From: Nitrospirota bacterium
GTDB lineage: Bacteria > Nitrospirota > UBA9217
Direction: 5' to 3'
DNA length: 64,000 nucleotides
Assembly (NCBI GenBank): GCA_035516175.1
Contig: DATJAO010000038.1
Coordinates: 28,427 to 92,426, forward strand
Shown here: one piece after another, positions 1 through 64,000 of the stretch
How positions within the stretch are numbered: position 1 is the stretch's first letter
Layout of the letters: each line of letters starts with the position of its first letter
The notes under the pieces: generated by a model
The model's input: the letters and a program-made list of their open reading frames with translations, nothing else
Databases searched by the model: none
What the model was told of the DNA's origin: nothing
Position numbers and translations under genes: made by a program

Positions 1-446
1 TCGATGAAGTTGAAGGGTTGATCAACAAGGCAGGGTATGAATGTCAGCGGAGAACGAGGTTACAAGGGACAATCAAAGACGTGCTTCTTCTTGATACCAT
101 CGGCGAACTGCGTTCATTCTACGGTATCTGTGACCTTGCTTTCGTCGGTGGCAGCCTCGTCAAGGTCGGAGGCCATAATCTCCTAGAACCTGCGGCAATG
201 AAAAAACCTGTTATTTTCAGCCGTTATATGTTTAACTTTAAAGAAATATCTGAGGCCCTTATCTCTGCCGGCGGCGGTATACTCGTTAAAGATAAGGATG
301 AACTTTATGTTCAGGCCGAAAAGCTGTTGTCAGACAAAAACAATGCATGGCAAATCGGGAGCAAGGCGTTCACAGTAATCGAGGCAAATTCCGGGGCAAC
401 GAAAAGGACGATCGACGCTGTCTGCAAGCTCATACGTGAAAACTAA
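1..446 (+). CDS. waaA: 3-deoxy-D-manno-octulosonic acid (Kdo) transferase, C-terminal fragment; 5' end lies outside the window
   Basis: The frame is open from nt 3 with no stop before 446, so the gene starts upstream of the window. The track lists an internal TTG at 18. The C-terminus (GGHNLLEPAAMKKPVIFSRYMFNF...ISAGGGILVKDKDELY) matches the glycosyltransferase C-terminal region of KdtA/WaaA. lpxK lies immediately downstream, which is the conserved arrangement. Confidence 0.7.
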   Translation, partial: DEVEGLINKAGYECQRRTRLQGTIKDVLLLDTIGELRSFYGICDLAFVGGSLVKVGGHNLLEPAAMKKPVIFSRYMFNFKEISEALISAGGGILVKDKDELYVQAEKLLSDKNNAWQIGSKAFTVIEANSGATKRTIDAVCKLIREN

Positions 447-1515
447 AGCGCATTCTTATATCAAAGACGTCATATACGGGAGGAAAAAATCACTTTCCGT
501 TGGGGCGTTCCTGCGGCTGCTCTCTGTGTTTTACGCCCTCGCCATCCGTCTTCGCCACATGTTCTATGCCATCGGATTGTTTCGACGGCAAAGCCTGGCG
601 CTGAAGGTTATATCTGTCGGCAATATTACCCTTGGTGGCACAGGAAAAACGCCGACGGTGATACAAATAGCAGGACTGCTGCTTAAGAACCAGAGGCATC
701 CCGTAGTCATAAGCAGAGGATACGGAAGGGAAAATGAGTCTGACATCGTGGTCGTCTCTGACGGGCGGAACATCCTCGCAGACGCGAAGAAGGGTGGGGA
801 TGAGCCCGTTCTGATCAGCTCCGTGCTTTCGGGCGTCCCGGTTGTCGTAGGCAGTGACAGGTATATGGCCGCTGTTTTCGCACAACAGAGGTTCGACACC
901 GATACTGTCGTTCTTGATGACGGTTTTCAGCACATCCGCTTAAAGAGGGACCTTGACATCGTGCTGGTCGATGCCGTCGACCCGTTCGGGAACGGGAAGC
1001 TTTTTCCCGCAGGAGTATTGAGAGAACCGCTCACCGCGCTCACACGGGCGCATGTCGTACTCATTACCGCTGCGGATAAAGAGGAGGGACTGGAGGAGCT
1101 CAAACGCATCATCCGGCGGAACACAAGGGCAAGAATATTCACCGCGCGGCAGGTTCCTGCAGACATCACCGACATTACATCCGGTGATACCAGGCCGTAT
1201 ACTGCGCTTCGAGGGACAACCGTCCTCGCATTTTCGGGTATTGCACGGCCGGCATCGTTTACAACGCTCCTCCGCACGCTCGGCGCCGACATAAGGGCAG
1301 AGATTGCATATCCTGACCATCACGCCTATAATAAATCTGAGGTAACGGCACTGTTTAAGAAGGCTGCGGAGGCGAAAGTCAGCATGATCATCACTACGGA
1401 GAAGGACGCCGTGAAGCTAAAACCCTGGCACCCCGATGGCATTTGGGCGCTCAGGCTCGAGATGAATATAGTTGAGAACAATGAGTGGGAAGAGGTATTA
1501 TTACAAAGGTTATGA
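436..1515 (+). CDS. lpxK: Tetraacyldisaccharide 4'-kinase (lipid A biosynthesis)
   Basis: P-loop motif VGNITLGGTGKTP typical of LpxK. Length 359 aa. A GTG start overlaps the waaA stop by 11 nt, consistent with translational coupling. Confidence 0.9.
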   Translation: MKTKAHSYIKDVIYGRKKSLSVGAFLRLLSVFYALAIRLRHMFYAIGLFRRQSLALKVISVGNITLGGTGKTPTVIQIAGLLLKNQRHPVVISRGYGRENESDIVVVSDGRNILADAKKGGDEPVLISSVLSGVPVVVGSDRYMAAVFAQQRFDTDTVVLDDGFQHIRLKRDLDIVLVDAVDPFGNGKLFPAGVLREPLTALTRAHVVLITAADKEEGLEELKRIIRRNTRARIFTARQVPADITDITSGDTRPYTALRGTTVLAFSGIARPASFTTLLRTLGADIRAEIAYPDHHAYNKSEVTALFKKAAEAKVSMIITTEKDAVKLKPWHPDGIWALRLEMNIVENNEWEEVLLQRL

Positions 1516-2093
1516 ACAAGGCGGTGTTTCTCGACAGAGATGGTACGGTGAATGAGGAAGTGGGTTACCTCACAGACCTGAGCAGGCTTCGTCTTATCGC
1601 CGGAGCTGGTGCGGCGATCAAACGTCTGAACCACGCGGGCTACAGGGTGATCCTCGTAACGAACCAGTCGGGAGTGGCCAGGGGATATTTCCCGGAGTCC
1701 CTGGTTCATGAGGCGCATGAGCGTCTCACCAATATGCTGCGGGAGGAGGGAGCCGTCCTTGATGGTATCTATTACTGCCCGCACCATCCCAGTGCAGGCA
1801 ATGCGAACTATACCATGGCCTGCGATTGCAGAAAGCCGGGGACCGGTTTAATCGACAAAGCGGCGATGGACTTCGATATAGATATCAAGCGTTCATTTAT
1901 GATCGGGGATAAGTGGAGTGATGTTGAGCTTGCACAGCGGGCGGGTGTTCATGCTATACTGGTCATGAGCGGTTTTGCGCCCGATGATCCGGGGAATAAA
2001 AGACCGGATTACGTCCCGGACCCTGACTATACCGCGGCTAATATTGCGGAGGCTGTGGACTGGATCATACGCCGCGAACCGGTTAAGAAATAA
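1512..2093 (+). CDS. gmhB: D-glycero-beta-D-manno-heptose-1,7-bisphosphate 7-phosphatase (HAD superfamily)
   Basis: HAD motif I FLDRDGTVN. HisB-like CxHxxxxxCxC zinc loop (CPHHP...CDCRKP). The ATG overlaps the lpxK TGA (ATGA). Start chosen at MNKAVFLDRDG inside track ORF 1485..2093. Confidence 0.85.
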   Translation: MNKAVFLDRDGTVNEEVGYLTDLSRLRLIAGAGAAIKRLNHAGYRVILVTNQSGVARGYFPESLVHEAHERLTNMLREEGAVLDGIYYCPHHPSAGNANYTMACDCRKPGTGLIDKAAMDFDIDIKRSFMIGDKWSDVELAQRAGVHAILVMSGFAPDDPGNKRPDYVPDPDYTAANIAEAVDWIIRREPVKK

Positions 2094-2111
2094 AGAGCGG
2101 CTTTCCGCAAG

Positions 2112-3290
2112 ATGGATGTTGGCCAGGTTTTCATTATGAAAAAGCCCATCACTCTCGACCGCAAATCGCTTTTTGCGAACAGGTGCAGGATCGTTATTAA
2201 AGTCGGCAGCGCGGTTCTTGCATCGTCCGAATCGGGGCTCGATGAAGCACGCATAGGGCGGCTCGCATCGGAGATCGCGGCTCTCATGGAGCAGGGCCGG
2301 GAGATACTCCTCGTTTCGTCGGGCGCGATAGCTGCAGGCCTCGCAAAGCTCGGTATCACCAAAAAGAAGGGGATGCCGCTTTCGGTGAAACAGGCTGCGG
2401 CGGCCATCGGCCAGTCGGGCCTCATGTGGATGTATGAGAAGACCTTCGGCGCATATGGCAGAAAGGTCGCCCAGGTGCTCCTGACACGTGAAGATCTCTC
2501 GAACCGGACCCGATTTTTAAATGCGAGAAACACGCTCCAGACGTTGCTCGGTTACGGCGTTGTTCCGGTCATTAATGAAAATGACACGGTATCCGTGGAC
2601 GAGATCAAGTTCGGCGACAATGACAACCTCTCGGGCATGGTCGTACATCTTGCCGACGCTGACCTGCTCGTCATTCTCTCTGACATCGATGGCCTCTATA
2701 CTGCTGATCCCAAGCTTGATCCTTCCGCGGAGCTTGTCCCTGTTGTCGAGAAGATTACAGCAGAACTAGAGCGCGTGGCTGGGGACGCGCAGACACTCGT
2801 GGGCACGGGCGGCATGCGTTCCAAGATCATGACCGCGAAGAAGGTCGGCGCCTTCGGCGCGCCCATGGTGATCGTGAACGGGAAAAAGCCGGGTATTCTC
2901 CAGACACTATTCGATGGAAAGCAGGTTGGCACGCTTTTCCTGCCGAAGCTCGAGAAGCAGCATAGTCGCAAGCACTGGATCGCATATACAGTCTGTACAG
3001 CCGGCAAAGTCGTAGTTGATAATGGAGCGCGCGAAGCGCTCGTGAGTAAGGGGAAAAGCCTTCTGCCTGGCGGTGTGGTCCGGGTGGAAGGGAATTTCAA
3101 GTTAGGAGATTGCGTGGCCTGTGTCGATCTCAAGGGCATTGAGTTCGCGCGAGGGCTCACCAAGTATTCCTCGACAGATCTTGACAGGATCAAGGGACTC
3201 AAGACTTCACAGATCGAGCCCATTCTCGGGCATAAGGACTATGATGAGGTGATCCACCGGGATGATATGGTAATACTGTCGCATCAATGA
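2112..3290 (+). CDS. proB: Glutamate 5-kinase with C-terminal PUA domain
   Basis: N-terminal IVIKVGSAVL aspartokinase-fold motif. C-terminal PUA-like segment (GKVVVDNGAREALVSKGKSLLPGGV). Followed by proA. The true start may be the internal MKKPITL at 2136. Confidence 0.9.
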   Translation: MDVGQVFIMKKPITLDRKSLFANRCRIVIKVGSAVLASSESGLDEARIGRLASEIAALMEQGREILLVSSGAIAAGLAKLGITKKKGMPLSVKQAAAAIGQSGLMWMYEKTFGAYGRKVAQVLLTREDLSNRTRFLNARNTLQTLLGYGVVPVINENDTVSVDEIKFGDNDNLSGMVVHLADADLLVILSDIDGLYTADPKLDPSAELVPVVEKITAELERVAGDAQTLVGTGGMRSKIMTAKKVGAFGAPMVIVNGKKPGILQTLFDGKQVGTLFLPKLEKQHSRKHWIAYTVCTAGKVVVDNGAREALVSKGKSLLPGGVVRVEGNFKLGDCVACVDLKGIEFARGLTKYSSTDLDRIKGLKTSQIEPILGHKDYDEVIHRDDMVILSHQ

Positions 3291-3305
3291 AAATTAAAAG
3301 AGGTA

Positions 3306-3827
3306 ATGCGAAAGTTGAGAATAAAAAAAATCCTATGTGTTACGCTGCTGCAATTCCTGCTCTTCTCTTCAGCCTTTGCGCTCACGGTCAATGATCCTGC
3401 GCCTATGTTCTCGCTCCGGGACATCAAAGAGAAAGATTTTTATCTGAGCGACCTTGTGGGCCCAACAAAAAAAGAGAACAGCAACGGCGTTATCCTGAGC
3501 TTCTTTGCCTCCTGGTGCACGCCGTGCAGAAACGAGCTCAAGATCATCAACTCGCTCGTAGATGAGATGAAAGATAAAGGCATCGAGATCGTCATCGTAG
3601 GGTTCAAAGAAGATCCCGACACGATTGGGACGCTGCTCGCTGAACTGAAAGTTAACAAGCCGGTTGTCCTGTGCGACCGGGATGGCAAGGTCGGTGAAAC
3701 TTATGGGGTCAGATTTCTACCAACAACATTTTTCATCGGATCGGATGGAATAGTGAAGAACGTCGCCTTCGGCGAGATCAAGGATGAAAGAGAGTTGAGG
3801 GAGAAGGCAGGTAAACTCTCGAAATAA
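3306..3827 (+). CDS. TlpA/ResA-like periplasmic thiol:disulfide oxidoreductase (thioredoxin fold)
   Basis: N-terminal signal peptide. WCTPC active-site motif in a thioredoxin-fold context. 173 aa. Confidence 0.75.
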   Translation: MRKLRIKKILCVTLLQFLLFSSAFALTVNDPAPMFSLRDIKEKDFYLSDLVGPTKKENSNGVILSFFASWCTPCRNELKIINSLVDEMKDKGIEIVIVGFKEDPDTIGTLLAELKVNKPVVLCDRDGKVGETYGVRFLPTTFFIGSDGIVKNVAFGEIKDERELREKAGKLSK

Positions 3828-3851
3828 TCATGCAAATGACAGGAGGTACTT

Positions 3852-5108
3852 TTGGATATCAAGCAGTATGTATTGGAAAAGGCAAAAAGGGCCAAAACGG
3901 CATCACGGTCGCTGGCCAACATCTCGACCGAAATAAAAAACAATGCGCTCTTCAAAATGGCGGCGGGGCTCGAGAGGGAAGCTGATAAACTTATCGCCGA
4001 GAACAAAAAGGACCTGACGGCGGCAGAGAAGAAAGGGCTGTCAAAGGCCATGATCGACCGGCTGACCTTGAACCCCGATCGAATCAAAGCCATGGCAGAC
4101 GGCCTCCGTGAGGTAGCGGCGCTCCCGGATCCCGTGGGCGAGGTGCTCAGGATGTGGCGCAGGCCGAACGGCATGGAGGTGGGCAGGATGCGCGTACCCA
4201 TCGGGCTTATCGGCATCATTTATGAATCCCGGCCCAATGTGACTGCGGATTCGGCCGCGCTCTGTCTCAAATCCGGTAACGCAGTCTTGCTCCGCGGAGG
4301 CTCCGAGGCTGTGCATTCCAACACCGCAATCGTCGAGGTGCTCTCAAAGGCAGGTGCTGAAGCAGGTATCCCCGAAGGAGCGGTTTCATTCATCGAGAAC
4401 CCCGACCGGACCTGCGTCATGGAAATGCTCAAACTCAATCAATTCATCGACCTCATCATCCCACGCGGCGGTGAGGGGCTCATACGTATGGTATCGGACA
4501 ACTCAACGATACCGGTCATCAAGCACGATAAAGGCATCTGCCATGTGTACGTTGACAGCAAGGCTGATCTCAAAATGGCGGAGGAAATATGTTTCAACGC
4601 CAAGGTCCAGCGGCCGGGCACCTGTAATGCCATGGAGACAATGCTCGTGCATCAGGACGTGGCCAAAACATTCCTTCCAGCCATCATCGGCCGGATGAAA
4701 AAAGCCGGCGTCGAGATCCGTGGATGTGAGAAGACCAGGGCGATCGTGCCCGATATCAAGGCGGCCACGGACAAGGACTGGGACACGGAGTATAACGACC
4801 TGATCCTGAACGTAAAGGTTATCGAAAGCATGGAGGCTGCGATGGAGCATATTGCAGCGCATGGGTCGCAGCATTCGGAAGCCATTATCTCCAATGATTA
4901 CCAAAATGCACGCCGTTTCCAGCGAGAAGTCGACGCCTCTGCTGTATTCGTGAACGCCTCCACGCGACTGAACGACGGCTTTGAGTTCGGTCTCGGTGCT
5001 GAGATCGGCATATCAACAACCAGGATCCATGCTCGCGGGCCAATGGGTTTGGAAGAGCTCACATCGACCAAGTTTATTGTGTCCGGGAACGGACAAATCA
5101 GAAAGTAG
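3852..5108 (+). CDS. proA: Gamma-glutamyl phosphate reductase
   Basis: 418 aa aldehyde-dehydrogenase-like protein. ProA-typical segments (IPRGGEGLIRMV, catalytic-Cys region GTCNAMETMLVH). GGAGG RBS 6 nt upstream of a TTG start. Sits after proB. Confidence 0.9.
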   Translation: MDIKQYVLEKAKRAKTASRSLANISTEIKNNALFKMAAGLEREADKLIAENKKDLTAAEKKGLSKAMIDRLTLNPDRIKAMADGLREVAALPDPVGEVLRMWRRPNGMEVGRMRVPIGLIGIIYESRPNVTADSAALCLKSGNAVLLRGGSEAVHSNTAIVEVLSKAGAEAGIPEGAVSFIENPDRTCVMEMLKLNQFIDLIIPRGGEGLIRMVSDNSTIPVIKHDKGICHVYVDSKADLKMAEEICFNAKVQRPGTCNAMETMLVHQDVAKTFLPAIIGRMKKAGVEIRGCEKTRAIVPDIKAATDKDWDTEYNDLILNVKVIESMEAAMEHIAAHGSQHSEAIISNDYQNARRFQREVDASAVFVNASTRLNDGFEFGLGAEIGISTTRIHARGPMGLEELTSTKFIVSGNGQIRK

Positions 5109-5215
5109 TCAAGAGTTTAATGGGTCAAGCGTCTATGGGAGATGAGAGACGAGTGAGTAATTTAATAAACGCTTGGGGCTCTCTAAACTCTTCAGACTGA
5201 TCATCAGGAGAGCAA

Positions 5216-5875
5216 TTGGCACAGAAATTCGCCATCCTCGGCGGTACATTCAATCCCATACACTATGGTCATCTTGCAGCAGCGGAAGAGATCCGTGACA
5301 GATTAAAGCTGGAGCGGGTTCTGTTCATTCCCTCCTATCTTCCTCCGCACAAGCACGAAGAAGACATGCCGTCGGCCATCCAGCGTCTTGAAATGGTGCG
5401 CCTTGCGACTGCCGGCAATCCTCACTTTACGGTTTCTGACATCGAAGTAAAGCGCGGAGGAAAGTCCTATACCGTTGAGACAGTGAAGGCATTGCGCACG
5501 ATGCATCCGGAAACGGAATTCTACTTTATTACAGGTCTTGACTCATTTCTTGAAATCCGGACATGGAATCAATGGGAGCGGCTTCTCAGGCTGTGCAGTT
5601 TTGTTGTGCTTTCGAGACCAGGCTACCGGTTTGCCGACCTCGCGAAAATCGATTTCATGAAAGGGACTGCCAAAGAACTTGCGGGACTGGACAACGGTGA
5701 ACTGGTGCACGCGGTATTCCAGCCGGAAGGTTTCAATATCTGCATGGAAATGATCCCTCTCTACGACATATCATCAACCGATATCCGGAACAGAATCCGT
5801 GAATCCAGGACCGTTAAATATCACTTGCCTGAAGCCGTCGAAAACTATATAATAAAAAACAAGTTATATGCATAA
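5216..5875 (+). CDS. nadD: Nicotinate-nucleotide adenylyltransferase
   Basis: Nucleotidyltransferase motif GGTFNPIHYGHL at the N-terminus. 219 aa. Conserved position upstream of rsfS. Confidence 0.9.
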   Translation: MAQKFAILGGTFNPIHYGHLAAAEEIRDRLKLERVLFIPSYLPPHKHEEDMPSAIQRLEMVRLATAGNPHFTVSDIEVKRGGKSYTVETVKALRTMHPETEFYFITGLDSFLEIRTWNQWERLLRLCSFVVLSRPGYRFADLAKIDFMKGTAKELAGLDNGELVHAVFQPEGFNICMEMIPLYDISSTDIRNRIRESRTVKYHLPEAVENYIIKNKLYA

Positions 5876-6245
5876 TTCGTTTGAAGATGCGCAGCTGTGC
5901 GCAGAGGCTGCGGACAACAAGAAAGCATTCGATATCATTATTCTCGACCTCCGCGAGCTCACCTACATAACCGATTATTTCGTTATCTGTTCGGGGAGCA
6001 ATACCACGCAGGTATCTGCCATCTCAGACTGGATCGGCCAGACTCTCGCGAAGACCGGAGCTCATCCTTCTCATATAGAGGGGCAGGCGGAATCGAGCTG
6101 GGTGCTCATGGACTACGGAGATTTCGTCGTACACATTTTCGATGAGCAGACCAGAGCATATTACGCCTTGGAGAAGCTCTGGGGAGATGCCGCCAAGGTG
6201 CCTTTTACATCCCGGCTCAAGGCCCTGCAGGGCACCACTCCATGA
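5868..6245 (+). CDS. rsfS: Ribosome silencing factor RsfS (Iojap family)
   Basis: 125 aa. Iojap-like core (FDIIILDLRELTYITDYFVICSG...HIFDEQTRAYYALEKLW). Conserved nadD-rsfS-rlmH order. Confidence 0.85.
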   Translation: MHNSFEDAQLCAEAADNKKAFDIIILDLRELTYITDYFVICSGSNTTQVSAISDWIGQTLAKTGAHPSHIEGQAESSWVLMDYGDFVVHIFDEQTRAYYALEKLWGDAAKVPFTSRLKALQGTTP

Positions 6246-6712
6246 AACTGCGCATCATCTGCATGGGGAAAACCAGGGAACGCTTTATCCAGGAAGGGAT
6301 TCAGAAATATCTGCGATACCTGAAGCCGTATGCAGGCATAGAAATGCTGGAGCTCAAAGAGGAGAAAATTAAGGACCTTAAAAATGCTCCGATCGTGAGG
6401 AAGAAGGAAGCCGAAAAGATATTCAGATCCCTCCCGGAAGGAACGTTCTTGGCGACATTGGATGAGCGGGGAGAAGAATTCACTTCTCATGAGTTTGCAG
6501 GATTCATGAACGCTATCATGGAGTCCGGCGTGAGGGAAGTAGTGTTCGTAATCGGTGGTGCAATGGGGCTGGATGAGCAGGTTACGGTGCGCGCGAACAA
6601 GGTGATTGCGATGTCCCGCTGGACACTCACCCATGAGATGGCGAGGCTTGTGCTGCTGGAGCAAATCTACCGGGCGTTTACAATTATCAAGGGTAAGACA
6701 TATCACCACTAA
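6242..6712 (+). CDS. rlmH: 23S rRNA (pseudouridine1915-N3)-methyltransferase, SPOUT family
   Basis: 156 aa. MKLRIICMGK start. C-terminal SPOUT region (VVFVIGGAMGLDEQV...MSRWTLTHEMARLVLLEQIYRA). 4-nt overlap with the rsfS stop. Confidence 0.85.
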   Translation: MKLRIICMGKTRERFIQEGIQKYLRYLKPYAGIEMLELKEEKIKDLKNAPIVRKKEAEKIFRSLPEGTFLATLDERGEEFTSHEFAGFMNAIMESGVREVVFVIGGAMGLDEQVTVRANKVIAMSRWTLTHEMARLVLLEQIYRAFTIIKGKTYHH

Positions 6713-6778
6713 GACTGGTCGGCACCCCGGTTATCCACCGCCCGATCGGGTTTATTTCTATATGAGAAAGGATCAGGG

Positions 6779-8086
6779 ATGAGATTCTTCGTTTCAATTC
6801 TGATAATCCTGCTGCTGGTACTCGTGGTCCTCCTGAGGGAGTTCAATCAGGAGATCATCACGTTCCACCTCCTTCCCTCCAAGTCCTACGAGATTTCCAA
6901 GTCGACGCTCTTTCTCATTTCACTCTCCATCGGGGCTGGGGTCATTTTCATCCTCTACCTGCTGCGCGATGTTAAACGGTTCCTCCGCGGTCTCAGCGTG
7001 CAGCGCGAGCAGAAGAAACGTTCCAAGATTCAGGAACTTTACACCAAAGGTCTCAACTCCCTGCTTGCAAAGCGAAACCCCGAGGCCATGAGCTTCTTTC
7101 AGAAGGTGCTCGCCATCGATCCAGACCACGTCGACACGCTTCTCCGCATGGGCATCGGTCTGCTCCGCGAGAAGAATCCGCAGGAAGCCATCCTTCTGCA
7201 TCAGAAGGCCCTGAGCCTGGACAGTGACAACCAGGAAGTTATGTTCTCTCTCGCAGCTGATTATGAAGAGGCGAAACGTTATGACGAGGCCCTTAAGGTA
7301 TATAAAGAGATCCTCTCCAGAGACTCATCCAACCTTACTGCCCTGATCAGGATGCGCGATTTGTACCAGCGACTCAACTATTGGGAGGATCTATACGAGA
7401 CACAGCGCCAACTCCTAGCCAACCCACTCTCACCGTCTGAACAGGAGGTGGAACACCGCAAACTCGTCGGGTTCAAGTACGAGTTCGGCCGTTCCCAGCT
7501 CGAGGCGGGAGACCGGGAACGTGCACGGAGAACATTTCGCGGTGTCATCAAGCTCGACAAGGATTTTATCCCAGCCTATCTGGGACTCGGTGAGGTTTAC
7601 CTTGAAGAAGATAAGGTCAAGGAAGCAGCCGAGCTCTGGGAAAAGGCATATAAGATGACGTCCTCGACCCTGCTGCTCCACCGTCTTGAAGATCTCTATT
7701 TAAAGCAGGGGGAGCCAGGCAAGGTGATAGAAATCTACAAACAAGCTGTCAATTGGAAGCCTCAAGACATCACGCTCACGTTTTTCCTCGGGAAGCTATA
7801 CTATCGTCTTGAGATGGTCGACGAGGCATTTGATATCCTGTCCTCCGTGGACTGGGGAGATAAGGATTTTCCCGATGTACACAAACTGCTCGGGAACATC
7901 TACTTGCGCAGAGGCTCTCTGGGACTGGCCGCCTCAGAATTCAAAAAAGCGCTCGGTTTCCGAAAACAGATTATCATTCCCTATGTGTGTTCCAACTGCA
8001 AACTGCGAACCACAGACTGGTCCGGCCGCTGCCCGAACTGCGGCAAGTGGAACACCTTGGGCGTGAATCTCGAAAAGACCTGTTAA
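6779..8086 (+). CDS. lapB: LPS assembly regulator: LapA-like double-TM N-terminus fused to LapB/YciM-like TPR protein with C-terminal rubredoxin-type zinc ribbon
   Basis: Residues 1-65 carry two hydrophobic helices flanking NQEIITFHLLPSKSYEISKSTLFLISLSIGAGVIF, which closely resembles the LapA/YciS DUF1049 core. These are followed by multiple TPR repeats and a terminal CSNC...CPNC Cys4 motif, as in LapB. The gene sits close to the LPS genes. Confidence 0.7.
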   Translation: MRFFVSILIILLLVLVVLLREFNQEIITFHLLPSKSYEISKSTLFLISLSIGAGVIFILYLLRDVKRFLRGLSVQREQKKRSKIQELYTKGLNSLLAKRNPEAMSFFQKVLAIDPDHVDTLLRMGIGLLREKNPQEAILLHQKALSLDSDNQEVMFSLAADYEEAKRYDEALKVYKEILSRDSSNLTALIRMRDLYQRLNYWEDLYETQRQLLANPLSPSEQEVEHRKLVGFKYEFGRSQLEAGDRERARRTFRGVIKLDKDFIPAYLGLGEVYLEEDKVKEAAELWEKAYKMTSSTLLLHRLEDLYLKQGEPGKVIEIYKQAVNWKPQDITLTFFLGKLYYRLEMVDEAFDILSSVDWGDKDFPDVHKLLGNIYLRRGSLGLAASEFKKALGFRKQIIIPYVCSNCKLRTTDWSGRCPNCGKWNTLGVNLEKTC

Positions 8087-8238
8087 AAGCAGTAAATCCC
8101 ACGCATTATGCTTCTCTAACAGACAGGCTCCATAGGTAACCCAAGACCGTTTTGCACATTATTTACTCACTCGTATGAAGATGCTATGTGAGATTGTGAT
8201 CCCCGGATCTGAACTTTCTCATGGGATAAGGAGTTTGG

Positions 8239-9792
8239 ATGTTCGATAAACGGGTAGTGTTGATCGTTCTGGACGGCTGGGGAATCAATACGGCCAAAAA
8301 GGCAAATGCAATCGCCGAGGCGCGTGCCCCAATCTATGAAAGTTTTCTCAGAGACTGGCCGCACACCCAGCTCCAGGCTTCAGGCGAGGCCGTAGGTCTC
8401 CCCGACGGACAGATGGGGAACTCCGAAGTCGGTCATCTGAATCTCGGAGCGGGAAGGATCGTGTATCAGGATTCGACTCGCATCAGCAAAGCGATCAGAG
8501 ATGGGGAATTCTTCAAGAACCCTGTCCTGCTTTCCGCAATGGAGTCCGTAAAGCAGTCCAACAGAACGCTCCATCTTATGGGACTTCTTTCGGACGGAGG
8601 AGTGCACAGCCGTCTTGACCATATCTTCGCGCTTTTTGACATGGTGAAGGCGCAGGGAATCACGGACGTATATTTCCACGCATTTCTTGATGGCAGGGAC
8701 ACGCCGCCTTCAAGCGCCATAGAGTTCATTACCATGCTGGAGGAGCATTTCTCTAAAATCGGTATCGGCGCAATTGCCACGGTCTCGGGCCGCTACTACG
8801 CGATGGATCGGGACAAACGATGGGAGCGCGTGCAAAAAGCATATGAGGCCATGGTCATGGGAGAGGGCATTAGGAAGTATTCGGCCGTCGAAGCGGTGAA
8901 ACAGAGCTACGAACACAAAAGAACCGATGAATTTATGATCCCGACTGTCATACTTAAACCAAAAACGAACCGCCCCCTTGCCACGATGCAGAGCGGGGAT
9001 TCGGTGATCTTCTGCAATTTTCGTTCTGACCGTGCGAGAGAAATCACCCGGGCGCTTACCGACTCCGAATTCCAGGGCTTCAAACGGCAGACGTTCCCGA
9101 AACTCTCTTCCTTCGTTTGTCTTACGACGTATGATGAGACCTTCTCCCTGCCGGTAGCCTTTGCACCTGTGAAGCTTACCAATATTCTGGGAGAGATCTT
9201 GAGTTCACACGGGGTGAGACAACTCCGCATCGCCGAGACCGAGAAATATGCACATGTCACATTTTTCTTCAATGGCGGAGAAGAATCCCCGTTTCCGCTG
9301 GAAGACCGGATACTGATCCCGTCTCCTCGCGACGTCGCTACGTATGATAAAAAACCTGAAATGAGCGCACGGGAAATCACCGATGCACTTGTCAAAAACA
9401 TCACATCGGGACAATATGGCTTTATTCTGACGAATTATGCAAACCCTGATATGGTCGGTCACACAGGCGTGCTTGAGGCTGCAATAAAGGCAGTTGAGGT
9501 TTTGGATGAGTGCCTGGGCAGGGTGTTCCGCGCCGCGCAGGAAGCGGGCGCATGCGTGCTCATTACTGCGGACCACGGTAACCTCGAGATGATGTCGGAT
9601 CCTTCGACTGGACAGCCACACACGGCCCATACAACCGACCCCGTGCCGTTTATCGTGATCAAGGAAAAAGTCAATCTCAGAAAAGACGGCATTCTCGCCG
9701 ATGTGGCCCCGACCGTGCTTGATCTCCTCGGTATTGAGAAGCCAGCGGACATGACGGGAAGCAGTTTGATTCTGACATCCTCCCCGGCCTGA
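8239..9792 (+). CDS. gpmI: 2,3-bisphosphoglycerate-independent phosphoglycerate mutase
   Basis: 517 aa. iPGM motifs: VVLIVLDGWG, GQMGNSEVGHLNLGAGR, ITADHGN. Confidence 0.9.
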   Translation: MFDKRVVLIVLDGWGINTAKKANAIAEARAPIYESFLRDWPHTQLQASGEAVGLPDGQMGNSEVGHLNLGAGRIVYQDSTRISKAIRDGEFFKNPVLLSAMESVKQSNRTLHLMGLLSDGGVHSRLDHIFALFDMVKAQGITDVYFHAFLDGRDTPPSSAIEFITMLEEHFSKIGIGAIATVSGRYYAMDRDKRWERVQKAYEAMVMGEGIRKYSAVEAVKQSYEHKRTDEFMIPTVILKPKTNRPLATMQSGDSVIFCNFRSDRAREITRALTDSEFQGFKRQTFPKLSSFVCLTTYDETFSLPVAFAPVKLTNILGEILSSHGVRQLRIAETEKYAHVTFFFNGGEESPFPLEDRILIPSPRDVATYDKKPEMSAREITDALVKNITSGQYGFILTNYANPDMVGHTGVLEAAIKAVEVLDECLGRVFRAAQEAGACVLITADHGNLEMMSDPSTGQPHTAHTTDPVPFIVIKEKVNLRKDGILADVAPTVLDLLGIEKPADMTGSSLILTSSPA

Positions 9793-10169
9793 AAGTCGGG
9801 GAGGATGTTAAAGCTATTCCTCTCCACAGAACAAGACCGCGCCAAAGAGGATTCAATCAGCCGTTACTCTTCCCTTACCGAGTCTTCGGAGCAAGATGAT
9901 ACATCCCTCCGGTCAGTACTCCTGCACGCGGTTCGGGCAATCTTGACAAGTAATATTGCTTTGGGTATAGTTTTCACATGTCTTCCCCGTACCATCCTCC
10001 CCTTTGCCCCCGTGACGGTTCTCAGAGGTGAATATTACCTTGACTTAAAAGCCCGTATATGAAATAGTTGTTAATATAAACACCTGTGTGGAGGAGGTAA
10101 ACATCGAAATATTTGAAAATATTATAACGTAAACTGATGTATACTATAACGATAAAGGGAGGTATAAAA

Positions 10170-11027
10170 ATGTCATTGAGAAGAGCAGGCTTTTTCGCAG
10201 TCGTCATAACATTTTCCGTTCTCATTACCGGCAGCGCCTACGCACAGCTTGTAGGCACGGTCAAGGATGTAATTGATCCCGTCGGTAGCACAGGCAAGGT
10301 GGACTGGACTACGGGAGTGATAACGGCGGTTGGCATCGGCGCACCTCCGGCCCAGCCAGCGAACCCGGCTCAGGCGCGCGCGATGGCCGAGAGGTCAGCG
10401 CAAGTCGTCGCGTACCGCAATCTGCTGGAAGCAGTGAAGGGCGTACGGGTGGATTCAACTACGACCGTGGAGAACTTCATCGTCACGAGCGATGTGATCA
10501 AAACACAGGTGAATGGTATCATTCAGGGCGCCACGGTAATGGATAAAAAATACATGTCTGACGGATCAGTGGAGGTCACCGTCGGGATGCAGCTTACCGG
10601 AGCACTGGCTGAATCGCTGCTCCCAAAAACTCCTCTGACACCTCCTGGAGGGTTGCCTGGCACATCTGTTCCGGGAACCACGGGACAACTTTATACTGGT
10701 CTCATCGTGGACGCGCGTGGTCTCGGCGTCAGGCCCGCTATGGCGCCCAAGATCCTGAATGAGGATGGCAAGGAGGTCTATGGCTCCGCATGGATCAACA
10801 GGGACTATGCCGTGCGGGAAGGCATGGTCGGCTATATGAAGGATCCCGTTGCTGCTCAGGCAAATCCTCGCGTGGCGGATAAGCCGCTTATGGTAAAGGC
10901 GCTTAAGGTTTCCGGCGATGGCAGGGTGGACACGGTCATCAGCAATGCCGATGCAGCCATGCTCCAGGGCGTATCGCAGAATCTGAGCATGCTCGAAAAA
11001 TGCAGGGTTATCATTCTGGTCGATTAG
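10170..11027 (+). CDS. Secreted two-domain protein: LPP20/FlgP-like N-domain plus conserved C-terminal domain of unknown function (paralog A)
   Basis: AAGGGAGG RBS. Sec signal peptide ending TGSAYA-Q. N-domain (GIGAPPAQ...AQARAMAERSAQVVAYRNLLEAVKGVRVDS...YMSDGSVEVTV) has the alternating Ala/Leu pattern of the LPP20/FlgP lipoprotein family. C-domain (GLIVDARGLGVRPAMAPKILNEDGKEVYG...CRVIILVD) is shared with ORF 13801..14835. Confidence 0.6.
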   Translation: MSLRRAGFFAVVITFSVLITGSAYAQLVGTVKDVIDPVGSTGKVDWTTGVITAVGIGAPPAQPANPAQARAMAERSAQVVAYRNLLEAVKGVRVDSTTTVENFIVTSDVIKTQVNGIIQGATVMDKKYMSDGSVEVTVGMQLTGALAESLLPKTPLTPPGGLPGTSVPGTTGQLYTGLIVDARGLGVRPAMAPKILNEDGKEVYGSAWINRDYAVREGMVGYMKDPVAAQANPRVADKPLMVKALKVSGDGRVDTVISNADAAMLQGVSQNLSMLEKCRVIILVD

Positions 11028-11095
11028 CAAGCCGTGCGATGGTAAGAGGATCAGCCCGTATGGCCGATCTCGAGAATAACGATGGGAGGTAGGCA

Positions 11096-12274
11096 ATGTT
11101 TACAGTGGTGAAACGCCTCATACTGGCAGTAACTGCCCTCGCGGCGCTGACTGCGGTTGCTGGTTGCGGGCCCAAGGCCGCACCGTCAATGTCGGTGATG
11201 GACACGCCCGAGTATCATTATAATCAGGGTCTGAAGGCATTGGACGCCGACAGACTGGATGACGCGATGCGAGAGTTCGACCGCGCAGTCGCCCTTGACC
11301 CGAAATCTCCGTTCGGTTATATCGGCAAAGGCCTCACCTTGGGCAAAAAAGGCGACTTTAAGCCGGCCTATGAGAACATGGAAAAAGCAAAGGATTATGA
11401 GAAAAAAGGCATCGAATCCCGCATAGGCATGATCAGGCTCTACGGAATGCAGATGGCCAAGGACCAGAAGCAGGTCAATGACCTCGTCAAATCGGCCGAG
11501 CACGAATTCAAGGCTGCCAATGAGAAGGAGCCGAACAACCCGCGACTGCACTACTACATGGGGATGTGCTACAAGATGGCGCTCGATTTCGACAAAGCCG
11601 CGACGATGTTCCGCGCTGTTCTCGACATGAATCGCGACTTCGTCGGAGAAGCCAATGCAGAGTGGGCCCTGATCCAGAAGATTCAGCGCGCAGCTCCCGG
11701 AACTGAGATCGGCAAGAAGATCGCCCTCATCGACAAAATCGACCGGGCCGATATCGCAGCACTCTTCGACCAGGAGATGAACCTGGAGAAACTCTTCACC
11801 AAGCGGGGAACGAAGACCTATGATACGAGTTTCAAGGCACCAACCGAGTCATCAACCCGCTTTTCGCCGGAGACGACGGTGAAGATGGAACCCGCCACGG
11901 ATATCGAAAACAACTGGCTCAAACCGAGCATCGAAACGGTGCTCAAGCTCCAGGTCCGGGGCCTCGAGGCCGGCCCGAACCACACCTTCGAGCCTGACAA
12001 GCTGATTACGAAGGCGGAGTTCGCACTCATGCTTGAAGACATTCTGATCAAGGTTTCCGGCGACGAGAAGCTCGCCACGAAGTACATTGGTACGACGTCG
12101 CTCTTTCCCGATGTGCGGAACGACCATTACGCGTTCAATGCCATCATGGTCGTGACCTCGCGAGGCTTTATCGAGGCCGATAAGGCGACGGGTGAATTCA
12201 AACCGAATGACCCCGTGTCGGGCGCTGATGCCCTGCTCGCGATACGGGAGTTTAAGGACCAGCTTAAGTTCTAA
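11096..12274 (+). CDS. TPR-repeat lipoprotein with SLH-like C-terminal domain
   Basis: Lipobox LTAVAGC after the signal peptide. TPR repeats in residues ~40-190. C-terminus (ITKAEFALMLEDIL...FPDVRNDHYAFNAIMVVTSRGFIEA) resembles an S-layer-homology motif. A strong intrinsic terminator follows. Confidence 0.6.
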   Translation: MFTVVKRLILAVTALAALTAVAGCGPKAAPSMSVMDTPEYHYNQGLKALDADRLDDAMREFDRAVALDPKSPFGYIGKGLTLGKKGDFKPAYENMEKAKDYEKKGIESRIGMIRLYGMQMAKDQKQVNDLVKSAEHEFKAANEKEPNNPRLHYYMGMCYKMALDFDKAATMFRAVLDMNRDFVGEANAEWALIQKIQRAAPGTEIGKKIALIDKIDRADIAALFDQEMNLEKLFTKRGTKTYDTSFKAPTESSTRFSPETTVKMEPATDIENNWLKPSIETVLKLQVRGLEAGPNHTFEPDKLITKAEFALMLEDILIKVSGDEKLATKYIGTTSLFPDVRNDHYAFNAIMVVTSRGFIEADKATGEFKPNDPVSGADALLAIREFKDQLKF

Positions 12275-12288
12275 TCGGATTTACCGAT

Positions 12289-12322
12289 GCCCGCCCCGCA
12301 TATATCGGGGCGGGCTTTTTTG
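12289..12322 (+). terminator. Rho-independent terminator (GC stem gcccgccccg/cggggcggg plus T6)
   Basis: Perfect 9-10 bp GC-rich inverted repeat with an 8-nt loop, followed by TTTTTT, 15 nt after the stop of the TPR lipoprotein gene. Confidence 0.85.
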
Positions 12323-12327
12323 ATGTC

Positions 12328-13719
12328 ATGATGAACAGACCTCTATTCGCAATGATAATTCTTGCCGGAATCTGTTTTCCAGGCATTGCCGGCGCCGAAC
12401 TGAAAGTACTCTCCGGCGAGCACACCGTTGTTTATGACATCGTCAATCCACGGGGAGTAGCCTTTATTCCCGATTATTCCAATGAATCATCCGAACAGAA
12501 AGTTATCAGTCAGGACGAGTTCAGCAAACGGGTGCAAGTGACCTCCAAGATGTACCCCATGAAGACCCGTGTTCCGTATCCTATTCAGGGTGGAGTTATG
12601 CCTCCGTCTGTAATGCAGTACCTTGTGCCGGAACGTGACCGGCAGTCCAATGACCCCGCAATCGTGCGCCTTGCACAGGACGTGACTCGTGGCAGCCGGT
12701 ACGCCCATGAAGCGGCCAACGCAATCCTATCATGGATTGCGGACAACCTGACATTCGATACGAGCATCTCAACGCCTTCAGATGCACTCTCGGCGCTGAG
12801 GTACAAAAAAGCCTATTGCGTCGGCTACTCCAATCTCGCTGTGGCAATGCTCAGAGCGGCAGGCATCCCCGCTCGCGTGGCCCACGGCTATCTCCCGCCG
12901 GGATATGATTGGGGTTTTTCAAAAGAATATTGGGGTGTTAAAGTCAATGACGGCGGCTTCCACGCCTATCTGGAGATATACTATCCCGATACTGGATGGG
13001 TATTTTCCGATGCCGAGCATTCCCATAATTTCGTAGATCCATTCCATATCGTTCTTCACCTCGACGGAATGGAAATGCCGGGAGCGTACAAAGGAGGCTA
13101 TCTGGAAGTTGACAAGGCCACATTCTACACCATCTTTCAGGAAGAGGATAAGTCCGTAATGGTCGATGAACTGCCTATACCGAAAGAGAAGCGGCTCGGC
13201 AGGCGTCTGGACGATGTTCAGCATTCGGCGCTCGTAACAGGCAGGGTAACCGATACTAATGGCGCCCCGGTGCAAAAAGGTTCTGCGGTCTTATGGAAAG
13301 ACGGCAGGGGTACGCCGTATCCATTCGCTGACGGCCATTATGCCGCGGCACTGACGATCCCGGGGAAATACCGGGTTGAACTAAAAGGCCCTGGTTTTGC
13401 AAAGTCGTCCCAAGAACTTCAGATAGAACAGGGGACAGTATACCGGCTGAATTTTACCCTGCATCCGGGCGGTAGCATTAAGGGAAAAGTTACAGATTCG
13501 GCGGGCAGGCCCATTGAGGATGGCGACGTTTTCTATCGTGACGGGAACACCAGTTACGGCGTTTCCATCGAAAAAGACGGCACATATAGAATAGAAGGTC
13601 TTGCCCCTGGTCAATACAAAGTATCTGTCATGACGGGCAATAGGGAGACATCGCGTACAGGCCAGGTGGAAGCAGGCAAAGAAACCTTGATGGATTTTAT
13701 TGTACCTATGGTAAAATAA
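12328..13719 (+). CDS. Secreted transglutaminase-like cysteine protease-fold protein with two C-terminal carboxypeptidase-regulatory-like (Ig/transthyretin-like) domains
   Basis: Signal peptide (AGICFPGIAGA). Transglutaminase-core motif YKKAYCVGYSNLAVAMLRAAGIPARVAHGY with downstream H and D (HAYLEIYYPDTGWVFSD). Two repeats of the GxVTDxxGxPxxxG...Y beta-sandwich pattern (GRVTDTNGAP..., GKVTDSAGRP...). Confidence 0.65.
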   Translation: MMNRPLFAMIILAGICFPGIAGAELKVLSGEHTVVYDIVNPRGVAFIPDYSNESSEQKVISQDEFSKRVQVTSKMYPMKTRVPYPIQGGVMPPSVMQYLVPERDRQSNDPAIVRLAQDVTRGSRYAHEAANAILSWIADNLTFDTSISTPSDALSALRYKKAYCVGYSNLAVAMLRAAGIPARVAHGYLPPGYDWGFSKEYWGVKVNDGGFHAYLEIYYPDTGWVFSDAEHSHNFVDPFHIVLHLDGMEMPGAYKGGYLEVDKATFYTIFQEEDKSVMVDELPIPKEKRLGRRLDDVQHSALVTGRVTDTNGAPVQKGSAVLWKDGRGTPYPFADGHYAAALTIPGKYRVELKGPGFAKSSQELQIEQGTVYRLNFTLHPGGSIKGKVTDSAGRPIEDGDVFYRDGNTSYGVSIEKDGTYRIEGLAPGQYKVSVMTGNRETSRTGQVEAGKETLMDFIVPMVK

Positions 13720-13800
13720 TGTGAAGGGAAAATGGTCTTGAAGGAGTCCTGCGTCTTTTTTGTCTTTCCTATTTCATGACATAGTAGCTTGAGGGACAGA

Positions 13801-14835
13801 ATGAAAAAATACCCCATTAATGTTTTTATCCTTACTTTTTGTCTTCTGTATTCTGGATCTTTGTGGGCACAGACCTTCGGCCTGGCGGATGCGGTAGAGA
13901 CCACGGCCGCTGGCGCGATCAACTGGACAGTCGGAGAAGTCTATGCGAAGGGGATCGGAGCACCTCCGGCATTTCCCGGGAATGCGGCCCAGGCCCGAGC
14001 CATGGCCGAACGGGCGGCATACGTAGTAGCGCTCAGAAACCTGCTTGAAACCGTCAAGGGGGTCCGTGTTGACGCTGAAACCGTTGTTGAGAACTATATA
14101 GTAAAGAGCGACGTGATCAGGACCAGGGTGGAGGGAATCGTCAAGGGCGCCAGGATCGTGAACACCCAGTACATGCCGGACGGTTCGGTCGAAGTGCTTG
14201 TAGCAATGCCCATGAGAGGGGCTTTTTTGAATGCTATTGTACCGGACTCGTTCGGCAGACCGTCGATAATCCCGGTTCCTCAGAAACCGGCGCCTGTTGC
14301 ACCAGAAAAAAAGATAGAGCCACTGAAACCCGAACCGACCATACCAGCGCCTCCTGCTTTGCCTGAGACAAAAATAGAGCCTCCGAAGCCTTCACCACAG
14401 CCCCAGCAACCCGAAAAGAAAGCAGAACCGTCAAAGCCTGAGCCTGTTCAGCCCGTTCCCGCACCGCAGGGTCAGCCGACGGTGGCGTTCAAAGGCGGCG
14501 TCGCCACCGGACTGGTGATAGACGGCAGAGGGCTGGGTTTGAGGCCTGCACTGTTGCCGAAGATAGTCGATCAGCAGGGCCAGGAAATCTACGTAGGTCA
14601 GGTCGTAACCAGAACGAATGCCGTTGAACAAGGCGTAGCCGGCTATGCGAAAGATGTAAATGCCGCCACGAACAATTTTCGGGTGACCGACAACCCGGCC
14701 GTCATCAAGGGGGTGAACGCGTCCGGTGCGGCGAGAACGGATGTCGTAATCGGCCAGGCTGATGCGCAGGCACTCCGGCAAATGTCCGGAAAAGGCGATT
14801 TTCTGCAGTATTGCAGGGTCATCATTGTCTACTGA
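13801..14835 (+). CDS. Secreted two-domain LPP20/FlgP-like protein with Pro-rich imperfect-repeat linker (paralog B)
   Basis: GAGGG RBS before the ATG at 13801 (the track ORF begins at a TTG at 13789). Signal peptide. N-domain GIGAPPAFPGNAAQARAMAERAAYVVALRNLLETVKGVRVDAETVVENYIVKSDVIRTRVEGIVKGARIV...YMPDGSVEVLV is co-linear with paralog A. A Pro-rich linker follows with three imperfect KxEPxKPxP repeats. The C-domain is shared (GLVIDGRGLGLRPALLPKIVDQQGQEIYVG...CRVIIVY). Confidence 0.6.
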   Translation: MKKYPINVFILTFCLLYSGSLWAQTFGLADAVETTAAGAINWTVGEVYAKGIGAPPAFPGNAAQARAMAERAAYVVALRNLLETVKGVRVDAETVVENYIVKSDVIRTRVEGIVKGARIVNTQYMPDGSVEVLVAMPMRGAFLNAIVPDSFGRPSIIPVPQKPAPVAPEKKIEPLKPEPTIPAPPALPETKIEPPKPSPQPQQPEKKAEPSKPEPVQPVPAPQGQPTVAFKGGVATGLVIDGRGLGLRPALLPKIVDQQGQEIYVGQVVTRTNAVEQGVAGYAKDVNAATNNFRVTDNPAVIKGVNASGAARTDVVIGQADAQALRQMSGKGDFLQYCRVIIVY

Positions 14836-15018
14836 TCCCCTGATTCGCGAAAAAACGTCACCGTGATTATTCTCGGTGCATTTTTCGTCACGGCAATGAT
14901 TCTTGACATGATCGGCCTGTTTGTGATAGGAAGTAACAGAACATATTCGGGCTGTGTGTGATCGCGACCGGTTTGGTTGTGATAAAATATTTTTCCTGAA
15001 CTTATCTGGAGCATGTTC

Positions 15019-16395
15019 ATGCCAAGGGCCGCATCGCGGTTTTACATAGTGTTTTTTGTTTTCATCGTGTTAGCAGGATGCGTACCACCCCGGCCCATAC
15101 CGCGATATCGGGATGTCAGCAACCCCCTCAAACGAGTGGCCGTATTACCGATGAAAAACGATACCTTGGATGTCGATGGTCCGAATGTTGTCAGAAAAAA
15201 GATGATCGCGGCCCTGGAAAATAAATCCTATTATGTAAAAAACACGCAAGAAACAGACCAGATACTCCGCGATCAAATGGGGATCAATCTCGGTGGACAG
15301 CTGGAGTTGACAACACCGCAGAAAATCGGCGAGGTTTTGGGCGTTGAAGGATTATTATATGGAACGCTCATGGATTTCGATGAGACAACAACAGGCCTGC
15401 TGGACGTTAAAAAGGTCAGAGCGAAATTCAAGCTCGTGAACGCGATGACGGGCCAGACAGTCTGGGAACGGGGGCTCGGGGTAAGGTCGGAAGTGAGAAT
15501 GTCAGGAACATCGGGAAGCGCTGTTGCTCTTGCTGCCCGTGCGGCGGATGCCAAGGAAAAAGATGTTCCCTGGGTGACCATCGAGAGCGCTGCCACCAAC
15601 GAGAAAAATGTCGGGCGTTCTCTGGCGTATAGCGTCGGGGCTCAGCTTTTTTCCAAAGCCGTCGGCATCCATCTTGACTATGAATCATCCGAGCTCGTAC
15701 GAAGGGTCGCGGATAACCTACCCTGGGGGCCCGGCCCGGTTGATGTAGCCACTTTACCGCCGCCCGTGATTACGGTTCCTGAAATCAAGATGCCCGAACC
15801 ACCATCGTTCGGGTATATGGATTGGGAAGGAAAACGGGATTTCTCCGCGGTCATCTTCTCCACCTCTTTTGATAAGAGCAGGAACGAGCCCATTAACATG
15901 GAAACCCCGATAGCGATCGCAGGGAACAGAATTCGGATGGACATGGATATGTCAGGGATGATGAAAGGGGCGTCACAGTCCCCGCTCAGCAAGGTGGTCA
16001 TGATCGGTCGGGGCGATAAGAATATCAGTTATACCCTTTATCCCAATAGCCAGAAATACATGGTTCATAAGGAAAATGCGGAAATAAGGGAAAAACCCCA
16101 GATCGAGAGGACCATAGTAGGTAGCGAGGTTGTCAATAAGCATCCGACTGACAAGTTCAAGGTACGGATCACCTATAAGGATGGGAGGGTCGAGGAAGGC
16201 TTTATCTGGAACGCCAGAGATCTCGACGGCATGACCATTAAGAGCGAAGTGGAGAATAAAGACTTCAAAATAACAACGGAGCTGAGGCACATCGTCCTCA
16301 GGACTCCTCGCGCCTCGTTGTTCGAGATACCGGATGGCTATGCGGAGGCCAAGAGTATCATGGATTTGATGTCTTCAGAGCCGAATAAGAAATAA
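15019..16395 (+). CDS. Lipoprotein with N-terminal CsgG/DUF799-like (TolB-N-like fold) domain and C-terminal beta-rich domain of unknown function
   Basis: Lipobox VLAGC. N-domain pattern RVAVLPMKNDT...VVRKKMIAALENKSYYV...ETDQILRD...GVEGLLYGTLMDFDE parallels the CsgG/GNA1162-type motif (VxVLPFxNxT...amphipathic helix...LxGxIxxY). A ~230 aa C-terminal domain has no recognisable signature. Confidence 0.55.
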   Translation: MPRAASRFYIVFFVFIVLAGCVPPRPIPRYRDVSNPLKRVAVLPMKNDTLDVDGPNVVRKKMIAALENKSYYVKNTQETDQILRDQMGINLGGQLELTTPQKIGEVLGVEGLLYGTLMDFDETTTGLLDVKKVRAKFKLVNAMTGQTVWERGLGVRSEVRMSGTSGSAVALAARAADAKEKDVPWVTIESAATNEKNVGRSLAYSVGAQLFSKAVGIHLDYESSELVRRVADNLPWGPGPVDVATLPPPVITVPEIKMPEPPSFGYMDWEGKRDFSAVIFSTSFDKSRNEPINMETPIAIAGNRIRMDMDMSGMMKGASQSPLSKVVMIGRGDKNISYTLYPNSQKYMVHKENAEIREKPQIERTIVGSEVVNKHPTDKFKVRITYKDGRVEEGFIWNARDLDGMTIKSEVENKDFKITTELRHIVLRTPRASLFEIPDGYAEAKSIMDLMSSEPNKK

Positions 16396-16435
16396 TGTAT
16401 AAGAACACAGAATGCGAGCACAAGGAGGCGACACA

Positions 16436-17410
16436 ATGAAAAGAGGTTCATGGTTGACACTGGCAATCATGCTGTTGGTCTCGGTCGTGCCCATCATAGG
16501 TGGTTGCGGCCCCACGACGTCAGGAGCTGTCAAAAATGACACGACCCTGACAGATACTTCAAGGCAGCTGAAAACGACGAGCAGCGTCTCGGAATACAAA
16601 GGTCCTAAACTCCGGGTAGGCGTGGTCAATTTCCAGAACAAGACCCCTTCGAGGGTGCTGGGGATTGGAGAAGCTGCCGCCGATATTCTGGGGACCATCC
16701 TGCAGAATACCGACCGTTTCATCGTCATTCCACAGCAGGACATGGAATCCATCCTCTCGCAGCAGCGCATGGGCGCAACGGGGGCGGTCAATCCTGACAC
16801 TGCTGCCGAGATGGGAAAGGTGCTGGGACTGAATGCGATCGTGACCGGCGCAGTGACTGCCTATTCCGAAACAGAAGAAGGTTCCGATTACCTTGTGGCG
16901 AAAAGCAAGAAACAAATCGCGCGAGTCACGGTGGATTACCGCATTGTCGATACGACCACGGGAGTACAGCTCATGGCTGATTCCGGCGCGGGAATCTATT
17001 CCAAATCAGAAAGCAGGGTTCTCGGGATGGGTTCCAAAGCAGGATACGACCCCGATCTTCGCGACGGCGCCCTTCGGGACGCCCTGACCAAGGCCATGGT
17101 CAACATGATGCAAAAACTCGGCACTAAGAAGTGGAACGGTCGGATCGCCCAGATCGACGGAGACAACCTGTACATCAATGCTGGCCAGAGGTCCGGTTTG
17201 AACGTTGGGGACAAACTCAAGGTCTTCAGGACGGGCAAGGATATCATTGATCCGGTGACCAAAATGAAGCTCGGAACAACGGAAAACCTGATTGGTGAGG
17301 CGATCGTGCAACAGAATGACCTCGGTGACCAGGCCGATCTCTCCATTGCAAGGCCGACTTCTGGCACCGGTTTCAAGGCGGGAGACGTCGTTAAGCTGAG
17401 CGAGAAGTGA
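16436..17410 (+). CDS. CsgG-family outer-membrane lipoprotein with small C-terminal beta domain
   Basis: Lipobox IIGGC. KLRVGVVNFQNKT...AADILGTILQNTDRFIVIPQQDMESILSQQ...LNAIVTGAVTAYSE matches the E. coli CsgG segments IFVSVYNIQDET...ATAMLVTALKDSRWFIPLERQGLQNLLNER...ANIMVEGSIIGYES block by block. Start chosen at MKRGSWL inside track ORF 16412. Confidence 0.7.
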   Translation: MKRGSWLTLAIMLLVSVVPIIGGCGPTTSGAVKNDTTLTDTSRQLKTTSSVSEYKGPKLRVGVVNFQNKTPSRVLGIGEAAADILGTILQNTDRFIVIPQQDMESILSQQRMGATGAVNPDTAAEMGKVLGLNAIVTGAVTAYSETEEGSDYLVAKSKKQIARVTVDYRIVDTTTGVQLMADSGAGIYSKSESRVLGMGSKAGYDPDLRDGALRDALTKAMVNMMQKLGTKKWNGRIAQIDGDNLYINAGQRSGLNVGDKLKVFRTGKDIIDPVTKMKLGTTENLIGEAIVQQNDLGDQADLSIARPTSGTGFKAGDVVKLSEK

Positions 17411-17447
17411 TGGCTTATGGTGCGGGAGTGCCTGAAAGGATGATCCC

Positions 17448-18215
17448 ATGATGAAGCGCTTCATATATGGTGCCGCTGCCTTGCTCATAACGCTCTGGTG
17501 TCTCTCATTCGCGTCTGCAGCAGAAGAACCGGCGGCGAACACCGAGGCAATGGTTACCATGATCGAAGGAACCGCCCACGTCTTCACCAAGGGAGCGCCA
17601 GCCGAGATCCCACTCAAGAAAGGGAGCAAGCTCACGAGAGGACAGGAGATCAGGGTGGGAGCGAATTCCAGGATGGAAATTCGATTTCCCGATGGAACTG
17701 TTATGAGACTAGCGGAAAAATCCCGTCTGGTCATGGATGATGTGCTTTACGATAGCAAGACCGAGAACAAAAGTGTCAAAGTCAATCTCGCTGTCGGAAA
17801 ACTCTGGGCAAACGTAAAGAAGCTCGTGACCCCGGATTCTACAGTCGAGGTTAGAACCAGTAACGCCGTCGCCGGTGTGAGGGGAACCGTGTACCGGGTG
17901 AATGTGGAAGAAGATAAGAGCGCAGTGGTCAAGGTCTATGATGGAACGGTGTATGTGGCCAACCCGCCGAAAGAAGAATCGGGGAAGCCACCAAGGGAGG
18001 TTTCAGGTCCGGTTCCCGTTCCCGGGCCGCACGAGGTGCCTCCACCGTATCACGAAGTGACTATGGAGGAGTGGCAGGTGATCGTACAATCCTTCCAGCA
18101 GGTTACCATTTCACCGGAGGGTGTAGCATCGCAACCGCAGGATTTCGATCCCAAAGCTGACGCTGATGACTGGGTGAAGTGGAACCAGGAGAGGGACAAG
18201 CAAACCCGGTTTTAA
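17448..18215 (+). CDS. Secreted FecR-domain protein
   Basis: Signal peptide (LWCLSFASAA). FecR-like beta-sandwich motifs (RMEIRFPDGTVMRLAEKSRLVMD ... GVRGTVYRV). Contains neither a sigma-factor nor an anti-sigma transmembrane segment. Confidence 0.6.
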   Translation: MMKRFIYGAAALLITLWCLSFASAAEEPAANTEAMVTMIEGTAHVFTKGAPAEIPLKKGSKLTRGQEIRVGANSRMEIRFPDGTVMRLAEKSRLVMDDVLYDSKTENKSVKVNLAVGKLWANVKKLVTPDSTVEVRTSNAVAGVRGTVYRVNVEEDKSAVVKVYDGTVYVANPPKEESGKPPREVSGPVPVPGPHEVPPPYHEVTMEEWQVIVQSFQQVTISPEGVASQPQDFDPKADADDWVKWNQERDKQTRF

Positions 18216-18305
18216 GAACTATTGCAGAAACTGAACGTAAGAACAAGGCCGTTCCGATCCATGGAATGGCCTTTCCTTTTTTACAGAAAAGCCGTTGAAA
18301 AACAC

Positions 18306-18334
18306 TTGACACTAGATGCCCACCATGGTATAAA
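18306..18334 (+). promoter_or_regulatory. sigma-70-type promoter (TTGACA-17-TATAAA) for fur
   Basis: TTGACA at 18306-18311 and TATAAA at 18329-18334 with a 17-nt spacer, about 30 nt upstream of the fur ATG. Confidence 0.5.
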
Positions 18335-18340
18335 AGCAAT

Positions 18341-18361
18341 TGATATTGGTTTTCAATATCA
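18341..18361 (+). promoter_or_regulatory. Perfect inverted repeat TGATATTG-N5-CAATATCA overlapping the predicted fur transcription start (candidate Fur box, autoregulation)
   Basis: 8-bp arms separated by 5 nt. AT-rich TGATA/TATCA arms resemble the Fur-box half sites GATAAT/ATTATC. Position between -10 and ATG. Confidence 0.5.
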
Positions 18362-18365
18362 TGAT

Positions 18366-18806
18366 ATGCGGAAAAAACCTTCTGAACATTTAGCGGAATA
18401 TCTTTCGAGGCAAGGGCTCAAGTCGACCCAGCAGCGAGACAAGATACTTCAAATCTTTGTGGACGCAGGCAGACACGTGAGTGCGGAAGAACTCTATGAA
18501 CATGTGAAAAAAGTCCATCCCGGCATTGGCTACGCCACGGTGTATCGGACGCTCAAGCTCCTGACCAACGCAGGGCTCGCGGAGGAGAGACGGTTTGAAG
18601 ATGGATTCACGCGCTATGAGTACAAGGTCTCTGACGGGCATCACGATCACCTCATCTGTACAAAATGTGGCACAATCATAGAATTCGAGAATCAACGCAT
18701 TGAAGCACTTCAGCAGGACGTTGCAAGAAAAAACCGATTTAAAGTACAAAGTCACAAACTGGAACTGTATGGCTTATGCGCAGTTTGTCAGAAGAAGATG
18801 GAGTAA
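18366..18806 (+). CDS. fur: Ferric uptake regulator family transcription factor
   Basis: 146 aa from the internal ATG. wHTH QRDKILQIF...SAEELYEHV. Metal-site residues HHDH...CTKCG...C...C. Located downstream of the promoter and operator above. Confidence 0.85.
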   Translation: MRKKPSEHLAEYLSRQGLKSTQQRDKILQIFVDAGRHVSAEELYEHVKKVHPGIGYATVYRTLKLLTNAGLAEERRFEDGFTRYEYKVSDGHHDHLICTKCGTIIEFENQRIEALQQDVARKNRFKVQSHKLELYGLCAVCQKKME

Positions 18807-18870
18807 CTAAGCCTTACGGAGTGCGTTTGTGATCTCGGGCCATGGCGGCTATCGGTTATGAAATGATAAG

Positions 18871-20883
18871 GTGCCTATTTCGGAGGAAATGCTCATAATG
18901 AACAACCAGGATTCTGGCGACGGTGGACGCAATCGCGACTCCAGTCTTAATAAGGTTCTCTTGATCGGTAATCCGAATGTGGGCAAGAGCGCGCTCTTCG
19001 GGCTGCTTACGGGCAAATACGTTACCGTCTCGAACTATCCCGGTACCACCGTGGAAGTGACCTATGGAAACGCACTCTTGAACAAGACGCGTACCCTGGT
19101 GATCGACACGCCCGGTGTGAACAGCCTCGTACCCATGTCTGAAGACGAAAAAGTTACGAGGGACATGCTGCTTACCGACCGGGCCGGGGTCGTTGTCCAG
19201 GTGGCCGATACCAAAAACCTGCGGCGAGGGCTTCTCATTACTCTCCAGCTCTCGGAAATGGAGGTGCCATTCATCCTTGACCTCAATATGGACGATGAGG
19301 CAAAGAGCCGTGGCATTTTCATTGACCAGGAAAAACTATCCCATTTGCTCGGCATAGAAGTAGTCAAAACCGTGGCTATTCGCAGGAGCGGGATCGACAA
19401 GCTGCTGAAAGGCATTCAGCACCCACGGCCGTCCACGATCGGAGTGCGTTACGATGACGTGATCGAGGGGGGGATAAGGGACATCTCCGCTCTGCTACCG
19501 GGAGCAAACATTGCTCAACGCGCGCTTGCGCTCATGATTCTCGCTGGTGATGAAAGCCTCAAGTCTTGGCTTCACTCGAACCTGCAGGACCACGTGATCA
19601 CTGAAATTGAAAAGATACGGCAGGAAGTTCAGGCTAAATTTAATAACTCTCTTGGCTATCTCATTAACCAGCGCAGAATAAAAAAGGCTGATGAGATCCT
19701 TGCGCAGGTTATGAGCCGCCATGAAGCAGGAAAGGGATCAGCTATCTCATTTTATATCGGCAAATGGTCCATGCACCCGGTTTATGGTATCCCGATCCTT
19801 TTCGCTGTGTTGTATGCTATATATCAATTCGTCGGTGTATTCGGAGCGGGTACGGTTGTCAATTTTCTTGAAAAAACTGTATTTGGAGCATACCTCAACC
19901 CCTGGGTCACAAAGATCGTTCATTTCATTTTGCCTGTTCCGTTTTTGCAGGAGTTAATTATCGGTGACTATGGTTTGGTGACCATGGCCGTCACCTACGC
20001 GATCGCAATCGTGCTGCCGATCGTGAGCTTTTTTTTCATAGCTTTTGGTCTCCTCGAAGACTCGGGATATCTGCCGCGACTCGCAGTCATGGTAAACAAA
20101 ATTTTTAAGGTTATGGGCCTGAACGGCAAGGCTGTGCTTCCCATGATCCTCGGTCTAGGATGCGACACCATGGCAACGCTCACAACGCGTATTCTCGAAA
20201 CGAAGAAGGAGCGTCTCCTCGTAACGTTTTTGCTCGCTCTCGGCGTGCCCTGTTCCGCTCAACTTGGCGTTGTGCTTGGAATGATTTCCGGGGTCTCCGG
20301 CCTGGCAACGGTAATCTGGCTCGGGACCATGACTGGCGTTCTCCTCCTTGTTGGATATCTTGCATCGAAATTGATCCCCGGCGATCCGTCGGACTTTGTG
20401 CTCGAACTGCCGCCGATACGAATTCCACAGGTTACGAACATTCTGATCAAAACCATAGCCAGGGTACAATGGTATTTAAAAGAGGCAGTGCCGCTTTTTA
20501 TTTTGGGGACATTTATCTTGTTTGCAGCAAATAAGGTGGGTGCTCTTACGTTCATTCAAAAAATGGCTGATCCAATCGTGGTCGGCCTCTTGGGGTTGCC
20601 GAGCAAAGCCGCTGAAGCATTTGTCATAGGGTTCCTTCGCAGAGACTACGGTGCTGCAGGATTGTTTATGCTTGCAAAGCAGAACCTGCTCGATCCAATC
20701 CAGATTGTCGTGAGTCTCGTGGTGATGACACTTTTTGTGCCGTGTATTGCAAACTTCTTTATGATGGTGAAGGAACAGGGACTCAAAGCAGCTTTTTACA
20801 TGGCAGCATTCATCTTCCCTTTTGCTGTTGCTGTTGGGGCAGCGCTGAATTGGGCGCTCAGGACTTTCAGAGTCGCGTTGTGA
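18871..20883 (+). CDS. feoB: Ferrous iron transporter FeoB (G-domain plus polytopic membrane domain)
   Basis: G1 motif GNPNVGKS, DTPG, 670 aa with many TM helices and Gate motifs. A possible Fur-box-like ATGAAATGATAAGG lies just upstream. The start may be one of the downstream ATGs at 18889/18898. Confidence 0.9.
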   Translation: MPISEEMLIMNNQDSGDGGRNRDSSLNKVLLIGNPNVGKSALFGLLTGKYVTVSNYPGTTVEVTYGNALLNKTRTLVIDTPGVNSLVPMSEDEKVTRDMLLTDRAGVVVQVADTKNLRRGLLITLQLSEMEVPFILDLNMDDEAKSRGIFIDQEKLSHLLGIEVVKTVAIRRSGIDKLLKGIQHPRPSTIGVRYDDVIEGGIRDISALLPGANIAQRALALMILAGDESLKSWLHSNLQDHVITEIEKIRQEVQAKFNNSLGYLINQRRIKKADEILAQVMSRHEAGKGSAISFYIGKWSMHPVYGIPILFAVLYAIYQFVGVFGAGTVVNFLEKTVFGAYLNPWVTKIVHFILPVPFLQELIIGDYGLVTMAVTYAIAIVLPIVSFFFIAFGLLEDSGYLPRLAVMVNKIFKVMGLNGKAVLPMILGLGCDTMATLTTRILETKKERLLVTFLLALGVPCSAQLGVVLGMISGVSGLATVIWLGTMTGVLLLVGYLASKLIPGDPSDFVLELPPIRIPQVTNILIKTIARVQWYLKEAVPLFILGTFILFAANKVGALTFIQKMADPIVVGLLGLPSKAAEAFVIGFLRRDYGAAGLFMLAKQNLLDPIQIVVSLVVMTLFVPCIANFFMMVKEQGLKAAFYMAAFIFPFAVAVGAALNWALRTFRVAL

Positions 20884-21006
20884 GCGAGGATGTACGGCGC
20901 GAGGTGTTTCGGTATCAAACAAATACATGCTCTTGAAAGAACACCGGTCACGTGGTGTTTTCAGCAATAATCCAAAATGCGAATTCCGTAGTAAAAGAGG
21001 TGAACC

Positions 21007-21714
21007 ATGACTGAGAAAAAAAGATTGCTGGGGATTGAAGGCCAGGCGGGCCATCCCGCGTTGTGTGTTTTGCCGGAGATCGAAAAAGAAGATGAACTTT
21101 TTGAAATCATCTGGACTTTAAGAGAAGACGGTAAGCTGACCTTGGACCAGATCGTCCAGAGTTGTTCTATTCCGGAATGCGAAAGCATCCTTAAAGACCT
21201 GTCCAAAAACGGATGGATCGACATCAAGGGTCAGGCTGTTGAATTGCTGCCAAAAGGCGAAAAGCGCGCACGAGAACTGGTCCGGCGACATCGGCTGTCG
21301 CTTCGGATGTTCTATGATCTTTTTGCCTTGGATGGTGCAGAAGCAGAGGCGTGCAAATTCGAGCATATCCTTTCGCCGGAGGTGACCGACAGTGTCTGCA
21401 CCCTGCTTGGCCATCCGCCTAACTCTCCAGACGGCAAACCGATTCCTCGGGGGGCGTGTTGCTCCATGTTCAGACAAGAGATGAAACCGCTTGTGGCTCC
21501 GCTCGCGGACCTTGTGCCGGGAGAGCAGGCGAAGATCGTGTTCATCACTCCGGGATCGCACTCACGTCTCGACAGGCTTTCAGCTATGGGAGTTGTCCCA
21601 GGCAGCGTGGTCAAACTCCATCAGAAAAAGCCGTCGTATGTGATTCAACTCGGCGAGACCATGATTGCCGTGGACAGGGATATTACGAAAGAGATATTCG
21701 TTAAAAAGGTCTAG
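21007..21714 (+). CDS. DtxR/MntR-family metal-dependent transcriptional regulator with C-terminal SH3-like (FeoA-type) domain
   Basis: wHTH N-domain. Dimerisation/metal-site region RELVRRHRLSLRMFYDLFALDG...FEHILSPEVTDSVCTLLGHP. C-terminal FeoA/SH3-like PLADLVPGEQAKIV...MGVVPGSVVKLHQK. Confidence 0.75.
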   Translation: MTEKKRLLGIEGQAGHPALCVLPEIEKEDELFEIIWTLREDGKLTLDQIVQSCSIPECESILKDLSKNGWIDIKGQAVELLPKGEKRARELVRRHRLSLRMFYDLFALDGAEAEACKFEHILSPEVTDSVCTLLGHPPNSPDGKPIPRGACCSMFRQEMKPLVAPLADLVPGEQAKIVFITPGSHSRLDRLSAMGVVPGSVVKLHQKKPSYVIQLGETMIAVDRDITKEIFVKKV

Positions 21715-22083
21715 GCTGAATGTGAAAGGGCCGTGCGCAGTCACAAACATAACGGCAGCCTCATCAACAACAAAAACCAATGTTCTAAAAAACAAGCGAT
21801 GGTAAAAGAATATATTCATTCAGAAAACCATGCAAAATCGGTTAAAAAGTATTAAAGTTACAGGTACATTATTACGATAAGAGTAGCAGGGAATAATTTA
21901 AGTGCCGTCCGGGTAATTTCATGGATAATATTTATTCCGCCTTTTTCACGTTATAGCTAAACCCGCTGTTATAAATTTTCTAAATAAAATTTGATGTTTC
22001 ACGCTGCATCCTGAAGGCACAGCATGACGCGATAACACGGCAACCTAGGTTTTCTTTACAGTATTCCGGGAGACGTTCTTTTT

Positions 22084-23508
22084 ATGGGGAAACAACCAAC
22101 CATATTGCTTGTGGATGATGAGCTGCTGGTTTTGGATTCACTCCGCGAACTCGTTACCCGCGAAGAAAAATACAACGTGACAACCGCGGAAAACGGCAAG
22201 ATCGCGCTGGAAATGACTGCGCGGGAAGATTATGCGGTCGTCATTACCGATTTGATGCTGAAGGACATAACCGGAATCGAGCTTCTCAAGACCATAAAGT
22301 CTCAAACGCCCGAAACGCAGGTGATCATGGTCAGCGGAAAGGGGAGCATAGATTTTGCGGTCGAAGCCATGAAGATGGGAGCCTTCGATTTTCTTACCAA
22401 GCCCTATTCTCCTTCCCACCTGCTTCAGATACTGGCCAGAGCGAAGGCCTATTACGAATCTCTTGTGGAGAATAAACAGCTGAAAGGCGAAATCAGAAGA
22501 CTGAAGAAGAATTATGAGATCATCGGTACCCACCCGAAGATACAGCGGATCAGGGAGATCATCGAGAACATAGCACCCTCGGACAGCACGGTTCTGATCC
22601 AGGGAAAAAGCGGCAGTGGAAAAGAACTGGTAGCCAGGGCAATACATAACCGATCGCTTCGCGCTGAGGGGCCCTTCCAGGCAGTAAACTGTGGCGTCTT
22701 TACCGAAACGCTGATTGAAAATGAATTGTTCGGCCATGAAAAGGGCGCCTATACCGGCGCTGTTCAGCGAGCGATCGGCAGAGTAGAGGCCTCGGCCGGC
22801 GGCACCCTGTTCCTCGATGAGATCGACACCATGCCCGTCAGCTCACAGGTGAAGCTGTTGCGGGTGCTTGAGGAGCGCTCGTTTCAAAGAATAGGCGGGA
22901 CCAAACCAATTTATGTGGATTTCAGGCTGATTGCAGCCACGAATAGCGATCTCCAGGATGCTGTTACAAAGAAACTTTTCCGTGATGACCTGTACTACCG
23001 TCTCAATGTCATTACCATGACCCTCCCCGAACTCAGCGAACGACTGAGCGATATTCCTCTCCTGGTAAACTACTTCATGGAACGGTATAAAGTCAGAAGC
23101 AACGTACAGTCCATCTCCGCAGCCGCTATGGACATCCTTTTAAAATATCCGTGGCCCGGCAATGTCAGGGAACTTGTGAATGCCATCGAATATTCCATGG
23201 TCATGGCAAAGGGAACCCAGATCCTTCCGGCAGACCTGCCCGAGGCCTTGCAGGTCAGGATTTTTGAACCGCATCAGCAGGTGCGTGAATCCCTTTCGCT
23301 CAAGGAAACAGAACGAGATTTAATCGTGAGGACATTGAAAGAATGTCATGGCAACAAGCATCTCGCCGCAAAACTACTTAGAATCCCCCGTTCTACACTC
23401 TACAGCAAGATCCAGAAACATGGGATCTCGATAGACGAGGATGCTGCCATTTCTCCGACTGAGCAGGAAAAAAGTACCAGCAAATCGCCCCTTGCTGTCC
23501 AGAATTAG
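22084..23508 (+). CDS. sigma-54-dependent response regulator (NtrC family: REC + AAA+ + Fis-type HTH)
   Basis: REC (LLVDDELLVLDSL...D). sigma-54 activator core with Walker A GKSGSGKE and a GAYTGA motif where GAFTGA is expected (Phe to Tyr variant). ESELFGHEKGAYTGA. C-terminal HTH LLRIPRSTLYSKIQKHGI. Confidence 0.9.
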   Translation: MGKQPTILLVDDELLVLDSLRELVTREEKYNVTTAENGKIALEMTAREDYAVVITDLMLKDITGIELLKTIKSQTPETQVIMVSGKGSIDFAVEAMKMGAFDFLTKPYSPSHLLQILARAKAYYESLVENKQLKGEIRRLKKNYEIIGTHPKIQRIREIIENIAPSDSTVLIQGKSGSGKELVARAIHNRSLRAEGPFQAVNCGVFTETLIENELFGHEKGAYTGAVQRAIGRVEASAGGTLFLDEIDTMPVSSQVKLLRVLEERSFQRIGGTKPIYVDFRLIAATNSDLQDAVTKKLFRDDLYYRLNVITMTLPELSERLSDIPLLVNYFMERYKVRSNVQSISAAAMDILLKYPWPGNVRELVNAIEYSMVMAKGTQILPADLPEALQVRIFEPHQQVRESLSLKETERDLIVRTLKECHGNKHLAAKLLRIPRSTLYSKIQKHGISIDEDAAISPTEQEKSTSKSPLAVQN

Positions 23509-23630
23509 ACCCAAAAAAAAATAATTAAAATCAACATATTAGAGCTATTTTACTGTTAATCCATCTATTGTCCTGTCTAAAACCCGTCAAACAAATTCTA
23601 TTAACTGGTTGTTTTTAAACATATAATCGT

Positions 23631-23646
23631 CGGCATTGCTCTTGCA
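23631..23646 (+). promoter_or_regulatory. sigma-54 (-24/-12) promoter cGGCATtgctcTTGCA upstream of the che operon
   Basis: GG at 23632-33 and GC at 23644-45 with exact N10 spacing. The -12 element TTGCA is exact. About 90 nt upstream of the cheY start and directly downstream of the sigma-54 activator gene. Confidence 0.55.
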
Positions 23647-23735
23647 CCATATCATAATAAAGGTGCATGAAATTTCATGCGTCGATATTATTGAAAAATG
23701 ATTAAAAATTCATAAGACATTTAAAGCGATATGAA

Positions 23736-24173
23736 ATGGAGATGGACATGAAAACTTTACTATTGGTGGATGATGAAGTTGAGAACCTTAGATGTCTTGG
23801 AGAAATACTAAACAGGTTCGGTTACAATGTCATCGCCCAGCCGGATGCTCCATCGGCGCTTTCCGTTGCGCGTGGCGGGACCCGTGTCGATCTCGTGATA
23901 ACCGACTATAGGATGCCGGGGATGGATGGCCTGGAGTTTTTCATCCTGCTTAAGCAGATACTGCCTGCCGTCCCCGTGATCATGCTCACGGCCTATGGTG
24001 CAGTCGAAACATATTTAAAATCGCTCAGCCTGGGCATATTTGAATACGTAAATAAACCGGTTAAGGCGAAGGACCTGGGAAGGATCGTGAAAGCCGCCCT
24101 CGCTTGTTCGGAAGGCGACAATATCGCTCCCGGAAGCGAGCTGTCCCAAGAATCGCCGTTATTTAAAATATAA
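23736..24173 (+). CDS. cheY: CheY-like single-domain response regulator
   Basis: REC domain: LLLVDDEVENL, DLVITDYRMPGMDG, conserved K (NKPV). Confidence 0.85.
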   Translation: MEMDMKTLLLVDDEVENLRCLGEILNRFGYNVIAQPDAPSALSVARGGTRVDLVITDYRMPGMDGLEFFILLKQILPAVPVIMLTAYGAVETYLKSLSLGIFEYVNKPVKAKDLGRIVKAALACSEGDNIAPGSELSQESPLFKI

Positions 24174-24240
24174 GCTGATGCAACACAGCGGCACGCGGGA
24201 GCTGCCAGCGCACAAAAACAGACTTCAGAAAGGCATACTC

Positions 24241-24750
24241 ATGCAAAAGAAAGATCAATTGGTCAATTTCAGAATCGGCAGAGAATCTTTTGGCGTACCC
24301 ATCGACAACGTGCAGGAGATCGTGCGGGTACCGGAGATCACGGTGGTGCCGGAAATGCCGTCATTCGTCGAAGGCGTCATCAACCTTCGCGGCAGGATCG
24401 TTCCTATCGTGGATTTGAGTAAGCGACTTAAGATTGAAGCTGCTCCCAGGGCTAAGTCAAGCCGTGTCCTGATCGTCGAAGTGGATGACAAGATCATCGG
24501 CCTTTTGGTCGACGCGGTAAACGCTATCCTGCAGATACCACAGGAGGCCGTCGAGCCTACACCTGACATCGTTACACCGGTAGGTGCTGAGTATATCATC
24601 GGCGTAGGCAAGTTGCATGACAAACTGATCATTCTCCTCAATCTCAAAAATATTCTGAGACCTGACGAGATCAAGGGACTGGTGGAGGATGAGAGTGCTG
24701 GCGCCGCGATGGGTAGAGCATCGCGACGATCACTGGAAGTGGCGGCTTGA
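24241..24750 (+). CDS. cheW: Chemotaxis coupling protein CheW
   Basis: CheW domain: LVNFRIGRESFGVPIDNVQEI...GVINLRGRIVPIVDL...GLLVDAV. ~170 aa from the internal ATG. Confidence 0.85.
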   Translation: MQKKDQLVNFRIGRESFGVPIDNVQEIVRVPEITVVPEMPSFVEGVINLRGRIVPIVDLSKRLKIEAAPRAKSSRVLIVEVDDKIIGLLVDAVNAILQIPQEAVEPTPDIVTPVGAEYIIGVGKLHDKLIILLNLKNILRPDEIKGLVEDESAGAAMGRASRRSLEVAA

Positions 24751-24790
24751 TCTAAGGCAGAGGCCGGCTCATGATTCCTTAGAATATTTT

Positions 24791-25609
24791 ATGATACTTA
24801 CCGACGATGAATTCAGGTTATTTTCGCACCTAATTTACAACGAGAGCGGGATAACCATCAAAGACACCAAAAGGGAATTTCTCCAGGCACGGCTCCAGAA
24901 GAGGCTGCTGGTCAACAGGCTGAACAGTTACTACCGCTACTATAAGTTCGTTACAGATAAAACGCGAGGTCAGCGTGAGCTTCTCGACCTTGTAGACAGC
25001 CTTACAATCAACGAAACATCGTTCTTTAGGAACAAACCCCAGTTCGACCTCTTCACCAGTATTGTCATCCCTGAATTAAAACAAAAAAGAGCACAGCAGA
25101 AAAAGATCCGGTGCTGGAGCGCAGGCTGTTCCAAAGGACAGGAAGCATATTCTATCGCCATGAGCGTTCTTGATACGCTGGAATCTCCAGAAACCTGGGA
25201 CATCATGATCCTCGCCTCGGACATCAGCCTGCGAGTACTCGACAGCGCTCAGAAAGGGGTGTACAGCGAAAGTGAGATCGAAACTGTCCATCCAGAATAT
25301 CAGAAGGAATTCTTCGATAAGGTAAACAGTCATTATCAAGTAAAGCCGAACGTCAAAAAGTTAGTGGTCTTCGATTTCCATAATCTGAAACATGAGAACG
25401 GGGTGACCGGCCTCGACGTGATATTCTGCCGGAATGTCATGATCTATTTCGACCGCGATGAACAGAAGAGACTTGTGGAAAAATTACATAACAGCTTATC
25501 TGACGGCGGATACCTTTTTTTGGGGCCCGCCGAGGGTCTCCAAGGACTTTCAGACAAGTTTAAATTTATCTACCATAACAAAGGAGCCGTATATAAAAAA
25601 GTGCCATAA
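24791..25609 (+). CDS. cheR: Chemotaxis protein methyltransferase CheR
   Basis: N-terminal CheR helical domain (DDEFRLFSHLIYNESGI). SAM-MTase core (TSFFRN...IRCWSAGCSKGQEAYSIAM...VIFCRNVMIYFD). Confidence 0.85.
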   Translation: MILTDDEFRLFSHLIYNESGITIKDTKREFLQARLQKRLLVNRLNSYYRYYKFVTDKTRGQRELLDLVDSLTINETSFFRNKPQFDLFTSIVIPELKQKRAQQKKIRCWSAGCSKGQEAYSIAMSVLDTLESPETWDIMILASDISLRVLDSAQKGVYSESEIETVHPEYQKEFFDKVNSHYQVKPNVKKLVVFDFHNLKHENGVTGLDVIFCRNVMIYFDRDEQKRLVEKLHNSLSDGGYLFLGPAEGLQGLSDKFKFIYHNKGAVYKKVP

Positions 25610-25676
25610 AACGCTGGGAACGCAATGACGGTATCCGGTGTGCAGGGGTTGTTTTGCGGCAGAGAAGAAAGGGGCA

Positions 25677-27650
25677 ATGAGCGAATATACATTTACAGAT
25701 CGAGAGCTGAATGACCTCAAGGAAATATTTTTTACAGAGGCCTATGAGATCCTACAGTCCCTGAACCAGGAGATCCTTAATCTTGAATCGGGACATGACA
25801 GAGAAGCTTCGATGAAAACCATTCAACGCTATCTCCATACACTCAAAGGAAATTCACGTGCCCTCGGATTTACTTCATTAAACACTCTGGCCCATAAGTC
25901 CGAAGACCTGCTCAAATCGATCCAGGATACTACGATAGATATTGACAGGAGCCTCATCGATCTTCTGTTCTCAATAAGCGATACCTTGCAGTTCACTGTC
26001 GACAGCTGCCGATCAAACAAAAACGCACCGCCTGACGAGCGGCTTATGGAGCGCATTGAAAGTTACCTGAGCGCATGGGGGAGTGGCGGAAGCGCAGGGA
26101 AAGATGCAAAATCCAAATCCGAAAATAGACCGGGTGCATTGGTCTACGATATCGTCATAGGGTTCGACGGTGCCTGTGATAATAAAGCATTCGGGCTTCA
26201 GGTAATCAAGGAAAGGCTCTCTACGATGGGGGAAGTTCTCCGTGTCGAATCAAACGGAGATTCCGAACGGGTCGATTCTGCTAATCAGATCTTTATCAGC
26301 TTCGGTTCTTCGGAGCCAGCCGAGCTGATACGAGATTTGATCGCCGTTACAGGCGTTGTGAAGGAGATATCGATCAACAAGCACGAAACCGGCTCAACCA
26401 CTGAAACACAGGCGCCAGGCAGAGATACGACAGTTAAACAGGAAGCTTTACCGACACTCCGCGTTGACGCACTGCGGGTCGACAAGATTCTCAATCTCGT
26501 TGGCGAAATGGTGATCGGGCGCTCGATGATCGGACAGATCCTTTCAGAAATCGGTGAGCGTTATCAAAAGGATGATCTCGTCAAGAAACTGAGCGACGCA
26601 AACGCCTTCATGGAGAAGACACTTTCGCAGCTGCAAAAAAATGTCATGAAGATACGGATGCTGCCGATCTCCCATGTCTTCAGAAAATTTCCCCGTGTGG
26701 TCCGCGACCTCTCAGTTGAAAAAGGAAAACAAGTGGAACTCGTTATGCTGGGGGAAAAGACCGAGCTTGATAAGGGCATCATCGACGTGATCGGTGAACC
26801 GCTCATTCACCTTGTACGAAACGCCGTTGACCACGGGATTGAACCGCCTGACGAACGGGAACGGGCCGGGAAGCCGAGGACCGGGACAGTCAGTCTGCAC
26901 GCCTATCATGAGGGGAACCAGATCATGATCGACGTTAAGGACGATGGTGCCGGATTGGAACCTCAGCGGCTCAAAAAAAAGGCAATCGAAAGAGGGATCA
27001 AAAGCCGCGAAGAGATAGATCGCCTTTCTGATGAGGAGGCATTTGACCTCATATTTCTGTCCGGATTCAGCACCGCCGATGTGGTGACGGACATATCGGG
27101 CCGGGGATTCGGGATGGACATAGTTCGAACGACGGTGGAATCGCTCAAAGGGAGGATCCAAGTTCGCTCTAAACCGGGAGAGGGGACCACGTTCACGCTC
27201 AGGTTGCCGCTTACCCTTGCTATCATGCGTGCCATGTTGTTCTGGGTAGGGAAGAGACTCCTGGCTATTCCTATGTCATTGATCGAGAGAATAACCCGTG
27301 TCAAGGACAGTGATATCCAGACAGTGGCAGGAAAATATGTTCTTCGGTTCCGTGATAAGGTAATCAGCTTGATTTTCCTGAATGAATCACTGACAGCAGA
27401 CGAATGTTCTGCCGGTCAGGACCAGAAAAAGTTCGTCATTGTTGTTGGGTCCTCGGACAAGCTGTATGGATTTGTCGTTGACAGGCTGGTAGGCCAGCAA
27501 GAACTTGTGATCAAGGCCCTTGATGACTATTGGGGCACGATCAACTGCGCGTCCGGCGCCTCCATACTGGGCAGCGGACAAGTAGTACTGATCCTGGACG
27601 CGCCTGCCCTCATCATGAGAGAAACACGGCAGGAGTTTATCGGGACGTAA
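25677..27650 (+). CDS. cheA: Chemotaxis histidine kinase CheA (Hpt - dimerisation - HATPase - CheW-like domains; no recognisable P2)
   Basis: Hpt (HTLKGNSRALGF). H-kinase_dim (LRVDALRVDKILNLVGEMVI). HATPase (DHGIEPP...DDGAGL...GRGFGMDIV). C-terminal CheW-like domain. Confidence 0.9.
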   Translation: MSEYTFTDRELNDLKEIFFTEAYEILQSLNQEILNLESGHDREASMKTIQRYLHTLKGNSRALGFTSLNTLAHKSEDLLKSIQDTTIDIDRSLIDLLFSISDTLQFTVDSCRSNKNAPPDERLMERIESYLSAWGSGGSAGKDAKSKSENRPGALVYDIVIGFDGACDNKAFGLQVIKERLSTMGEVLRVESNGDSERVDSANQIFISFGSSEPAELIRDLIAVTGVVKEISINKHETGSTTETQAPGRDTTVKQEALPTLRVDALRVDKILNLVGEMVIGRSMIGQILSEIGERYQKDDLVKKLSDANAFMEKTLSQLQKNVMKIRMLPISHVFRKFPRVVRDLSVEKGKQVELVMLGEKTELDKGIIDVIGEPLIHLVRNAVDHGIEPPDERERAGKPRTGTVSLHAYHEGNQIMIDVKDDGAGLEPQRLKKKAIERGIKSREEIDRLSDEEAFDLIFLSGFSTADVVTDISGRGFGMDIVRTTVESLKGRIQVRSKPGEGTTFTLRLPLTLAIMRAMLFWVGKRLLAIPMSLIERITRVKDSDIQTVAGKYVLRFRDKVISLIFLNESLTADECSAGQDQKKFVIVVGSSDKLYGFVVDRLVGQQELVIKALDDYWGTINCASGASILGSGQVVLILDAPALIMRETRQEFIGT

Positions 27651-27725
27651 GACAGCCCAGGGCGCGAATGCGGATTCGGCTTATAGTGCGAGGCGCACCA
27701 TGCAGTAGTGCAAAAGTGAACACAT

Positions 27726-28796
27726 ATGAAAAAAATCCGGGTAATGGTTGTCGATGATTCTGCGCTCATGCGCAAACTCATCAGTGAAATACTAATGAAG
27801 GATCCTGAGCTCGAAGTGGTGAATACCGCCATGGATGGCATGTTTGCCCTTAAAAAAATACCGCTGTCAAGACCAGATGTCATAACGCTCGATCTGGACA
27901 TGCCGCGGATGGACGGCCTCACTGCGCTACGTTATATCGTGAACGATTATCAGATTCCTGTTGTCCTTGTCAGCTCACTCGCAACCGATGGCGGAAATCT
28001 CACATTCGAAGGTCTTGCGCTTGGTGCTGTAGACTTCGTCACAAAACCGAAGGACGCAATTTCGGTCCATATTCACGAGGTCGCGCGTGAGCTGGTTCTG
28101 AAAGTAAAACTTGCCAGCCGAACGACAGTAAAGAAACGATCGCGTTTAGAGGCAGCGGAACCTGTGCAGCAGCAGATATGCCAGAGCAAAAAAACATCGC
28201 TGAGGGGACCGCTGAAAAAAATAATAGCCATCGGTATTTCTACCGGGGGGCCAAATGCGATAAGCTATTTACTTCCTCAGCTACCGGAGGACATTGCCGC
28301 CGCCATCCTTATTGTTCAGCATATGCCCGAAGGATTCACCGAAATGTTCGCCACCCGGCTGGATCAGGTCTGCAAGATCCGGGTAAAAGAAGCGAAGGAA
28401 GGAGACCCGTTGGTATCAGGGACTGCTTTCATCGCTCCGGGCAATAAACACCTTAAGGTTGCCAAGATCGGCATGACTGGCGTCGCCGTAATTTCTGCAG
28501 GTCCTCCGATGAACGGGCATCGCCCGTCAGTCGACGTCCTCTTTGACTCGGTCTCACAGGAATATGGCTCCGCTACCATCGGGCTCCTCATGACGGGCAT
28601 GGGTGAAGACGGTGCGCGCGGACTCGGCTCGATTAAGGCCTCGGGAGGTTATACGATGGCACAGGATGAAGCCAGTTGCGTCGTCTTTGGAATGCCGAAG
28701 GCAGCTCTAGATAGGGGACACGTGCATGAAGTCGTTTCTCTCGATGCCATACCAAAAAGGCTGACAGCTCTTCTTAAAGAGGTGAACCTAATATGA
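27726..28796 (+). CDS. cheB: Chemotaxis response regulator protein-glutamate methylesterase CheB
   Basis: REC (IRVMVVDDSALMR...DLDMPRMDG) plus methylesterase domain (AIGISTGGP...LIVQHMPEGFT...MAQDEASCVVFGMP). Confidence 0.9.
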   Translation: MKKIRVMVVDDSALMRKLISEILMKDPELEVVNTAMDGMFALKKIPLSRPDVITLDLDMPRMDGLTALRYIVNDYQIPVVLVSSLATDGGNLTFEGLALGAVDFVTKPKDAISVHIHEVARELVLKVKLASRTTVKKRSRLEAAEPVQQQICQSKKTSLRGPLKKIIAIGISTGGPNAISYLLPQLPEDIAAAILIVQHMPEGFTEMFATRLDQVCKIRVKEAKEGDPLVSGTAFIAPGNKHLKVAKIGMTGVAVISAGPPMNGHRPSVDVLFDSVSQEYGSATIGLLMTGMGEDGARGLGSIKASGGYTMAQDEASCVVFGMPKAALDRGHVHEVVSLDAIPKRLTALLKEVNLI

Positions 28797-29176
28797 AGAC
28801 CGGCCAGAACATACCCTTTAAATTTCTTGTAGCGGACGACTCCGAATTTGCAAGAAAATCGCTCATCATGGCGCTCTCCAGAATCGGGGGCAACCTTGCA
28901 GGTGAGGCCTTTTCCGGTCAAGATGCGGTGCAGAAATATCGGTGCTTGAAACCCGATATTGTGTTCATGGACATCACCATGCCGGGAATGGAAGGCATTG
29001 ATGCCTTGGAGAGGATCCTCCAGGACGACAGCTCTGCAAAGGTCGTCATCGTTTCGTCGCTCAGTCACCGGGAGATTGTGAAGAACGCATTGAAGAAGGG
29101 CGCCAAGCATTACATTACCAAACCGATACAGATCGCGCCTCTGGCCGATATTATACAGTTCGTGCTTTCTCGATAA
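28793..29176 (+). CDS. CheY-like response regulator (second copy)
   Basis: REC domain FLVADDSEFARKSL...DIVFMDITMPGMEG...KHYITKP. 4-nt overlap with cheB. Confidence 0.8.
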   Translation: MKTGQNIPFKFLVADDSEFARKSLIMALSRIGGNLAGEAFSGQDAVQKYRCLKPDIVFMDITMPGMEGIDALERILQDDSSAKVVIVSSLSHREIVKNALKKGAKHYITKPIQIAPLADIIQFVLSR

Positions 29177-29196
29177 TAACGATACGGTACTTACTC

Positions 29197-29667
29197 ATGC
29201 GCCTTGATCATATAAACCCAATCGTCGATTCCGCAATAACGGTTCTTGCCGAGTTTACCGGATCCCCGGTGAATCGAGGGGACATGAAGCTGCGACGTCG
29301 ACCGTCGACGAGCAGGGATGTCGCCACGATCATCCGTCTTAAGGGGAACGTAGACGGCCGCATCATCATCGAGATGGACGGCAGCACGGCGCTTGCCATG
29401 GCCGGGCTTATGAACAATGACCTGTTCAGGGAACTCGACCGCCTCGCACTGGACACTCTGATGGAGCTCGCAAACATCATCGTTGCGAGGGCTGTCTCAA
29501 GCCTGAATGAACTTGAATTTGCGCTCCGTCTGGCCCCGCCGCTCATATTTACCGGGACCAACGTTTCATGTTTCAGCAGCCTGGACACCGAGACGCTCGT
29601 TGTGCCACTTCACACAAATGTCGGTGATATGAACTTGTCCCTTGCATTGAGAATGAAGACTTTGTAA
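29197..29667 (+). CDS. cheX: CheX/CheC-family CheY-P phosphatase
   Basis: 156 aa. CheX-like pattern (INPIVDSAITVLAEFTG...GNVDGRIIIEMDGSTALAMAGLMNN...LMELANIIVARAV). Confidence 0.65.
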   Translation: MRLDHINPIVDSAITVLAEFTGSPVNRGDMKLRRRPSTSRDVATIIRLKGNVDGRIIIEMDGSTALAMAGLMNNDLFRELDRLALDTLMELANIIVARAVSSLNELEFALRLAPPLIFTGTNVSCFSSLDTETLVVPLHTNVGDMNLSLALRMKTL

Positions 29668-29723
29668 CAGCATTTCGAATGATTGATTTGACAGCCAAGC
29701 TATTTTGTAGCTGAATTTAACTT

Positions 29724-30254
29724 ATGAATTGCGAATCCACAGAATTTAATCTTCAGGATGTCCTGCTTCTTATCGGTCTTAAGGAATGCACCGGTGAACT
29801 GACGCTGGAGTCAGGTAATAACATCGGACATATGCTATTTTACCGGGGGAAAATTCTCCGATCACTGTCACCGTATTCACGTGCTATCGGCGATCTGCTT
29901 GTTGAGGAGGGCCTCATTACCGAGACGGAGCTCATAGAAATACTGAAACTGCAGAAGAAGAATTCCATATCACCAATCGGTTCGCTTCTCCTCAATACCG
30001 GCAAGGTCAGCTTCGAGGTTCTTGAGGCAAGGGTTCACGAACAGATCAGACAGTCGGTGAAGGAGTTTAAAAAGTGGGAGAACATCAGCCTCAGCTTCCG
30101 CGAAAAAGACATCAAGCCGGCAGATGGGATCCACCTTATGATCCATGAATTCTTGACAGCAGAAACCCTTCAGAACGCGTTTTATTTTCTCTCGGTAGGA
30201 TGCACTCAGCAGGATCGGTCTGCTGCCTCGGCTCCGTCGACAAGCAAGTCCTGA
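29724..30254 (+). CDS. DUF4388-domain protein (chemosensory-associated; function unknown)
   Basis: N-terminal LQDVLLLIGLKECTGELTLESGNNIGHMLFYRGKIL matches the DUF4388 signature (LxDVLQ...GxLxL...GxIxFxxGxI). Last gene of the che operon. Confidence 0.5.
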   Translation: MNCESTEFNLQDVLLLIGLKECTGELTLESGNNIGHMLFYRGKILRSLSPYSRAIGDLLVEEGLITETELIEILKLQKKNSISPIGSLLLNTGKVSFEVLEARVHEQIRQSVKEFKKWENISLSFREKDIKPADGIHLMIHEFLTAETLQNAFYFLSVGCTQQDRSAASAPSTSKS

Positions 30255-30262
30255 CGTATTAT

Positions 30263-30814
30263 CTATCGACCCTTGCAGCAGAGAGTTGCCCGCAGCATCT
30301 CTCGCGCTTTGTTGAAAAGATCCAGGGATTCCTTTTTCCGGAAATCCGGATAAGTGTGTTCGAACGACAAGAACGATTTTTCTCTGGTCGAATAATGAAG
30401 TGTTACTTCGGCATAAATACCCTGGCCCTGGTAAACGCGATGAGAAAAATCCTTGGTCGATGCGAGGACGACCTTCGCCTCGGTGACATATCCGGGATCA
30501 AGGTTGATCCTGCGGCGCACAGCCTTGCCGCTTGTGAGCGAGAACCGCGCTTCAATGCTATTCGTAAGATGTTTCACGCTTGGGAGCATGCCGGGATCGA
30601 TCAATCGCTTGAAGAAAATGAACTTACGGAGGATGCCGGAACCCATCTCTTCGCGATAATAATCTGTGAAATCCCACCGTACAATTTCACTCTGATAATC
30701 GATTGGGCCGTGTTCTGCGCAGAGAAGTTGGGTGCAGGTATCGAAAAGTCCGACGTCGGGTGAAAGCATGCCTACGAACAGCTTGACGGGTATAGGGCTT
30801 TTTGGGTTTCCCAT
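30263..30814 (-). CDS. Conserved hypothetical protein (DUF4416-like), convergent to the che operon
   Basis: 183 aa ORF with good coding periodicity and no recognisable catalytic motif. The family assignment comes from memory of the GNPKSP...PVKLFVGML N-terminus. Confidence 0.4.
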   Translation of the reverse strand: MGNPKSPIPVKLFVGMLSPDVGLFDTCTQLLCAEHGPIDYQSEIVRWDFTDYYREEMGSGILRKFIFFKRLIDPGMLPSVKHLTNSIEARFSLTSGKAVRRRINLDPGYVTEAKVVLASTKDFSHRVYQGQGIYAEVTLHYSTREKSFLSFEHTYPDFRKKESLDLFNKAREMLRATLCCKGR

Positions 30815-30987
30815 ATCTCGATAGGAGCGAGATACTACTCTGTAAGATGATTGAAGCTCCCTTAATTTTTAAAATTATATCATAAAAACTGTGATGTTCG
30901 ACACCACTACCGCATCCGCGGCCGTATCACGGGATAGCCTCCAATTATGACTTGACAAGGTCGTATGGTTTGCTTATAGTTGTATAT

Positions 30988-31395
30988 ATGCAAATTACAC
31001 GTGAAGGGGATTACGGGATACGGAGTGTTCTGTATCTTGCCCGCCAGCCGTTCAAAAAAATCAGCTACGTAAACGAAATTTCTGAAGATTATAAGATCCC
31101 GCGCAGTTTTCTTGCCAAGATACTCCAAAAACTTGTCAAGGCAAAGATTGTACGGTCTTATAGGGGTGTGAAAGGCGGTTTTTCGCTCGCTAGGCAGGCC
31201 CGAGACATTTCCATGCTCGATGTCGTCGAGGCAATTGAGGGGAAACTTCAGCTAAACATCTGCATCGCCGACAAAAAGAAATGTTTATTTTCTAAACACT
31301 GCCCCAGCCACTCTGTATGGATAATGGCCCAGTCAAAAGTTATAGAAGTTCTGAAAAAAGCGAATTTCGAAGATCTTGCCAGGCAAAAGGTTTAA
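30988..31395 (+). CDS. Rrf2-family transcriptional regulator
   Basis: MQITREGDYGIRSVLYLA...ISEDYKIPRSFLAKILQKLVKAKIVRSYRGVKGGFSLAR is the Rrf2 wHTH. A C-terminal Cys cluster (CIADKKKC...CPSHS) suggests Fe-S ligation like IscR/NsrR. Confidence 0.8.
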   Translation: MQITREGDYGIRSVLYLARQPFKKISYVNEISEDYKIPRSFLAKILQKLVKAKIVRSYRGVKGGFSLARQARDISMLDVVEAIEGKLQLNICIADKKKCLFSKHCPSHSVWIMAQSKVIEVLKKANFEDLARQKV

Positions 31396-31942
31396 TAATC
31401 AGTATTTTAAATTTAACACATGGGGGACAACCGCATGGCTCCGGGGAATACCCATACAAGGACGCACTAAAAGGGTTCGCGATTTTCTCTTTTTCGGGGA
31501 GCTGAATATCGGCATTCAGATATCAATCCAGCTTGTTCATCCGCAGCCAAACTTCACGTCATGACATACCTACGGGAGCCAGAGGCCACTCCACTTGAAC
31601 TGCAGCTTTGCCTGACTAACAAACATGCTATAGAACTCTTTTCCCCTGCGAGAATGTCTGCTCCGTAACATGGTTCTTCCCGCTTGCGTCCTCTACCGCC
31701 TGACCATTGCTTAAGAGAATTCCAGTCTCTCTAATCGTCCCGCTGATCCGTTCGGGAGTAAATCCTTTTTTCCTATATAGGTGATTGCTCTCTTTTCTTC
31801 TTTATGCTACCATAAGCCTGTCGCTCCGGGCGGCACGGTCTGTAGGTGCCAGGCCAACCCTGATGCGCAAACACTGATATCGCTTCGTAATAATATTTCT
31901 TAAAATGAGCATTCCGACGACGTATTCTCCGATTAGGAAGTT

Positions 31943-32605
31943 ATGGAATATAGAGTAATTGCTTTGATGGTGCTGATTGTAACCGTGTCATGTTCTTCCG
32001 TCTGCCATGCCTGGAACGATAGGTGTTATCAGTATGCGGAACAAAAAAAATATGATGACGCTATCAAGGAATGTACGAAGCAGATTAATGCGAATGCGGG
32101 TGTAATAAGCAATGTCGAGTACTCTTACATGAACCGTGGGATTGCGTATGAGGCTAAGGGCCTACTCGACCAGGCCATCGCCGATTACAGTAAGGCCATT
32201 GAAATAAAGCCTCGATATGACGGGGCTTACGTTAACCGTGGGAATGCCTATAAGGCTAAGGGCCTGCTTGTCCGGGCCATCGCGGATTACAACAAGGCTA
32301 TTGAATTAAATATAAAAAATGACAAGGCGTACTATAACCGTGGGAGTGCTTATAAGGCTAAGGGTCTGTTTGAACAGGCCATAGATGATTTCAACAAAAC
32401 GATAGAGCTAAATCCAAATAAAAATTTTACATACTATAATATTGCTTGTCTGTACTCACTTAGAAAAAAAGCGGAAGAATCCTGTTTATGGCTGCAAAAA
32501 GCCATCCATGCCGGATTTAACGATTGGAAACTTATGAAGAATGACGCAGACCTTTCTAATATTCGTGATACTGCATGCTATAGGGAAATTATTGACGGGA
32601 AATGA
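31943..32605 (+). CDS. Secreted TPR-repeat protein
   Basis: Signal peptide. Four near-identical TPR units (NRGxAYxAKGLxxxAIxDYxKAIEL). C-terminal ankyrin/SEL1-like tail. Confidence 0.7.
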   Translation: MEYRVIALMVLIVTVSCSSVCHAWNDRCYQYAEQKKYDDAIKECTKQINANAGVISNVEYSYMNRGIAYEAKGLLDQAIADYSKAIEIKPRYDGAYVNRGNAYKAKGLLVRAIADYNKAIELNIKNDKAYYNRGSAYKAKGLFEQAIDDFNKTIELNPNKNFTYYNIACLYSLRKKAEESCLWLQKAIHAGFNDWKLMKNDADLSNIRDTACYREIIDGK

Positions 32606-32750
32606 CTTTTACGCCCCATTTCTAAGAACGAGTACCGTGGGAAAGGATCTCAATGTGAAGAGCTGCGTCAAAAAGAAACGAATGAACGTGAATTCGTGAA
32701 TGCTGGATAAAACACACACTAAACATACGGGAGAACAACAGGACCGAATC

Positions 32751-33569
32751 ATGCTGAGACTGGGTCATATCATATATTCAAATTGCTTCCCTCCTCATGC
32801 CGGGATCGTCACAGGAGAGATTAAATTCCCATTCAAAATCGTGGAGGGCATTCCTACGGAATTAAACCGCCTTCTTTACGAGGGCAAGATTGACGTCTCA
32901 CCGTCATCGTCAATAGAGTACGCTGTTAAAGCGGGGCGGTACATACTCCTGCCGAACCTGTCCATAACATCAAGAAAGTTGGTCATGAGCATTATTCTCC
33001 AGAGCCGCGTACCGATCGCGGAGCTCGACAAGAAGTCCGTGGCCCTGACCACGGCTTCAGCAACGTCAGTCGTGCTGCTCCGGATCCTGCTTGAGCTTCA
33101 ACAAGATGTCCGTCCCCGCTTCACAACGTTTAAACAGGGCATGGAAGACCCGTTCAGAAAAGCGGATGCAGCGCTTTTCATAGGTGACCTTGCGATCAAG
33201 CTCAAGCCTTCCCCCTCTCATCCCTATCTGTACGATCTTGGAGCGCTCTGGCATGAATTCACCGGCCTGCCCTTCGTGTTCGCCCTCTGGCAGGTGAACT
33301 ATAAAAAAGATATTGATAAGGACCTCGCCGTGCTTTATGATATACTTATGCAGTCAAAATCGTACGGTCTAGAGAACATCCCGGTGCTGGCCCGAACGCA
33401 CGCGGAACAGTTCGGCATACGGCCGCAGGTCCTCATCGATTACTGGACATCGTTCAGCTACAACTTCGGCGAAGAGGAAAAAAAGGGACTCCTGACCTTC
33501 TATAGATACGCCGCCGAAATCGGAACAATCAAACCGGTGACGGACCTTAAGATCTGGAGCAACGGGTAG
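32751..33569 (+). CDS. mqnA: MqnA/MqnD-family protein (futalosine-pathway menaquinone biosynthesis; chorismate dehydratase-like)
   Basis: LRLGHIIYSNCFPPHAG...IVEGIPTELNRLLYEGKIDVSPSSSIEYA matches the PF02621 (VitK2_biosynth) N-terminal pattern (xRxGxIxYxNxxP...PxxLNxxLxxGxLDxxxxSSIxY). No other mqn genes are in the window. Confidence 0.65.
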   Translation: MLRLGHIIYSNCFPPHAGIVTGEIKFPFKIVEGIPTELNRLLYEGKIDVSPSSSIEYAVKAGRYILLPNLSITSRKLVMSIILQSRVPIAELDKKSVALTTASATSVVLLRILLELQQDVRPRFTTFKQGMEDPFRKADAALFIGDLAIKLKPSPSHPYLYDLGALWHEFTGLPFVFALWQVNYKKDIDKDLAVLYDILMQSKSYGLENIPVLARTHAEQFGIRPQVLIDYWTSFSYNFGEEEKKGLLTFYRYAAEIGTIKPVTDLKIWSNG

Positions 33570-33592
33570 CATACACGGGGATTTCAGCGAAT

Positions 33593-34585
33593 ATGACTTC
33601 TCAACGGAGACATGATGACCATCACAATCATGGTCATGCCGATGATCATGAACACGGTCATGAGCATGCAAACGGCCTGAGGCAACAGTCGAGGGGAGGG
33701 AAGAGAGACCTCCTGATTGCGCTCTCGATAACGCTCCTGATGATGATTGTCGAGGCGATCGGCGGACTGCTCTCGAATAGCCTTGCGCTCATTTCTGACG
33801 CGGGGCATATGCTGACTGACAATCTCGCTCTCCTGCTCTCGTTCTTTGCCATGAAGTTCGCCACATTGCCGGCAACCGAGAAAAGGACATTCGGCTTTTA
33901 CCGGCTCGAGATTCTGGCGGCACTCATCAACGGTATCATTCTTGTCGTCATTTCTCTGTATATCATTTATCAGTCATATCTCCGGATGATACATCCACAG
34001 CGCGTCGAGGGGATGCTGATGCTTATTGTGGCCGTTATTGGCCTCGTCGCGAACATCAGTGGTGCCGTCGTTCTCATGAAGCACAGCCATTCCAATCTCA
34101 ATATCCGCGGCGCCTATCTCCATATCGTTGGAGATGCTTTTTCCTCCATAGGGGTGGTCGTTGGCGGCATCATCATCCTGTACACGGGCTGGTACTTGAT
34201 TGACCCGATCCTCAGCATACTGATTTCGTTCGTGATCATCTACGGCGCGTGGGCGCTCGTCAAGGAATCGGTAAGTATCCTTCTTGAATCCGTGCCCTCC
34301 CATATCGATATCGAGACCGTGGCAACAGCGATCAGCCAGATCAGAGGCGTGCGCGAAGCTTACCACATCCATGTTTGGACGATCACGTCCGGTGTTCATG
34401 CCATGAGCGCCCATGTCCTCATAGACGATCAACTCGTCAGCCGGAGCAGGGACCTGATAAACGATATCAAATCACTCCTTGCCGAAAAGTTCAAGATACT
34501 GCACAGTACAATTCAGCTCGAATGCGAGCGGTGCGATATGAATCCCATATGCAGCCTTCCGAACAATGTTCAAATGAAGCGATGA
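33593..34585 (+). CDS. czcD: Cation diffusion facilitator (CDF) family divalent-metal exporter with His-rich N-terminus
   Basis: N-terminal HDDHHNHGHADDHEHGHEH. Six TM helices. CDF signature (SDAGHMLTD). C-terminal cytoplasmic domain. Confidence 0.85.
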   Translation: MTSQRRHDDHHNHGHADDHEHGHEHANGLRQQSRGGKRDLLIALSITLLMMIVEAIGGLLSNSLALISDAGHMLTDNLALLLSFFAMKFATLPATEKRTFGFYRLEILAALINGIILVVISLYIIYQSYLRMIHPQRVEGMLMLIVAVIGLVANISGAVVLMKHSHSNLNIRGAYLHIVGDAFSSIGVVVGGIIILYTGWYLIDPILSILISFVIIYGAWALVKESVSILLESVPSHIDIETVATAISQIRGVREAYHIHVWTITSGVHAMSAHVLIDDQLVSRSRDLINDIKSLLAEKFKILHSTIQLECERCDMNPICSLPNNVQMKR

Positions 34586-34682
34586 TCTATGGTCCACGAC
34601 CATACATTACGCATGTCCCTTGACATTCCAGCGTAATTTGATTAAACTACCACAAAATTTTGTTACTTCACCTGCGGAGGCG

Positions 34683-35681
34683 ATGGGGCGGTCACTCCAA
34701 AAAAGGGTTCTGGTCACCGGCGGCACGGGTTTCGTGGGGAGTCACCTGGTGGAAAGTCTTTTCCAGAGAGGCTATACCATTACCTGCCTTGTCAGAGACC
34801 CTGACAGGCTCCGGTGGCTCACGGGAGTGGATGTCCATCTGGTAAAAGGCGACTGCTCTCTTCCCGAATCGCTGATCCCCGCAGTGCAAAACGTTTCCGT
34901 CGTTATCCACGCCGCGGGACTCACGAAGGCCAAACGAGCCCGCGATTACTATCAAGTGAATCACATCGGGACCAGGAACATCCTTGAAGCATGTGTTCGA
35001 CATAATCCCGGTATTGAAAAGTTCATCCTGATATCCAGCCTTGCGGCTGCGGGCCCGAGCACAGATGGCAGGCCAGTCACGGATGCCGATGCACCACGGC
35101 CGGTATCGGATTATGGCAAGAGCAAGCTCTTCGGAGAGAACGAGGCGCTTGGGAACAAGGATAGAATTCCCGTTGTCATACTACGGCCATCAGCCGTGTA
35201 CGGACCCCGGGACCGTGACATGTTTGAGCTCTTCCGCTGGGCCGTGCGGGGGCTGACCGTGGAGATCGCAGGGGGCGACAGGTATATCAGTCCGTGTTAT
35301 GTGCAAGACCTTGTAACGGCAATAATTCTCGCCGTCGAAAAAAAGACCGTGAGCGGGAGCATATATTTCGTTGCTGAGAACAAAGCATACTCCTGGTCCG
35401 AGTTTAGGCAGGTGCTGCTCACGACAGGAGGTATAAAGGCCCGGAACATAAAAATTCCTTATCCCGTGGCGTACCTCATCGGGCTTTTTTCAGAATTAGG
35501 CAGCCTGTTCACGTCCCGACCAACCGTGACGAGCAGGCAAAAAATAGATGAGGCTGTTCAGAGGTATTGGACATGTGACCTCGGGAAAATCGAAAAAGAA
35601 CTCGGTTTCAGACCTGAATTTTCTCTTCAGAAGGGCCTGGAAGTAACCTGGCAATGGTACCGGAACAACGGTTGGTTGTAA
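34683..35681 (+). CDS. NAD(P)-dependent epimerase/dehydratase-family reductase (candidate 3-ketosphinganine reductase, CerR-like)
   Basis: Rossmann motif VLVTGGTGFVGSHL. Extended-SDR catalytic YxxxK (YGKSK). Immediately upstream of an Spt-like gene. Confidence 0.6.
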   Translation: MGRSLQKRVLVTGGTGFVGSHLVESLFQRGYTITCLVRDPDRLRWLTGVDVHLVKGDCSLPESLIPAVQNVSVVIHAAGLTKAKRARDYYQVNHIGTRNILEACVRHNPGIEKFILISSLAAAGPSTDGRPVTDADAPRPVSDYGKSKLFGENEALGNKDRIPVVILRPSAVYGPRDRDMFELFRWAVRGLTVEIAGGDRYISPCYVQDLVTAIILAVEKKTVSGSIYFVAENKAYSWSEFRQVLLTTGGIKARNIKIPYPVAYLIGLFSELGSLFTSRPTVTSRQKIDEAVQRYWTCDLGKIEKELGFRPEFSLQKGLEVTWQWYRNNGWL

Positions 35682-35720
35682 TTATGCAAAGCTGTAAACA
35701 TTTGAACGCTGGAGGCAAAC

Positions 35721-36899
35721 TTGGATCTTTTTGAGAAATGCAGAAAGTATACGGCCGCAAAAGAAGTGATGGCTGCTGGATTTTATCCTTACTTCCGTGT
35801 TGTGGAATCCGAACAGAACCCAGAAGTGATCGTGCAGGGCAAAAAAATGATCATGCTCGGATCGAACAACTATCTCGGTTTGACCAGCCACCCAAAGGTC
35901 AAAGAGGCCGCAATCGAAGCCATCAAGAAGTACGGCAGCGGCTGCGCGGGTTCCCGGTTTCTTAATGGCACGCTCGACATTCACGTGAAGCTCGAGGATA
36001 AACTGGCAAAATTCTTCAGGAAGGATGCCGCCCTTACGTTTTCTACAGGATATCAGACAAACCTCGGCATCATCTCGTCCATCGCAGGTAAGGACGACAT
36101 GGTGGTGATCGATAAGCTGGACCACGCCAGCATTATCGACGCCTGCAGGCTGTCGTTTGCGGAGGTCAAGAAGTTCAAACACAACGACATGGGCAGCCTT
36201 GAGTTCGTCCTCAAGGGGTGCGGGGATAGGTGCAAGCTCGTCGTTGTTGACGGCGTATACAGCATGGAAGGGGACATTGCTCAGCTTCCGAGCATTGTGA
36301 AGCTTTGCAAAAAGTACGGAGCCAGGCTCATGGTGGATGACGCGCACGGTGTTGGCGTACTAGGTAAGACAGGACGCGGCACGGCAGAGCACTTCGGACT
36401 TGAGAAAGAAGTGGACATCATTATGGGAACCTACAGCAAGTCCATGGCGTCCATCGGCGGATTCGTGACCGCGAACGAGGACGTAATCCATTATATCAAG
36501 CATACCTCCCGGCCGCTCATCTTTTCGGCGAGTCCGCCGCCAGCCTCAGTGGCGTCTGTCATAGCCGCCCTCGACGTCATAGACCAGGAACCGGAGCGCA
36601 GGGAGCGGCTCTGGCACAACACCGATAAGATGATGAAGGCCTTCAAACAGATGGGCTTCGATACTGGTACCACCGAGACACCCATTATCCCGCTGCTCAT
36701 GGGTGAGATGGAACGGGCATTCACGATGTGGAAGATCCTGAGCGATGAGGGCGTGTTCGTAAACCCGGTTGCCCCCCCGGCAACACCGCCCGGACGCTGC
36801 CTCATCCGGACGAGCTACATGGCGACCCATACCGATGAAATGCTCGACAGAGTACTGGTGATTCTTGAGAAAGCGGGAAAGAAGCTGGGGATCATTTAG
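35721..36899 (+). CDS. Alpha-oxoamine synthase family PLP enzyme (candidate serine palmitoyltransferase, Spt-like)
   Basis: PLP-lysine motif [14 protein letters not shown] follows the SPT pattern (GTFSKSxxxxGGF) rather than BioF (GTLSKA) or KBL (GTLGKA). 392 aa. TGGAGG RBS before a TTG start. Confidence 0.65.
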
Positions 36900-37045
36900 A
36901 GCAATAGCATGTCTCATGAGCAGCACATCATTCTTGGACGCACGAAGGTCACGGGAAAATAGGTGTGGGGTTTTATTCAGTGCTCTCTGTGTCTTTGTGA
37001 TTGTCCAGATTCCTTTCAGTCGGCCCGTATTTGATAAAGGTCTCC

Positions 37046-38158
37046 ATGCAAATTGAACAAGTCTCAGATAAGAATGGGCTGGACCAGTTTATCCTCTTTC
37101 CCTGGAAGGTATATCAGGGAAACCCGAACTGGGTGCCTCCGCTCATCAGTGAAATGAAGTTCATCCTGGGAGACAAGAACCCATTCTTTCATCACGCTGA
37201 AGCAGCCTATTTTCTTGCCAGAAGGGACGGGATTGTCGTCGGGCGGATCGCTGCCATCGTGGACCGCAATCACATCAACGTTCATAAGGAACAGGCTGGT
37301 TTCTTCGGATTTTTCGAATGCCTCAGTGATGTCGCAATTGCTCAAGGCCTTTTAGACGCAGCGGCCGCATGGCTCAGAGAACGCGATATCGAGATCATGC
37401 GGGGCCCCATAAACCCGTCTGTGAACGATGAGTGCGGCTTCCTGCTTGATGGTTTCGACTCGCCACCCATGATCATGATGACTTATACCCCGCCGTATTA
37501 TCTCGATTTCATGGAGAGCTGCGGCCTGACCAAGTCCAAGGACCTGTTCGCATACATTTCCGTCATCAAGGACGTTTCTGCAGGCGGCAGGCTTGAAAAA
37601 CTTGCCTCGGGAGTGAGAGCGCGGGTCCCCGGACTTACCGTGCGCCCTGCAAACATGAAACAGTTCCAGAGGGAACTGGAGACGGTGAAGGACATTTATA
37701 ATTCCGCGTGGAGCCACAACTGGGGGTACGTTCCTATGACTGATGAAGAGATAGAGGCCATGGCAAAACGTCTCAAGCCGCTCATCGTGCCCGAACTGCT
37801 CATCATGGCAGAGGTGAACGGAAGCCCCGCCGCGTTCTTTATGGCCGTGCCGGACTACAATCACGCCTTGAGCAAGCTTAACGGCAGGATGGGGCCCGTA
37901 GGGATCATAAAGTTTTTGTGGTATTCACGGAAGATCAGAGACATCCGCGTCCTGACTCTGGGAGTAAAAGAGGAATACCGGAAAAGGGGAATCGAGGGCC
38001 TGCTCTATCTCGAGTCCTTCAAGGCCGCCATGAAAAAAGGCTACGAACGCGCCGAGATGTCGTGGATCCTTGAGGACAACGTCCTGATGCAGCGGGGCTG
38101 CGAACTCATGGGCGGGAAGCTTTACAAAAAATATCGAATCTACGAGATGAGGCTGTAA
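37046..38158 (+). CDS. GNAT/FemAB-like N-acyltransferase (candidate bacterial ceramide synthase, bCerS-like)
   Basis: ~370 aa. C-terminal GNAT-like region (LTLGVKEEYRKRGIEGLLYLESFKAAMKKGYERAEMSWILEDN). Third gene of the SDR / alpha-oxoamine synthase / acyltransferase trio. Confidence 0.5.
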   Translation: MQIEQVSDKNGLDQFILFPWKVYQGNPNWVPPLISEMKFILGDKNPFFHHAEAAYFLARRDGIVVGRIAAIVDRNHINVHKEQAGFFGFFECLSDVAIAQGLLDAAAAWLRERDIEIMRGPINPSVNDECGFLLDGFDSPPMIMMTYTPPYYLDFMESCGLTKSKDLFAYISVIKDVSAGGRLEKLASGVRARVPGLTVRPANMKQFQRELETVKDIYNSAWSHNWGYVPMTDEEIEAMAKRLKPLIVPELLIMAEVNGSPAAFFMAVPDYNHALSKLNGRMGPVGIIKFLWYSRKIRDIRVLTLGVKEEYRKRGIEGLLYLESFKAAMKKGYERAEMSWILEDNVLMQRGCELMGGKLYKKYRIYEMRL

Positions 38159-38260
38159 GACAGCAAATCCCCATCATATTCAAATTACCAACCCCAATAT
38201 GCACACCGCGGAATCGGACAGTCGTCCCCCAGCTTTGACAGAAGGAGCGTAGTCATTGAG

Positions 38261-38845
38261 ATGAAGGACATCGGTCGCAAGCTTTACCATCTCTTAGGCG
38301 GTATCGGTCTTCTATCACTGTACTACATCCTCGGCAGGGAGCATGCGCTCATGTTCTATGCCGTGTTCTTCCTCATCGCCCTGGGGCTTGATCTTACACG
38401 GCTGAAGATTCCTGCGGTCAACCAATTTATCCTCACTCGGTTCAGAAGCTTCATCCGAAAAAACGAAGAGCATAAACTGACCGGCACGGTGCCGTATATT
38501 CTCGGCATTGGACTGTCACTGTACGCCTATTCTCCGGAGGTCGCGACCGCAGCGGTCTGTTTTCTCGCCTTTGGAGATGTTGCCGCAACCACGACGGGTG
38601 AACGTTACGGTAAAACCAAGATAGGTGACAAGAGCTTGGAAGGTTCAGCGGCTTTCATCATCGCGTCACTTGTGTCGGGATTGTTTTTGCAAATCATAGG
38701 GATATATCTTGCTACGGGGGTGATGATCCTTGGAGCTTTCGTTGCCGCAGGTGTAGAGATCATGCCGCTTCCGGTTAACGACAATCTGTTGATCCCGATT
38801 GTGGCGGGCGGGGTCATGGAATTAACCATGAGATTGATCCGATGA
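38261..38845 (+). CDS. CTP-dependent polyprenol/lipid kinase-like membrane protein (dolichol/phytol kinase - CdsA superfamily)
   Basis: Polytopic 194 aa membrane protein. FGDVAATTTGERYGKTKIG matches the FGDxxAxxxGxxxG motif of the CTP-transferase/polyprenol-kinase family. Confidence 0.5.
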   Translation: MKDIGRKLYHLLGGIGLLSLYYILGREHALMFYAVFFLIALGLDLTRLKIPAVNQFILTRFRSFIRKNEEHKLTGTVPYILGIGLSLYAYSPEVATAAVCFLAFGDVAATTTGERYGKTKIGDKSLEGSAAFIIASLVSGLFLQIIGIYLATGVMILGAFVAAGVEIMPLPVNDNLLIPIVAGGVMELTMRLIR

Positions 38846-39706
38846 TGGGGAGAGCGCTTTATACATCCGGGGTGCAATATATATCGTGATAGCGTTGAGC
38901 AGAAAACCTGCGATCACGTCTATGACGTAGTGATATCGCAGGTATACGGTCGAAATAACCAGCGCCGAGACAACAGGGAGCAATATCCAGAATAACACCT
39001 TCTCCCGGCTTTTCCAGGCGTAATAGAGTGTCACAAGGGCTACGGCAGTGTGTCCGCTCGGAAAGGCATCGGTTTTGGTGTTTTCAAGCCGATTGAGGGC
39101 ATTCTGGATCGCGAGGGCCAGAGGGCTGGCCTGAAAGCCTGTTGTCTGCAGATGATCAAGCGTAAAGCGGGGACCGATGGCAGGAAAGAGCATGTACCCG
39201 ATATAGGAGAGATAAAAGCAGAGGACGATGCCAAAAACAGCCTCATCGAAATTCTTCCATTTCTTTTTTGCGGCAAGAACGATCCCGAGGGAGATGGGGA
39301 TAAAATAATAGCTGATATAGGCAAGCTGGAGGACATTTGTCAGCAACGGATGGATGAACCGCTCCATCCATACTGTTGGATTAACGCCAAACAGCCTATG
39401 GTCAATGTGTATCAAGATGTCATCGTGATACCGCGGCCATATCAGGGGTATCAGGTCGCCGAGGCTGTCAAAGATGATGGGAATAATGAGCACCGGAAGA
39501 AAGGCGTGAACAAAGAGAGCAAGCCTCCCTCTTTGAGATCCAGTGGCGTACAAGGCCACCGAAACAATCACGAGTGCGATCAGGGCATACCTGGCAATGA
39601 GCCAGCCCCACGAGGGAAGGGAGCGGTTGAATACGACCGCGACCACTGAAAGCAGTGCGATCAAGGAAAGGGATAGAAGGTCGATCGGTTTGAGCGGGCT
39701 GCGCAT
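38822..39706 (-). CDS. PAP2-family (type 2 phosphatidic acid phosphatase-like) integral membrane phosphatase
   Basis: Polytopic. PAP2 motifs KxxxxxxRP-like region and DAFPSGHTAVA, then SRxxxxxHxxxD-like YLRYHYVIDV. Confidence 0.75.
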   Translation of the reverse strand: MRSPLKPIDLLSLSLIALLSVVAVVFNRSLPSWGWLIARYALIALVIVSVALYATGSQRGRLALFVHAFLPVLIIPIIFDSLGDLIPLIWPRYHDDILIHIDHRLFGVNPTVWMERFIHPLLTNVLQLAYISYYFIPISLGIVLAAKKKWKNFDEAVFGIVLCFYLSYIGYMLFPAIGPRFTLDHLQTTGFQASPLALAIQNALNRLENTKTDAFPSGHTAVALVTLYYAWKSREKVLFWILLPVVSALVISTVYLRYHYVIDVIAGFLLNAITIYIAPRMYKALSPSSDQSHG

Positions 39707-39768
39707 GAAAACTTATACAATACCTCCCGCGAAAATGCAAGGCCAACGTGGCACTGTGATATAATTAA

Positions 39769-41070
39769 ATGGGTGAAGGTATGCACCGGTTCATCGTGAT
39801 GGCAGTCCTGTCCATACTTGTTATTGCCCCATCCCCAATCCATGCCGAGACGCCGAAATTCAGTCTGCATGACTGTATTGACATCGCGCTCAAGAATCAG
39901 CCTGCGATCAGGGCCGCGCAGGAGAATGTGAATGCGGGGCTGGGCCGCGAGACGCAGGCGGTATCTCCCTTCTTACCTCAGGTCAATGCGAGCACAGGAT
40001 ATTCCGAGAACTACGCTCTCGGAGGAGCTTTCGGGAACAGCATAACAAAGAGCTATACCACGACACTCTCCGTGAACCAGATTCTCTATGACTTTGGAAA
40101 GACCGGAAACGCGCTCGATGCGGCTCGATGGGACACCCGCTCATACCAACGGAACATGGATCGTACGATTCAGGACGTCGTTCTGAACGTGAAGCAGGCA
40201 TATTACGCATTGCTTGCAGCCAAAAAGCTGGTTCTTGTGGCGCAGAAGACGATTGAGCAGACCGAAAGTCACCTTAAGCAGGCGATGGCATTCTATCGGG
40301 CTGGATCGAAGCCACGATATGACGTAACGCGCGCCGAGGTGGAAGTGAACAATGCCAAGCTGGGAATGATCAACGCGAAGAACGGCGTGCGGATACGCAC
40401 TATCTCCCTGAACAATGCTATAGGTCTCGAACCAGGAAAGGAGACCGAGATCGACGACACGCTTCCCCCCGCGTCCGCAGTGCCGACCCTCGAAATGGCC
40501 CAGGAGGAGACGCTCAGAAACAGGCCCGAAATGCTGAAGGCAGAGGCCGATATTGAGGCAGCCAAGTACCGGGTCCAGGCGGAAGCGTCTAATTATTACC
40601 CGACGGTCTCGGCGAACGGTGCGTATAACTGGGCGACAGGGACCGCGGAGATGGGGCCGTTCAAGGGAGATCTGCAAAACAGCTGGAATGCAGGAGTGAT
40701 GTTGACGGTACCTCTATTCCAGGGCGGTCTTACGCGCGGGAAGGTAAGCGAAGCGCGGGCAAACATGCTCGCCGCGGAGGCGCAGCGGGACGCCACAAGG
40801 CAATCCATCCTTCTTGAGGTTAACCAGTCCTATGCAGACATGGAAAGTGCGAAGATACGCATTGACGTGATGGAAAGCTCGCTACAAAAGGCCCGGGAGA
40901 ACCTCGAGATCGCACAAGGCAGGTATGAGGCTGGTTTCGGCCCCTATATCGAAGTTACGGATGCTCAGCTCTCTGCGGTCAATGCCGAGACAGATTATAT
41001 TCAAGCGAAATATGACTACTATCTCGCCATAGCGAGGCTTCTGAAGGCAATGGGTCGCGCGGAGCCATAG
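39769..41070 (+). CDS. tolC: TolC-family outer membrane efflux protein
   Basis: Signal peptide. Two tandem OEP repeats with coiled-coil-rich sequence. 433 aa. First gene of the efflux operon. Confidence 0.85.
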   Translation: MGEGMHRFIVMAVLSILVIAPSPIHAETPKFSLHDCIDIALKNQPAIRAAQENVNAGLGRETQAVSPFLPQVNASTGYSENYALGGAFGNSITKSYTTTLSVNQILYDFGKTGNALDAARWDTRSYQRNMDRTIQDVVLNVKQAYYALLAAKKLVLVAQKTIEQTESHLKQAMAFYRAGSKPRYDVTRAEVEVNNAKLGMINAKNGVRIRTISLNNAIGLEPGKETEIDDTLPPASAVPTLEMAQEETLRNRPEMLKAEADIEAAKYRVQAEASNYYPTVSANGAYNWATGTAEMGPFKGDLQNSWNAGVMLTVPLFQGGLTRGKVSEARANMLAAEAQRDATRQSILLEVNQSYADMESAKIRIDVMESSLQKARENLEIAQGRYEAGFGPYIEVTDAQLSAVNAETDYIQAKYDYYLAIARLLKAMGRAEP

Positions 41071-41091
41071 CGACATGCGAAGGGAGGAAAG

Positions 41092-41541
41092 ATGCCGACA
41101 AGGGAGGTAATATTCACCGTGAAGCTGCCGATCAGGAGCGTATGGTCTTTCATGATCGATCGGAAAGAGGTTGGCTGTCTTTTTCCCGGATGCAAAGGTG
41201 TTGAGATACTCAACGATCTGGATTCCATCTGGAAGATCAAGATGTCCCTCGGACCCTTCAGCAAGACCATCGAAATGCATGCGCACACTAACGAGATGAT
41301 CGAGCATAAGCGGATAGCGTGGACAGCGACGCATGAGCACCTTATCACATCGGGGACCATAACCTTTCGCAAAGTCTCCGAAGATGAGACAGAGATCACC
41401 TATCATCTCGAAGGGCACGTGACCGGTCACTTTACTTTTCTTCAGGATATTGTCGTTGCCGAGAAGCTGGGTGAAGTGACCCGCGGATTCATGAAGGCCA
41501 TCAAAGAGCGTCTCGAGTGGACCGCTTCTAACGAACCATAA
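41092..41541 (+). CDS. SRPBCC-superfamily (CoxG/polyketide-cyclase-like) ligand-binding protein
   Basis: 149 aa. START/Bet v1-like pattern. No signal peptide. Embedded between tolC and the membrane fusion gene. Confidence 0.5.
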   Translation: MPTREVIFTVKLPIRSVWSFMIDRKEVGCLFPGCKGVEILNDLDSIWKIKMSLGPFSKTIEMHAHTNEMIEHKRIAWTATHEHLITSGTITFRKVSEDETEITYHLEGHVTGHFTFLQDIVVAEKLGEVTRGFMKAIKERLEWTASNEP

Positions 41542-41550
41542 GGACAGGGA

Positions 41551-42645
41551 ATGGCACTCATCAAAAGCAAGATAATCTTATGGATCGTCATCGTAGCAGC
41601 CGCAGTCGTCCTCGTCGTATTTCTTACCGGGAAAAAACCGGTCGTTGTAAGAGCACAAGCCGTCAAGCCTGATGATCTCCGCGTCGTCGTGAACGCCACA
41701 ACCACCTCCACCGTAAAATCCGAGACCGAAGTGACCCTTTCCGCCCAGCGGACGGGACGGGTCATCGTTCTCCCGGTACAAGAAGGGGACATCGTAAAGA
41801 AAGGCGACCTGATCGCCAGGCTCGACCTGACCGAGGAGAAGGTGCAGACCGAAAGCACCCTTGCCCAGAGCAAAGCCACGTACGAGGAATCACAGAAGAA
41901 CCTTAACAGAATAAAGGACCTGTTCGACAAGGGTATGATCGCCCAGCAGGACCTCGACGCCGCCAGCCGGACTTATGAAGTGGCGAGATCGCAGTATGAT
42001 GCGGCCCGGGACGATCTCACGGTAAAGAAGAACTATTCCGTCATTAATGCGCCCTTTGACGGCGTGGTATCCAAGAAATATGCAGAGGTCGGAGAGCTTC
42101 TGTTGCCGGGAAAGCAGATCGTCACCATCGTGAACCCTGACAAGATCTATGTACTTGCCACCATAGACGAAGTGGACGTGGGCAGGCTCCGCCTGAATGA
42201 GCCGGTGACGATCACGGTGGACGCTTTCCCAGGCGAAAAATTCGACGGCACGATCAAGCGCATATCTCCCATCGTGAGCGGCGGCAAGCTCGAGACCCGC
42301 ACTGCCGACGTGTGGATCTACTTTTCAAAAAAAGACAAAAGAATAAAACCGGGGATGTCGGCCGATGTGGAGATACTCGTCATGACTCTTCACGACGTTC
42401 TGTCGGTTCCGTCTCAGGCGGTTATAGAGCGCGAAGGTAAAAAACAGGTATACGAGGTGATTGGAAAGAACATCGGACCCGGGGCAACGGCTGTTGTAAA
42501 GCTCAAACCTGTCGAGATAGGCGAGACCAACTGGAGCTTTACGCAGATAACAAAGGGTCTCGCTGCGGGAGAATTCGTCGTCACCACTCCGGAAGCCGAA
42601 GGGTTGAAGGATGGGGCAAAGGTGAGGATAGAAGGGGAGACGTAA
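41551..42645 (+). CDS. macA: Periplasmic membrane fusion protein (HlyD/MacA family)
   Basis: N-terminal TM anchor, coiled-coil hairpin, lipoyl/beta-barrel segments (VKKGDLIARLD; FDGVVSKKYAEVGE). Confidence 0.85.
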   Translation: MALIKSKIILWIVIVAAAVVLVVFLTGKKPVVVRAQAVKPDDLRVVVNATTTSTVKSETEVTLSAQRTGRVIVLPVQEGDIVKKGDLIARLDLTEEKVQTESTLAQSKATYEESQKNLNRIKDLFDKGMIAQQDLDAASRTYEVARSQYDAARDDLTVKKNYSVINAPFDGVVSKKYAEVGELLLPGKQIVTIVNPDKIYVLATIDEVDVGRLRLNEPVTITVDAFPGEKFDGTIKRISPIVSGGKLETRTADVWIYFSKKDKRIKPGMSADVEILVMTLHDVLSVPSQAVIEREGKKQVYEVIGKNIGPGATAVVKLKPVEIGETNWSFTQITKGLAAGEFVVTTPEAEGLKDGAKVRIEGET

Positions 42646-42718
42646 AAAAGTTCATAGCATCGTGGTATTCTGTATTTGCATTAGGTATCCTGTATCATGC
42701 ATCGTCCACCGTTTCATC

Positions 42719-43396
42719 ATGATCGAACTTTCCAAAATAACCAAGATCTACCGCATGGGCGAAATGGACATCACCGTGCTCTCCGGTATTTTCCTGAAAG
42801 TACAGAGCGGAGAGCTCATCGCCATTATGGGGCCTTCCGGCTCGGGGAAGTCGACTCTCATGAACATTATTGGCTGCCTGGACCGTCCGACAAGCGGTGC
42901 GTACCATTTCGAGGACCGTGAGATCAGCACCCTGTCGGACGATGAACTTGCCGCCGTCAGAAATGGCAAGATCGGCTTCGTGTTCCAGACCTTCAATCTC
43001 CTCCCGCGTTTTTCAGCGCTCAAGAACGTTGAAGTGCCGCTCATCTACGGCGGCATGCCTGCCCGTCTGCGAAGCGAGCGCGCAATTCCGCTGCTTCAAA
43101 AAGTGGGGCTCGCTGACCGCATGACGCACAAGCCGACAGAACTCTCTGGGGGCCAGCAGCAGCGCGTGGCAATCGCCCGGGCGCTCGTGAACAACCCGCC
43201 GCTCCTGCTCGCGGATGAACCTACCGGCAACCTCGACAGCCGCTCAGGCTCGGAGATTCTTGATATCCTGACCGGTCTCAACCGGCAGGGCGTCACGATC
43301 ATAATTGTGACCCACGATAAGGACGTTGCAGCGAGGTGCAAGAGAGTCATCAATCTGAAAGATGGTCAGATCATCAATGATCAGGTGATGGCATGA
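42719..43396 (+). CDS. macB: ABC transporter ATP-binding protein (MacB/LolD type)
   Basis: Walker A GPSGSGKST, signature LSGGQQQRVAIARAL, Walker B LLLADEPTGNLD. 4-nt overlap with the downstream permease. Confidence 0.9.
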   Translation: MIELSKITKIYRMGEMDITVLSGIFLKVQSGELIAIMGPSGSGKSTLMNIIGCLDRPTSGAYHFEDREISTLSDDELAAVRNGKIGFVFQTFNLLPRFSALKNVEVPLIYGGMPARLRSERAIPLLQKVGLADRMTHKPTELSGGQQQRVAIARALVNNPPLLLADEPTGNLDSRSGSEILDILTGLNRQGVTIIIVTHDKDVAARCKRVINLKDGQIINDQVMA

Positions 43397-44601
43397 ACTT
43401 TATTGAAACATTCAAGGTCTCCATCGAAGCCATTTTGTCGAACAAGGTCCGCTCCGGGCTTACCATGCTCGGCGTGATCATCGGTGTGATGGCCGTTATA
43501 CTCCTCGTATCCATCGGAGAAGGTGCGCGGGTTTATATCACTAAAGAGCTCATGGGTCTCGGCACTAACCTTCTCATCATAACTCCCGGGAAGACGACGA
43601 CGCGCGGTGGTTTCCATCCGCCGTCCGCGGGCACGGTGCGCAAACTCTCCTATGATGATTCTCTCGCCCTCAGACGGCGCGCCTGGCTCTTGACCGATGC
43701 GGTCCCGATCGTGTTCGGCACGGGCAAGATCAAATACCAAAATCTCGGACGCGATACCATAGTGATCGGCACGACGCCCGAGTTCCAGCGGGTGAGGAAC
43801 CTCTTCGTGGACATCGGGAGCTTTGTCTCGCAGGGAGACGTTGATTCCAAGAGCAAAATCGTGGTGCTTGGCACCACAGTAAAGGAAGAGTTGTTTGGCG
43901 ACCAGAGCTCTCTCGGAAAAGTGGTGATGGTCTCCGATGCGCGTTATCGCGTCGTGGGCGTCATGCAGAAGAAAGGGATGAGCCTGGGATGGGATATCGA
44001 CGATGTTGTTTTTATACCTGTTACGAGCGGCCAGGAGTTATTCGATACCGACGGCCTGTTCGAAATCCTTGCCTCAACCCCGCGGGCCGAGGACGTTAAC
44101 CCTGCCATTGCCCAGATCAAGGACATCCTCATCAAACGTCACGCGCACAAGGAAGATTTTACCATCCAGACGCAGGGCGCCATGCTCTCTACCATGAGCA
44201 CCATTCTCAACGTGCTGACGGCGGTGCTCGGCGGTATTGCGGGCATCTCACTGCTCGTCGGCGGTATCGGTATCATGAACATCATGCTCGTCTCTGTACG
44301 GGAGCGCACGCGAGAGATCGGCATCAGGAAGGCATTAGGCGCGAGGAACCGGGACATCATGGCCCAGTTCATGATCGAGGCCACGACCTTGAGCGGCGCC
44401 GGCGGCATTATCGGCATTATCACCGGTGTCGGACTGGCGCTCATTATTCCGGTCTTCGTGGACGTGCTGCCGACGAGCGTATCGCTGTGGTCCATCCTCA
44501 TGGCCTTCTCGTTCTCTGCGGCTGTAGGCGTGTTCTTCGGCGTGTACCCGGCGCGCAAGGCGGCGCATCAGGATCCGATCCAGGCGCTCCGGTACGAGTA
44601 G
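43393..44601 (+). CDS. ABC transporter permease (MacB/FtsX type: 4 TM with large periplasmic loop)
   Basis: MacB_PCD-like periplasmic domain between TM1 and TM2. C-terminal FtsX module (GIMNIMLVSVRERTREIGIRKALGA). Confidence 0.85.
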   Translation: MNFIETFKVSIEAILSNKVRSGLTMLGVIIGVMAVILLVSIGEGARVYITKELMGLGTNLLIITPGKTTTRGGFHPPSAGTVRKLSYDDSLALRRRAWLLTDAVPIVFGTGKIKYQNLGRDTIVIGTTPEFQRVRNLFVDIGSFVSQGDVDSKSKIVVLGTTVKEELFGDQSSLGKVVMVSDARYRVVGVMQKKGMSLGWDIDDVVFIPVTSGQELFDTDGLFEILASTPRAEDVNPAIAQIKDILIKRHAHKEDFTIQTQGAMLSTMSTILNVLTAVLGGIAGISLLVGGIGIMNIMLVSVRERTREIGIRKALGARNRDIMAQFMIEATTLSGAGGIIGIITGVGLALIIPVFVDVLPTSVSLWSILMAFSFSAAVGVFFGVYPARKAAHQDPIQALRYE

Positions 44602-44948
44602 CTCTCTCGTTTGGTGTTGGAATCTGCTGGCTTCCTGCTCAAGTGAAGAACGAGGGATGAGATATTTCCCATTCTCCATCCTGCCTGCAATCGTGACGGG
44701 ACTGCAATTGCCGATTCCATTCTCGAGTTCATACAAACGGGAAGCCGTTGATTGCACGCCCTGCAGGCCACGACTCCATCCTTATATCGGTATCTCTGTT
44801 TATCAATTTAAACCCTAAAACCCCGGACTTCGTGGGGGAGGATATCAAGGACGCATTCATGAACAGGATCTGTACATGTTTTTGTAATTATTGTTATGAG
44901 GTCCAAGTTCTCAGTTGACACTAACCTTTAAATGCTGTAATTTTAAAC

Positions 44949-45545
44949 ATGGCAGGAATAGTGCTTTCAGGCGGCGAAAACCGGCGCATGGGGACCGACA
45001 AGGCATTTCTTAAAATCGATGGAATCCCTATGATCGAGCATATTCTTCGAGCGCTCAAGAGTATTTTCGATAATGTCATCATCGTAACAAATACCCCGCA
45101 GCTGTACGCCGACTATGACGCCATGGTCGTGACGGACGCGTATGACAAGAGGTGCCCTCTTACGGGGATATATTCTGGGCTCCTGAAAACAACGGACGAG
45201 TATAACTTCGTCGTCGCCTGCGACATGCCTTTTCTGAACCCCGGGCTCATATCGTACATGATGGGTCTGGCTGAGGGATTCGATATCGTGGTACCGAGTA
45301 TCGAGGGACTGCTGGAACCTCTCCATGCAGTGTACCGCAGACGATTGCTGCCGGTCATGGATAATCGCATCCGAAGGGATAATCGGCAGATACGGAGGAT
45401 ATTCGGCGAAACAAGCGTGCGTGTGCGCTATGTTACGGAAGTAGAAATCGGTTGCCATGACCGGGAACGGCGGTCTTTTATGAACCTCAATACTCCAAGA
45501 GAGTATAAGGATGCAACATGTTCGGACTTGGGCTGCCGGAGCTGA
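44949..45545 (+). CDS. mobA: Molybdenum cofactor guanylyltransferase
   Basis: [19 protein letters not shown] motif (LAGGxxxRMGxDK) and VACDMPF. Confidence 0.85.
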
Positions 45546-45652
45546 TCATTATTCTGGTTATTGTGCCCGTAATTTTCGGGACGATCCGTCTTCCCCAACT
45601 GGGGGAGGGGCTCGGCAAGGCGATCAAAAGGGTTCCAAAAAGGTATTTCTGA
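45518..45652 (+). CDS. tatA: Twin-arginine translocase subunit TatA/E (44 aa; absent from the ORF track because it is under 60 aa)
   Basis: [44 protein letters not shown]. Classic TatA N-terminal TM helix, hinge FG and amphipathic helix with LPxLGxxLGKAI. Overlaps the mobA 3' end by 28 nt in a different frame. Confidence 0.8.
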
Positions 45653-45721
45653 CTCTAATGAAAGTTCCAAGGAATCAGGGAACAAAGGGGGCACGTCCTG
45701 ATTTCGGCGAAATGATAAGGT

Positions 45722-47518
45722 ATGAAGTGGGTCCTTGCAGAGTCTGACGATAAGGTCGTAGCCCTGCTTTCGGAGCAGGCAGGTCTGCCTCCCTTGATTG
45801 CCAGGCTGATGGTCAACAGGAGTATTTCAGATCCGACGGCGGCACAGATCTTTCTTGCGTGTGATTTGGCGGAACTGTCCGATCCCGCTCTTTTTTCCCA
45901 GATGGGAAAAGCCGTCAGCCGCATCCGGTCTGCGATAGCCGCCGGCGCACGGATCATTGTCTACGGAGACTACGATGTCGACGGCGTGACAGGCGCTTCG
46001 CTCCTGTATCTGGCGCTCAGAGACATGGGCGCCGATGCCGGTTGTTATATCCCGGACAGGCTGACCGAAGGCTATGGGCTGAATGCTCATGCCCTTCAAA
46101 AGATCAAGGCAGCGGGTGCAGGGCTCGTCATCACGGTGGACTGCGGTATCAGCAACGTGCGGGAAGCGGAACTGGCCCGCTCGCTGGGGCTCGATCTCAT
46201 TATCACCGATCACCACCAGTTTACAAATCCTAAATCCAAGCTTCTCAATCCGGAAGAAAACAGGGTCTCCTCTGAATTAGGTGCTCAGATTTCAGATGCC
46301 GGAGCTGATCTGCCAGATGCATACGCGATCCTCCATCCGGAGCTTATCTCGCTTGAGGCCTCATCATCGCAGCGGAATGCGGTGAGTGTCCTTACCGGCG
46401 TGGGCATAGCATTCAAGCTGGCGCAGGCTCTGATGGAGTTGCAAGCTGATGATAGGCGTCTGTTACATTATCTCGATCTCGTGACCCTTGGCACACTTGC
46501 AGATGTCGGCAGGATCACAGGAGAGAACAGGATTTTCGTAAAGCACGGTTTGCAGATTCTTTCTTCGGACACCGGTACGCAGAGGCCCGGCGTCGCGGCC
46601 CTTAAGCAGGTCTCCGGCCTGAGCGGGAAAGCGATCGGGGTCGGTGCCGTGGGCTTTACGCTTGCCCCAAGAATAAACGCTAGCGGCAGACTGGAGAATG
46701 CAGATGTGGCATTCCGGCTGCTCACCACGTCTTCACGCGAAGAGGCTTTGAATCTGGCCGCAATGCTCGACTCGGTGAACAGGGAACGGCAGTCCGTCGA
46801 GGAAACCATCTGGGAGGCAGCCAGGCGGCTTTGCCGGCAGATGGATGCGGCCGCGAAGGGGGCGCTCATACTGTCATCTGCCGAATGGCATCCCGGCGTC
46901 ATCGGGATCGTCGCATCGCGGATCGTGGAAGAGTTCTACCGGCCCACTGCGCTCATCAGCGTGAAGGACGGAGTAGGCAAGGGCTCGGCACGGAGCATTC
47001 CGGGCTTCGACCTCTATAAGGGACTGGCAGCGTGCGCTGACCTGCTTACAGGATTCGGCGGCCATACTTATGCGGCGGGCTTTACCATTGCTGAAAATAA
47101 CATACCCCGGTTCAGCGACAAATTGAGTACCCTCGTGCTGGAGCAGTTTGGAAATCAGGGATTCGTGCGCACGCTCTCAATCGACAGTGCCGTGACGCTC
47201 AATGATCTGACAATTGATCTGATGCAGGAGATGGAGAAGCTGGCGCCCTTCGGCCAGGGCAATCCAGAGCCACGGTTTGGCGCACGGGGACTCGAGGTAC
47301 TTTCCGCCCGAACCGTAGGCAATAACCATTTGAAGCTTAGGCTCAGACAGCAGGGCGGTAAAGCGTTCGATGCCATCGCTTTTAACCGGGGCAGCCTCCT
47401 TGGGAAACAGGTGAGGGACGGTGCGCGGCTGGCCGCCGTATTCACGCCGCGCCTGAATGCTTGGAACGGAAAAACGAGCGTGGAACTGGATATACGGGAC
47501 ATCAAGACAGACAATTGA
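45722..47518 (+). CDS. recJ: Single-stranded-DNA-specific 5'-3' exonuclease RecJ
   Basis: DHH motifs (IIVYGDYDVDGV; ITDHHQ), DHHA1 and C-terminal OB fold. 598 aa. Confidence 0.9.
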   Translation: MKWVLAESDDKVVALLSEQAGLPPLIARLMVNRSISDPTAAQIFLACDLAELSDPALFSQMGKAVSRIRSAIAAGARIIVYGDYDVDGVTGASLLYLALRDMGADAGCYIPDRLTEGYGLNAHALQKIKAAGAGLVITVDCGISNVREAELARSLGLDLIITDHHQFTNPKSKLLNPEENRVSSELGAQISDAGADLPDAYAILHPELISLEASSSQRNAVSVLTGVGIAFKLAQALMELQADDRRLLHYLDLVTLGTLADVGRITGENRIFVKHGLQILSSDTGTQRPGVAALKQVSGLSGKAIGVGAVGFTLAPRINASGRLENADVAFRLLTTSSREEALNLAAMLDSVNRERQSVEETIWEAARRLCRQMDAAAKGALILSSAEWHPGVIGIVASRIVEEFYRPTALISVKDGVGKGSARSIPGFDLYKGLAACADLLTGFGGHTYAAGFTIAENNIPRFSDKLSTLVLEQFGNQGFVRTLSIDSAVTLNDLTIDLMQEMEKLAPFGQGNPEPRFGARGLEVLSARTVGNNHLKLRLRQQGGKAFDAIAFNRGSLLGKQVRDGARLAAVFTPRLNAWNGKTSVELDIRDIKTDN

Positions 47519-47554
47519 AATTTCGAGTTGCGAATTTCTCGATTGAGGGTAACT

Positions 47555-49702
47555 ATGCCTGCAGTTCGTCTCGAAGACATAGTTGAATGCATACAGAATT
47601 ACCACCCCGACGCGGATGTGGACCTGTTGAGGCGTGCTTACATTTTCTCGGCCAAGGCGCACCAGGGACAGACGCGGCTCTCAGGAGAATCCTATCTCAT
47701 TCACCCGATAGAAGTAGCAGCCATTCTCGCCAATCTCAAGCTCGATGCGGCTACTGTGGCCGCCGGCCTGCTTCACGACACGATCGAGGACACGCCCATT
47801 ACGTCGGAGGAAATCAAGTCCATGTTCGGGGAAGAGGTCGCCATGCTCGTCGACGGCATGACCAAGCTCAGCCGCATGGAGCTCCAGAGCCGCGAGCAGC
47901 GTGAGGCTGATAATTTTCGCAAGATGATCGTGGCGATGGCCAAGGACATCAGAGTCATTCTCATCAAGCTGGCCGACAGGCTCCATAACATGCGCACTCT
48001 CAAATCGCTCCCTCCGGAAAAACAGAAGCGCATAGCCCAGGAAACGCTCGATATCTACGCCCCCCTCGCAAACCGCCTCGGTATTTCCAGGATAAAGACC
48101 GAGCTCGAAGACCTTGCATTCATGTACCTGAATCCCGAGGCATACAAGGACCTGGCCCAGAAAGTGAACAAGCGCCGCATCGAGCGCGAGTCCTATATCA
48201 ACGAACTCATCGAGATCATAAGGGGACAACTCGCGGAGCACGGGTATAAAGGCGAGGTAAGAGGCCGGCCCAAGCACTTCTACAGCATCTACCAGAAGAT
48301 GGAAAAACAGGGAATATCCTTTGAGGACGTCTACGATTTGATCGCGATCAGGATCATTACCGACACAAAGGTCAACTGCTACGCCATTCTCGGCCTCATC
48401 CACTCGCTCTGGACGCCGGTGCCCGGGCGCTTTAAGGATTTCATCGGCGTGCCCAAGTCGAATCTCTACCAATCGCTCCATACCACGGTTATTGGACCCA
48501 AGGGAGAGCGCGTAGAGTTCCAAATCCGTACAGAAGAGATGCACCGCCTTGCCGAGGAAGGCATCGCCGCACATTGGCGGTACAAGGAGAAGTCTGCCGT
48601 CAGTCAGCGCGAGGAGCAGCAGTTCGCCTGGCTCCGGCAGCTCCTCGAATGGCAGCGCGACCTTCCGGACGCCAAGGAGTTCATGGAGACGGTCAAAGGC
48701 GACCTCTTCCCGGACGTGGTCTATGTTTTCACACCCCGGGGAGACGTTAAAGAGCTGCCGCAGGGATCGACCCCCGTGGACTTCGCCTTCAGCGTTCATA
48801 CGGACATCGGTCAACAGTGCGTGGGTGCAAAGGTGAATGGCAAGATCGTCCCTCTCAAACATGTGCTCCGTAACGGCGATAAGATCGAGGTCATCACCCA
48901 GACGGGCCATACGCCTAGCCGGGATTGGCTCAAGTTCGTAAAAACCTCGAAGGCACGGACCAGAATAAAAGCATGGCTTAAGGCAGAGGAACGAAGGAGA
49001 AGCATTTTGCTCGGCCGGGAGCTCCTCGAAAAGGACCTTCGCAAGCATGAGCTCAACCCCTCCAAGATATTGAAATCCGATGACCTCGTAAAAGTGGCGA
49101 ATGACATGTCGCACAACACACTCGACGACCTGCTGGCGGCCATCGGCTACGGAAAAGTGTCGGCACACATGGTTGCGAACAAGATTGCGCCTGACCGGCC
49201 CCATATCGAGCCAATTCCCAAGAAGCCACCCCAGAAACAGGCAAAACCGTCCGGCAGCAGCATGAAGATCAGCGGAATGGAGAATATGCTTATCCATCTG
49301 TCCAAGTGCTGTAATCCCGTACCTGGCGATAAAGTGGTTGGGTTCATCACCAGGGGCAGGGGAGTGTCTATCCATACCGTGGATTGCCCTAATGTGGGCG
49401 AACTCACGTTTGATAAGGAACGGCTCGTAGAGGTCTCCTGGGGAGATTTCCAGCCTGGCGCACATGCTGTTAAAATTTCGGTTCGTACCGAGGACAAGCC
49501 CGGCCTCCTCGCAAACGTTTCCTCGTCCATCAGCGCCGCCGAGGCGAACATCACGCACGCTGAGGCAATTACCGGTGATGATAAGCAAGCGACCCTCAAC
49601 TTTACGATCGACATCAAGGACGTTGAGCATCTGAACAGGATTATCAAGAATATCGAAGTCATAAACGGAGTATTAGACGTAAAGAGGGTAAAGACTGGAT
49701 AG
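47555..49702 (+). CDS. spoT: Bifunctional (p)ppGpp synthetase/hydrolase (RelA/SpoT homolog: HD - synthetase - TGS - ACT)
   Basis: HD hydrolase motif (HPIEVAAILANL...HDTIED). Synthetase motif (DLIAIRIIT...). TGS (VYVFTPRGDVKELPQGSTPVDFA). C-terminal ACT. Confidence 0.9.
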   Translation: MPAVRLEDIVECIQNYHPDADVDLLRRAYIFSAKAHQGQTRLSGESYLIHPIEVAAILANLKLDAATVAAGLLHDTIEDTPITSEEIKSMFGEEVAMLVDGMTKLSRMELQSREQREADNFRKMIVAMAKDIRVILIKLADRLHNMRTLKSLPPEKQKRIAQETLDIYAPLANRLGISRIKTELEDLAFMYLNPEAYKDLAQKVNKRRIERESYINELIEIIRGQLAEHGYKGEVRGRPKHFYSIYQKMEKQGISFEDVYDLIAIRIITDTKVNCYAILGLIHSLWTPVPGRFKDFIGVPKSNLYQSLHTTVIGPKGERVEFQIRTEEMHRLAEEGIAAHWRYKEKSAVSQREEQQFAWLRQLLEWQRDLPDAKEFMETVKGDLFPDVVYVFTPRGDVKELPQGSTPVDFAFSVHTDIGQQCVGAKVNGKIVPLKHVLRNGDKIEVITQTGHTPSRDWLKFVKTSKARTRIKAWLKAEERRRSILLGRELLEKDLRKHELNPSKILKSDDLVKVANDMSHNTLDDLLAAIGYGKVSAHMVANKIAPDRPHIEPIPKKPPQKQAKPSGSSMKISGMENMLIHLSKCCNPVPGDKVVGFITRGRGVSIHTVDCPNVGELTFDKERLVEVSWGDFQPGAHAVKISVRTEDKPGLLANVSSSISAAEANITHAEAITGDDKQATLNFTIDIKDVEHLNRIIKNIEVINGVLDVKRVKTG

Positions 49703-49944
49703 AGACTTGGCTTCGCAGAGAGTGCCTTCCAAAGTATTAAGAACATTCCATAATAATCGTCACATAAATGCCTGACAGTCATTGATATCAAAGTCAAAGA
49801 TATGACACGATACATCCAAGCTGGAGATGGTCATTGCTAAGAGAAATCGCTAGTTGAATTACTTAATAGTTTACTTTAATTAATAATTAAATAAAATAAT
49901 CAATATATTACAGATTTAATTTAAAGTTTTTAAGGAGGTTTTTT

Positions 49945-50328
49945 ATGGCGAGAAAAATCATAAAAACTGCGAATGCACCTCAAGCAATAGGGCCTTACTC
50001 TCAGGCTGTGGAGGCTGGTGGATTCGTATTCGTTTCAGGCCAGATACCAATCGATCCTAAAACCGGGAATGTTCTCCAAGGTGACATAAAATCTCAGGCC
50101 AAACAGGTAATGGAAAATGCCAAGGCCATCCTAGACGCAGCCGGATGCAGCATGCCTGATGTTGTAAAGTCCACTATCTATCTCAAGAACATGGCAGATT
50201 TTGCCGTCGTGAACGAGGTCTATGGGGGTTATTATTTGTCAGACCATCCGGCTCGCGCTACGATAGAAGTCTCCCGGCTGCCAAAGGATGTTGGCGTTGA
50301 GATGGATTTTGTCGCGTGGAAGAAGTGA
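49945..50328 (+). CDS. ridA: RidA/YjgF-family reactive enamine/imine deaminase
   Basis: 127 aa. Conserved RidA pattern ([12 protein letters not shown]...GQIP...PARATIEV). Confidence 0.85.
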
Positions 50329-50338
50329 TCGCCGACCA

Positions 50339-50935
50339 TCAACAGAAATTCTGGGTTATGTAAACCTTGTCATCAGGAGAGATCGCCACGCCGATTCCCT
50401 CGCTTTTCCAGTAAGGCGTAAGTATGTTCTTTCTGTGTCCCTGGCTGTTCATCCACCCATATACCGTTGATTCCGCTATCTGCCCCGCGGTATTCCAGTC
50501 ATAATGCGCTACACCATCCATGAACACAACCCGATCATAAAGATTGTTCTGAAAGATGTTTTCGGCGCCCGTATAATATATGTTTCCCTGACCATGGACA
50601 GCACAGGAATAGCCGGCCTGGCTGTATCGGTACGAGAAGTCATGTCCTTCCGGGGTGACGTGGCTGAAATAATTTCTCATCGCCATGTCTTGACTATGTT
50701 TTCTCGCGATGCTGGACAGCGTATCATTCCATGCGAGTGGGGACAAACCTTGCTTCTGCCGCTCCCTGTTGATGAGATCGTGAATATTCCTTTCCAGTTT
50801 CGAAATGTTTATGGAAGGCCTGTTGCCGTGCTCATAAGCGCGACCTGTGCGGCTTGACTGGGGCGTCGCGCATGAAATGAGACAGGGTATCAGAAAGAGC
50901 AGCAATCCGATAGAGAGGATGAAGATCTTCGTCAT
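50339..50935 (-). CDS. CAP-domain (SCP/PR-1/YkwD-like) lipoprotein
   Basis: Start chosen at MTKIFILSIGLLLFLIPCLISCA (lipobox LISC). CAP motifs HSQDMAMRNYFSH and GENI...; 198 aa. Confidence 0.65.
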   Translation of the reverse strand: MTKIFILSIGLLLFLIPCLISCATPQSSRTGRAYEHGNRPSINISKLERNIHDLINRERQKQGLSPLAWNDTLSSIARKHSQDMAMRNYFSHVTPEGHDFSYRYSQAGYSCAVHGQGNIYYTGAENIFQNNLYDRVVFMDGVAHYDWNTAGQIAESTVYGWMNSQGHRKNILTPYWKSEGIGVAISPDDKVYITQNFC

Positions 50936-51141
50936 TTCTTTTTCAGCAACATGTAATCTAGCCATTCTTTGCTTTCCCTGATAGAGGAATTGATCCAAGG
51001 AGCTACTTTGATTCACGAAAGCAGTCCTTGTCAAATACTCTGACCCTGCGATTCTATGAAAAACCAGAAAACAACAACCTGTGTTATTTTATGTTTGCAA
51101 TTTTATCATCTTTCGTATATTATTGCCCCTAATTGTATATT

Positions 51142-52614
51142 ATGAAAATCTCTTATCGATCATACTTCGCATACAATACTGTCGTTCTGTTGTCATTGGC
51201 TTTCCTTTTGTTCAGTTGCGCTCACCCGACGGCCCCTGTTATCGAGAGCAAAAGTGTTGTCCCTGCCGAACCCTCACCTCCGATCAAAACCGTGACTCCC
51301 GAAGAAAAACCGGCATCTTCTTCTGTGATCGCCCTCGAAAGCGTTGATCCGGCGCCGGCCGAAATTATGCCGATCTCTCAGGACGAGAAAAACACGCCCG
51401 AGGTGAAAAAAGAAAACGGTGAGGATGATCAGGCGCTCCTTGATACCGCTCTGGAACTTACTGAAACAGCCCAGGAGTATTGGGAAGACAGCGACATGGA
51501 CGAGGCGATCGATTCACTGGACCAGGCCTATGCGCTCATCCTGAAGGTCCCCGGCAACAATTCAAAGCTTTCACAGCAGAAGGAAGATCTCCGGTTCATG
51601 ATCTCTAAACGGATCATGGAGTTGTACGCATCCCGCCATGTAGCAGTACAGGGCAACCACGATGCGATTCCCATGACCGTCAATGATCACGTGATGCGCG
51701 AGATCCAGTCGTTTCAGACCACGGAACGAGATTTCTTCCTGGAAGCTTATGGACGATCGGGCATGTACCGCGGTGAGATCGTCAAATCGTTGAAGGAAGC
51801 CGGACTCCCCGAGGAACTTTCGTGGCTGCCGCTCATCGAGAGCGGATTCAAGGTAAGGGCCTTATCGCGCTCGCGGGCGCTTGGCCTGTGGCAGTTCATC
51901 CCTTCCACGGGTTACAAGTTCGGGCTCAAGAGGAACACCTGGATCGACGAAAGGCTGGACCCGGAAAAATCCACTGAAGCAGCCATTGCTTATCTAAAAG
52001 AACTGCACGAGATGTTCGGCGATTGGGCAACGGTCCTCGCGGCCTATAACTGCGGCGAAGGTTCAGTAGCGCGGGTGATCAGAGAGCAAAAGGTCGATTA
52101 CCTGGATAACTTCTGGGATTTCTACGAGCGGCTTCCGCGTGAGACTGCACGATATTTCCCGAGGTTCCTCGCCGTCCTCGCCATCATCAAGGACCCGGCA
52201 CAGTACGGCTTTACTCTGGAAGCACCCGACCAGCCCATTTCGCACGAGACGGTTACCGTCGAGCGTCCGATCCATTTAAAAACAGTCGCTGACAACCTGG
52301 GAGTCGATCTGGAAGACCTCACCATATTGAACCCCGAACTGCGGCGCGACGCAACGCCCGATGCTCCCTATGCCCTCAAAGTTCCGCCCGGGAAAGGGGA
52401 CGTGCTGATGGCATCACTTGACAAGCTGCCGAAGTGGTCTCCGCCAAAGGTGGAATACGTTGTCCATCGCGTTCGGCGCGGGGAGACCCTTTCACTGATC
52501 GCGTACCGGTACCGGACAAGCATTCAGAGAATTCTTGAAGCGAACAACATCCGTTCGGGCAGAATGCTCCGTGTTGGCCAGCGGCTGAAGATCCCGACCA
52601 GAAGTACCACATAA
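51142..52614 (+). CDS. mltD: Membrane-bound lytic murein transglycosylase (MltD-like: SLT domain plus C-terminal LysM)
   Basis: Lipobox LLFSCA. SLT catalytic region ESGFKVRALSRSRALGLWQFIPSTG. C-terminal LysM (YVVHRVRRGETLSLIAYRY...LRVGQRLKIP). Confidence 0.8.
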   Translation: MKISYRSYFAYNTVVLLSLAFLLFSCAHPTAPVIESKSVVPAEPSPPIKTVTPEEKPASSSVIALESVDPAPAEIMPISQDEKNTPEVKKENGEDDQALLDTALELTETAQEYWEDSDMDEAIDSLDQAYALILKVPGNNSKLSQQKEDLRFMISKRIMELYASRHVAVQGNHDAIPMTVNDHVMREIQSFQTTERDFFLEAYGRSGMYRGEIVKSLKEAGLPEELSWLPLIESGFKVRALSRSRALGLWQFIPSTGYKFGLKRNTWIDERLDPEKSTEAAIAYLKELHEMFGDWATVLAAYNCGEGSVARVIREQKVDYLDNFWDFYERLPRETARYFPRFLAVLAIIKDPAQYGFTLEAPDQPISHETVTVERPIHLKTVADNLGVDLEDLTILNPELRRDATPDAPYALKVPPGKGDVLMASLDKLPKWSPPKVEYVVHRVRRGETLSLIAYRYRTSIQRILEANNIRSGRMLRVGQRLKIPTRSTT

Positions 52615-52732
52615 TCCCGACAAGCCGGCATCCAAAAAACCCCTGAGCCGCTAAGGCGCCAAGAGCGCGACGATATTTCAAACATTCATTTCAGAATCTG
52701 TGATTTCCTTTCCGTTCATTGAGGAATCGCGG

Positions 52733-53041
52733 TTAATCTTCTTTCGGGCCTCTCAGCGTAACGATCGTCGCTCCCCATCCTCCTGCATCTTCCTCAGCGG
52801 TCCGAAATGACTCTACATAAGGCAGCTTTTCAAGAATCGACTGCACAGTACGCCTGAGTGTTCCATTTCCTTTTCCGTGAATGATCCGCACCTGGAGGAT
52901 GCCGTGCTCACGGCAGGCGATAAGATAGTCCGGCACGATATCCTTCACTTCACCCGGATGAAAAGTGTGAAGGTCAAGAGTTCCGTCTATGGGTTGTTCA
53001 ATTGGATCGATAATCATCATATGCCGATGATAGCGAGGCAT
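52733..53041 (-). CDS. Smr (small MutS-related) domain protein
   Basis: 102 aa. Smr signature ([11 protein letters not shown]...[14 protein letters not shown]). Confidence 0.7.
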
Positions 53042-53514
53042 TAAAGATCGAGAGCTTTTTTCGAGTATAAGTCTGCAAGGCGGTCCTTGCTGCAGAAGTC
53101 AAGGTAGTACCGCAGCTATTGTTCCTAATACCCCTGCCGCTCGGATGGAACGTCCCTTTTTTCTAGAAGTGCAACAAAGCCTATTGATGTCTTAGGTGAG
53201 ATAATGAGCTTGGGGCATTCATTGATTAAATGTAGTCAATCAATTTGCGGTGCTGACCAACGAGGAAGTATAACTATATTAAAAGGCTATGTCAATTTTA
53301 GTTTTACAAGAGGGCCTGTTTTTGCTAAACTTTTTTTGTCCCCCCTCTGTCCCTTGTATGCGCAAACGCATGAGGAGGTGCAATATATCAAGGGATACCT
53401 GGGCGGCACGAGGTCCAAGTTACCTCCTGAGTATGTGAAAGCGACAGAGAATACAGTGTACCATGGGCTGAAAATTAATTCTTTCTAGTGAAAAAATTAT
53501 TGGGGGCTTGAAAA

Positions 53515-54228
53515 TTGAAGAACTATCTGTTTATCCACGGCGCATTGCGCGGGGCCTGGCTGTGGGACCGCGTTATCCCTCTTATGCAGAAGAAGGGTGG
53601 GGCGAACATCATCGCTCTCGACCTCCCCGGCCATGGTAAAAGGGCCGCCGAACGGGCGGGAGTGGACATGAGTGCGTACATCAATGACGTTATTTCCTGT
53701 ATCAAAAAACAGAAACTCACTGATATTATCCTTGTGGGACACAGCATGTCGGGGATAATTATCAGCAAGGTCGCGGAAGGAGTGCCGGAGCGCATTCGCC
53801 ACCTTGTTTATCTTGCTGCAGTGGTGCCGCGCGACGGGGACGCGCTCATCGACCTGCTTACGAAAGAACGGCAGGAGAGTCTTCGCAAGCTGGAGGGCAA
53901 GGTTTCGGATATTTATGGGCCGATCGATGCGCTCAGGCCGCTCTATTTCACAGATCTGCCGGACGGCGAGGAGAAAGAGTCTTTCCTAAAACAGCTGACG
54001 CCGCAGCCTCTCGCTGCTTTCTTTGAAAAGATAACACTCAAACGTTTTTACGATCTGAAAATTCCGAGGATCTATGTGATGGGTCTGAGGGATAAGAGTC
54101 TGCCGCCTGAGCTTACGAGAGGCTTCGCCGACCGGCTCGGCGTGGAGCCTGTTGAGATCGACGCAGGCCACGATATGATGATCTCACGGCCAGAAGAAGT
54201 TGCCAAAGTCCTGCTGAACATACCATGA
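53515..54228 (+). CDS. Alpha/beta-fold hydrolase (methylesterase/hydroxynitrile-lyase-like)
   Basis: YLFIHGA oxyanion-region motif, nucleophile elbow GHSMSG, catalytic His near the C-terminus (GHDMMISRP). Confidence 0.7.
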   Translation: MKNYLFIHGALRGAWLWDRVIPLMQKKGGANIIALDLPGHGKRAAERAGVDMSAYINDVISCIKKQKLTDIILVGHSMSGIIISKVAEGVPERIRHLVYLAAVVPRDGDALIDLLTKERQESLRKLEGKVSDIYGPIDALRPLYFTDLPDGEEKESFLKQLTPQPLAAFFEKITLKRFYDLKIPRIYVMGLRDKSLPPELTRGFADRLGVEPVEIDAGHDMMISRPEEVAKVLLNIP

Positions 54229-54514
54229 GTGCAACGATTGAGGGCGATTGGCAACTTACGGCCCAAATTCTTGCCAAAATGGCGCAAAAAATCACAAAGC
54301 CTGTATCCTCACTGGTAGCACCAAAGGTAGCATTATCATTGATACGACACTGAATTTTAGCCGCGAACAGGCATAGCAGTTAACTCTGGTCCTTTTCCCC
54401 GCTACAGCAGGTTTTTTATCTCTCATTTCAAATTTGCTCCGCTCCGTTAGCGTCTTCCCCAAAATCTGGTATAATATAAAATGAATAAGCAGGGACATCG
54501 TGAAGGAGCGGACC

Positions 54515-55291
54515 ATGGCAACCATGACAAATGAAAGCTTGCTGAATGAGAGGCACGACGCACTAGTACACATGAAAAATCCTGTTAGACTGGTCCTGTT
54601 CACCAGCGATGTGGGATGTGAATCCTGTCCCGATGACCGCAAGCTTGCCCGTGCGATAAAGACCCATTCGCCGAAAATCGCCCTCGAAGAGTACGACTTG
54701 GTGATGGACCGGGACAAAACTACGCAGTACGGTATCAGAAGGGTGCCTGCCATAGTCGTTCAGGGGGAAGAGGGTTACACGGCCGCCTTTTACGGCTTGA
54801 TCGAAAATGTTTTCTTTGGCGTGCTTCTCGATACCATCTTGGCGGTTTCGAAAAAAAAAGTATGGTTCCAGGAAGAGATCAGAAATACCCTGAAGCGGCT
54901 TGTACGGGACGTCAGGATACAAGTATATGTGGAAAGCGATTGTCCTCAGTGCCGGCCCGTGGCAGAAACAGCGATCGGGCTGGCGCTGGAAAGCAAACTT
55001 ATTTATACCGATATTATCATTGCGAGTGATTTCCCGGAACTCATAAAAAAATACGATATCAAGACCCTGCCCAAGACTATCTTCGGGGAGAACCTGCACA
55101 TGGACGGCCATGTTACGGAGAGTGAATTCCTGGAGATGATCTTCAAGGCAGAAGGAGTGCTGCCGTCCCAGGCCAAACGATGTCTTACCTGCGGTAAACC
55201 GTCATCGGATCTCATTTGTATGGAATGTAAGACCAGAATACAGGCTGAAGCAGTCGAGCATAAACGCAAAACCGAGAAGGCAACACGATAA
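54515..55291 (+). CDS. Glutaredoxin/thioredoxin-like protein-disulfide oxidoreductase with two thioredoxin-fold units (CESC, CPQC) and a C-terminal Cys4 zinc ribbon
   Basis: Two CxxC active sites (CESCPD; CPQCRP), each preceded by a beta-strand/loop context. C-terminal CLTCGK...CMEC. GAAGGAG RBS before the ATG at 54515. Confidence 0.6.
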   Translation: MATMTNESLLNERHDALVHMKNPVRLVLFTSDVGCESCPDDRKLARAIKTHSPKIALEEYDLVMDRDKTTQYGIRRVPAIVVQGEEGYTAAFYGLIENVFFGVLLDTILAVSKKKVWFQEEIRNTLKRLVRDVRIQVYVESDCPQCRPVAETAIGLALESKLIYTDIIIASDFPELIKKYDIKTLPKTIFGENLHMDGHVTESEFLEMIFKAEGVLPSQAKRCLTCGKPSSDLICMECKTRIQAEAVEHKRKTEKATR

Positions 55292-55385
55292 AGCGTATCG
55301 ACTGAATCATTCCCGCGACATTTATCGAGATCGAGGGAAGAGACCTTGGATCCTGTTCATCCAGTCTCATGCAAGGTATTGATCT

Positions 55386-56396
55386 ATGAAGGAAGCAATG
55401 TTCCAGGAGGCGCGAGAAGGGAACAAGGTGCAGTGTGCTCTCTGCAGCCACCGCTGCCTCATCTCTCCCGGGAAACGGGGCATCTGTGCCGTACGGGAGA
55501 ACAGGGACGGCACCCTCTATAGCCTTGTGTATGATAAGGTGATAGCACAGAATATCGACCCTATCGAGAAGAAGCCGCTCTTTCATTTTCAGCCCGGCAG
55601 CCTGTCCTATTCCATCGCGACGCCTGGTTGTAACTTCCGGTGCAGACATTGCCAAAATGCCGATATCTCACAACTCCCCCGTGACCATGGAGGTGTCGTC
55701 CTCGGGGAGGAGGTGGCGCCGTCCGCCATAGTTGCCAACGCTCTCAAGACCCGCTGCACAAGCATTTCATACACCTACACAGAACCTACGATCTACTTCG
55801 AACTTGCCTATGACACGGCTCGTCTGGCAGTCGAGGCAGGGCTCAGGAACGTGTTCGTGACGAATGGATACATCACGCCTGAGGCTCTCGATGTGATCCG
55901 GCCGTATCTCCATGCTGCGAATATCGATCTCAAAGGGTTTACGGATGATTTTTACAAGAACATCTGCGGCGCCAGGCTTCAGCCCGTGCTCGATGCGATC
56001 AGGCTCTATAAGGAATTCGGAATCTGGATCGAGATTACCACGCTTGTCATCCCCGGCCACAACGATTCAGATGAAGAGCTCAGAGGCATCGCAAGATTCA
56101 TCAGATCAGTGGGCGAGGATATTCCCTGGCATGTTACAAGGTTCCATCCCACGTATAAGCTGATAGATCAACCGCGTACGCCTCTCGCTACATTAAAGCG
56201 CGCGCAGAAGATCGGTTTCGAGGCAGGGCTTAGATACGTGTATGAGGGCAACATCCCAGGAGAGGGTGAGGATACGGTATGCTGGAGCTGCAAAAAGCCG
56301 CTCGTCAAACGGATCGGGTTCTCTGTTGAGGAGAACAGGATAAAAGAGGGAAAATGTTCTTACTGCAGTGTGGTAATTGACGGGGTGTGGGGATAG
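55386..56396 (+). CDS. Radical SAM enzyme of the AmmeMemoRadiSam (PflA-like) type
   Basis: CNFRCRHCQN CxxxCxxC cluster. N-terminal QCALCSHRCLISPGKRGICAVREN second Cys cluster and IDPIEKKPLFHFQPGS motif, both characteristic of the AmmeMemoSam_rS subfamily. Confidence 0.65.
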   Translation: MKEAMFQEAREGNKVQCALCSHRCLISPGKRGICAVRENRDGTLYSLVYDKVIAQNIDPIEKKPLFHFQPGSLSYSIATPGCNFRCRHCQNADISQLPRDHGGVVLGEEVAPSAIVANALKTRCTSISYTYTEPTIYFELAYDTARLAVEAGLRNVFVTNGYITPEALDVIRPYLHAANIDLKGFTDDFYKNICGARLQPVLDAIRLYKEFGIWIEITTLVIPGHNDSDEELRGIARFIRSVGEDIPWHVTRFHPTYKLIDQPRTPLATLKRAQKIGFEAGLRYVYEGNIPGEGEDTVCWSCKKPLVKRIGFSVEENRIKEGKCSYCSVVIDGVWG

Positions 56397-56500
56397 GACG
56401 GAATACAGGAGTCAGAAGGCAGAAGTCAAATAGAAACGGATAGCCTCAGAATTTAGCGTGAGGATTAACGGTCATAAAAAGTGTCTGAACAGACTATTCG

Positions 56501-56914
56501 ATGGCTCAATTCGAGACCTTTGAACATGAGGCGGATATTGGCATACGCGGGTTCGGTGGCAGTATAAAGGAAGCCTTCGAGAACGCAGCAGTTGCGCTGT
56601 ATTCCGTAATGGTGAATATCGACGCCGTAAATCATGTGGAGGAGAGGACCGTTACGGTCTCGGCACCTGACCGCGAACTCCTTTTGGTGGAATGGTTGAA
56701 CGCGTTGCTTGCGATTTCCGATATCGAACGGATGGTCTTCTCGAAGTTTGAAGTGGAGATGGAAGGAACGACGCTCACCGGTGTTGCAAGGGGGGAGACC
56801 CTGGACCGGGACCGGCATGAACCCCACGTGGAAGTAAAGGGCGCCACGTATTATATGTTGAGCGTGAAGGAGCAGGACGGCGTATACACGGCGCAGTGTG
56901 TGGTGGATGTATAG
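56501..56914 (+). CDS. Archease (RtcB ligase cofactor/chaperone)
   Basis: FETFEHEADIGIRGFG N-terminal archease signature. 137 aa. Immediately upstream of rtcB. Confidence 0.8.
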   Translation: MAQFETFEHEADIGIRGFGGSIKEAFENAAVALYSVMVNIDAVNHVEERTVTVSAPDRELLLVEWLNALLAISDIERMVFSKFEVEMEGTTLTGVARGETLDRDRHEPHVEVKGATYYMLSVKEQDGVYTAQCVVDV

Positions 56915-57062
56915 CAGTATGCACCAAAGGCCGAGTACGAAGCTGCAAGTTCAGAATTCCATTAAATCTGGTAGCTGAACTTAATTTGTAATATGGAATT
57001 TGGTGTTTGCAATGCGGGCCTGCACACCAAGTGAAGTTTACTTGGTGTGCAGGAGTGATCAG

Positions 57063-58493
57063 ATGGACCTCAAAGCGGTGCATAGGATTAACGACTACCT
57101 CTGGGAGATCCCGAAGCAAGGTGAGATGCGCGTTCCCGGCAGGATATTCGCGAGCGAAAAGCTGATCCGGGACATGGACGAAAAGGTTCGCGAGCAAGTC
57201 ACGAACGTCGCAATGCTTCCGGGCATTCAGGTCGCATCGATCGCCATGCCTGACGCGCACTGGGGCTACGGCTTTCCCATAGGCGGCGTAGCGGCGTTCG
57301 ATCCGGACGAGGGTGGTATCATTTCCATGGGTGGCGTGGGCTTCGACATCTCCTGCGGCGTGCGGACCATGAAGACCGGCATGACGCGGGAAGAGATTAT
57401 GCCGCGGCTCAAAACGCTCGTTGATGAACTCTTCCGTCGTGTGCCGGCCGGCCTGGGATCCGAGGGGCTTATCAAACTTACGCCTGGTCAGATCGACGAA
57501 ATGCTGCTCGGCGGCGCGGAGTGGGCCCTGCGGAAGGGCTACGGCGTGAAAGAGGACTTGGCATATATCGAGGAGCACGGCAGGATCGACGGCGCGGAGC
57601 CAGACCATGTTTCGGACACAGCAAAAAAACGCCAATACCGCGAGATGGGCACACTCGGTTCGGGTAACCATTACCTCGAGGTGCAGGTCGTGGCTGACAT
57701 CTATGATGAGAGGACGGCGCAGGCGATGGGCCTCAGGAAAGACGACGTCGTGGTCTCCGTTCATTGCGGTTCAAGGGGACTGGGGCACCAGATCGGGACC
57801 GATTATTTAAAGAGCCTCGCCTTTACCCTTCAGAAATACAACATTTCTATCAAAGACCGCGAACTGGCGTGCGCCCCGATCAACTCGCCTGAGGGAAAGA
57901 GATATTTCGGCGCCATGTCTGCAGGCATAAACTGCGCCCTGGCCAACCGGCAGATCATCACTCACCTGGTGCGCGAGATATTCACTGAGGTCTATCCCGA
58001 AGGACGCATCAAGATGCTCTACGATATTAGCCACAATACGTGCAAGGTAGAAACCCATACGGTAAATGGAAAGAAGAAAAGATTGCATGTTCATCGTAAA
58101 GGCGCAACGAGGGCCTTCGGACCAGACCAGATCGACCTTCCCGTTGAATACAGGAACGTGGGACAGCCCGTGCTCATCGGCGGCACTATGGGAACGTCAT
58201 CGTACATCCTTGTCGGGACCAAAGAAGGGATGCAGTCTGCTTTCGGGTCCGCATGTCATGGAGCAGGCAGGGCTATGTCCCGCACCCAGGCAAAGAAGAG
58301 GTGGCATGGCAGGGAGGTCGTGAAAGATCTGGAAGGGATAGGCATTCTGGTTCGGGGACACTCATACGCCGGGATCGCCGAAGAAGCGCCGGAGTCGTAC
58401 AAGGACGTCACCGAAGTGGTGGAAGCAGCACACCATGCGAACCTTGCGCGAAAAGTGGCACGAGTCAAGCCGATTGCGTGTGTGAAGGGGTAG
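57063..58493 (+). CDS. rtcB: RNA-splicing ligase RtcB (3'-phosphate/5'-hydroxy nucleic acid ligase)
   Basis: RtcB motifs AMPDAHWGYGFPIGGV, GSGNHY, catalytic His region SACHGAGR. ~476 aa. Confidence 0.9.
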   Translation: MDLKAVHRINDYLWEIPKQGEMRVPGRIFASEKLIRDMDEKVREQVTNVAMLPGIQVASIAMPDAHWGYGFPIGGVAAFDPDEGGIISMGGVGFDISCGVRTMKTGMTREEIMPRLKTLVDELFRRVPAGLGSEGLIKLTPGQIDEMLLGGAEWALRKGYGVKEDLAYIEEHGRIDGAEPDHVSDTAKKRQYREMGTLGSGNHYLEVQVVADIYDERTAQAMGLRKDDVVVSVHCGSRGLGHQIGTDYLKSLAFTLQKYNISIKDRELACAPINSPEGKRYFGAMSAGINCALANRQIITHLVREIFTEVYPEGRIKMLYDISHNTCKVETHTVNGKKKRLHVHRKGATRAFGPDQIDLPVEYRNVGQPVLIGGTMGTSSYILVGTKEGMQSAFGSACHGAGRAMSRTQAKKRWHGREVVKDLEGIGILVRGHSYAGIAEEAPESYKDVTEVVEAAHHANLARKVARVKPIACVKG

Positions 58494-58828
58494 GTGTAGC
58501 TTCTTTTACAGCGACATTCGCCGCAATGATCCGCTGACCGTGCTGCGGCAGCTTGTTATGCCTCAAATAATTTATCATACGACCCACGCGGCGAATACAT
58601 AATGATCGCCATTCCAAGCAAAGTCTCGATGCTCCAATGATGATAAATCTATCAGGTGCTATTTTTAGCAACTTGCCAACCCCGGAGGATTGAAAGAATA
58701 ATAAGCACTCCGCCATATGCTGCATATGTGATAAAGCAGTACCTGCGAAGTATCAGCCATGATAGCAGCTCGTTCTTTTCGACCTCAATCAAATTCTGCT
58801 CAACGCATACGTCGATTAATGTGAGAAT

Positions 58829-60337
58829 TTACTCCGTGTTCATCTTCGCGGCAGTGCCGGCGAGCGGGGCACGGTTCCACCACCCACCGCCAAGCGCCTG
58901 GAACAACGCTGCCGTATCAGCAAAGCGCGCGGCCTGCGCCTGGACGAGGCCGATCCGCGCTTCCTGGTACTGGCGCTCGGCGTTCAGCAGTGAGAGGTAA
59001 CTCACGGAGCCGAGCCTGAACTGCGTCTGGGTCAGGTCGAGCGTTTCGCGCGCGGCCGCTTCACTGTCCGCCTGTGCCTTGAGTGTACTCGCATCCTCTT
59101 CCAGTGCGCGCAGCACGTCTGCCACATTCTGAAACGCCTGCAAAATGGTCGACTGATACTGTGTCATCGCCTGATCGTGGGCGGCGACTGCAGCCCGGCG
59201 CTTAGCAGAAAGCTCCCCACCGTTAAAGATGGGCTGCAACAAACCTGCGCCAAGACTCCACACCGCTGTTTTGTCGGAGAAAAGCGTGTTGCTTGCGGTA
59301 GTCATTGACCCATAACTTCCGGTAAGCGTTATCTGCGGGTATTGGTTCGCCGTGGCCACGCCAACCTGTGCACTCGCCGCGTGCAATAGCGCTTCCGAAG
59401 CGCGGATGTCCGGGCGTTGGCGCACGAGCGACGACGGCAGGCTTATTGGCAGTTCATTCGGAAGCTGCAGCCCATCGAGATTGAATTCGGGAAGTACCCC
59501 GGAGTCGGCGGGCATCCTGCCGATAAGTATTGCCAGCTGGTGGCGAGTCTGCCAGAGTCCCTTGCTTAGCGCAGGCAGAGTCGCCCGCGATTGCGCGAGC
59601 TGCGAACGCTGGGCAAGCACGTCGGTTCGCGTTGCCCCACCGAGCCGGTACTGGAGTTCGACTAAGTCGAGCTGCTTCTCCTGCGACGACACTATTTCCC
59701 GCATCGCCTGAATCTGTGCGCGAAGGGACACTTCCTTCACAACAGTAGTGACGACGTTCGACGTAATCGTGAGATAGGCCCCTTCAAGCTGAAAGTATTG
59801 GAAGTCGACCTGGGATTGCAGTGCCTCCAGCTCACGCCGCGCACCACCGAAAAAATCGAGTGCATAGGATACGTTCACCGACGCATTGTAGAGCGTGAAG
59901 GGACTGATGGTTAGATTCGGTAGACCGATCTGGGCGCCCGAGATCTTCTCCCGAGTTGCCAGGACGTTCGCGTTCACATTCGGGTAAAGCGCGGAGCCTA
60001 CCAGCGCATTCATGTTCTCCTGCGCTTGGCGGAGCGTCGCTTGGGCGGTCGCGAGCGTCGGGTTGTCCGTCATGGCCTGACGAACAAGCTGGTCCAGCGC
60101 CGCGGAATGGAACAATGTCCACCATTGGGCGGGAATCTCCTGACCCGGTAGTAGGCGCTGGGCCGCTCCGCCGGGCCCCGGCGCGGAAGCGGTCTCAGAA
60201 GGCAGCGCCGTAGATGTGTACGAAGTCACAACCGGGGCCGCAGGCTCGCGATAATTTGGTCCCACCAGACACCCGGTTAACGCTGCGTCAGAGAGGATGA
60301 CAACTGTCAGAATTCTCAGTGGCAACATGTATGTCAT
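58829..60337 (-). CDS. NodT/OprM-family efflux outer-membrane lipoprotein
   Basis: Start chosen at MTYMLPLRILTVVILSDAALTGC (lipobox LTGC). Two OEP repeats. ~500 aa. Divergent from the HlyD/ABC operon. Confidence 0.8.
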   Translation of the reverse strand: MTYMLPLRILTVVILSDAALTGCLVGPNYREPAAPVVTSYTSTALPSETASAPGPGGAAQRLLPGQEIPAQWWTLFHSAALDQLVRQAMTDNPTLATAQATLRQAQENMNALVGSALYPNVNANVLATREKISGAQIGLPNLTISPFTLYNASVNVSYALDFFGGARRELEALQSQVDFQYFQLEGAYLTITSNVVTTVVKEVSLRAQIQAMREIVSSQEKQLDLVELQYRLGGATRTDVLAQRSQLAQSRATLPALSKGLWQTRHQLAILIGRMPADSGVLPEFNLDGLQLPNELPISLPSSLVRQRPDIRASEALLHAASAQVGVATANQYPQITLTGSYGSMTTASNTLFSDKTAVWSLGAGLLQPIFNGGELSAKRRAAVAAHDQAMTQYQSTILQAFQNVADVLRALEEDASTLKAQADSEAAARETLDLTQTQFRLGSVSYLSLLNAERQYQEARIGLVQAQAARFADTAALFQALGGGWWNRAPLAGTAAKMNTE

Positions 60338-60571
60338 GTCCTTGCACCCCGCGGTTTTATGCGTTCGGTAAAATTTACTATAGTGAAGAAAGAAAGATAA
60401 TTCCTGATCGTAAAGCAATTTCAACCTTTCCTATAAGTATATCATGACACCACACTTGTAATCATATATAATAATATTCATGGCATAGTTCATTACAATT
60501 GAAATTCTTGCTAAAATAGAAAGAAAAAGCCAGCCACAATGGCACCAAGACACAAAGAGAGGAACTCGCTC

Positions 60572-61342
60572 ATGAACAAAAAAAAGAGACCGCCGAAAAT
60601 AATACTTATCGCAGTAGCGGTCGTCATCGTGGCGGCAATCGTGGCAAAGCTCTTATTCTTCCAGGGAGAATTTCTCTATGCAGGAACTCTCGAGGCGACA
60701 AAGGTGGATTTGTCTGCGCAGGTCTCTTCGGCGATCGGGAAGGTGAACGTCCAGGAAGGCGACCACGTCGTGGAAAATCAGGAATTGGTGGTGCTGACAT
60801 GCGAGGATGTCAAGGTCGCGTCGGAGCTGGCGAACGACAACTTCCGACGGACAGTGGGCCTCTACAGAACCGGGACCGCCTCGCAGGAGACGATGGACCA
60901 GGTCAAGTACAAGAAAGACGATGCGGACGTGCGTCTTGGCTGGTGCTCCATCAAATCACCAATTTCGGGCGCGGTCCTCAGTCGCTATCATGAACCGGGC
61001 GAATGGGTGAATCCGGGCACTAAGCTTTTGACGTTAGCGAACATCCGGGATATCTGGGCCTACATTTACGTTCCTCAGCCGGACGTTTCAAGACTCCAGG
61101 CCGGTATGAAACTCAAGGGGTATCTACCGGAACTGAACAATCGAGAATTCGAGGGCACAATCATCAAAATCAACGATGAAGCGGAGTTCACTCCAAAGAA
61201 CGTTCAAACGCGGGCAGAACGTACCCGCCTGGTATACGGTGTGAAAGTAAGCTTTCTTGGTTCGAACGAGCAGGAAATCCTCAAACCGGGAATGACCATT
61301 GAAGTAAAATTGCCTCAAAAATTGAAGAGCCCAATTCTCTGA
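60572..61342 (+). CDS. HlyD-family membrane fusion/secretion protein (short form)
   Basis: AGAGAGGA RBS. N-terminal TM (IILIAVAVVIVAAIVA). Lipoyl-like hairpin (KVNVQEGDHVVENQELVVL...IKSPISGAV). C-terminal beta-barrel. Confidence 0.75.
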   Translation: MNKKKRPPKIILIAVAVVIVAAIVAKLLFFQGEFLYAGTLEATKVDLSAQVSSAIGKVNVQEGDHVVENQELVVLTCEDVKVASELANDNFRRTVGLYRTGTASQETMDQVKYKKDDADVRLGWCSIKSPISGAVLSRYHEPGEWVNPGTKLLTLANIRDIWAYIYVPQPDVSRLQAGMKLKGYLPELNNREFEGTIIKINDEAEFTPKNVQTRAERTRLVYGVKVSFLGSNEQEILKPGMTIEVKLPQKLKSPIL

Positions 61343-61481
61343 AGGCGCGAAGAGGGCTGGAAAAAAACAAATGTCACGGTTAAAAAATAAAAAAACCTGT
61401 GCGAGCTTTGTACCTCGGTGTGGCCTATGACCGCGTCGGTTCAATTTTTAGTTCCACCTGTCCGGGTGACGCAACGCTGAT

Positions 61482-62210
61482 ATGTCGCAGATGCCTGTTA
61501 CCATCTCTGTTCACGGGATACGGAAGGTTTTCGGCACTAACCCCGCATTGGACGGAGTGACGCTCGAATTTTCCTCGGGGTTCATGCACGGCGTCATTGG
61601 TCCCGAGGGTGCCGGGAAGACTACCCTCCTGCGCATCATTCTCGGCTTGATGAAGCCGACGGAAGGAACGGTTGAGTTTCAGCGCGGCGGCGAGCGGCTA
61701 GATTTCGAAACTATCCGTCCAAGCGTAGCGTATATGCCGCAGACGCAAAGCCTCTATCCCGATCTTTCCATCAGCGAGCACCTCGATTTTTTCAAGGAGC
61801 TGTACGGAATACCCGACAATCTCTTTCAAGAAAAACGTGAGGAACTGCTCAATATCACCAGGCTTGGTGAGTTCGTTCAGCGTCCTGCGGGGCAGCTTTC
61901 CGGAGGGATGTACAAGAAGCTGGGGTTGATGTGCGCGCTTTTGAGGTCCCCGGCAGTTATGCTCCTGGACGAACCCACAACCGGCGTGGATCCGATCAGC
62001 CGGCGGGAATTTTGGGCCCTCCTTTATCGCTTGCTGGATCAAAAGATTCTGATTCTCGTGACGACGGCATACATGGATGAAGCGGAGCGATGCGGCCGCG
62101 TGCATCTGTTGGAGCATGGGAAGCTTGTTGCAACGGGCGAGCCGCGTGAACTTCTGGCGCGCGAGGAGGTGCGGAGCTTTGATGAACTTTTCCTCAGGCG
62201 AAACGCATGA
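61482..62210 (+). CDS. ABC transporter ATP-binding protein (ABC-2 exporter, first ATPase)
   Basis: Walker A GPEGAGKTT, signature LSGGMYKKLGL, Walker B LLDEPTTGVD. Confidence 0.85.
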   Translation: MSQMPVTISVHGIRKVFGTNPALDGVTLEFSSGFMHGVIGPEGAGKTTLLRIILGLMKPTEGTVEFQRGGERLDFETIRPSVAYMPQTQSLYPDLSISEHLDFFKELYGIPDNLFQEKREELLNITRLGEFVQRPAGQLSGGMYKKLGLMCALLRSPAVMLLDEPTTGVDPISRREFWALLYRLLDQKILILVTTAYMDEAERCGRVHLLEHGKLVATGEPRELLAREEVRSFDELFLRRNA

Positions 62211-63132
62211 GCGTGAAACCGCGGTGGAGGTGAGAAACCTTTCGGTACGGTTCGGCGATTTCTACGCCGTGAACCGGGTTTCCTTCACTGTACGCCGCGG
62301 CGAAACATTCGGATTTTTAGGAGCTAACGGCGCCGGGAAGACGACCACAATACGAGTACTGTGCGGTTTGCTGCGTCCTACGGAAGGAAACGTACGCGTC
62401 GCCGGGGTGAGTTTCGACCACGGGGAACAGGCGGTCAAGTCCAAGGTCGGATACATGTCCCAGAAATTCACGCTCTACGACGACTTGACAGTCGAGGAGA
62501 ATCTGAGTTTCACGGCGAGTCTCCGTAAACTGGACACGGCAACCTATGTGAGACGTCGTCAGGAATTGTTCGACTTTATCGCTTTTGATCGGCCGCTCAA
62601 CACCATCGTCCGCGACCTGTCCGGTGGAACGAAGCAGCAAGTATCGCTCGCTGCGGCGCTTTTGCACGACCCGGAAATCGTCTTCCTCGATGAGCCGACG
62701 GCCGGCGTGACGCCCGCATCTCGGAGCCGCTTCTGGTCGCTTATTCGAAAGCTTGCCGAAAACGACAAGACGGTCTTCGTGACGACCCATTACATGGACG
62801 AGGCAGAGCAATGTGATCGGATCGCGCTCATGCGGGAAGGGAAGATTCTTGCGCTGGACACGCCGGAAGGTCTGAAGCGGTCGATTTTTCCGATGCCGAT
62901 GCTTGAGTTCGACCCCAAAAAACCCTTGAGCTACGCCGAGATTTCAGAGTTGGCCGCACATGAGGTTTTTATGTTTTTCGAACCGTATGGCCTCAGATTT
63001 CACGCCTCGTTTCGAAGCGAAGACGGATGGGAAAGGGTCAGGCCGTTCTTCGAAGAGAAATTCACGATCCGCCAAATAAAGCCATCACTTGAGGATGTGT
63101 TTATTCAAACCGTGGAGAGCAAAGTCGAATGA
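62182..63132 (+). CDS. ABC transporter ATP-binding protein (second ATPase, with C-terminal extension)
   Basis: Walker A GANGAGKTT, signature LSGGTKQQVSLA, Walker B VFLDEPTAGV. Start chosen at MNFSSGE (29-nt overlap with the upstream gene). The track ORF extends upstream from 62077 into the previous gene. Confidence 0.8.
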   Translation: MNFSSGETHERETAVEVRNLSVRFGDFYAVNRVSFTVRRGETFGFLGANGAGKTTTIRVLCGLLRPTEGNVRVAGVSFDHGEQAVKSKVGYMSQKFTLYDDLTVEENLSFTASLRKLDTATYVRRRQELFDFIAFDRPLNTIVRDLSGGTKQQVSLAAALLHDPEIVFLDEPTAGVTPASRSRFWSLIRKLAENDKTVFVTTHYMDEAEQCDRIALMREGKILALDTPEGLKRSIFPMPMLEFDPKKPLSYAEISELAAHEVFMFFEPYGLRFHASFRSEDGWERVRPFFEEKFTIRQIKPSLEDVFIQTVESKVE

Positions 63133-64000
63133 AGACCTTTGTCTGGCGCAGAGCAGCCGCTGTTTCCAGGAAAGAGGTTTTTCACATCCTGCGAGACCCC
63201 TATACCTTGGGGTCGGCGCTCGGGTTGCCGGTTTTCATGGTCATCATGTTCGGCGTCGCTATCGAGTTCAACGTGAAAAACGTCGCTCTTGCGGTATGCG
63301 ATTCGGACCAGACGCAAAGCTCCCGCAGCCTGCTCGACAACTTTGGGAGTTCCCAGTATTTTCTGCTCCACGGGGTTGCTTCACCGTACGAGGCGGTGAC
63401 GGATGTGTCCGCGGAACGCGCGCGTGCCGCGTTGATAATTCCCCCGCGGTTCGAAAAGGACCTCTTCGACGGAAGAGGCGCCGAAGTACAAATGCTGGTA
63501 GACGGTTCCGATAATTCCACGGTGGGGCCAGTGCTGGGTTACATCAGCAGCATTCAAACGATCGCGTCTCGAAGGATTGCCGATTTTGATCCGCCTGCCC
63601 CTTATGAACTTCGAACGCGGTTCCTGTTCAATCCCGAACTAAACAGCCGCTGGTTCGTGATCCCCGGTCTTACTGTCGTGGTCATGTCGATCCTCTCGAT
63701 CCTGCTGACCGCGCTCACTATCGCGCGGGAGTGGGAAAACGGTTCCATGGAACTGCTCTTATCAACGCCCGTGGAGCCGCTCGAAATCATTGTAGGGAAG
63801 CTGGCCCCCTACGGCGCACTCGGGATCATCGCTGTGACTTTCGTCTATGTGATTGCCAGGACTGTATTCGGCATCCCCTTCGTCGGCAATCTGGCGGTCT
63901 TCGGTTTGGGCTGTCTGCTGTTCCTGATGACGTACCTGGCCCAGGGGCTACTCATCTCCGTCGTGACCCGCAAGCAAACAATCGCAATGCAGCTCGCCAT
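63129..64000 (+). CDS. ABC-2 type transporter permease (YhhJ-like), 3' end beyond window
   Basis: The ATG overlaps the upstream TGA (ATGA). N-terminal cytoplasmic segment, TM1, a large periplasmic loop, then clustered TM helices (ABC2_membrane pattern). The frame is open to the window end. Confidence 0.75.
   Translation, partial: MKTFVWRRAAAVSRKEVFHILRDPYTLGSALGLPVFMVIMFGVAIEFNVKNVALAVCDSDQTQSSRSLLDNFGSSQYFLLHGVASPYEAVTDVSAERARAALIIPPRFEKDLFDGRGAEVQMLVDGSDNSTVGPVLGYISSIQTIASRRIADFDPPAPYELRTRFLFNPELNSRWFVIPGLTVVVMSILSILLTALTIAREWENGSMELLLSTPVEPLEIIVGKLAPYGALGIIAVTFVYVIARTVFGIPFVGNLAVFGLGCLLFLMTYLAQGLLISVVTRKQTIAMQLA

Follow-up and report, generated by a model that had tools for sequence, protein, structure and literature searches.

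A probable sphingolipid biosynthesis operon in the chromosome of a Nitrospirota bacterium

Layout of the locus

The window (the whole stretch of 64,000 nucleotides analysed here) carries on its forward strand a gene for a CerR-like extended SDR of 332 aa (34683..35681, ATG start with GGAGG upstream), one for an Spt-like alpha-oxoamine synthase of 392 aa (35721..36899, TTG start with GGAGG 7 nt upstream) and one for a bCerS-family acyl-CoA N-acyltransferase of 370 aa with a tandem GNAT fold (37046..38158, ATG start). The original prediction had seen here a ceramide trio in the order SDR, Spt, acyltransferase, and all three open reading frames are indeed found on this strand and in this order. 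Some of its boundaries have to be moved. The SDR had been given a start at a TTG at 34620, but this triplet falls in the first hexamer of a sigma-70-like promoter candidate (TTGACA-17-TAAACT, 34620..34648, + strand, 10/12 consensus matches) lying before the operon, and the ATG at 34683 is the likelier start. In our consensus scan promoter-like sites were not enriched in the region, and this one is a candidate only. For the acyltransferase the ATG at 37046 is likelier, giving 370 aa, a length shared by almost all of the 120 best homologs.

The span first proposed, 34620-38158, does contain the trio but sets the limits of the cluster too narrowly, since two membrane protein genes also belong to it: a dolichol-kinase/COG0170-like polytopic membrane protein of 194 aa (38261..38845, + strand) and, convergent with it on the minus strand, an Aur1-like PAP2 membrane enzyme of 294 aa (38822..39706), a candidate ceramide phospho-head-group transferase. 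The window also encodes LpxK, which shows an outer membrane with lipid A.

Identity of the three enzymes

The 14-residue PLP motif of the synthase occupies residues 236-249, with K240 as the PLP lysine. It had been called Spt-type rather than BioF- or KBL-type, and alignment with reference enzymes bears this out: the motif agrees with the Spts of Sphingobacterium multivorum (GTFSKSLASLGGFV), Sphingomonas parapaucimobilis (GTFSKSVGTVGGFV) and E. coli B-type (GTFSKSLASIGGFA), and is unlike those of T. thermophilus BioF/Kbl (ATLSKAWAGIGGYA), E. coli Kbl (GTLGKALGGASGGY) and E. coli BioF (VTFGKGFGVSGAAV). The PLP-binding His/Asp/His residues are kept as well, and the segments DHASIID, VDDAHG and GTYSK(240)S align with the Spt references. 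Pfam assigns the protein to Aminotran_1_2 (210.8 bits), as a fold-type I PLP enzyme, and its top NCBIfam model is that of the Bacteroidota Spt (SerpalmtaseCFB, NF047600; 577.5 bits), which leads by 145 bits (Kbl 406, BioF 395). The score lies under the equivalog cut-off of this model (640 bits), which was built for another phylum, and therefore lowers certainty without excluding Spt membership. Among solved structures the best match is S. multivorum Spt (3a2b, 432 bits, 50% identity), ahead of Kbl (275 bits), BioF (at most 238), HemA (at most 188) and CqsA (147). A neighbor-joining tree unites the synthase with S. multivorum Spt in one clade, with BioF and Kbl outside (bootstrap 92/100), in agreement with the original prediction; HemA and CqsA enter the comparison through the PDB bit scores alone. 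Also, no bio or tdh genes adjoin the synthase in the window, and no such pattern appears in 80 related loci.

Judging by its motif, tree position and model scores, the synthase is a member of the Spt family, and within it of the Bacteroidota/delta-proteobacterial subgroup rather than the Rhodobacteria subgroup to which the Caulobacter enzyme belongs. In Rhodobacteria, Spt genes are preceded by a dedicated ACP, and the Bacteroidota and delta-proteobacterial Spts form a separate subgroup (PMC9386255). The lack of ACP and acyl-ACP synthetase genes in the window, already pointed out before this analysis, extends to the 80 related loci: neither they nor the window hold a dedicated ACP (AcpR), an acyl-ACP synthetase (AasR) or LptF2/LptG2, all of which set Caulobacter-type systems apart from this one. 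For the ACP and its synthetase this is to be expected, because the enzyme belongs to the Bacteroidota/delta-proteobacterial subgroup and not to the ACP-dependent type.

The amino acid that an alpha-oxoamine synthase condenses is not readable from overall similarity, and the use of L-serine with a long-chain acyl thioester is a prediction. The same enzymology could act on alanine, glycine or cysteate, the product then being a 1-deoxyceramide or a sulfonolipid (capnine-type) analogue. The sub-cut-off score just mentioned leaves room for such a product, the solved cysteate-C-fatty acyltransferase reaches 256 bits with our synthase, and both 1-deoxy and sulfono ceramides are plentiful in the Black Sea, where they are attributed to anaerobic bacteria (PMC11334938); given alanine, the same enzymes yield 1-deoxyceramides (supplement of PMC11334938). 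We nevertheless consider this reading unlikely. The synthase is far nearer to the characterised Spt than to the cysteate enzyme, and the neighbouring Aur1-like transferase would need a C1 hydroxyl, which we infer that only a serine-derived base provides.

Over its full length the acyltransferase is homologous to E. coli YghO (36% identity, 100% of the query aligned) and to an N-acetyltransferase gene from the sphingolipid cluster of Sphingomonas parapaucimobilis (34% identity, E 4e-72). The latter holds the same cluster position and adjoins LptF/LptG paralogs, an ACP and Spt, and yghO (ECD_02850) is given as the counterpart of CC_1154, that is bCerS (PMC9386255). Our comparison runs through these E. 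coli and Sphingomonas orthologs rather than the Caulobacter sequence itself. Pfam recognizes the protein weakly (Acetyltransf_1, only 26 bits), and its AF2 model (pLDDT 72.8) is matched by Foldseek to tandem-GNAT structures with probability 1.00, among them a GlcN N-acetyltransferase, MshD and FemX. The residues invariant across the family are present in the window protein, and in the RKRGIEG motif of its C-terminal GNAT lobe R312, G315 and E317 are invariant. With 8908 clusters at the 50% level and high conservation, this very large family suits a core membrane function; the 120 best-scoring homologs are 76-94% identical, and those that are named come from Nitrospirota. The GNAT/FemAB-like acyltransferase of about 370 aa that had been proposed is, on this full-length homology, a member of the bCerS family, and would N-acylate a sphingoid base or 3-ketosphinganine.

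The SDR is the weakest of the three assignments. It is of the extended type (Pfam Epimerase, 128.5 bits, and also 3Beta_HSD), full-length alignment with the CC_1164 orthologs of E. coli and Sphingomonas gives 27-28% identity, and its GGTGFVG (GxxGxxG) and YGKSK (YxxxK) motifs align with theirs. With the window protein as phmmer query, the E. coli CerR ortholog scores 106.5 bits and the best PDB protein (NSDHL) 92.5, a small margin. With the E. coli ortholog as query, the window SDR scores 108.6 bits, other linked SDRs at most 120, the Sphingomonas ortholog 135.7 and the best PDB protein only 52.3, a clear separation. All three SDRs give the same NCBIfam ranking, with HpnA first, and the window protein matches sugar-nucleotide epimerase models too. 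Similarity to NDUFA9 has been published for CerR, as an observed resemblance and not as a defining feature; NDUFA9 chains rank among the highest PDB matches for the E. coli ortholog (about 50 bits) and are absent from those of the window SDR at E <= 1e-10. Motifs and similarity support the proposed membership of the CerR family, less sharply than for the other two enzymes.

Linkage across phyla and the neighbouring membrane genes

We studied linkage in 80 species-level genomes from many phyla, at loci around bCerS (GNAT) homologs, counting alpha-oxoamine synthases within 3 kb and CerR homologs of at least 150 bits within 5 kb of the bCerS gene. A synthase was near in 62/80 loci, an SDR homolog in 50/80 and both in 48/80, a recurrence across phyla that is therefore more than chance. 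Where at least 3.5 kb of flank was available on each side, both partners were found in 34 of 47 loci. In a set of 83 loci, 50 have the synthase just upstream of the GNAT gene on the same strand, with 5-252 nt between the two hits; the two are naturally fused in some proteins (P0159, P0173), and cultured actinobacteria have the same gene set.

This linkage bears on two other accounts of the locus. In the first, the PLP enzyme would be a plain BioF or Kbl, placed by chance between a sugar epimerase and an acetyltransferase, both unrelated to it, which would suit the 395-428 bits that it obtains with the TIGR01825, Kbl and BioF models and the epimerase matches of the SDR. We give it hardly any credence: the tree puts the synthase in the Spt clade, bio and tdh neighbours are absent, and the trio is kept across phyla and even fused. 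In the second, the trio would make some other acylated amino-ketone, such as a CqsA-type signal or a secondary metabolite, rather than a membrane sphingolipid. All three enzyme classes are versatile, no NCBIfam model names the SDR or the GNAT, and 8 of the 47 loci with 3.5 kb or more of sequence on both sides of the bCerS homolog have no synthase close by. However, CqsA reaches only 147 bits where Spt reaches 432, the GNAT shares full-length homology with genes that are genetically required for ceramide synthesis, and the size and conservation of its family suit a core membrane role, making such a metabolite a very unlikely product.

The two membrane genes are less widely linked. The protein encoded at 38261..38845 has no match in Pfam or NCBIfam, and its homologs are mostly named 'dolichol kinase' in JGI; the family conserves the motifs FGD..A...G...G......KSLEG and DNL.IP. 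In one relative (L001) the gene overlaps the bCerS stop by 4 nt, and in the 80-locus sample its linkage to bCerS is confined to Nitrospirota and three other loci. Pfam CTP_transf_1 detects one of 18 family members (E 0.055), and hhalign against E. coli CdsA gives a probability of 2.9%. From the names in the source database and the motif, a kinase-like role may be proposed, in diacylglycerol recycling or as a lipid kinase. The PAP2 protein (38822..39706) matches Pfam PAP2_3 and, weakly but over its full length, a BT_1522-type NCBIfam model; the best match of its own model is yeast Aur1, the inositol-phosphorylceramide synthase, with which it shares a full-length architecture. The SGHT and HYxxD motifs, carrying the catalytic His/His/Asp of PAP2 enzymes, are invariant in its family, and an Aur1-like PAP2 is linked to bCerS in 20/80 loci. 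On this fold similarity and linkage the protein is a candidate for head-group transfer to ceramide, and its place beside the ceramide genes suggests a phosphosphingolipid as end product.

A proposed pathway and its relation to known systems

Sphingolipids have long been held to be rare in bacteria, and Spt, bCerS and CerR genes are now the basis for predicting them in dozens of phyla, mostly ahead of any experimental proof. We read the present cluster, with good confidence, as an operon for the biosynthesis of a sphingolipid, dihydroceramide, on a Nitrospirota chromosome. This extends published surveys by one more case of a pathway whose presence had already been predicted across many bacterial phyla; the literature that we searched contains no biochemical or lipidomic report for any Nitrospirota. 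Such a compact operon would add this environmentally important and largely uncultured phylum to the candidate sphingolipid producers, with consequences for the reading of sphingolipid biomarkers in sediments and anoxic waters, and its five genes (reductase, synthase, acyltransferase, kinase-like protein and Aur1-like transferase) are open to heterologous testing.

The data show directly to which families Spt and bCerS belong, how the operon is laid out and that the linkage is conserved between phyla; on substrates, step order, head group and the part played by the kinase-like protein we infer the following scheme. Spt would condense L-serine with a long-chain acyl-CoA into 3-ketosphinganine, bCerS would add the second, amide-linked acyl chain from acyl-CoA, and the CerR-like SDR would reduce the C3 ketone with NAD(P)H to give dihydroceramide. 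Most likely, the Aur1-like PAP2 enzyme would then transfer a phospho-alcohol from a glycerophospholipid to the C1 hydroxyl of ceramide, yielding a phosphosphingolipid and diacylglycerol, which the dolichol-kinase-like protein may re-phosphorylate. Whether acylation or reduction comes first is disputed in the literature between two laboratories; the natural Spt-bCerS fusions bear on this dispute and favour acylation directly after condensation. The broader proposition, that Nitrospirota possess a self-contained phosphosphingolipid module in which ceramide synthesis is genetically coupled to an Aur1-like transferase and to a lipid-kinase-like protein dependent on CTP, and that the fusions are independent evidence for acylation first, is tentative and, taken as a whole, somewhat doubtful. 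If true, it would represent a bacterial route of head-group transfer and diacylglycerol recycling that differs from the CPG genes of Caulobacter as well as from the inositol cluster of Bacteroides.

The pathway of Caulobacter crescentus, whose genes are CC_1162/CCNA_01220 (Spt), CC_1154/CCNA_01212 (bCerS) and CC_1164/CCNA_01222 (CerR), employs the same three enzyme families, with orthologous clusters in Sphingomonas and in E. coli B (yghO region). To the orthologs in these two clusters the window synthase is 38-41% identical, the GNAT 34-36% and the SDR 27-28%. To this extent the Caulobacter-type pathway originally predicted holds, although the Spt subgroup is not that of Caulobacter. The gene order differs as well: spt and bcerS are adjacent and co-directional in the window, whereas in Rhodobacteria cerS is said to lie always in an operon other than that of spt (PMC11324152). 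For the head group, the window has its Aur1-like PAP2 gene where Caulobacter has the CPG genes.

On the Bacteroidota side, the S. multivorum Spt (PDB 3A2B/8GUH; NF047600) is the closest characterised enzyme and falls in the same clade, although its phylum differs, and the trio forms one operon in the window whereas the Bacteroidota genes are reported to be unclustered (PMC11334938). The 3-ketosphinganine reductase of Bacteroides, BT_0972, performs the same kind of C3-keto reduction as we propose for the SDR, but it is a Tsc10/FVT1-like classical SDR of about 31 kDa (PMC9278070), whereas the window protein (332 aa), like CerR, belongs to the extended SDRs of epimerase/3-beta-HSD type. The PAP2 protein is only 17-19% identical to yeast Aur1 (PDB 9IVC) and to the PI-DHC synthase BT_1522 of Bacteroides thetaiotaomicron. 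Unlike inositol phosphorylceramide systems, the window has no inositol-phosphate synthase or PI synthase gene among the ORFs scanned, and phosphoethanolamine or phosphoglycerol is an equally good candidate for the head group. The Aur1-like neighbour is a lead to a bacterial ceramide phospho-head-group enzyme outside Bacteroides.

Layout and surroundings of the gene cluster

ORF calling in the region places three co-directional open reading frames on the plus strand: an extended SDR of the NAD-epimerase/3-beta-HSD type (34683..35681), a class I/II aminotransferase-fold enzyme, the alpha-oxoamine synthase (35721..36899), and a GNAT acyltransferase (37046..38158), all typed by Pfam, the last with a weak score. 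Spt, bCerS and the CerR-like SDR are laid out as an operon. The ceramide trio that the original prediction had placed at 34620-38158 is present, but the cluster is larger, since it extends through a kinase-like gene and a PAP2 gene to 39706. The starts of the SDR and of the GNAT also call for revision. The TTG at 34620, from which mechanical ORF calling starts the SDR, coincides with a promoter-like site, TTGACA-17-TAAACT (34620..34648), and lies in its first hexamer. As GGAGG followed by ATG is found 3' of this site (34676..34685), ATG 34683 is the more plausible start of the SDR. The GNAT start, ATG 37046, gives a protein of 370 aa, a length common to nearly all of its 120 best homologs. The spt-bcerS spacer (36900..37045) measures 146 nt here, 138 nt in the close relative L001 and 16-25 nt in other Nitrospirota relatives; we found no conservation of its sequence in relatives and no structure in it (z = +1.2), and an Rfam search of the whole window returned no match.

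The surroundings are those of a chromosome, with housekeeping genes such as lpxK, proB, feoB, the che operon, recJ, relA/spoT and rtcB. Every examined gene has its best homologs in Nitrospirota, and one window protein has a 100% identical counterpart in a Nitrospirota metagenome-assembled genome. Upstream of the trio lie genes for a TPR protein and a CDF transporter (31943..32605 and 33593..34585). The former scores 60.6 bits against the magnetosome MamA model (cut-off 200) and the latter far under the cut-off of the MamM/MamB models; both probably reflect generic family similarity rather than magnetosome genes. Beyond the cluster, at 39769..44601, come TolC-like, COXG/SRPBCC-like, HlyD-like and MacB-type ABC (ATPase and FtsX permease) genes. 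We did not assign the TolC/HlyD/MacB-type efflux genes to the pathway: their synteny is confined to close relatives (L001, for example), and their place beside bCerS is not conserved in other phyla.

Family membership of the three enzymes

The synthase had been singled out for a PLP-lysine motif of the Spt rather than the BioF or Kbl type, and alignment agrees: the 14-residue motif (residues 236-249) lines up with its counterpart in three Spt references and is unlike those of the E. coli BioF and Kbl enzymes and of Thermus BioF/Kbl. The best NCBIfam model is the Bacteroidota serine palmitoyltransferase, at 577.5 bits and hence below its cut-off of 640, ahead of beta-proteobacterial Spt (432), the BioF/Kbl subfamily (428), Kbl (406) and BioF (395). 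Among all PDB sequences, the top match is the Sphingobacterium multivorum Spt (432 bits), followed by Thermus BioF/Kbl (331), Sphingomonas Spt (about 320), Kbl (275), cysteate-C-fatty acyltransferase (256), BioF (238 or less), HemA (188 or less) and CqsA (147). We also built a tree, by neighbour-joining only and leaving out HemA and CqsA, from 58 synthases adjoining GNAT homologs, together with the three Spt references and the BioF and Kbl enzymes just named from E. coli (BioF, Kbl) and Thermus (BioF/Kbl). The window synthase shares a clade with the S. multivorum Spt, the proteobacterial Spts form the sister clade, and BioF/Kbl fall outside; Spt and the linked synthases are split from BioF/Kbl with a bootstrap of 92/100. 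The window holds no bio or tdh genes, and related loci have only sporadic superfamily-level matches to them. At the level of sequence, these comparisons establish the synthase as a member of the Spt family.

The original prediction had remarked on the absence of a dedicated ACP and an acyl-ACP synthetase from the window. Searches for AcpR (with E. coli and Sphingomonas queries) and for AasR and LptF2/LptG2 (with E. coli queries) indeed found none, either in the window or in the 80 loci described below. Bacterial Spts comprise a Rhodobacteria subgroup and a separate Bacteroidetes/delta-proteobacteria subgroup; in the former, the gene of a dedicated ACP (AcpR) precedes spt, and acyl-AcpR, made by the synthetase AasR, is preferred (PMC9386255). 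The absence is explained because the window synthase, as judged by its sequence, belongs to the Bacteroidetes/delta-proteobacteria subgroup, apart from the AcpR-type Rhodobacteria.

For the other two enzymes, comparison with the Caulobacter genes CC_1154 (bCerS) and CC_1164 (CerR) was made through their orthologs from E. coli B-type and Sphingomonas, in place of Caulobacter or Bacteroides sequences. CC_1154 and CC_1164 have been named cerS and cerR, and dihydroceramide formation requires both (PMC11324152); yghO (ECD_02850) and CC_1154 are listed together as N-acyltransferase genes, and ECD_02852 and CC_1164 as reductase genes (PMC9386255). Neither Pfam nor NCBIfam nor the PDB sequences offered an informative match for the GNAT. 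We do not take the silence of NCBIfam as evidence against a bCerS, given that the true YghO and Sphingomonas orthologs are likewise without a match. Searching plasmid and chromid records in translation yielded full-length homologs at 34-41% identity, including E. coli YghO and a Sphingomonas parapaucimobilis N-acetyltransferase, the latter aligning end to end (34% identity, E 4e-72), and the residues invariant across the whole family are present in the window protein too. The Sphingomonas gene is clustered with an NAD(P)H-binding protein, an ACP, an aminotransferase-fold enzyme above the alpha-proteobacterial Spt equivalog cut-off (833 bits), and LptF/LptG paralogs; yghO neighbours a fatty acyl-AMP ligase, an epimerase-family SDR, an ACP, an Spt above the beta-proteobacterial cut-off (600 bits), and LptF/LptG paralogs. 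The earlier description of the acyltransferase as GNAT/FemAB-like fits its AlphaFold model (pLDDT 72.8), which matches the tandem-GNAT structures of MshD, glucosamine N-acetyltransferase and FemX. Full-length homology to the CC_1154 orthologs places the window protein in the bCerS family. Some E. coli strains have a full set of the Caulobacter type: the PN43 record NZ_MG591698.1 (L002) carries it at locus coordinates 5343..13122, between glcC and the yghS/yghT genes, with yghO, a fatty acyl-AMP ligase, an epimerase-family SDR, an ACP, an Spt above the NCBIfam cut-off, and LptF/LptG paralogs; such a set was already known in E. coli B (PMC9386255). The cluster around yghO is absent from E. coli K-12.

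Along its full length the reductase can be aligned with the CC_1164 orthologs of E. coli and Sphingomonas (27-28% identity; E 1e-39 and 7e-29), with which it has in common GxxGxxG, YxxxK and the C-terminal WYRxNG end. When the E. coli ortholog is the phmmer query, the window SDR scores 108.6 bits, the Sphingomonas ortholog 135.7, other bCerS-linked SDRs up to 120, and the best protein of the whole PDB 52.3. With the window SDR as query the margin is smaller (106.5 bits for the E. coli ortholog versus 92.5 for NSDHL), and the HpnA model comes first in NCBIfam for the window, E. coli and Sphingomonas SDRs alike. Because the margins differ by side and HpnA leads for all three, we regard the SDR as the functional counterpart of CerR and a probable member of its subfamily, and do not consider orthology proven; the predicted CerR-like reductase is retained to that extent. 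The Bacteroides reductase BT_0972 was rejected as a model, for it is a classical SDR and the window protein an extended one.

Linkage across phyla and gene fusions

A metagenomic survey has reported Spt-like genes with co-located bCerS and CerR in 40 phyla (PMC11334938), and the trio and its frequent clustering are already published. We found no link between Nitrospirota and sphingolipids in the searchable literature. The modest new leads are the Aur1-like/kinase-like extension and the Spt-bCerS fusions.

The bCerS family comprises 8908 clusters at the 50% identity level (E <= 1e-3). A genome scan, run with a narrow alignment of the family and one genome per species, gave 80 loci whose homologs are 44-75% identical, from Nitrospirota, Zixibacteria, Latescibacterota, Acidobacteriota, Ignavibacteria, Calditrichia, Bacteroidota, Gemmatimonadota, Planctomycetota, Verrucomicrobia, Eisenbacteria and others, with no Caulobacter, Bacteroides or Myxococcus locus among them; 47 have at least 3.5 kb of flank on each side of the bCerS homolog. 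A homolog of the window synthase lies within 3 kb of bCerS in 62/80 loci (39/47 flank-controlled), a homolog of the SDR within 5 kb in 50/80 (35/47), and both are found in 48/80 (34/47). In 50 of 83 loci (L001 included), the synthase and the acyltransferase are co-directional neighbours, the synthase coming first and 5-252 nt separating the two matches. The trio is thus linked across phyla. That unrelated genes came to be neighbours by chance is contradicted by this linkage and by the placement of the synthase in the Spt clade. Other recurrent neighbours look like ordinary synteny and were not counted as pathway genes: DUF4835, an HhH protein and a small cytochrome in Ignavibacteria-type loci, and a SpoU methylase and an isocitrate/isopropylmalate dehydrogenase in several others.

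Two metagenomic protein clusters, P0159 (780 aa) and P0173 (777 aa), fuse an Spt-like N-terminal domain to a bCerS-like C-terminal domain, with SerpalmtaseCFB as best NCBIfam model (470 and 539 bits); no such fusion occurs in the 80 genome loci. The P0159 cluster also has members of 473 aa and 317 aa on one contig, so a frameshift or split form exists besides the fusion.

Downstream genes and the proposed pathway

Downstream of bcerS, 38261..38845 (plus strand) encodes a 194-aa polytopic membrane protein, whose gene start in L001 overlaps the bcerS stop by 4 nt. Most of its homologs carry the JGI name 'dolichol kinase', and its conserved motifs, FGD..A...G...G......KSLEG and DNL.IP, resemble those of the CTP-dependent dolichol/phytol/diacylglycerol kinase family. 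Pfam did not recognise it, and hhalign against E. coli CdsA aligned the right motif at only 2.9% probability; neither search lent statistical support, and the protein is kinase-like by names and motif. Among the 80 loci, its link to bCerS is confined to Nitrospirota and three others.

Converging on it with a 24-nt overlap, the minus strand encodes a 294-aa Aur1-like PAP2 protein (38822..39706) that matches Pfam PAP2_3 (85 bits) and PAP2_C and, weakly and over its full length, the NCBIfam model for phosphoinositol dihydroceramide synthase (33.9 bits, E 2.2e-8). BT_1522, a homolog of Aur1, has been assigned this activity (PMC9246714). Its top Foldseek matches are two inositol-phosphorylceramide synthases. 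PAP2 homologs lie within 5 kb of bCerS in 20/80 loci (17/47 flank-controlled), in Nitrospirota, delta-proteobacterial, Acidobacteriota, Verrucomicrobia, Gemmatimonadota, Eisenbacteria and Latescibacterota.

In the pathway we propose, Spt would condense serine and acyl-CoA to 3-ketosphinganine, bCerS would N-acylate this product, and reduction of C3 by the SDR would yield dihydroceramide. Whether acylation or reduction comes first is disputed (PMC11087976; PMC11324152), and the Spt-bCerS fusions favour acylation straight after condensation, without proving that order. The Aur1-like enzyme would then transfer a phospho-head group from a glycerophospholipid, releasing diacylglycerol that the kinase-like protein may recycle. 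The main rival is that Spt uses an amino acid other than serine, yielding 1-deoxy or sulfono analogues; sequence alone does not decide this, but two observations disfavour it: the synthase resembles Spt much more than it does the cysteate enzyme, and a head-group transferase adjoins the trio. It is unlikely that the trio makes a non-sphingolipid product.

Two cultured actinobacteria have the same set: Nonomuraea gerenzanensis, with synthase, GNAT, SDR and PAP2, and Rubrobacter radiotolerans, with synthase, GNAT, SDR and then an LtaS-family protein. The Rubrobacter set is on plasmid 1 (L087, locus coordinates 6704..12296), where the LtaS/sulfatase-family membrane protein stands in place of PAP2 and may serve as a different head-group enzyme; immediately upstream of this set is a type I-D CRISPR-Cas locus.

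What the first reader, a model, noticed from the sequence alone, without database searches (positions are those of the whole stretch)
54515..58493. rtcB-archease RNA repair pair preceded by an AmmeMemoRadiSam-type radical SAM enzyme (no AMMECR1/MEMO1 partners in view) and a double-thioredoxin zinc-ribbon protein
The radical SAM enzyme (CNFRCRHCQN plus N-terminal QCALCSHRC...CAVREN Cys cluster and IDPIEKKPLFHF) has the hallmarks of the AmmeMemoSam_rS family, whose substrate is unknown. That family normally co-occurs with AMMECR1- and MEMO1-like genes. Here it instead sits in the same orientation directly upstream of archease and RtcB, the RNA 3'-phosphate/5'-OH ligase used in tRNA and mRNA repair. 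Just before it is a protein with two CxxC thioredoxin folds and a Cys4 zinc ribbon. If the linkage is conserved, it would connect the orphan radical SAM system to RNA repair or tRNA processing.
Basis: partly seen in the sequence, partly recalled or inferred. Interest (0 to 1): 0.6.

Follow-up and report, generated by a model that had tools for sequence, protein, structure and literature searches.

The report
Thioredoxin, radical SAM, archease, RtcB operon
An uncultured Nitrospirota bacterium keeps an RNA-sealing enzyme (RtcB), its helper (archease), a dedicated double-thioredoxin and an orphan radical SAM enzyme in one conserved operon, a new but indirect clue that the orphan enzyme works on RNA.

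Summary
Four same-strand genes lie at 54515-58493:
- a PDO-like double thioredoxin with a Cys4 ribbon;
- a radical SAM (rSAM) enzyme that scores 341 bits on TIGR04337 (cut-off 220), against 56 bits on PflA;
- archease;
- an archaeal-type RtcB with all catalytic residues.

No AMMECR1 or Memo gene lies within about 80 kb of the source contig.

The four-gene block recurs as a unit, with changing flanks, in every relative examined from this Nitrospirota group, down to 60% thioredoxin identity. Variants lack either the rSAM or archease. Outside that group, rSAM-archease-RtcB adjacency recurs in four further genomes, in three gene orders. It is still a minority context:
- 6 of 80 rSAM loci;
- 0 of 48 loci whose RtcB is under 66% identical.

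The thioredoxin is best explained as a redox guardian of RtcB's metal-binding cysteine, as shown for human thioredoxin and RTCB.

The rSAM belongs to the same sequence group (58-63% identical) as copies that lie within 8 kb of AMMECR1 in two other genomes. Its fold is PFL-activase-like and its substrate is unknown. An RNA role was already predicted in 2007, and the RtcB context supports it only indirectly.

Verdict: a real, conserved operon; a new variant of RtcB-archease repair modules; moderate interest.

The parts
54447..54475 (+). Promoter-like site: TTAGCG, 17-nt spacer with an extended -10 (TGG TATAAT at 54467-54475), about 40 nt upstream of the first gene
   Evidence: Read directly from the sequence. 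The consensus scan missed it because the -35 hexamer matches only 3 of 6 positions. No sigma-54 consensus lies upstream. Function is inferred.
54515..55291 (+). PDO-like protein with two thioredoxin folds (CESC, CPQC) and a C-terminal Cys4 zinc ribbon, 258 aa
   Evidence: PF13192 58 bits; TIGR02187 153.7 bits (below cut-off 185). PDB relatives 2ayt and 1a8l. All eight cysteines are invariant in 9 homologues. The family is small: 312 proteins. Every context examined has RtcB directly downstream in the same block.
55386..56396 (+). AmmeMemoRadiSam-type radical SAM enzyme, 336 aa: N-terminal C17/C20/C24/C34, CX3CX2C at C82/C86/C89, C-terminal C299/C302/C324/C327
   Evidence: TIGR04337 341.4 bits against cut-off 220; PflA 55.9 bits. 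Cysteines conserved in 79-80 of 80 relatives. The identical protein is named this way in NCBI. The model's best PDB fold match is PFL-activating enzyme 3c8f, target-normalised TM-score 0.76.
56501..56914 (+). Archease, 137 aa
   Evidence: PF01951 E 1.4e-42; NF001617 143.5 bits (cut-off 126). PDB 4n2p, E 4.9e-30.
57020..57052 (+). 13-bp perfect hairpin whose 3' arm overlaps the rtcB Shine-Dalgarno sequence
   Evidence: Sequence and fold. It is not conserved in relatives, so its role is unknown.
57063..58493 (+). Archaeal/eukaryal-type RNA 3'-phosphate/5'-OH ligase RtcB, 476 aa from the ATG at 57063 (ORF opens at 57000)
   Evidence: PF01139 566 bits. 532 bits to P. horikoshii RtcB over the full length, with metal-binding and GMP-histidine residues conserved. 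AGGAG lies 7 nt upstream of the ATG at 57063.

Best explanation
This is one operon of an uncultured Nitrospirota bacterium that serves RNA (most likely tRNA) maintenance. The order is: promoter, thioredoxin-zinc-ribbon protein, AmmeMemoRadiSam-type rSAM, archease, RtcB.

Established from family knowledge: RtcB seals RNA 2',3'-cyclic-phosphate or 3'-phosphate ends to 5'-OH ends using GTP and Mn2+. Archease accelerates its guanylylation.

Inferred:
- The double thioredoxin with the zinc ribbon is a dedicated thiol reductant. It keeps the metal-binding cysteine of RtcB reduced, or re-reduces it, as human thioredoxin does for RTCB. It may also serve the cysteine chemistry of the rSAM.
- The rSAM is the ordinary family copy, not a specialised paralogue. 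It has a compact, PFL-activase-like barrel of the kind that accepts macromolecular substrates. It most likely acts on the same RNA pool as the ligase, or on an RNA-processing protein, so selection keeps it co-transcribed with the ligase.
- Its AMMECR1 and Memo partners, if this genome has them, are encoded elsewhere, as is usual in this phylum.

The chemical reaction of the rSAM remains unknown.
For: Identity of all four genes.

Operon anatomy:
- All four genes are on the same strand.
- No terminator-like site lies between them on the + strand.
- One promoter-like site sits in front of the first gene.
- In relatives the genes overlap: L041 rSAM/archease/RtcB, L089 rSAM/RtcB, L083 thioredoxin/archease.

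Conservation as a unit, with differing flanks:
- The full block is in L002, L082, L084, L086 and L087; L001 is cut off after archease and L088 before the rSAM.
- It is also in L166 and L168-L170, found through thioredoxin homologues only 60-63% identical.

Recurrence outside that group, in other gene orders:
- L041 and L090: rSAM-archease-RtcB.
- L065: rSAM-archease-RtcB.
- L058: archease-RtcB-rSAM.
- L027: rSAM-x-archease-RtcB.
- These fall at four or more places on the rSAM tree.

Thioredoxin role:
- L083 keeps thioredoxin-archease-RtcB without the rSAM.
- The thioredoxin family has only 312 members.
- Human thioredoxin reduces and reactivates oxidised RTCB (PMC10653391).

RNA theme for the rSAM:
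- Other conserved neighbours are TsaB with RimI, TsaE with PheT and an ABC-F protein, TruA, and a DEAD-box RNA helicase.
- An RNA base modification was predicted in 2007 (PMC2034487).
Against: - The linkage is a minority context: 6 of 80 rSAM loci, 4 of the 44 with full flanks, and 0 of 48 RtcB loci below 66% identity.
- Most of the tRNA-related neighbours are convergent or divergent housekeeping genes. They count once per clade and could be chance.
- The commonest operon partner of the rSAM is an uncharacterised class I methyltransferase (16 loci), not an RNA enzyme.
- In Nitrospirota, AMMECR1 is coupled to a polyprenyl synthetase. That points to the alternative published theme, isoprenoid modification.
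- The block tolerates loss of the rSAM (L083) and of archease (L085, L089), so no component other than RtcB is obligatory.
- There is no expression or biochemical evidence.
Confidence: 0.5

Rival explanations
1. Synteny without functional coupling. The rSAM is a housekeeping enzyme whose substrate may be an isoprenoid or small molecule. It happens to sit in front of archease-rtcB in one abundant Nitrospirota lineage. The few other cases are chance or lateral spread of a convenient gene block.
For: - Linkage is absent from about 90% of sampled rSAM loci and from all 48 more distant RtcB loci.
- L083 has the block without the rSAM.
- AMMECR1 in Nitrospirota is operonic with a polyprenyl synthetase.
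- The NJ tree at about 60% identity is poorly resolved, so the number of independent events is uncertain.
Against: - Adjacency survives at rSAM about 60%, RtcB 46-52% and archease about 30% identity. It spans MAGs labelled as different phyla and three gene orders, while the flanks change.
- The sister rSAMs of L041 and L058 have different orders but keep their proximity.
- Overlapping stop and start codons imply co-translation.
- My own rough estimate: chance proximity within 2.5 kb is of the order of 0.2% per genome, against 4 of 44 observed.
Confidence: 0.3
2. The rSAM is a protein-directed 'activase' whose substrate is RtcB or archease, or AMMECR1 encoded elsewhere. It would install or repair a radical-dependent modification that the ligase needs under anoxic conditions.
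For: - The closest sequence and fold relatives are glycyl-radical-enzyme activases, which act on proteins.
- rSAM-RtcB adjacency persists when archease is lost (L085, L089).
Against: - RtcB and archease are active in vitro without any such modification (established knowledge; reviews PMC10630183 and PMC10944509 listed).
- Seventy-two of the 80 RtcB-centred loci show no rSAM (50 of the 57 with at least 1.6 kb of upstream sequence).
- I did not search RtcB or archease for a glycyl-radical motif.
Confidence: 0.1
3. The rSAM is an ordinary PflA/NrdG-type glycyl-radical-enzyme activase that has been mis-assigned.
For: Weak similarity to PflA (55.9 bits) and NrdG (34.4 bits). JGI names relatives 'pyruvate formate lyase activating enzyme'.
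Against: - TIGR04337 scores 341 bits against a cut-off of 220, while every activase model is far below its cut-off.
- The extra N- and C-terminal cysteine clusters are conserved family-wide.
- No glycyl radical enzyme appears among the listed Pfam hits for about 80 kb.
Confidence: 0.02
4. The block is an anti-phage or RNA-conflict defence system built around a viperin-like rSAM.
For: A weak pVip hit of 26.7 bits. RtcB takes part in conflict-related RNA repair in some systems (my own knowledge).
Against: - The other five proteins have no PADLOC match.
- The flanks are housekeeping genes, and nothing mobile or toxin-like is listed within about 80 kb.
Confidence: 0.03

Closest known systems
RtcB-archease RNA ligation/repair pair (P. 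horikoshii RtcB and archease; human RTCB-archease)
   Same: Full-length RtcB with all metal-binding and GMP-histidine residues, and an archease gene directly upstream. This is the commonest arrangement among the 80 RtcB loci: 64 have archease.
   Different: Here two further genes, a double thioredoxin with a zinc ribbon and a radical SAM enzyme, precede the pair in the same operon. That addition is confined to one Nitrospirota group plus a few scattered genomes.
AmmeMemoRadiSam system (TIGR04337 rSAM, TIGR04335 AMMECR1, TIGR04336 Memo)
   Same: The rSAM is a clear member by HMM score and cysteine clusters. It is 58-63% identical to the copies found within 8 kb of AMMECR1 in L016 and L080.
   Different: No AMMECR1 or Memo gene lies within about 80 kb. 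The operon partners here are archease, RtcB and a thioredoxin instead.
Thioredoxin and PYROXD1 protection of the metazoan tRNA ligase RTCB
   Same: A thiol oxidoreductase is functionally tied to an RtcB-type ligase whose active-site cysteine is prone to oxidation (PMC10653391, PMC12263435).
   Different: The protein here is a bacterial PDO-like double thioredoxin with a Cys4 ribbon. It is genetically linked rather than shown to interact, and its activity on RtcB is untested.
Protein disulfide oxidoreductases of thermophiles (P. furiosus PDO 1a8l, Aquifex 2ayt)
   Same: Two thioredoxin folds, each with a CxxC motif. E 1e-20 to 2e-18.
   Different: It scores below the TIGR02187 cut-off (153.7 against 185) and carries an extra C-terminal zinc ribbon.
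Pyruvate formate-lyase activating enzyme (PflA, PDB 3c8f)
   Same: Best sequence and fold match for the rSAM core: E 3.5e-9; Foldseek E 3e-13, target-normalised TM-score 0.76.
   Different: Only 20% identity. The PflA HMM score is far below its cut-off. The rSAM has additional conserved N- and C-terminal cysteine clusters, and no glycyl radical enzyme is nearby.

Membership tests
AmmeMemoRadiSam system radical SAM enzyme (TIGR04337) | Score above the curated cut-off of the family HMM and better than any other rSAM model | tested here: met
   341.4 bits against cut-off 220; next best is PflA at 55.9 bits.
AmmeMemoRadiSam system radical SAM enzyme (TIGR04337) | CX3CX2C SAM-cluster motif plus the conserved N-terminal and C-terminal cysteine clusters | tested here: met
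   C82/C86/C89, C17/C20/C24/C34 and C299/C302/C324/C327 are conserved in 79-80 of 80 relatives.
AmmeMemoRadiSam system radical SAM enzyme (TIGR04337) | AMMECR1 (TIGR04335) and Memo (TIGR04336) genes in the same cassette | tested here: not met
   No PF01871 or PF01875 among the listed Pfam hits for about 80 kb of the contig. tblastn is negative. A cassette is also absent from 78 of 80 related loci, so adjacency is not obligatory in these lineages.
AmmeMemoRadiSam system radical SAM enzyme (TIGR04337) | Co-occurrence of AMMECR1 and Memo somewhere in the same genome | not testable with these tools
   Only about 80 kb of the 108.7-kb contig could be read. None of the 120 best AMMECR1 homologues lies on a contig whose length matches a cluster-bearing contig.
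RtcB RNA ligase (PF01139) | Family HMM match plus the metal-binding Asp/Cys/His residues and the GMP-accepting histidine | tested here: met
   566 bits. D95, C98, N202, H203, H234, H329 and H404 of P. horikoshii RtcB all align to identical residues.
Archease (PF01951) | Full-length family HMM match | tested here: met
   E 1.4e-42 over profile positions 1-136 of 136; NF001617 143.5 bits against cut-off 126. PDB 4n2p, E 4.9e-30.
Protein disulfide oxidoreductase (TIGR02187 PDO) | Score above the curated cut-off | tested here: not met
   153.7 bits against cut-off 185. It is therefore PDO-like rather than an equivalog.
Protein disulfide oxidoreductase (TIGR02187 PDO) | Two thioredoxin folds, each with a CxxC motif | tested here: met
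   C35/C38 and C143/C146 are invariant in 9 homologues. The protein aligns over both domains of 2ayt and 1a8l.
Glycyl-radical-enzyme activases (PflA TIGR02493, NrdG TIGR02495, PFLE_PFLC TIGR02494) | Score above the family cut-off; a glycyl radical enzyme partner nearby | tested here: not met
   55.9 against 231.75; 34.4 against 131.15; 39 against 174.35. No such enzyme appears among the listed Pfam hits for about 80 kb.

The most novel reading that the evidence does not exclude
The AmmeMemoRadiSam radical SAM enzyme is a working accessory of RtcB/archease RNA ligation. In this reading it modifies or repairs the tRNA/RNA that RtcB seals, or the ligase machinery itself, with the thioredoxin-zinc-ribbon protein as a dedicated reductant for both. 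That would give the long-orphan AMMECR1/Memo/rSAM system, which includes human disease-linked homologues, its first concrete RNA substrate class and an experimentally tractable four-gene module.
Probability: 0.25. Interest if true: 0.75.

Novelty: new variant of a known kind. Interest (0 to 1): 0.45.

Why it matters
AMMECR1, Memo and their radical SAM partner are conserved from archaea to humans. As far as the searchable literature shows, they still have no known reaction.

A conserved operon that joins the radical SAM member to the RtcB/archease ligase gives a concrete hypothesis to test: an RNA or tRNA substrate. It also gives a small set of proteins to test it with.

Separately, a dedicated thioredoxin in front of RtcB would be a bacterial counterpart of the thioredoxin/PYROXD1 protection recently shown for the human tRNA ligase. 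If so, redox protection of the RtcB active-site cysteine is an old and general need.

Tried and rejected
- PflA/NrdG activase reading: rejected by the HMM scores.
- Defence-system reading: PADLOC gives only a 26.7-bit pVip hit for the rSAM.
- RNA elements: no Rfam match at E <= 0.1 in 52-60 kb, and no tRNA genes in the window. There is no sigma-54 promoter as in E. coli rtcBA.
- The hairpin at 57020-57052 is not conserved in relatives.
- Memo search: motif regexes and tblastn with a human MEMO1 sequence recalled from memory found nothing in the window, one 21-kb flanking stretch of the source contig or the 160 loci. This is a weak test; the Pfam tables are the stronger one for the window.
- Same-genome AMMECR1 test: I compared contig-length fingerprints between AMMECR1 hits and cluster-bearing contigs and found no match, which is uninformative.
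- Two of the gene look-ups failed because the called start codons differ from my ORF starts.
- Burroughs et al. 2019 (JBC) and Burroughs and Aravind 2016 (NAR) are not held. I cannot exclude that one of them already lists this gene context.
- The AlphaFold model of the rSAM is only moderate (pLDDT 68.9; residues 1-107 are poor) because the alignment was shallow. Nothing is claimed about the N-terminal cysteine cluster.

Full report
**What is there**

Four same-strand ORFs occupy 54515-58493.

- The first (54515-55291) has two thioredoxin folds, with CESC and CPQC motifs, and a C-terminal Cys4 ribbon. It scores 58 bits on PF13192 and 153.7 bits on the PDO model TIGR02187, below that model's cut-off of 185. 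It matches solved PDO structures. All eight cysteines are invariant in nine homologues.
- The second (55386-56396) scores 341.4 bits on TIGR04337 (cut-off 220). PflA scores 55.9 and NrdG 34.4 bits.
- The third (56501-56914) is archease.
- The fourth is an archaeal-type RtcB. It aligns end to end with P. horikoshii RtcB with every catalytic residue conserved. Its likely start is the ATG at 57063, behind an AGGAG Shine-Dalgarno sequence.

**Operon anatomy**

- An extended -10 promoter-like site (TGGTATAAT, 54467-54475) and an AAGGAG Shine-Dalgarno sequence precede the first gene.
- No terminator-like site separates the genes on the + strand.
- The next gene downstream is convergent.
- No Rfam family (E <= 0.1), tRNA gene or sigma-54 promoter is present.
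- A 13-bp perfect hairpin overlaps the rtcB Shine-Dalgarno sequence, but it is not conserved in relatives.

**Source**

The window comes from a 108.7-kb metagenomic contig (ENA ERZ27256514). NCBI already names the identical rSAM protein 'AmmeMemoRadiSam system radical SAM enzyme [Nitrospirota bacterium]'. The precomputed Pfam hits listed for the called genes over about 80 kb of that contig show no AMMECR1 (PF01871), no Memo (PF01875) and no second rSAM. A verified AMMECR1 finds nothing in the window by tblastn.

**Is the linkage conserved? From the rSAM side**

I took 80 species-representative genomes whose rSAM is 58-83% identical.

- Archease and/or RtcB lie on the same strand (archease within 2 kb, RtcB within 2.5 kb) in 6 of them: L001, L002, L027, L041, L058 and L065. 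That is 4 of the 44 loci with at least 2.5 kb on both sides.
- Gene orders differ: thioredoxin-rSAM-archease-RtcB; rSAM-archease-RtcB; archease-RtcB-rSAM; and rSAM-x-archease-RtcB.
- The linked loci fall at four or more places on an NJ tree. The sister rSAMs of L041 and L058 have different gene orders.
- The tree is shallow, at about 60% identity, so I do not claim a firm number of independent events.

**From the RtcB side**

I took 80 metagenome loci.

- The rSAM is present in 6 of 7 loci with RtcB at least 70% identical, 1 of 2 at 66-70%, and 0 of 48 below 66%.
- Variants are informative. L083 has thioredoxin-archease-RtcB without the rSAM. L089 (thioredoxin-rSAM-RtcB) and L085 (rSAM-RtcB) lack archease.

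**From the thioredoxin side**

- The family has only 312 members.
- The four contexts I looked up, at 60-63% identity, all show thioredoxin-rSAM-archease-RtcB. The downstream flanks differ: a cation ATPase, a pyruvate kinase, or an SNase-domain gene.

The block is therefore kept as a unit in one abundant Nitrospirota group and recurs sporadically elsewhere. It is still a minority context for both the rSAM and RtcB families.

**AMMECR1 and Memo**

- Among the 80 rSAM loci, AMMECR1 lies within 8 kb in only two, L016 and L080. It was confirmed by PF01871 and TIGR04335.
- Memo was found in none (a weak test).
- In two other Nitrospirota genomes AMMECR1 sits in an operon of an IF-2B-family gene, a polyprenyl synthetase and AMMECR1. 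No Memo and no rSAM lie within 8 kb. L016 appears to share this synteny.
- The three 'system' genes are therefore normally dispersed in this phylum. The rSAM here is 58-63% identical to the copies near AMMECR1, and no genome appeared twice among the 80 loci. I found no sign of a second, AMMECR1-linked rSAM copy. Even so, I could not test whether this genome has AMMECR1 and Memo.

**Other neighbours of the rSAM**

- The commonest is an uncharacterised class I SAM methyltransferase directly upstream and co-directional (16 loci, Desulfobacterota).
- Clade-specific neighbours are: TsaB with RimI; TsaE with PheT and an ABC-F protein; TruA with rplM; and a DEAD-box RNA helicase.
- The tRNA and translation flavour is suggestive. 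However, most of these genes are convergent or divergent housekeeping genes, and each counts as one event.

**What the rSAM resembles**

- By sequence and by a moderate-quality model (pLDDT 68.9; the core is good, residues 1-107 are poor), the nearest solved structure is PFL-activating enzyme (E 3.5e-9; target-normalised TM-score 0.76).
- That is a compact barrel of the kind that accepts macromolecular substrates.
- It has three fully conserved cysteine clusters.

**Mechanism**

Shown: the identities of the genes, the operon-like arrangement, and conservation of the block.

Established elsewhere: RtcB chemistry and its activation by archease. Human thioredoxin reduces and reactivates oxidised RTCB, and PYROXD1 protects its cysteine (PMC10653391, PMC12263435).

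Inferred:
- The thioredoxin-zinc-ribbon protein is a dedicated redox guardian of RtcB. L083 shows that it stays with archease-RtcB when the rSAM is absent.
- The rSAM acts in the same RNA-maintenance context.

What the rSAM does chemically is unknown.

**Rivals**

- Synteny without functional coupling (0.3).
- A protein-directed activase acting on RtcB or archease (0.1).
- An ordinary glycyl-radical-enzyme activase: rejected.
- A defence system: rejected.

**Comparison with the literature**

- Balaji and Aravind (2007) already inferred that AMMECR1, the rSAM and the ring-opening dioxygenase (Memo) catalyse an uncharacterised RNA base modification (PMC2034487).
- From my recollection of its abstract, Burroughs et al. 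2019 added nucleotide-base and isoprenoid contexts. A later paper from the same group cites it for the Memo-AMMECR1 systems, but I could not read it.
- Full-text searches found no paper linking this rSAM or AMMECR1 to RtcB or archease.

**Verdict**

This is a new variant of the RtcB-archease module, with thioredoxin-zinc-ribbon and AmmeMemoRadiSam rSAM accessories. It is a useful but indirect clue to an orphan enzyme system. Interest: 0.45.

Noticed in passing
window 57020-57052: A 13-bp perfect hairpin with a 7-nt loop in the archease-rtcB spacer. Its 3' arm overlaps the rtcB Shine-Dalgarno sequence. It has no U-tract, so it is not terminator-like. Relatives lack it, although L086 and L087 have other strong hairpins in the same spacer.
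   Followed up: partly
L083 4783-7431; L089 4162-7431; L085 2-2457: Natural variants of the block. L083 has thioredoxin-archease-RtcB with no rSAM. L089 (thioredoxin-rSAM-RtcB) and L085 (rSAM-RtcB) have no archease. In L089 the rSAM stop overlaps the rtcB start.
   Followed up: yes
window 52733-53041 (- strand): A 102-aa Smr-domain protein lies 1.5 kb upstream of the operon. From my own knowledge, Smr domains include RNA endonucleases that act at stalled ribosomes. This neighbour is seen only in the window, not in the relatives.
   Followed up: partly
window 56404-56430; L002 9494-9530; L088 1737-1770: Purine-rich GGAGUCA-like repeats, resembling Shine-Dalgarno sequences, occur in the intergenic spacers of the block in several relatives. 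In L002 the unit is repeated three times in tandem.
   Followed up: no
L171 5961-8507; L172 5986-8507; L016 3-2270: In Nitrospirota, AMMECR1 (AmmeMemoRadiSam protein A) is directly coupled to a polyprenyl synthetase and preceded by an IF-2B-family gene. No Memo or rSAM lies within 8 kb. This fits the published isoprenoid theme rather than the RNA theme.
   Followed up: partly
L019, L020, L030, L031, L037, L038, L043, L052, L054, L055, L062, L063, L070, L071, L077 (directly upstream of the rSAM); L033 (about 5.5 kb away, opposite strand): An uncharacterised class I SAM methyltransferase (PF08241) is the commonest neighbour of this rSAM (16 loci), mostly in Desulfobacterota. In 15 of them it lies directly upstream and co-directional, often overlapping the rSAM start. 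In some loci a DEAD-box RNA helicase precedes it.
   Followed up: partly
L040, L059, L066 (Bipolaricaulota and an unclassified MAG); L006, L007, L021, L022, L026, L045, L069 (Nitrospirota): The rSAM is flanked by genes of the tRNA t6A37 pathway in two unrelated lineages: TsaE with PheT and an ABC-F protein in one, TsaB with RimI in the other. In Desulfobacterota it is flanked by TruA.
   Followed up: partly
L166, L168, L169, L170, upstream of the block: Relatives share upstream synteny that the window lacks: a cNMP-binding protein, Ppx-GppA, a sigma-54-dependent response regulator, and two or three small cytochrome c7 genes. The alpha/beta hydrolase upstream of the block (window 53515-54228) is shared by the window, L082, L089, L169 and L170.
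   Followed up: no
window 1-50000 and 58800-64000: The rest of the window is ordinary housekeeping. It includes the end of a lipid A gene cluster (LpxK; the rest lies just upstream of the window), a chemotaxis cluster (about 22-30 kb), Fur/FeoB/FeoA, RecJ, RelA/SpoT, two OEP/MFP/ABC efflux sets, and multihaem cytochromes just beyond the window end.
   Followed up: no
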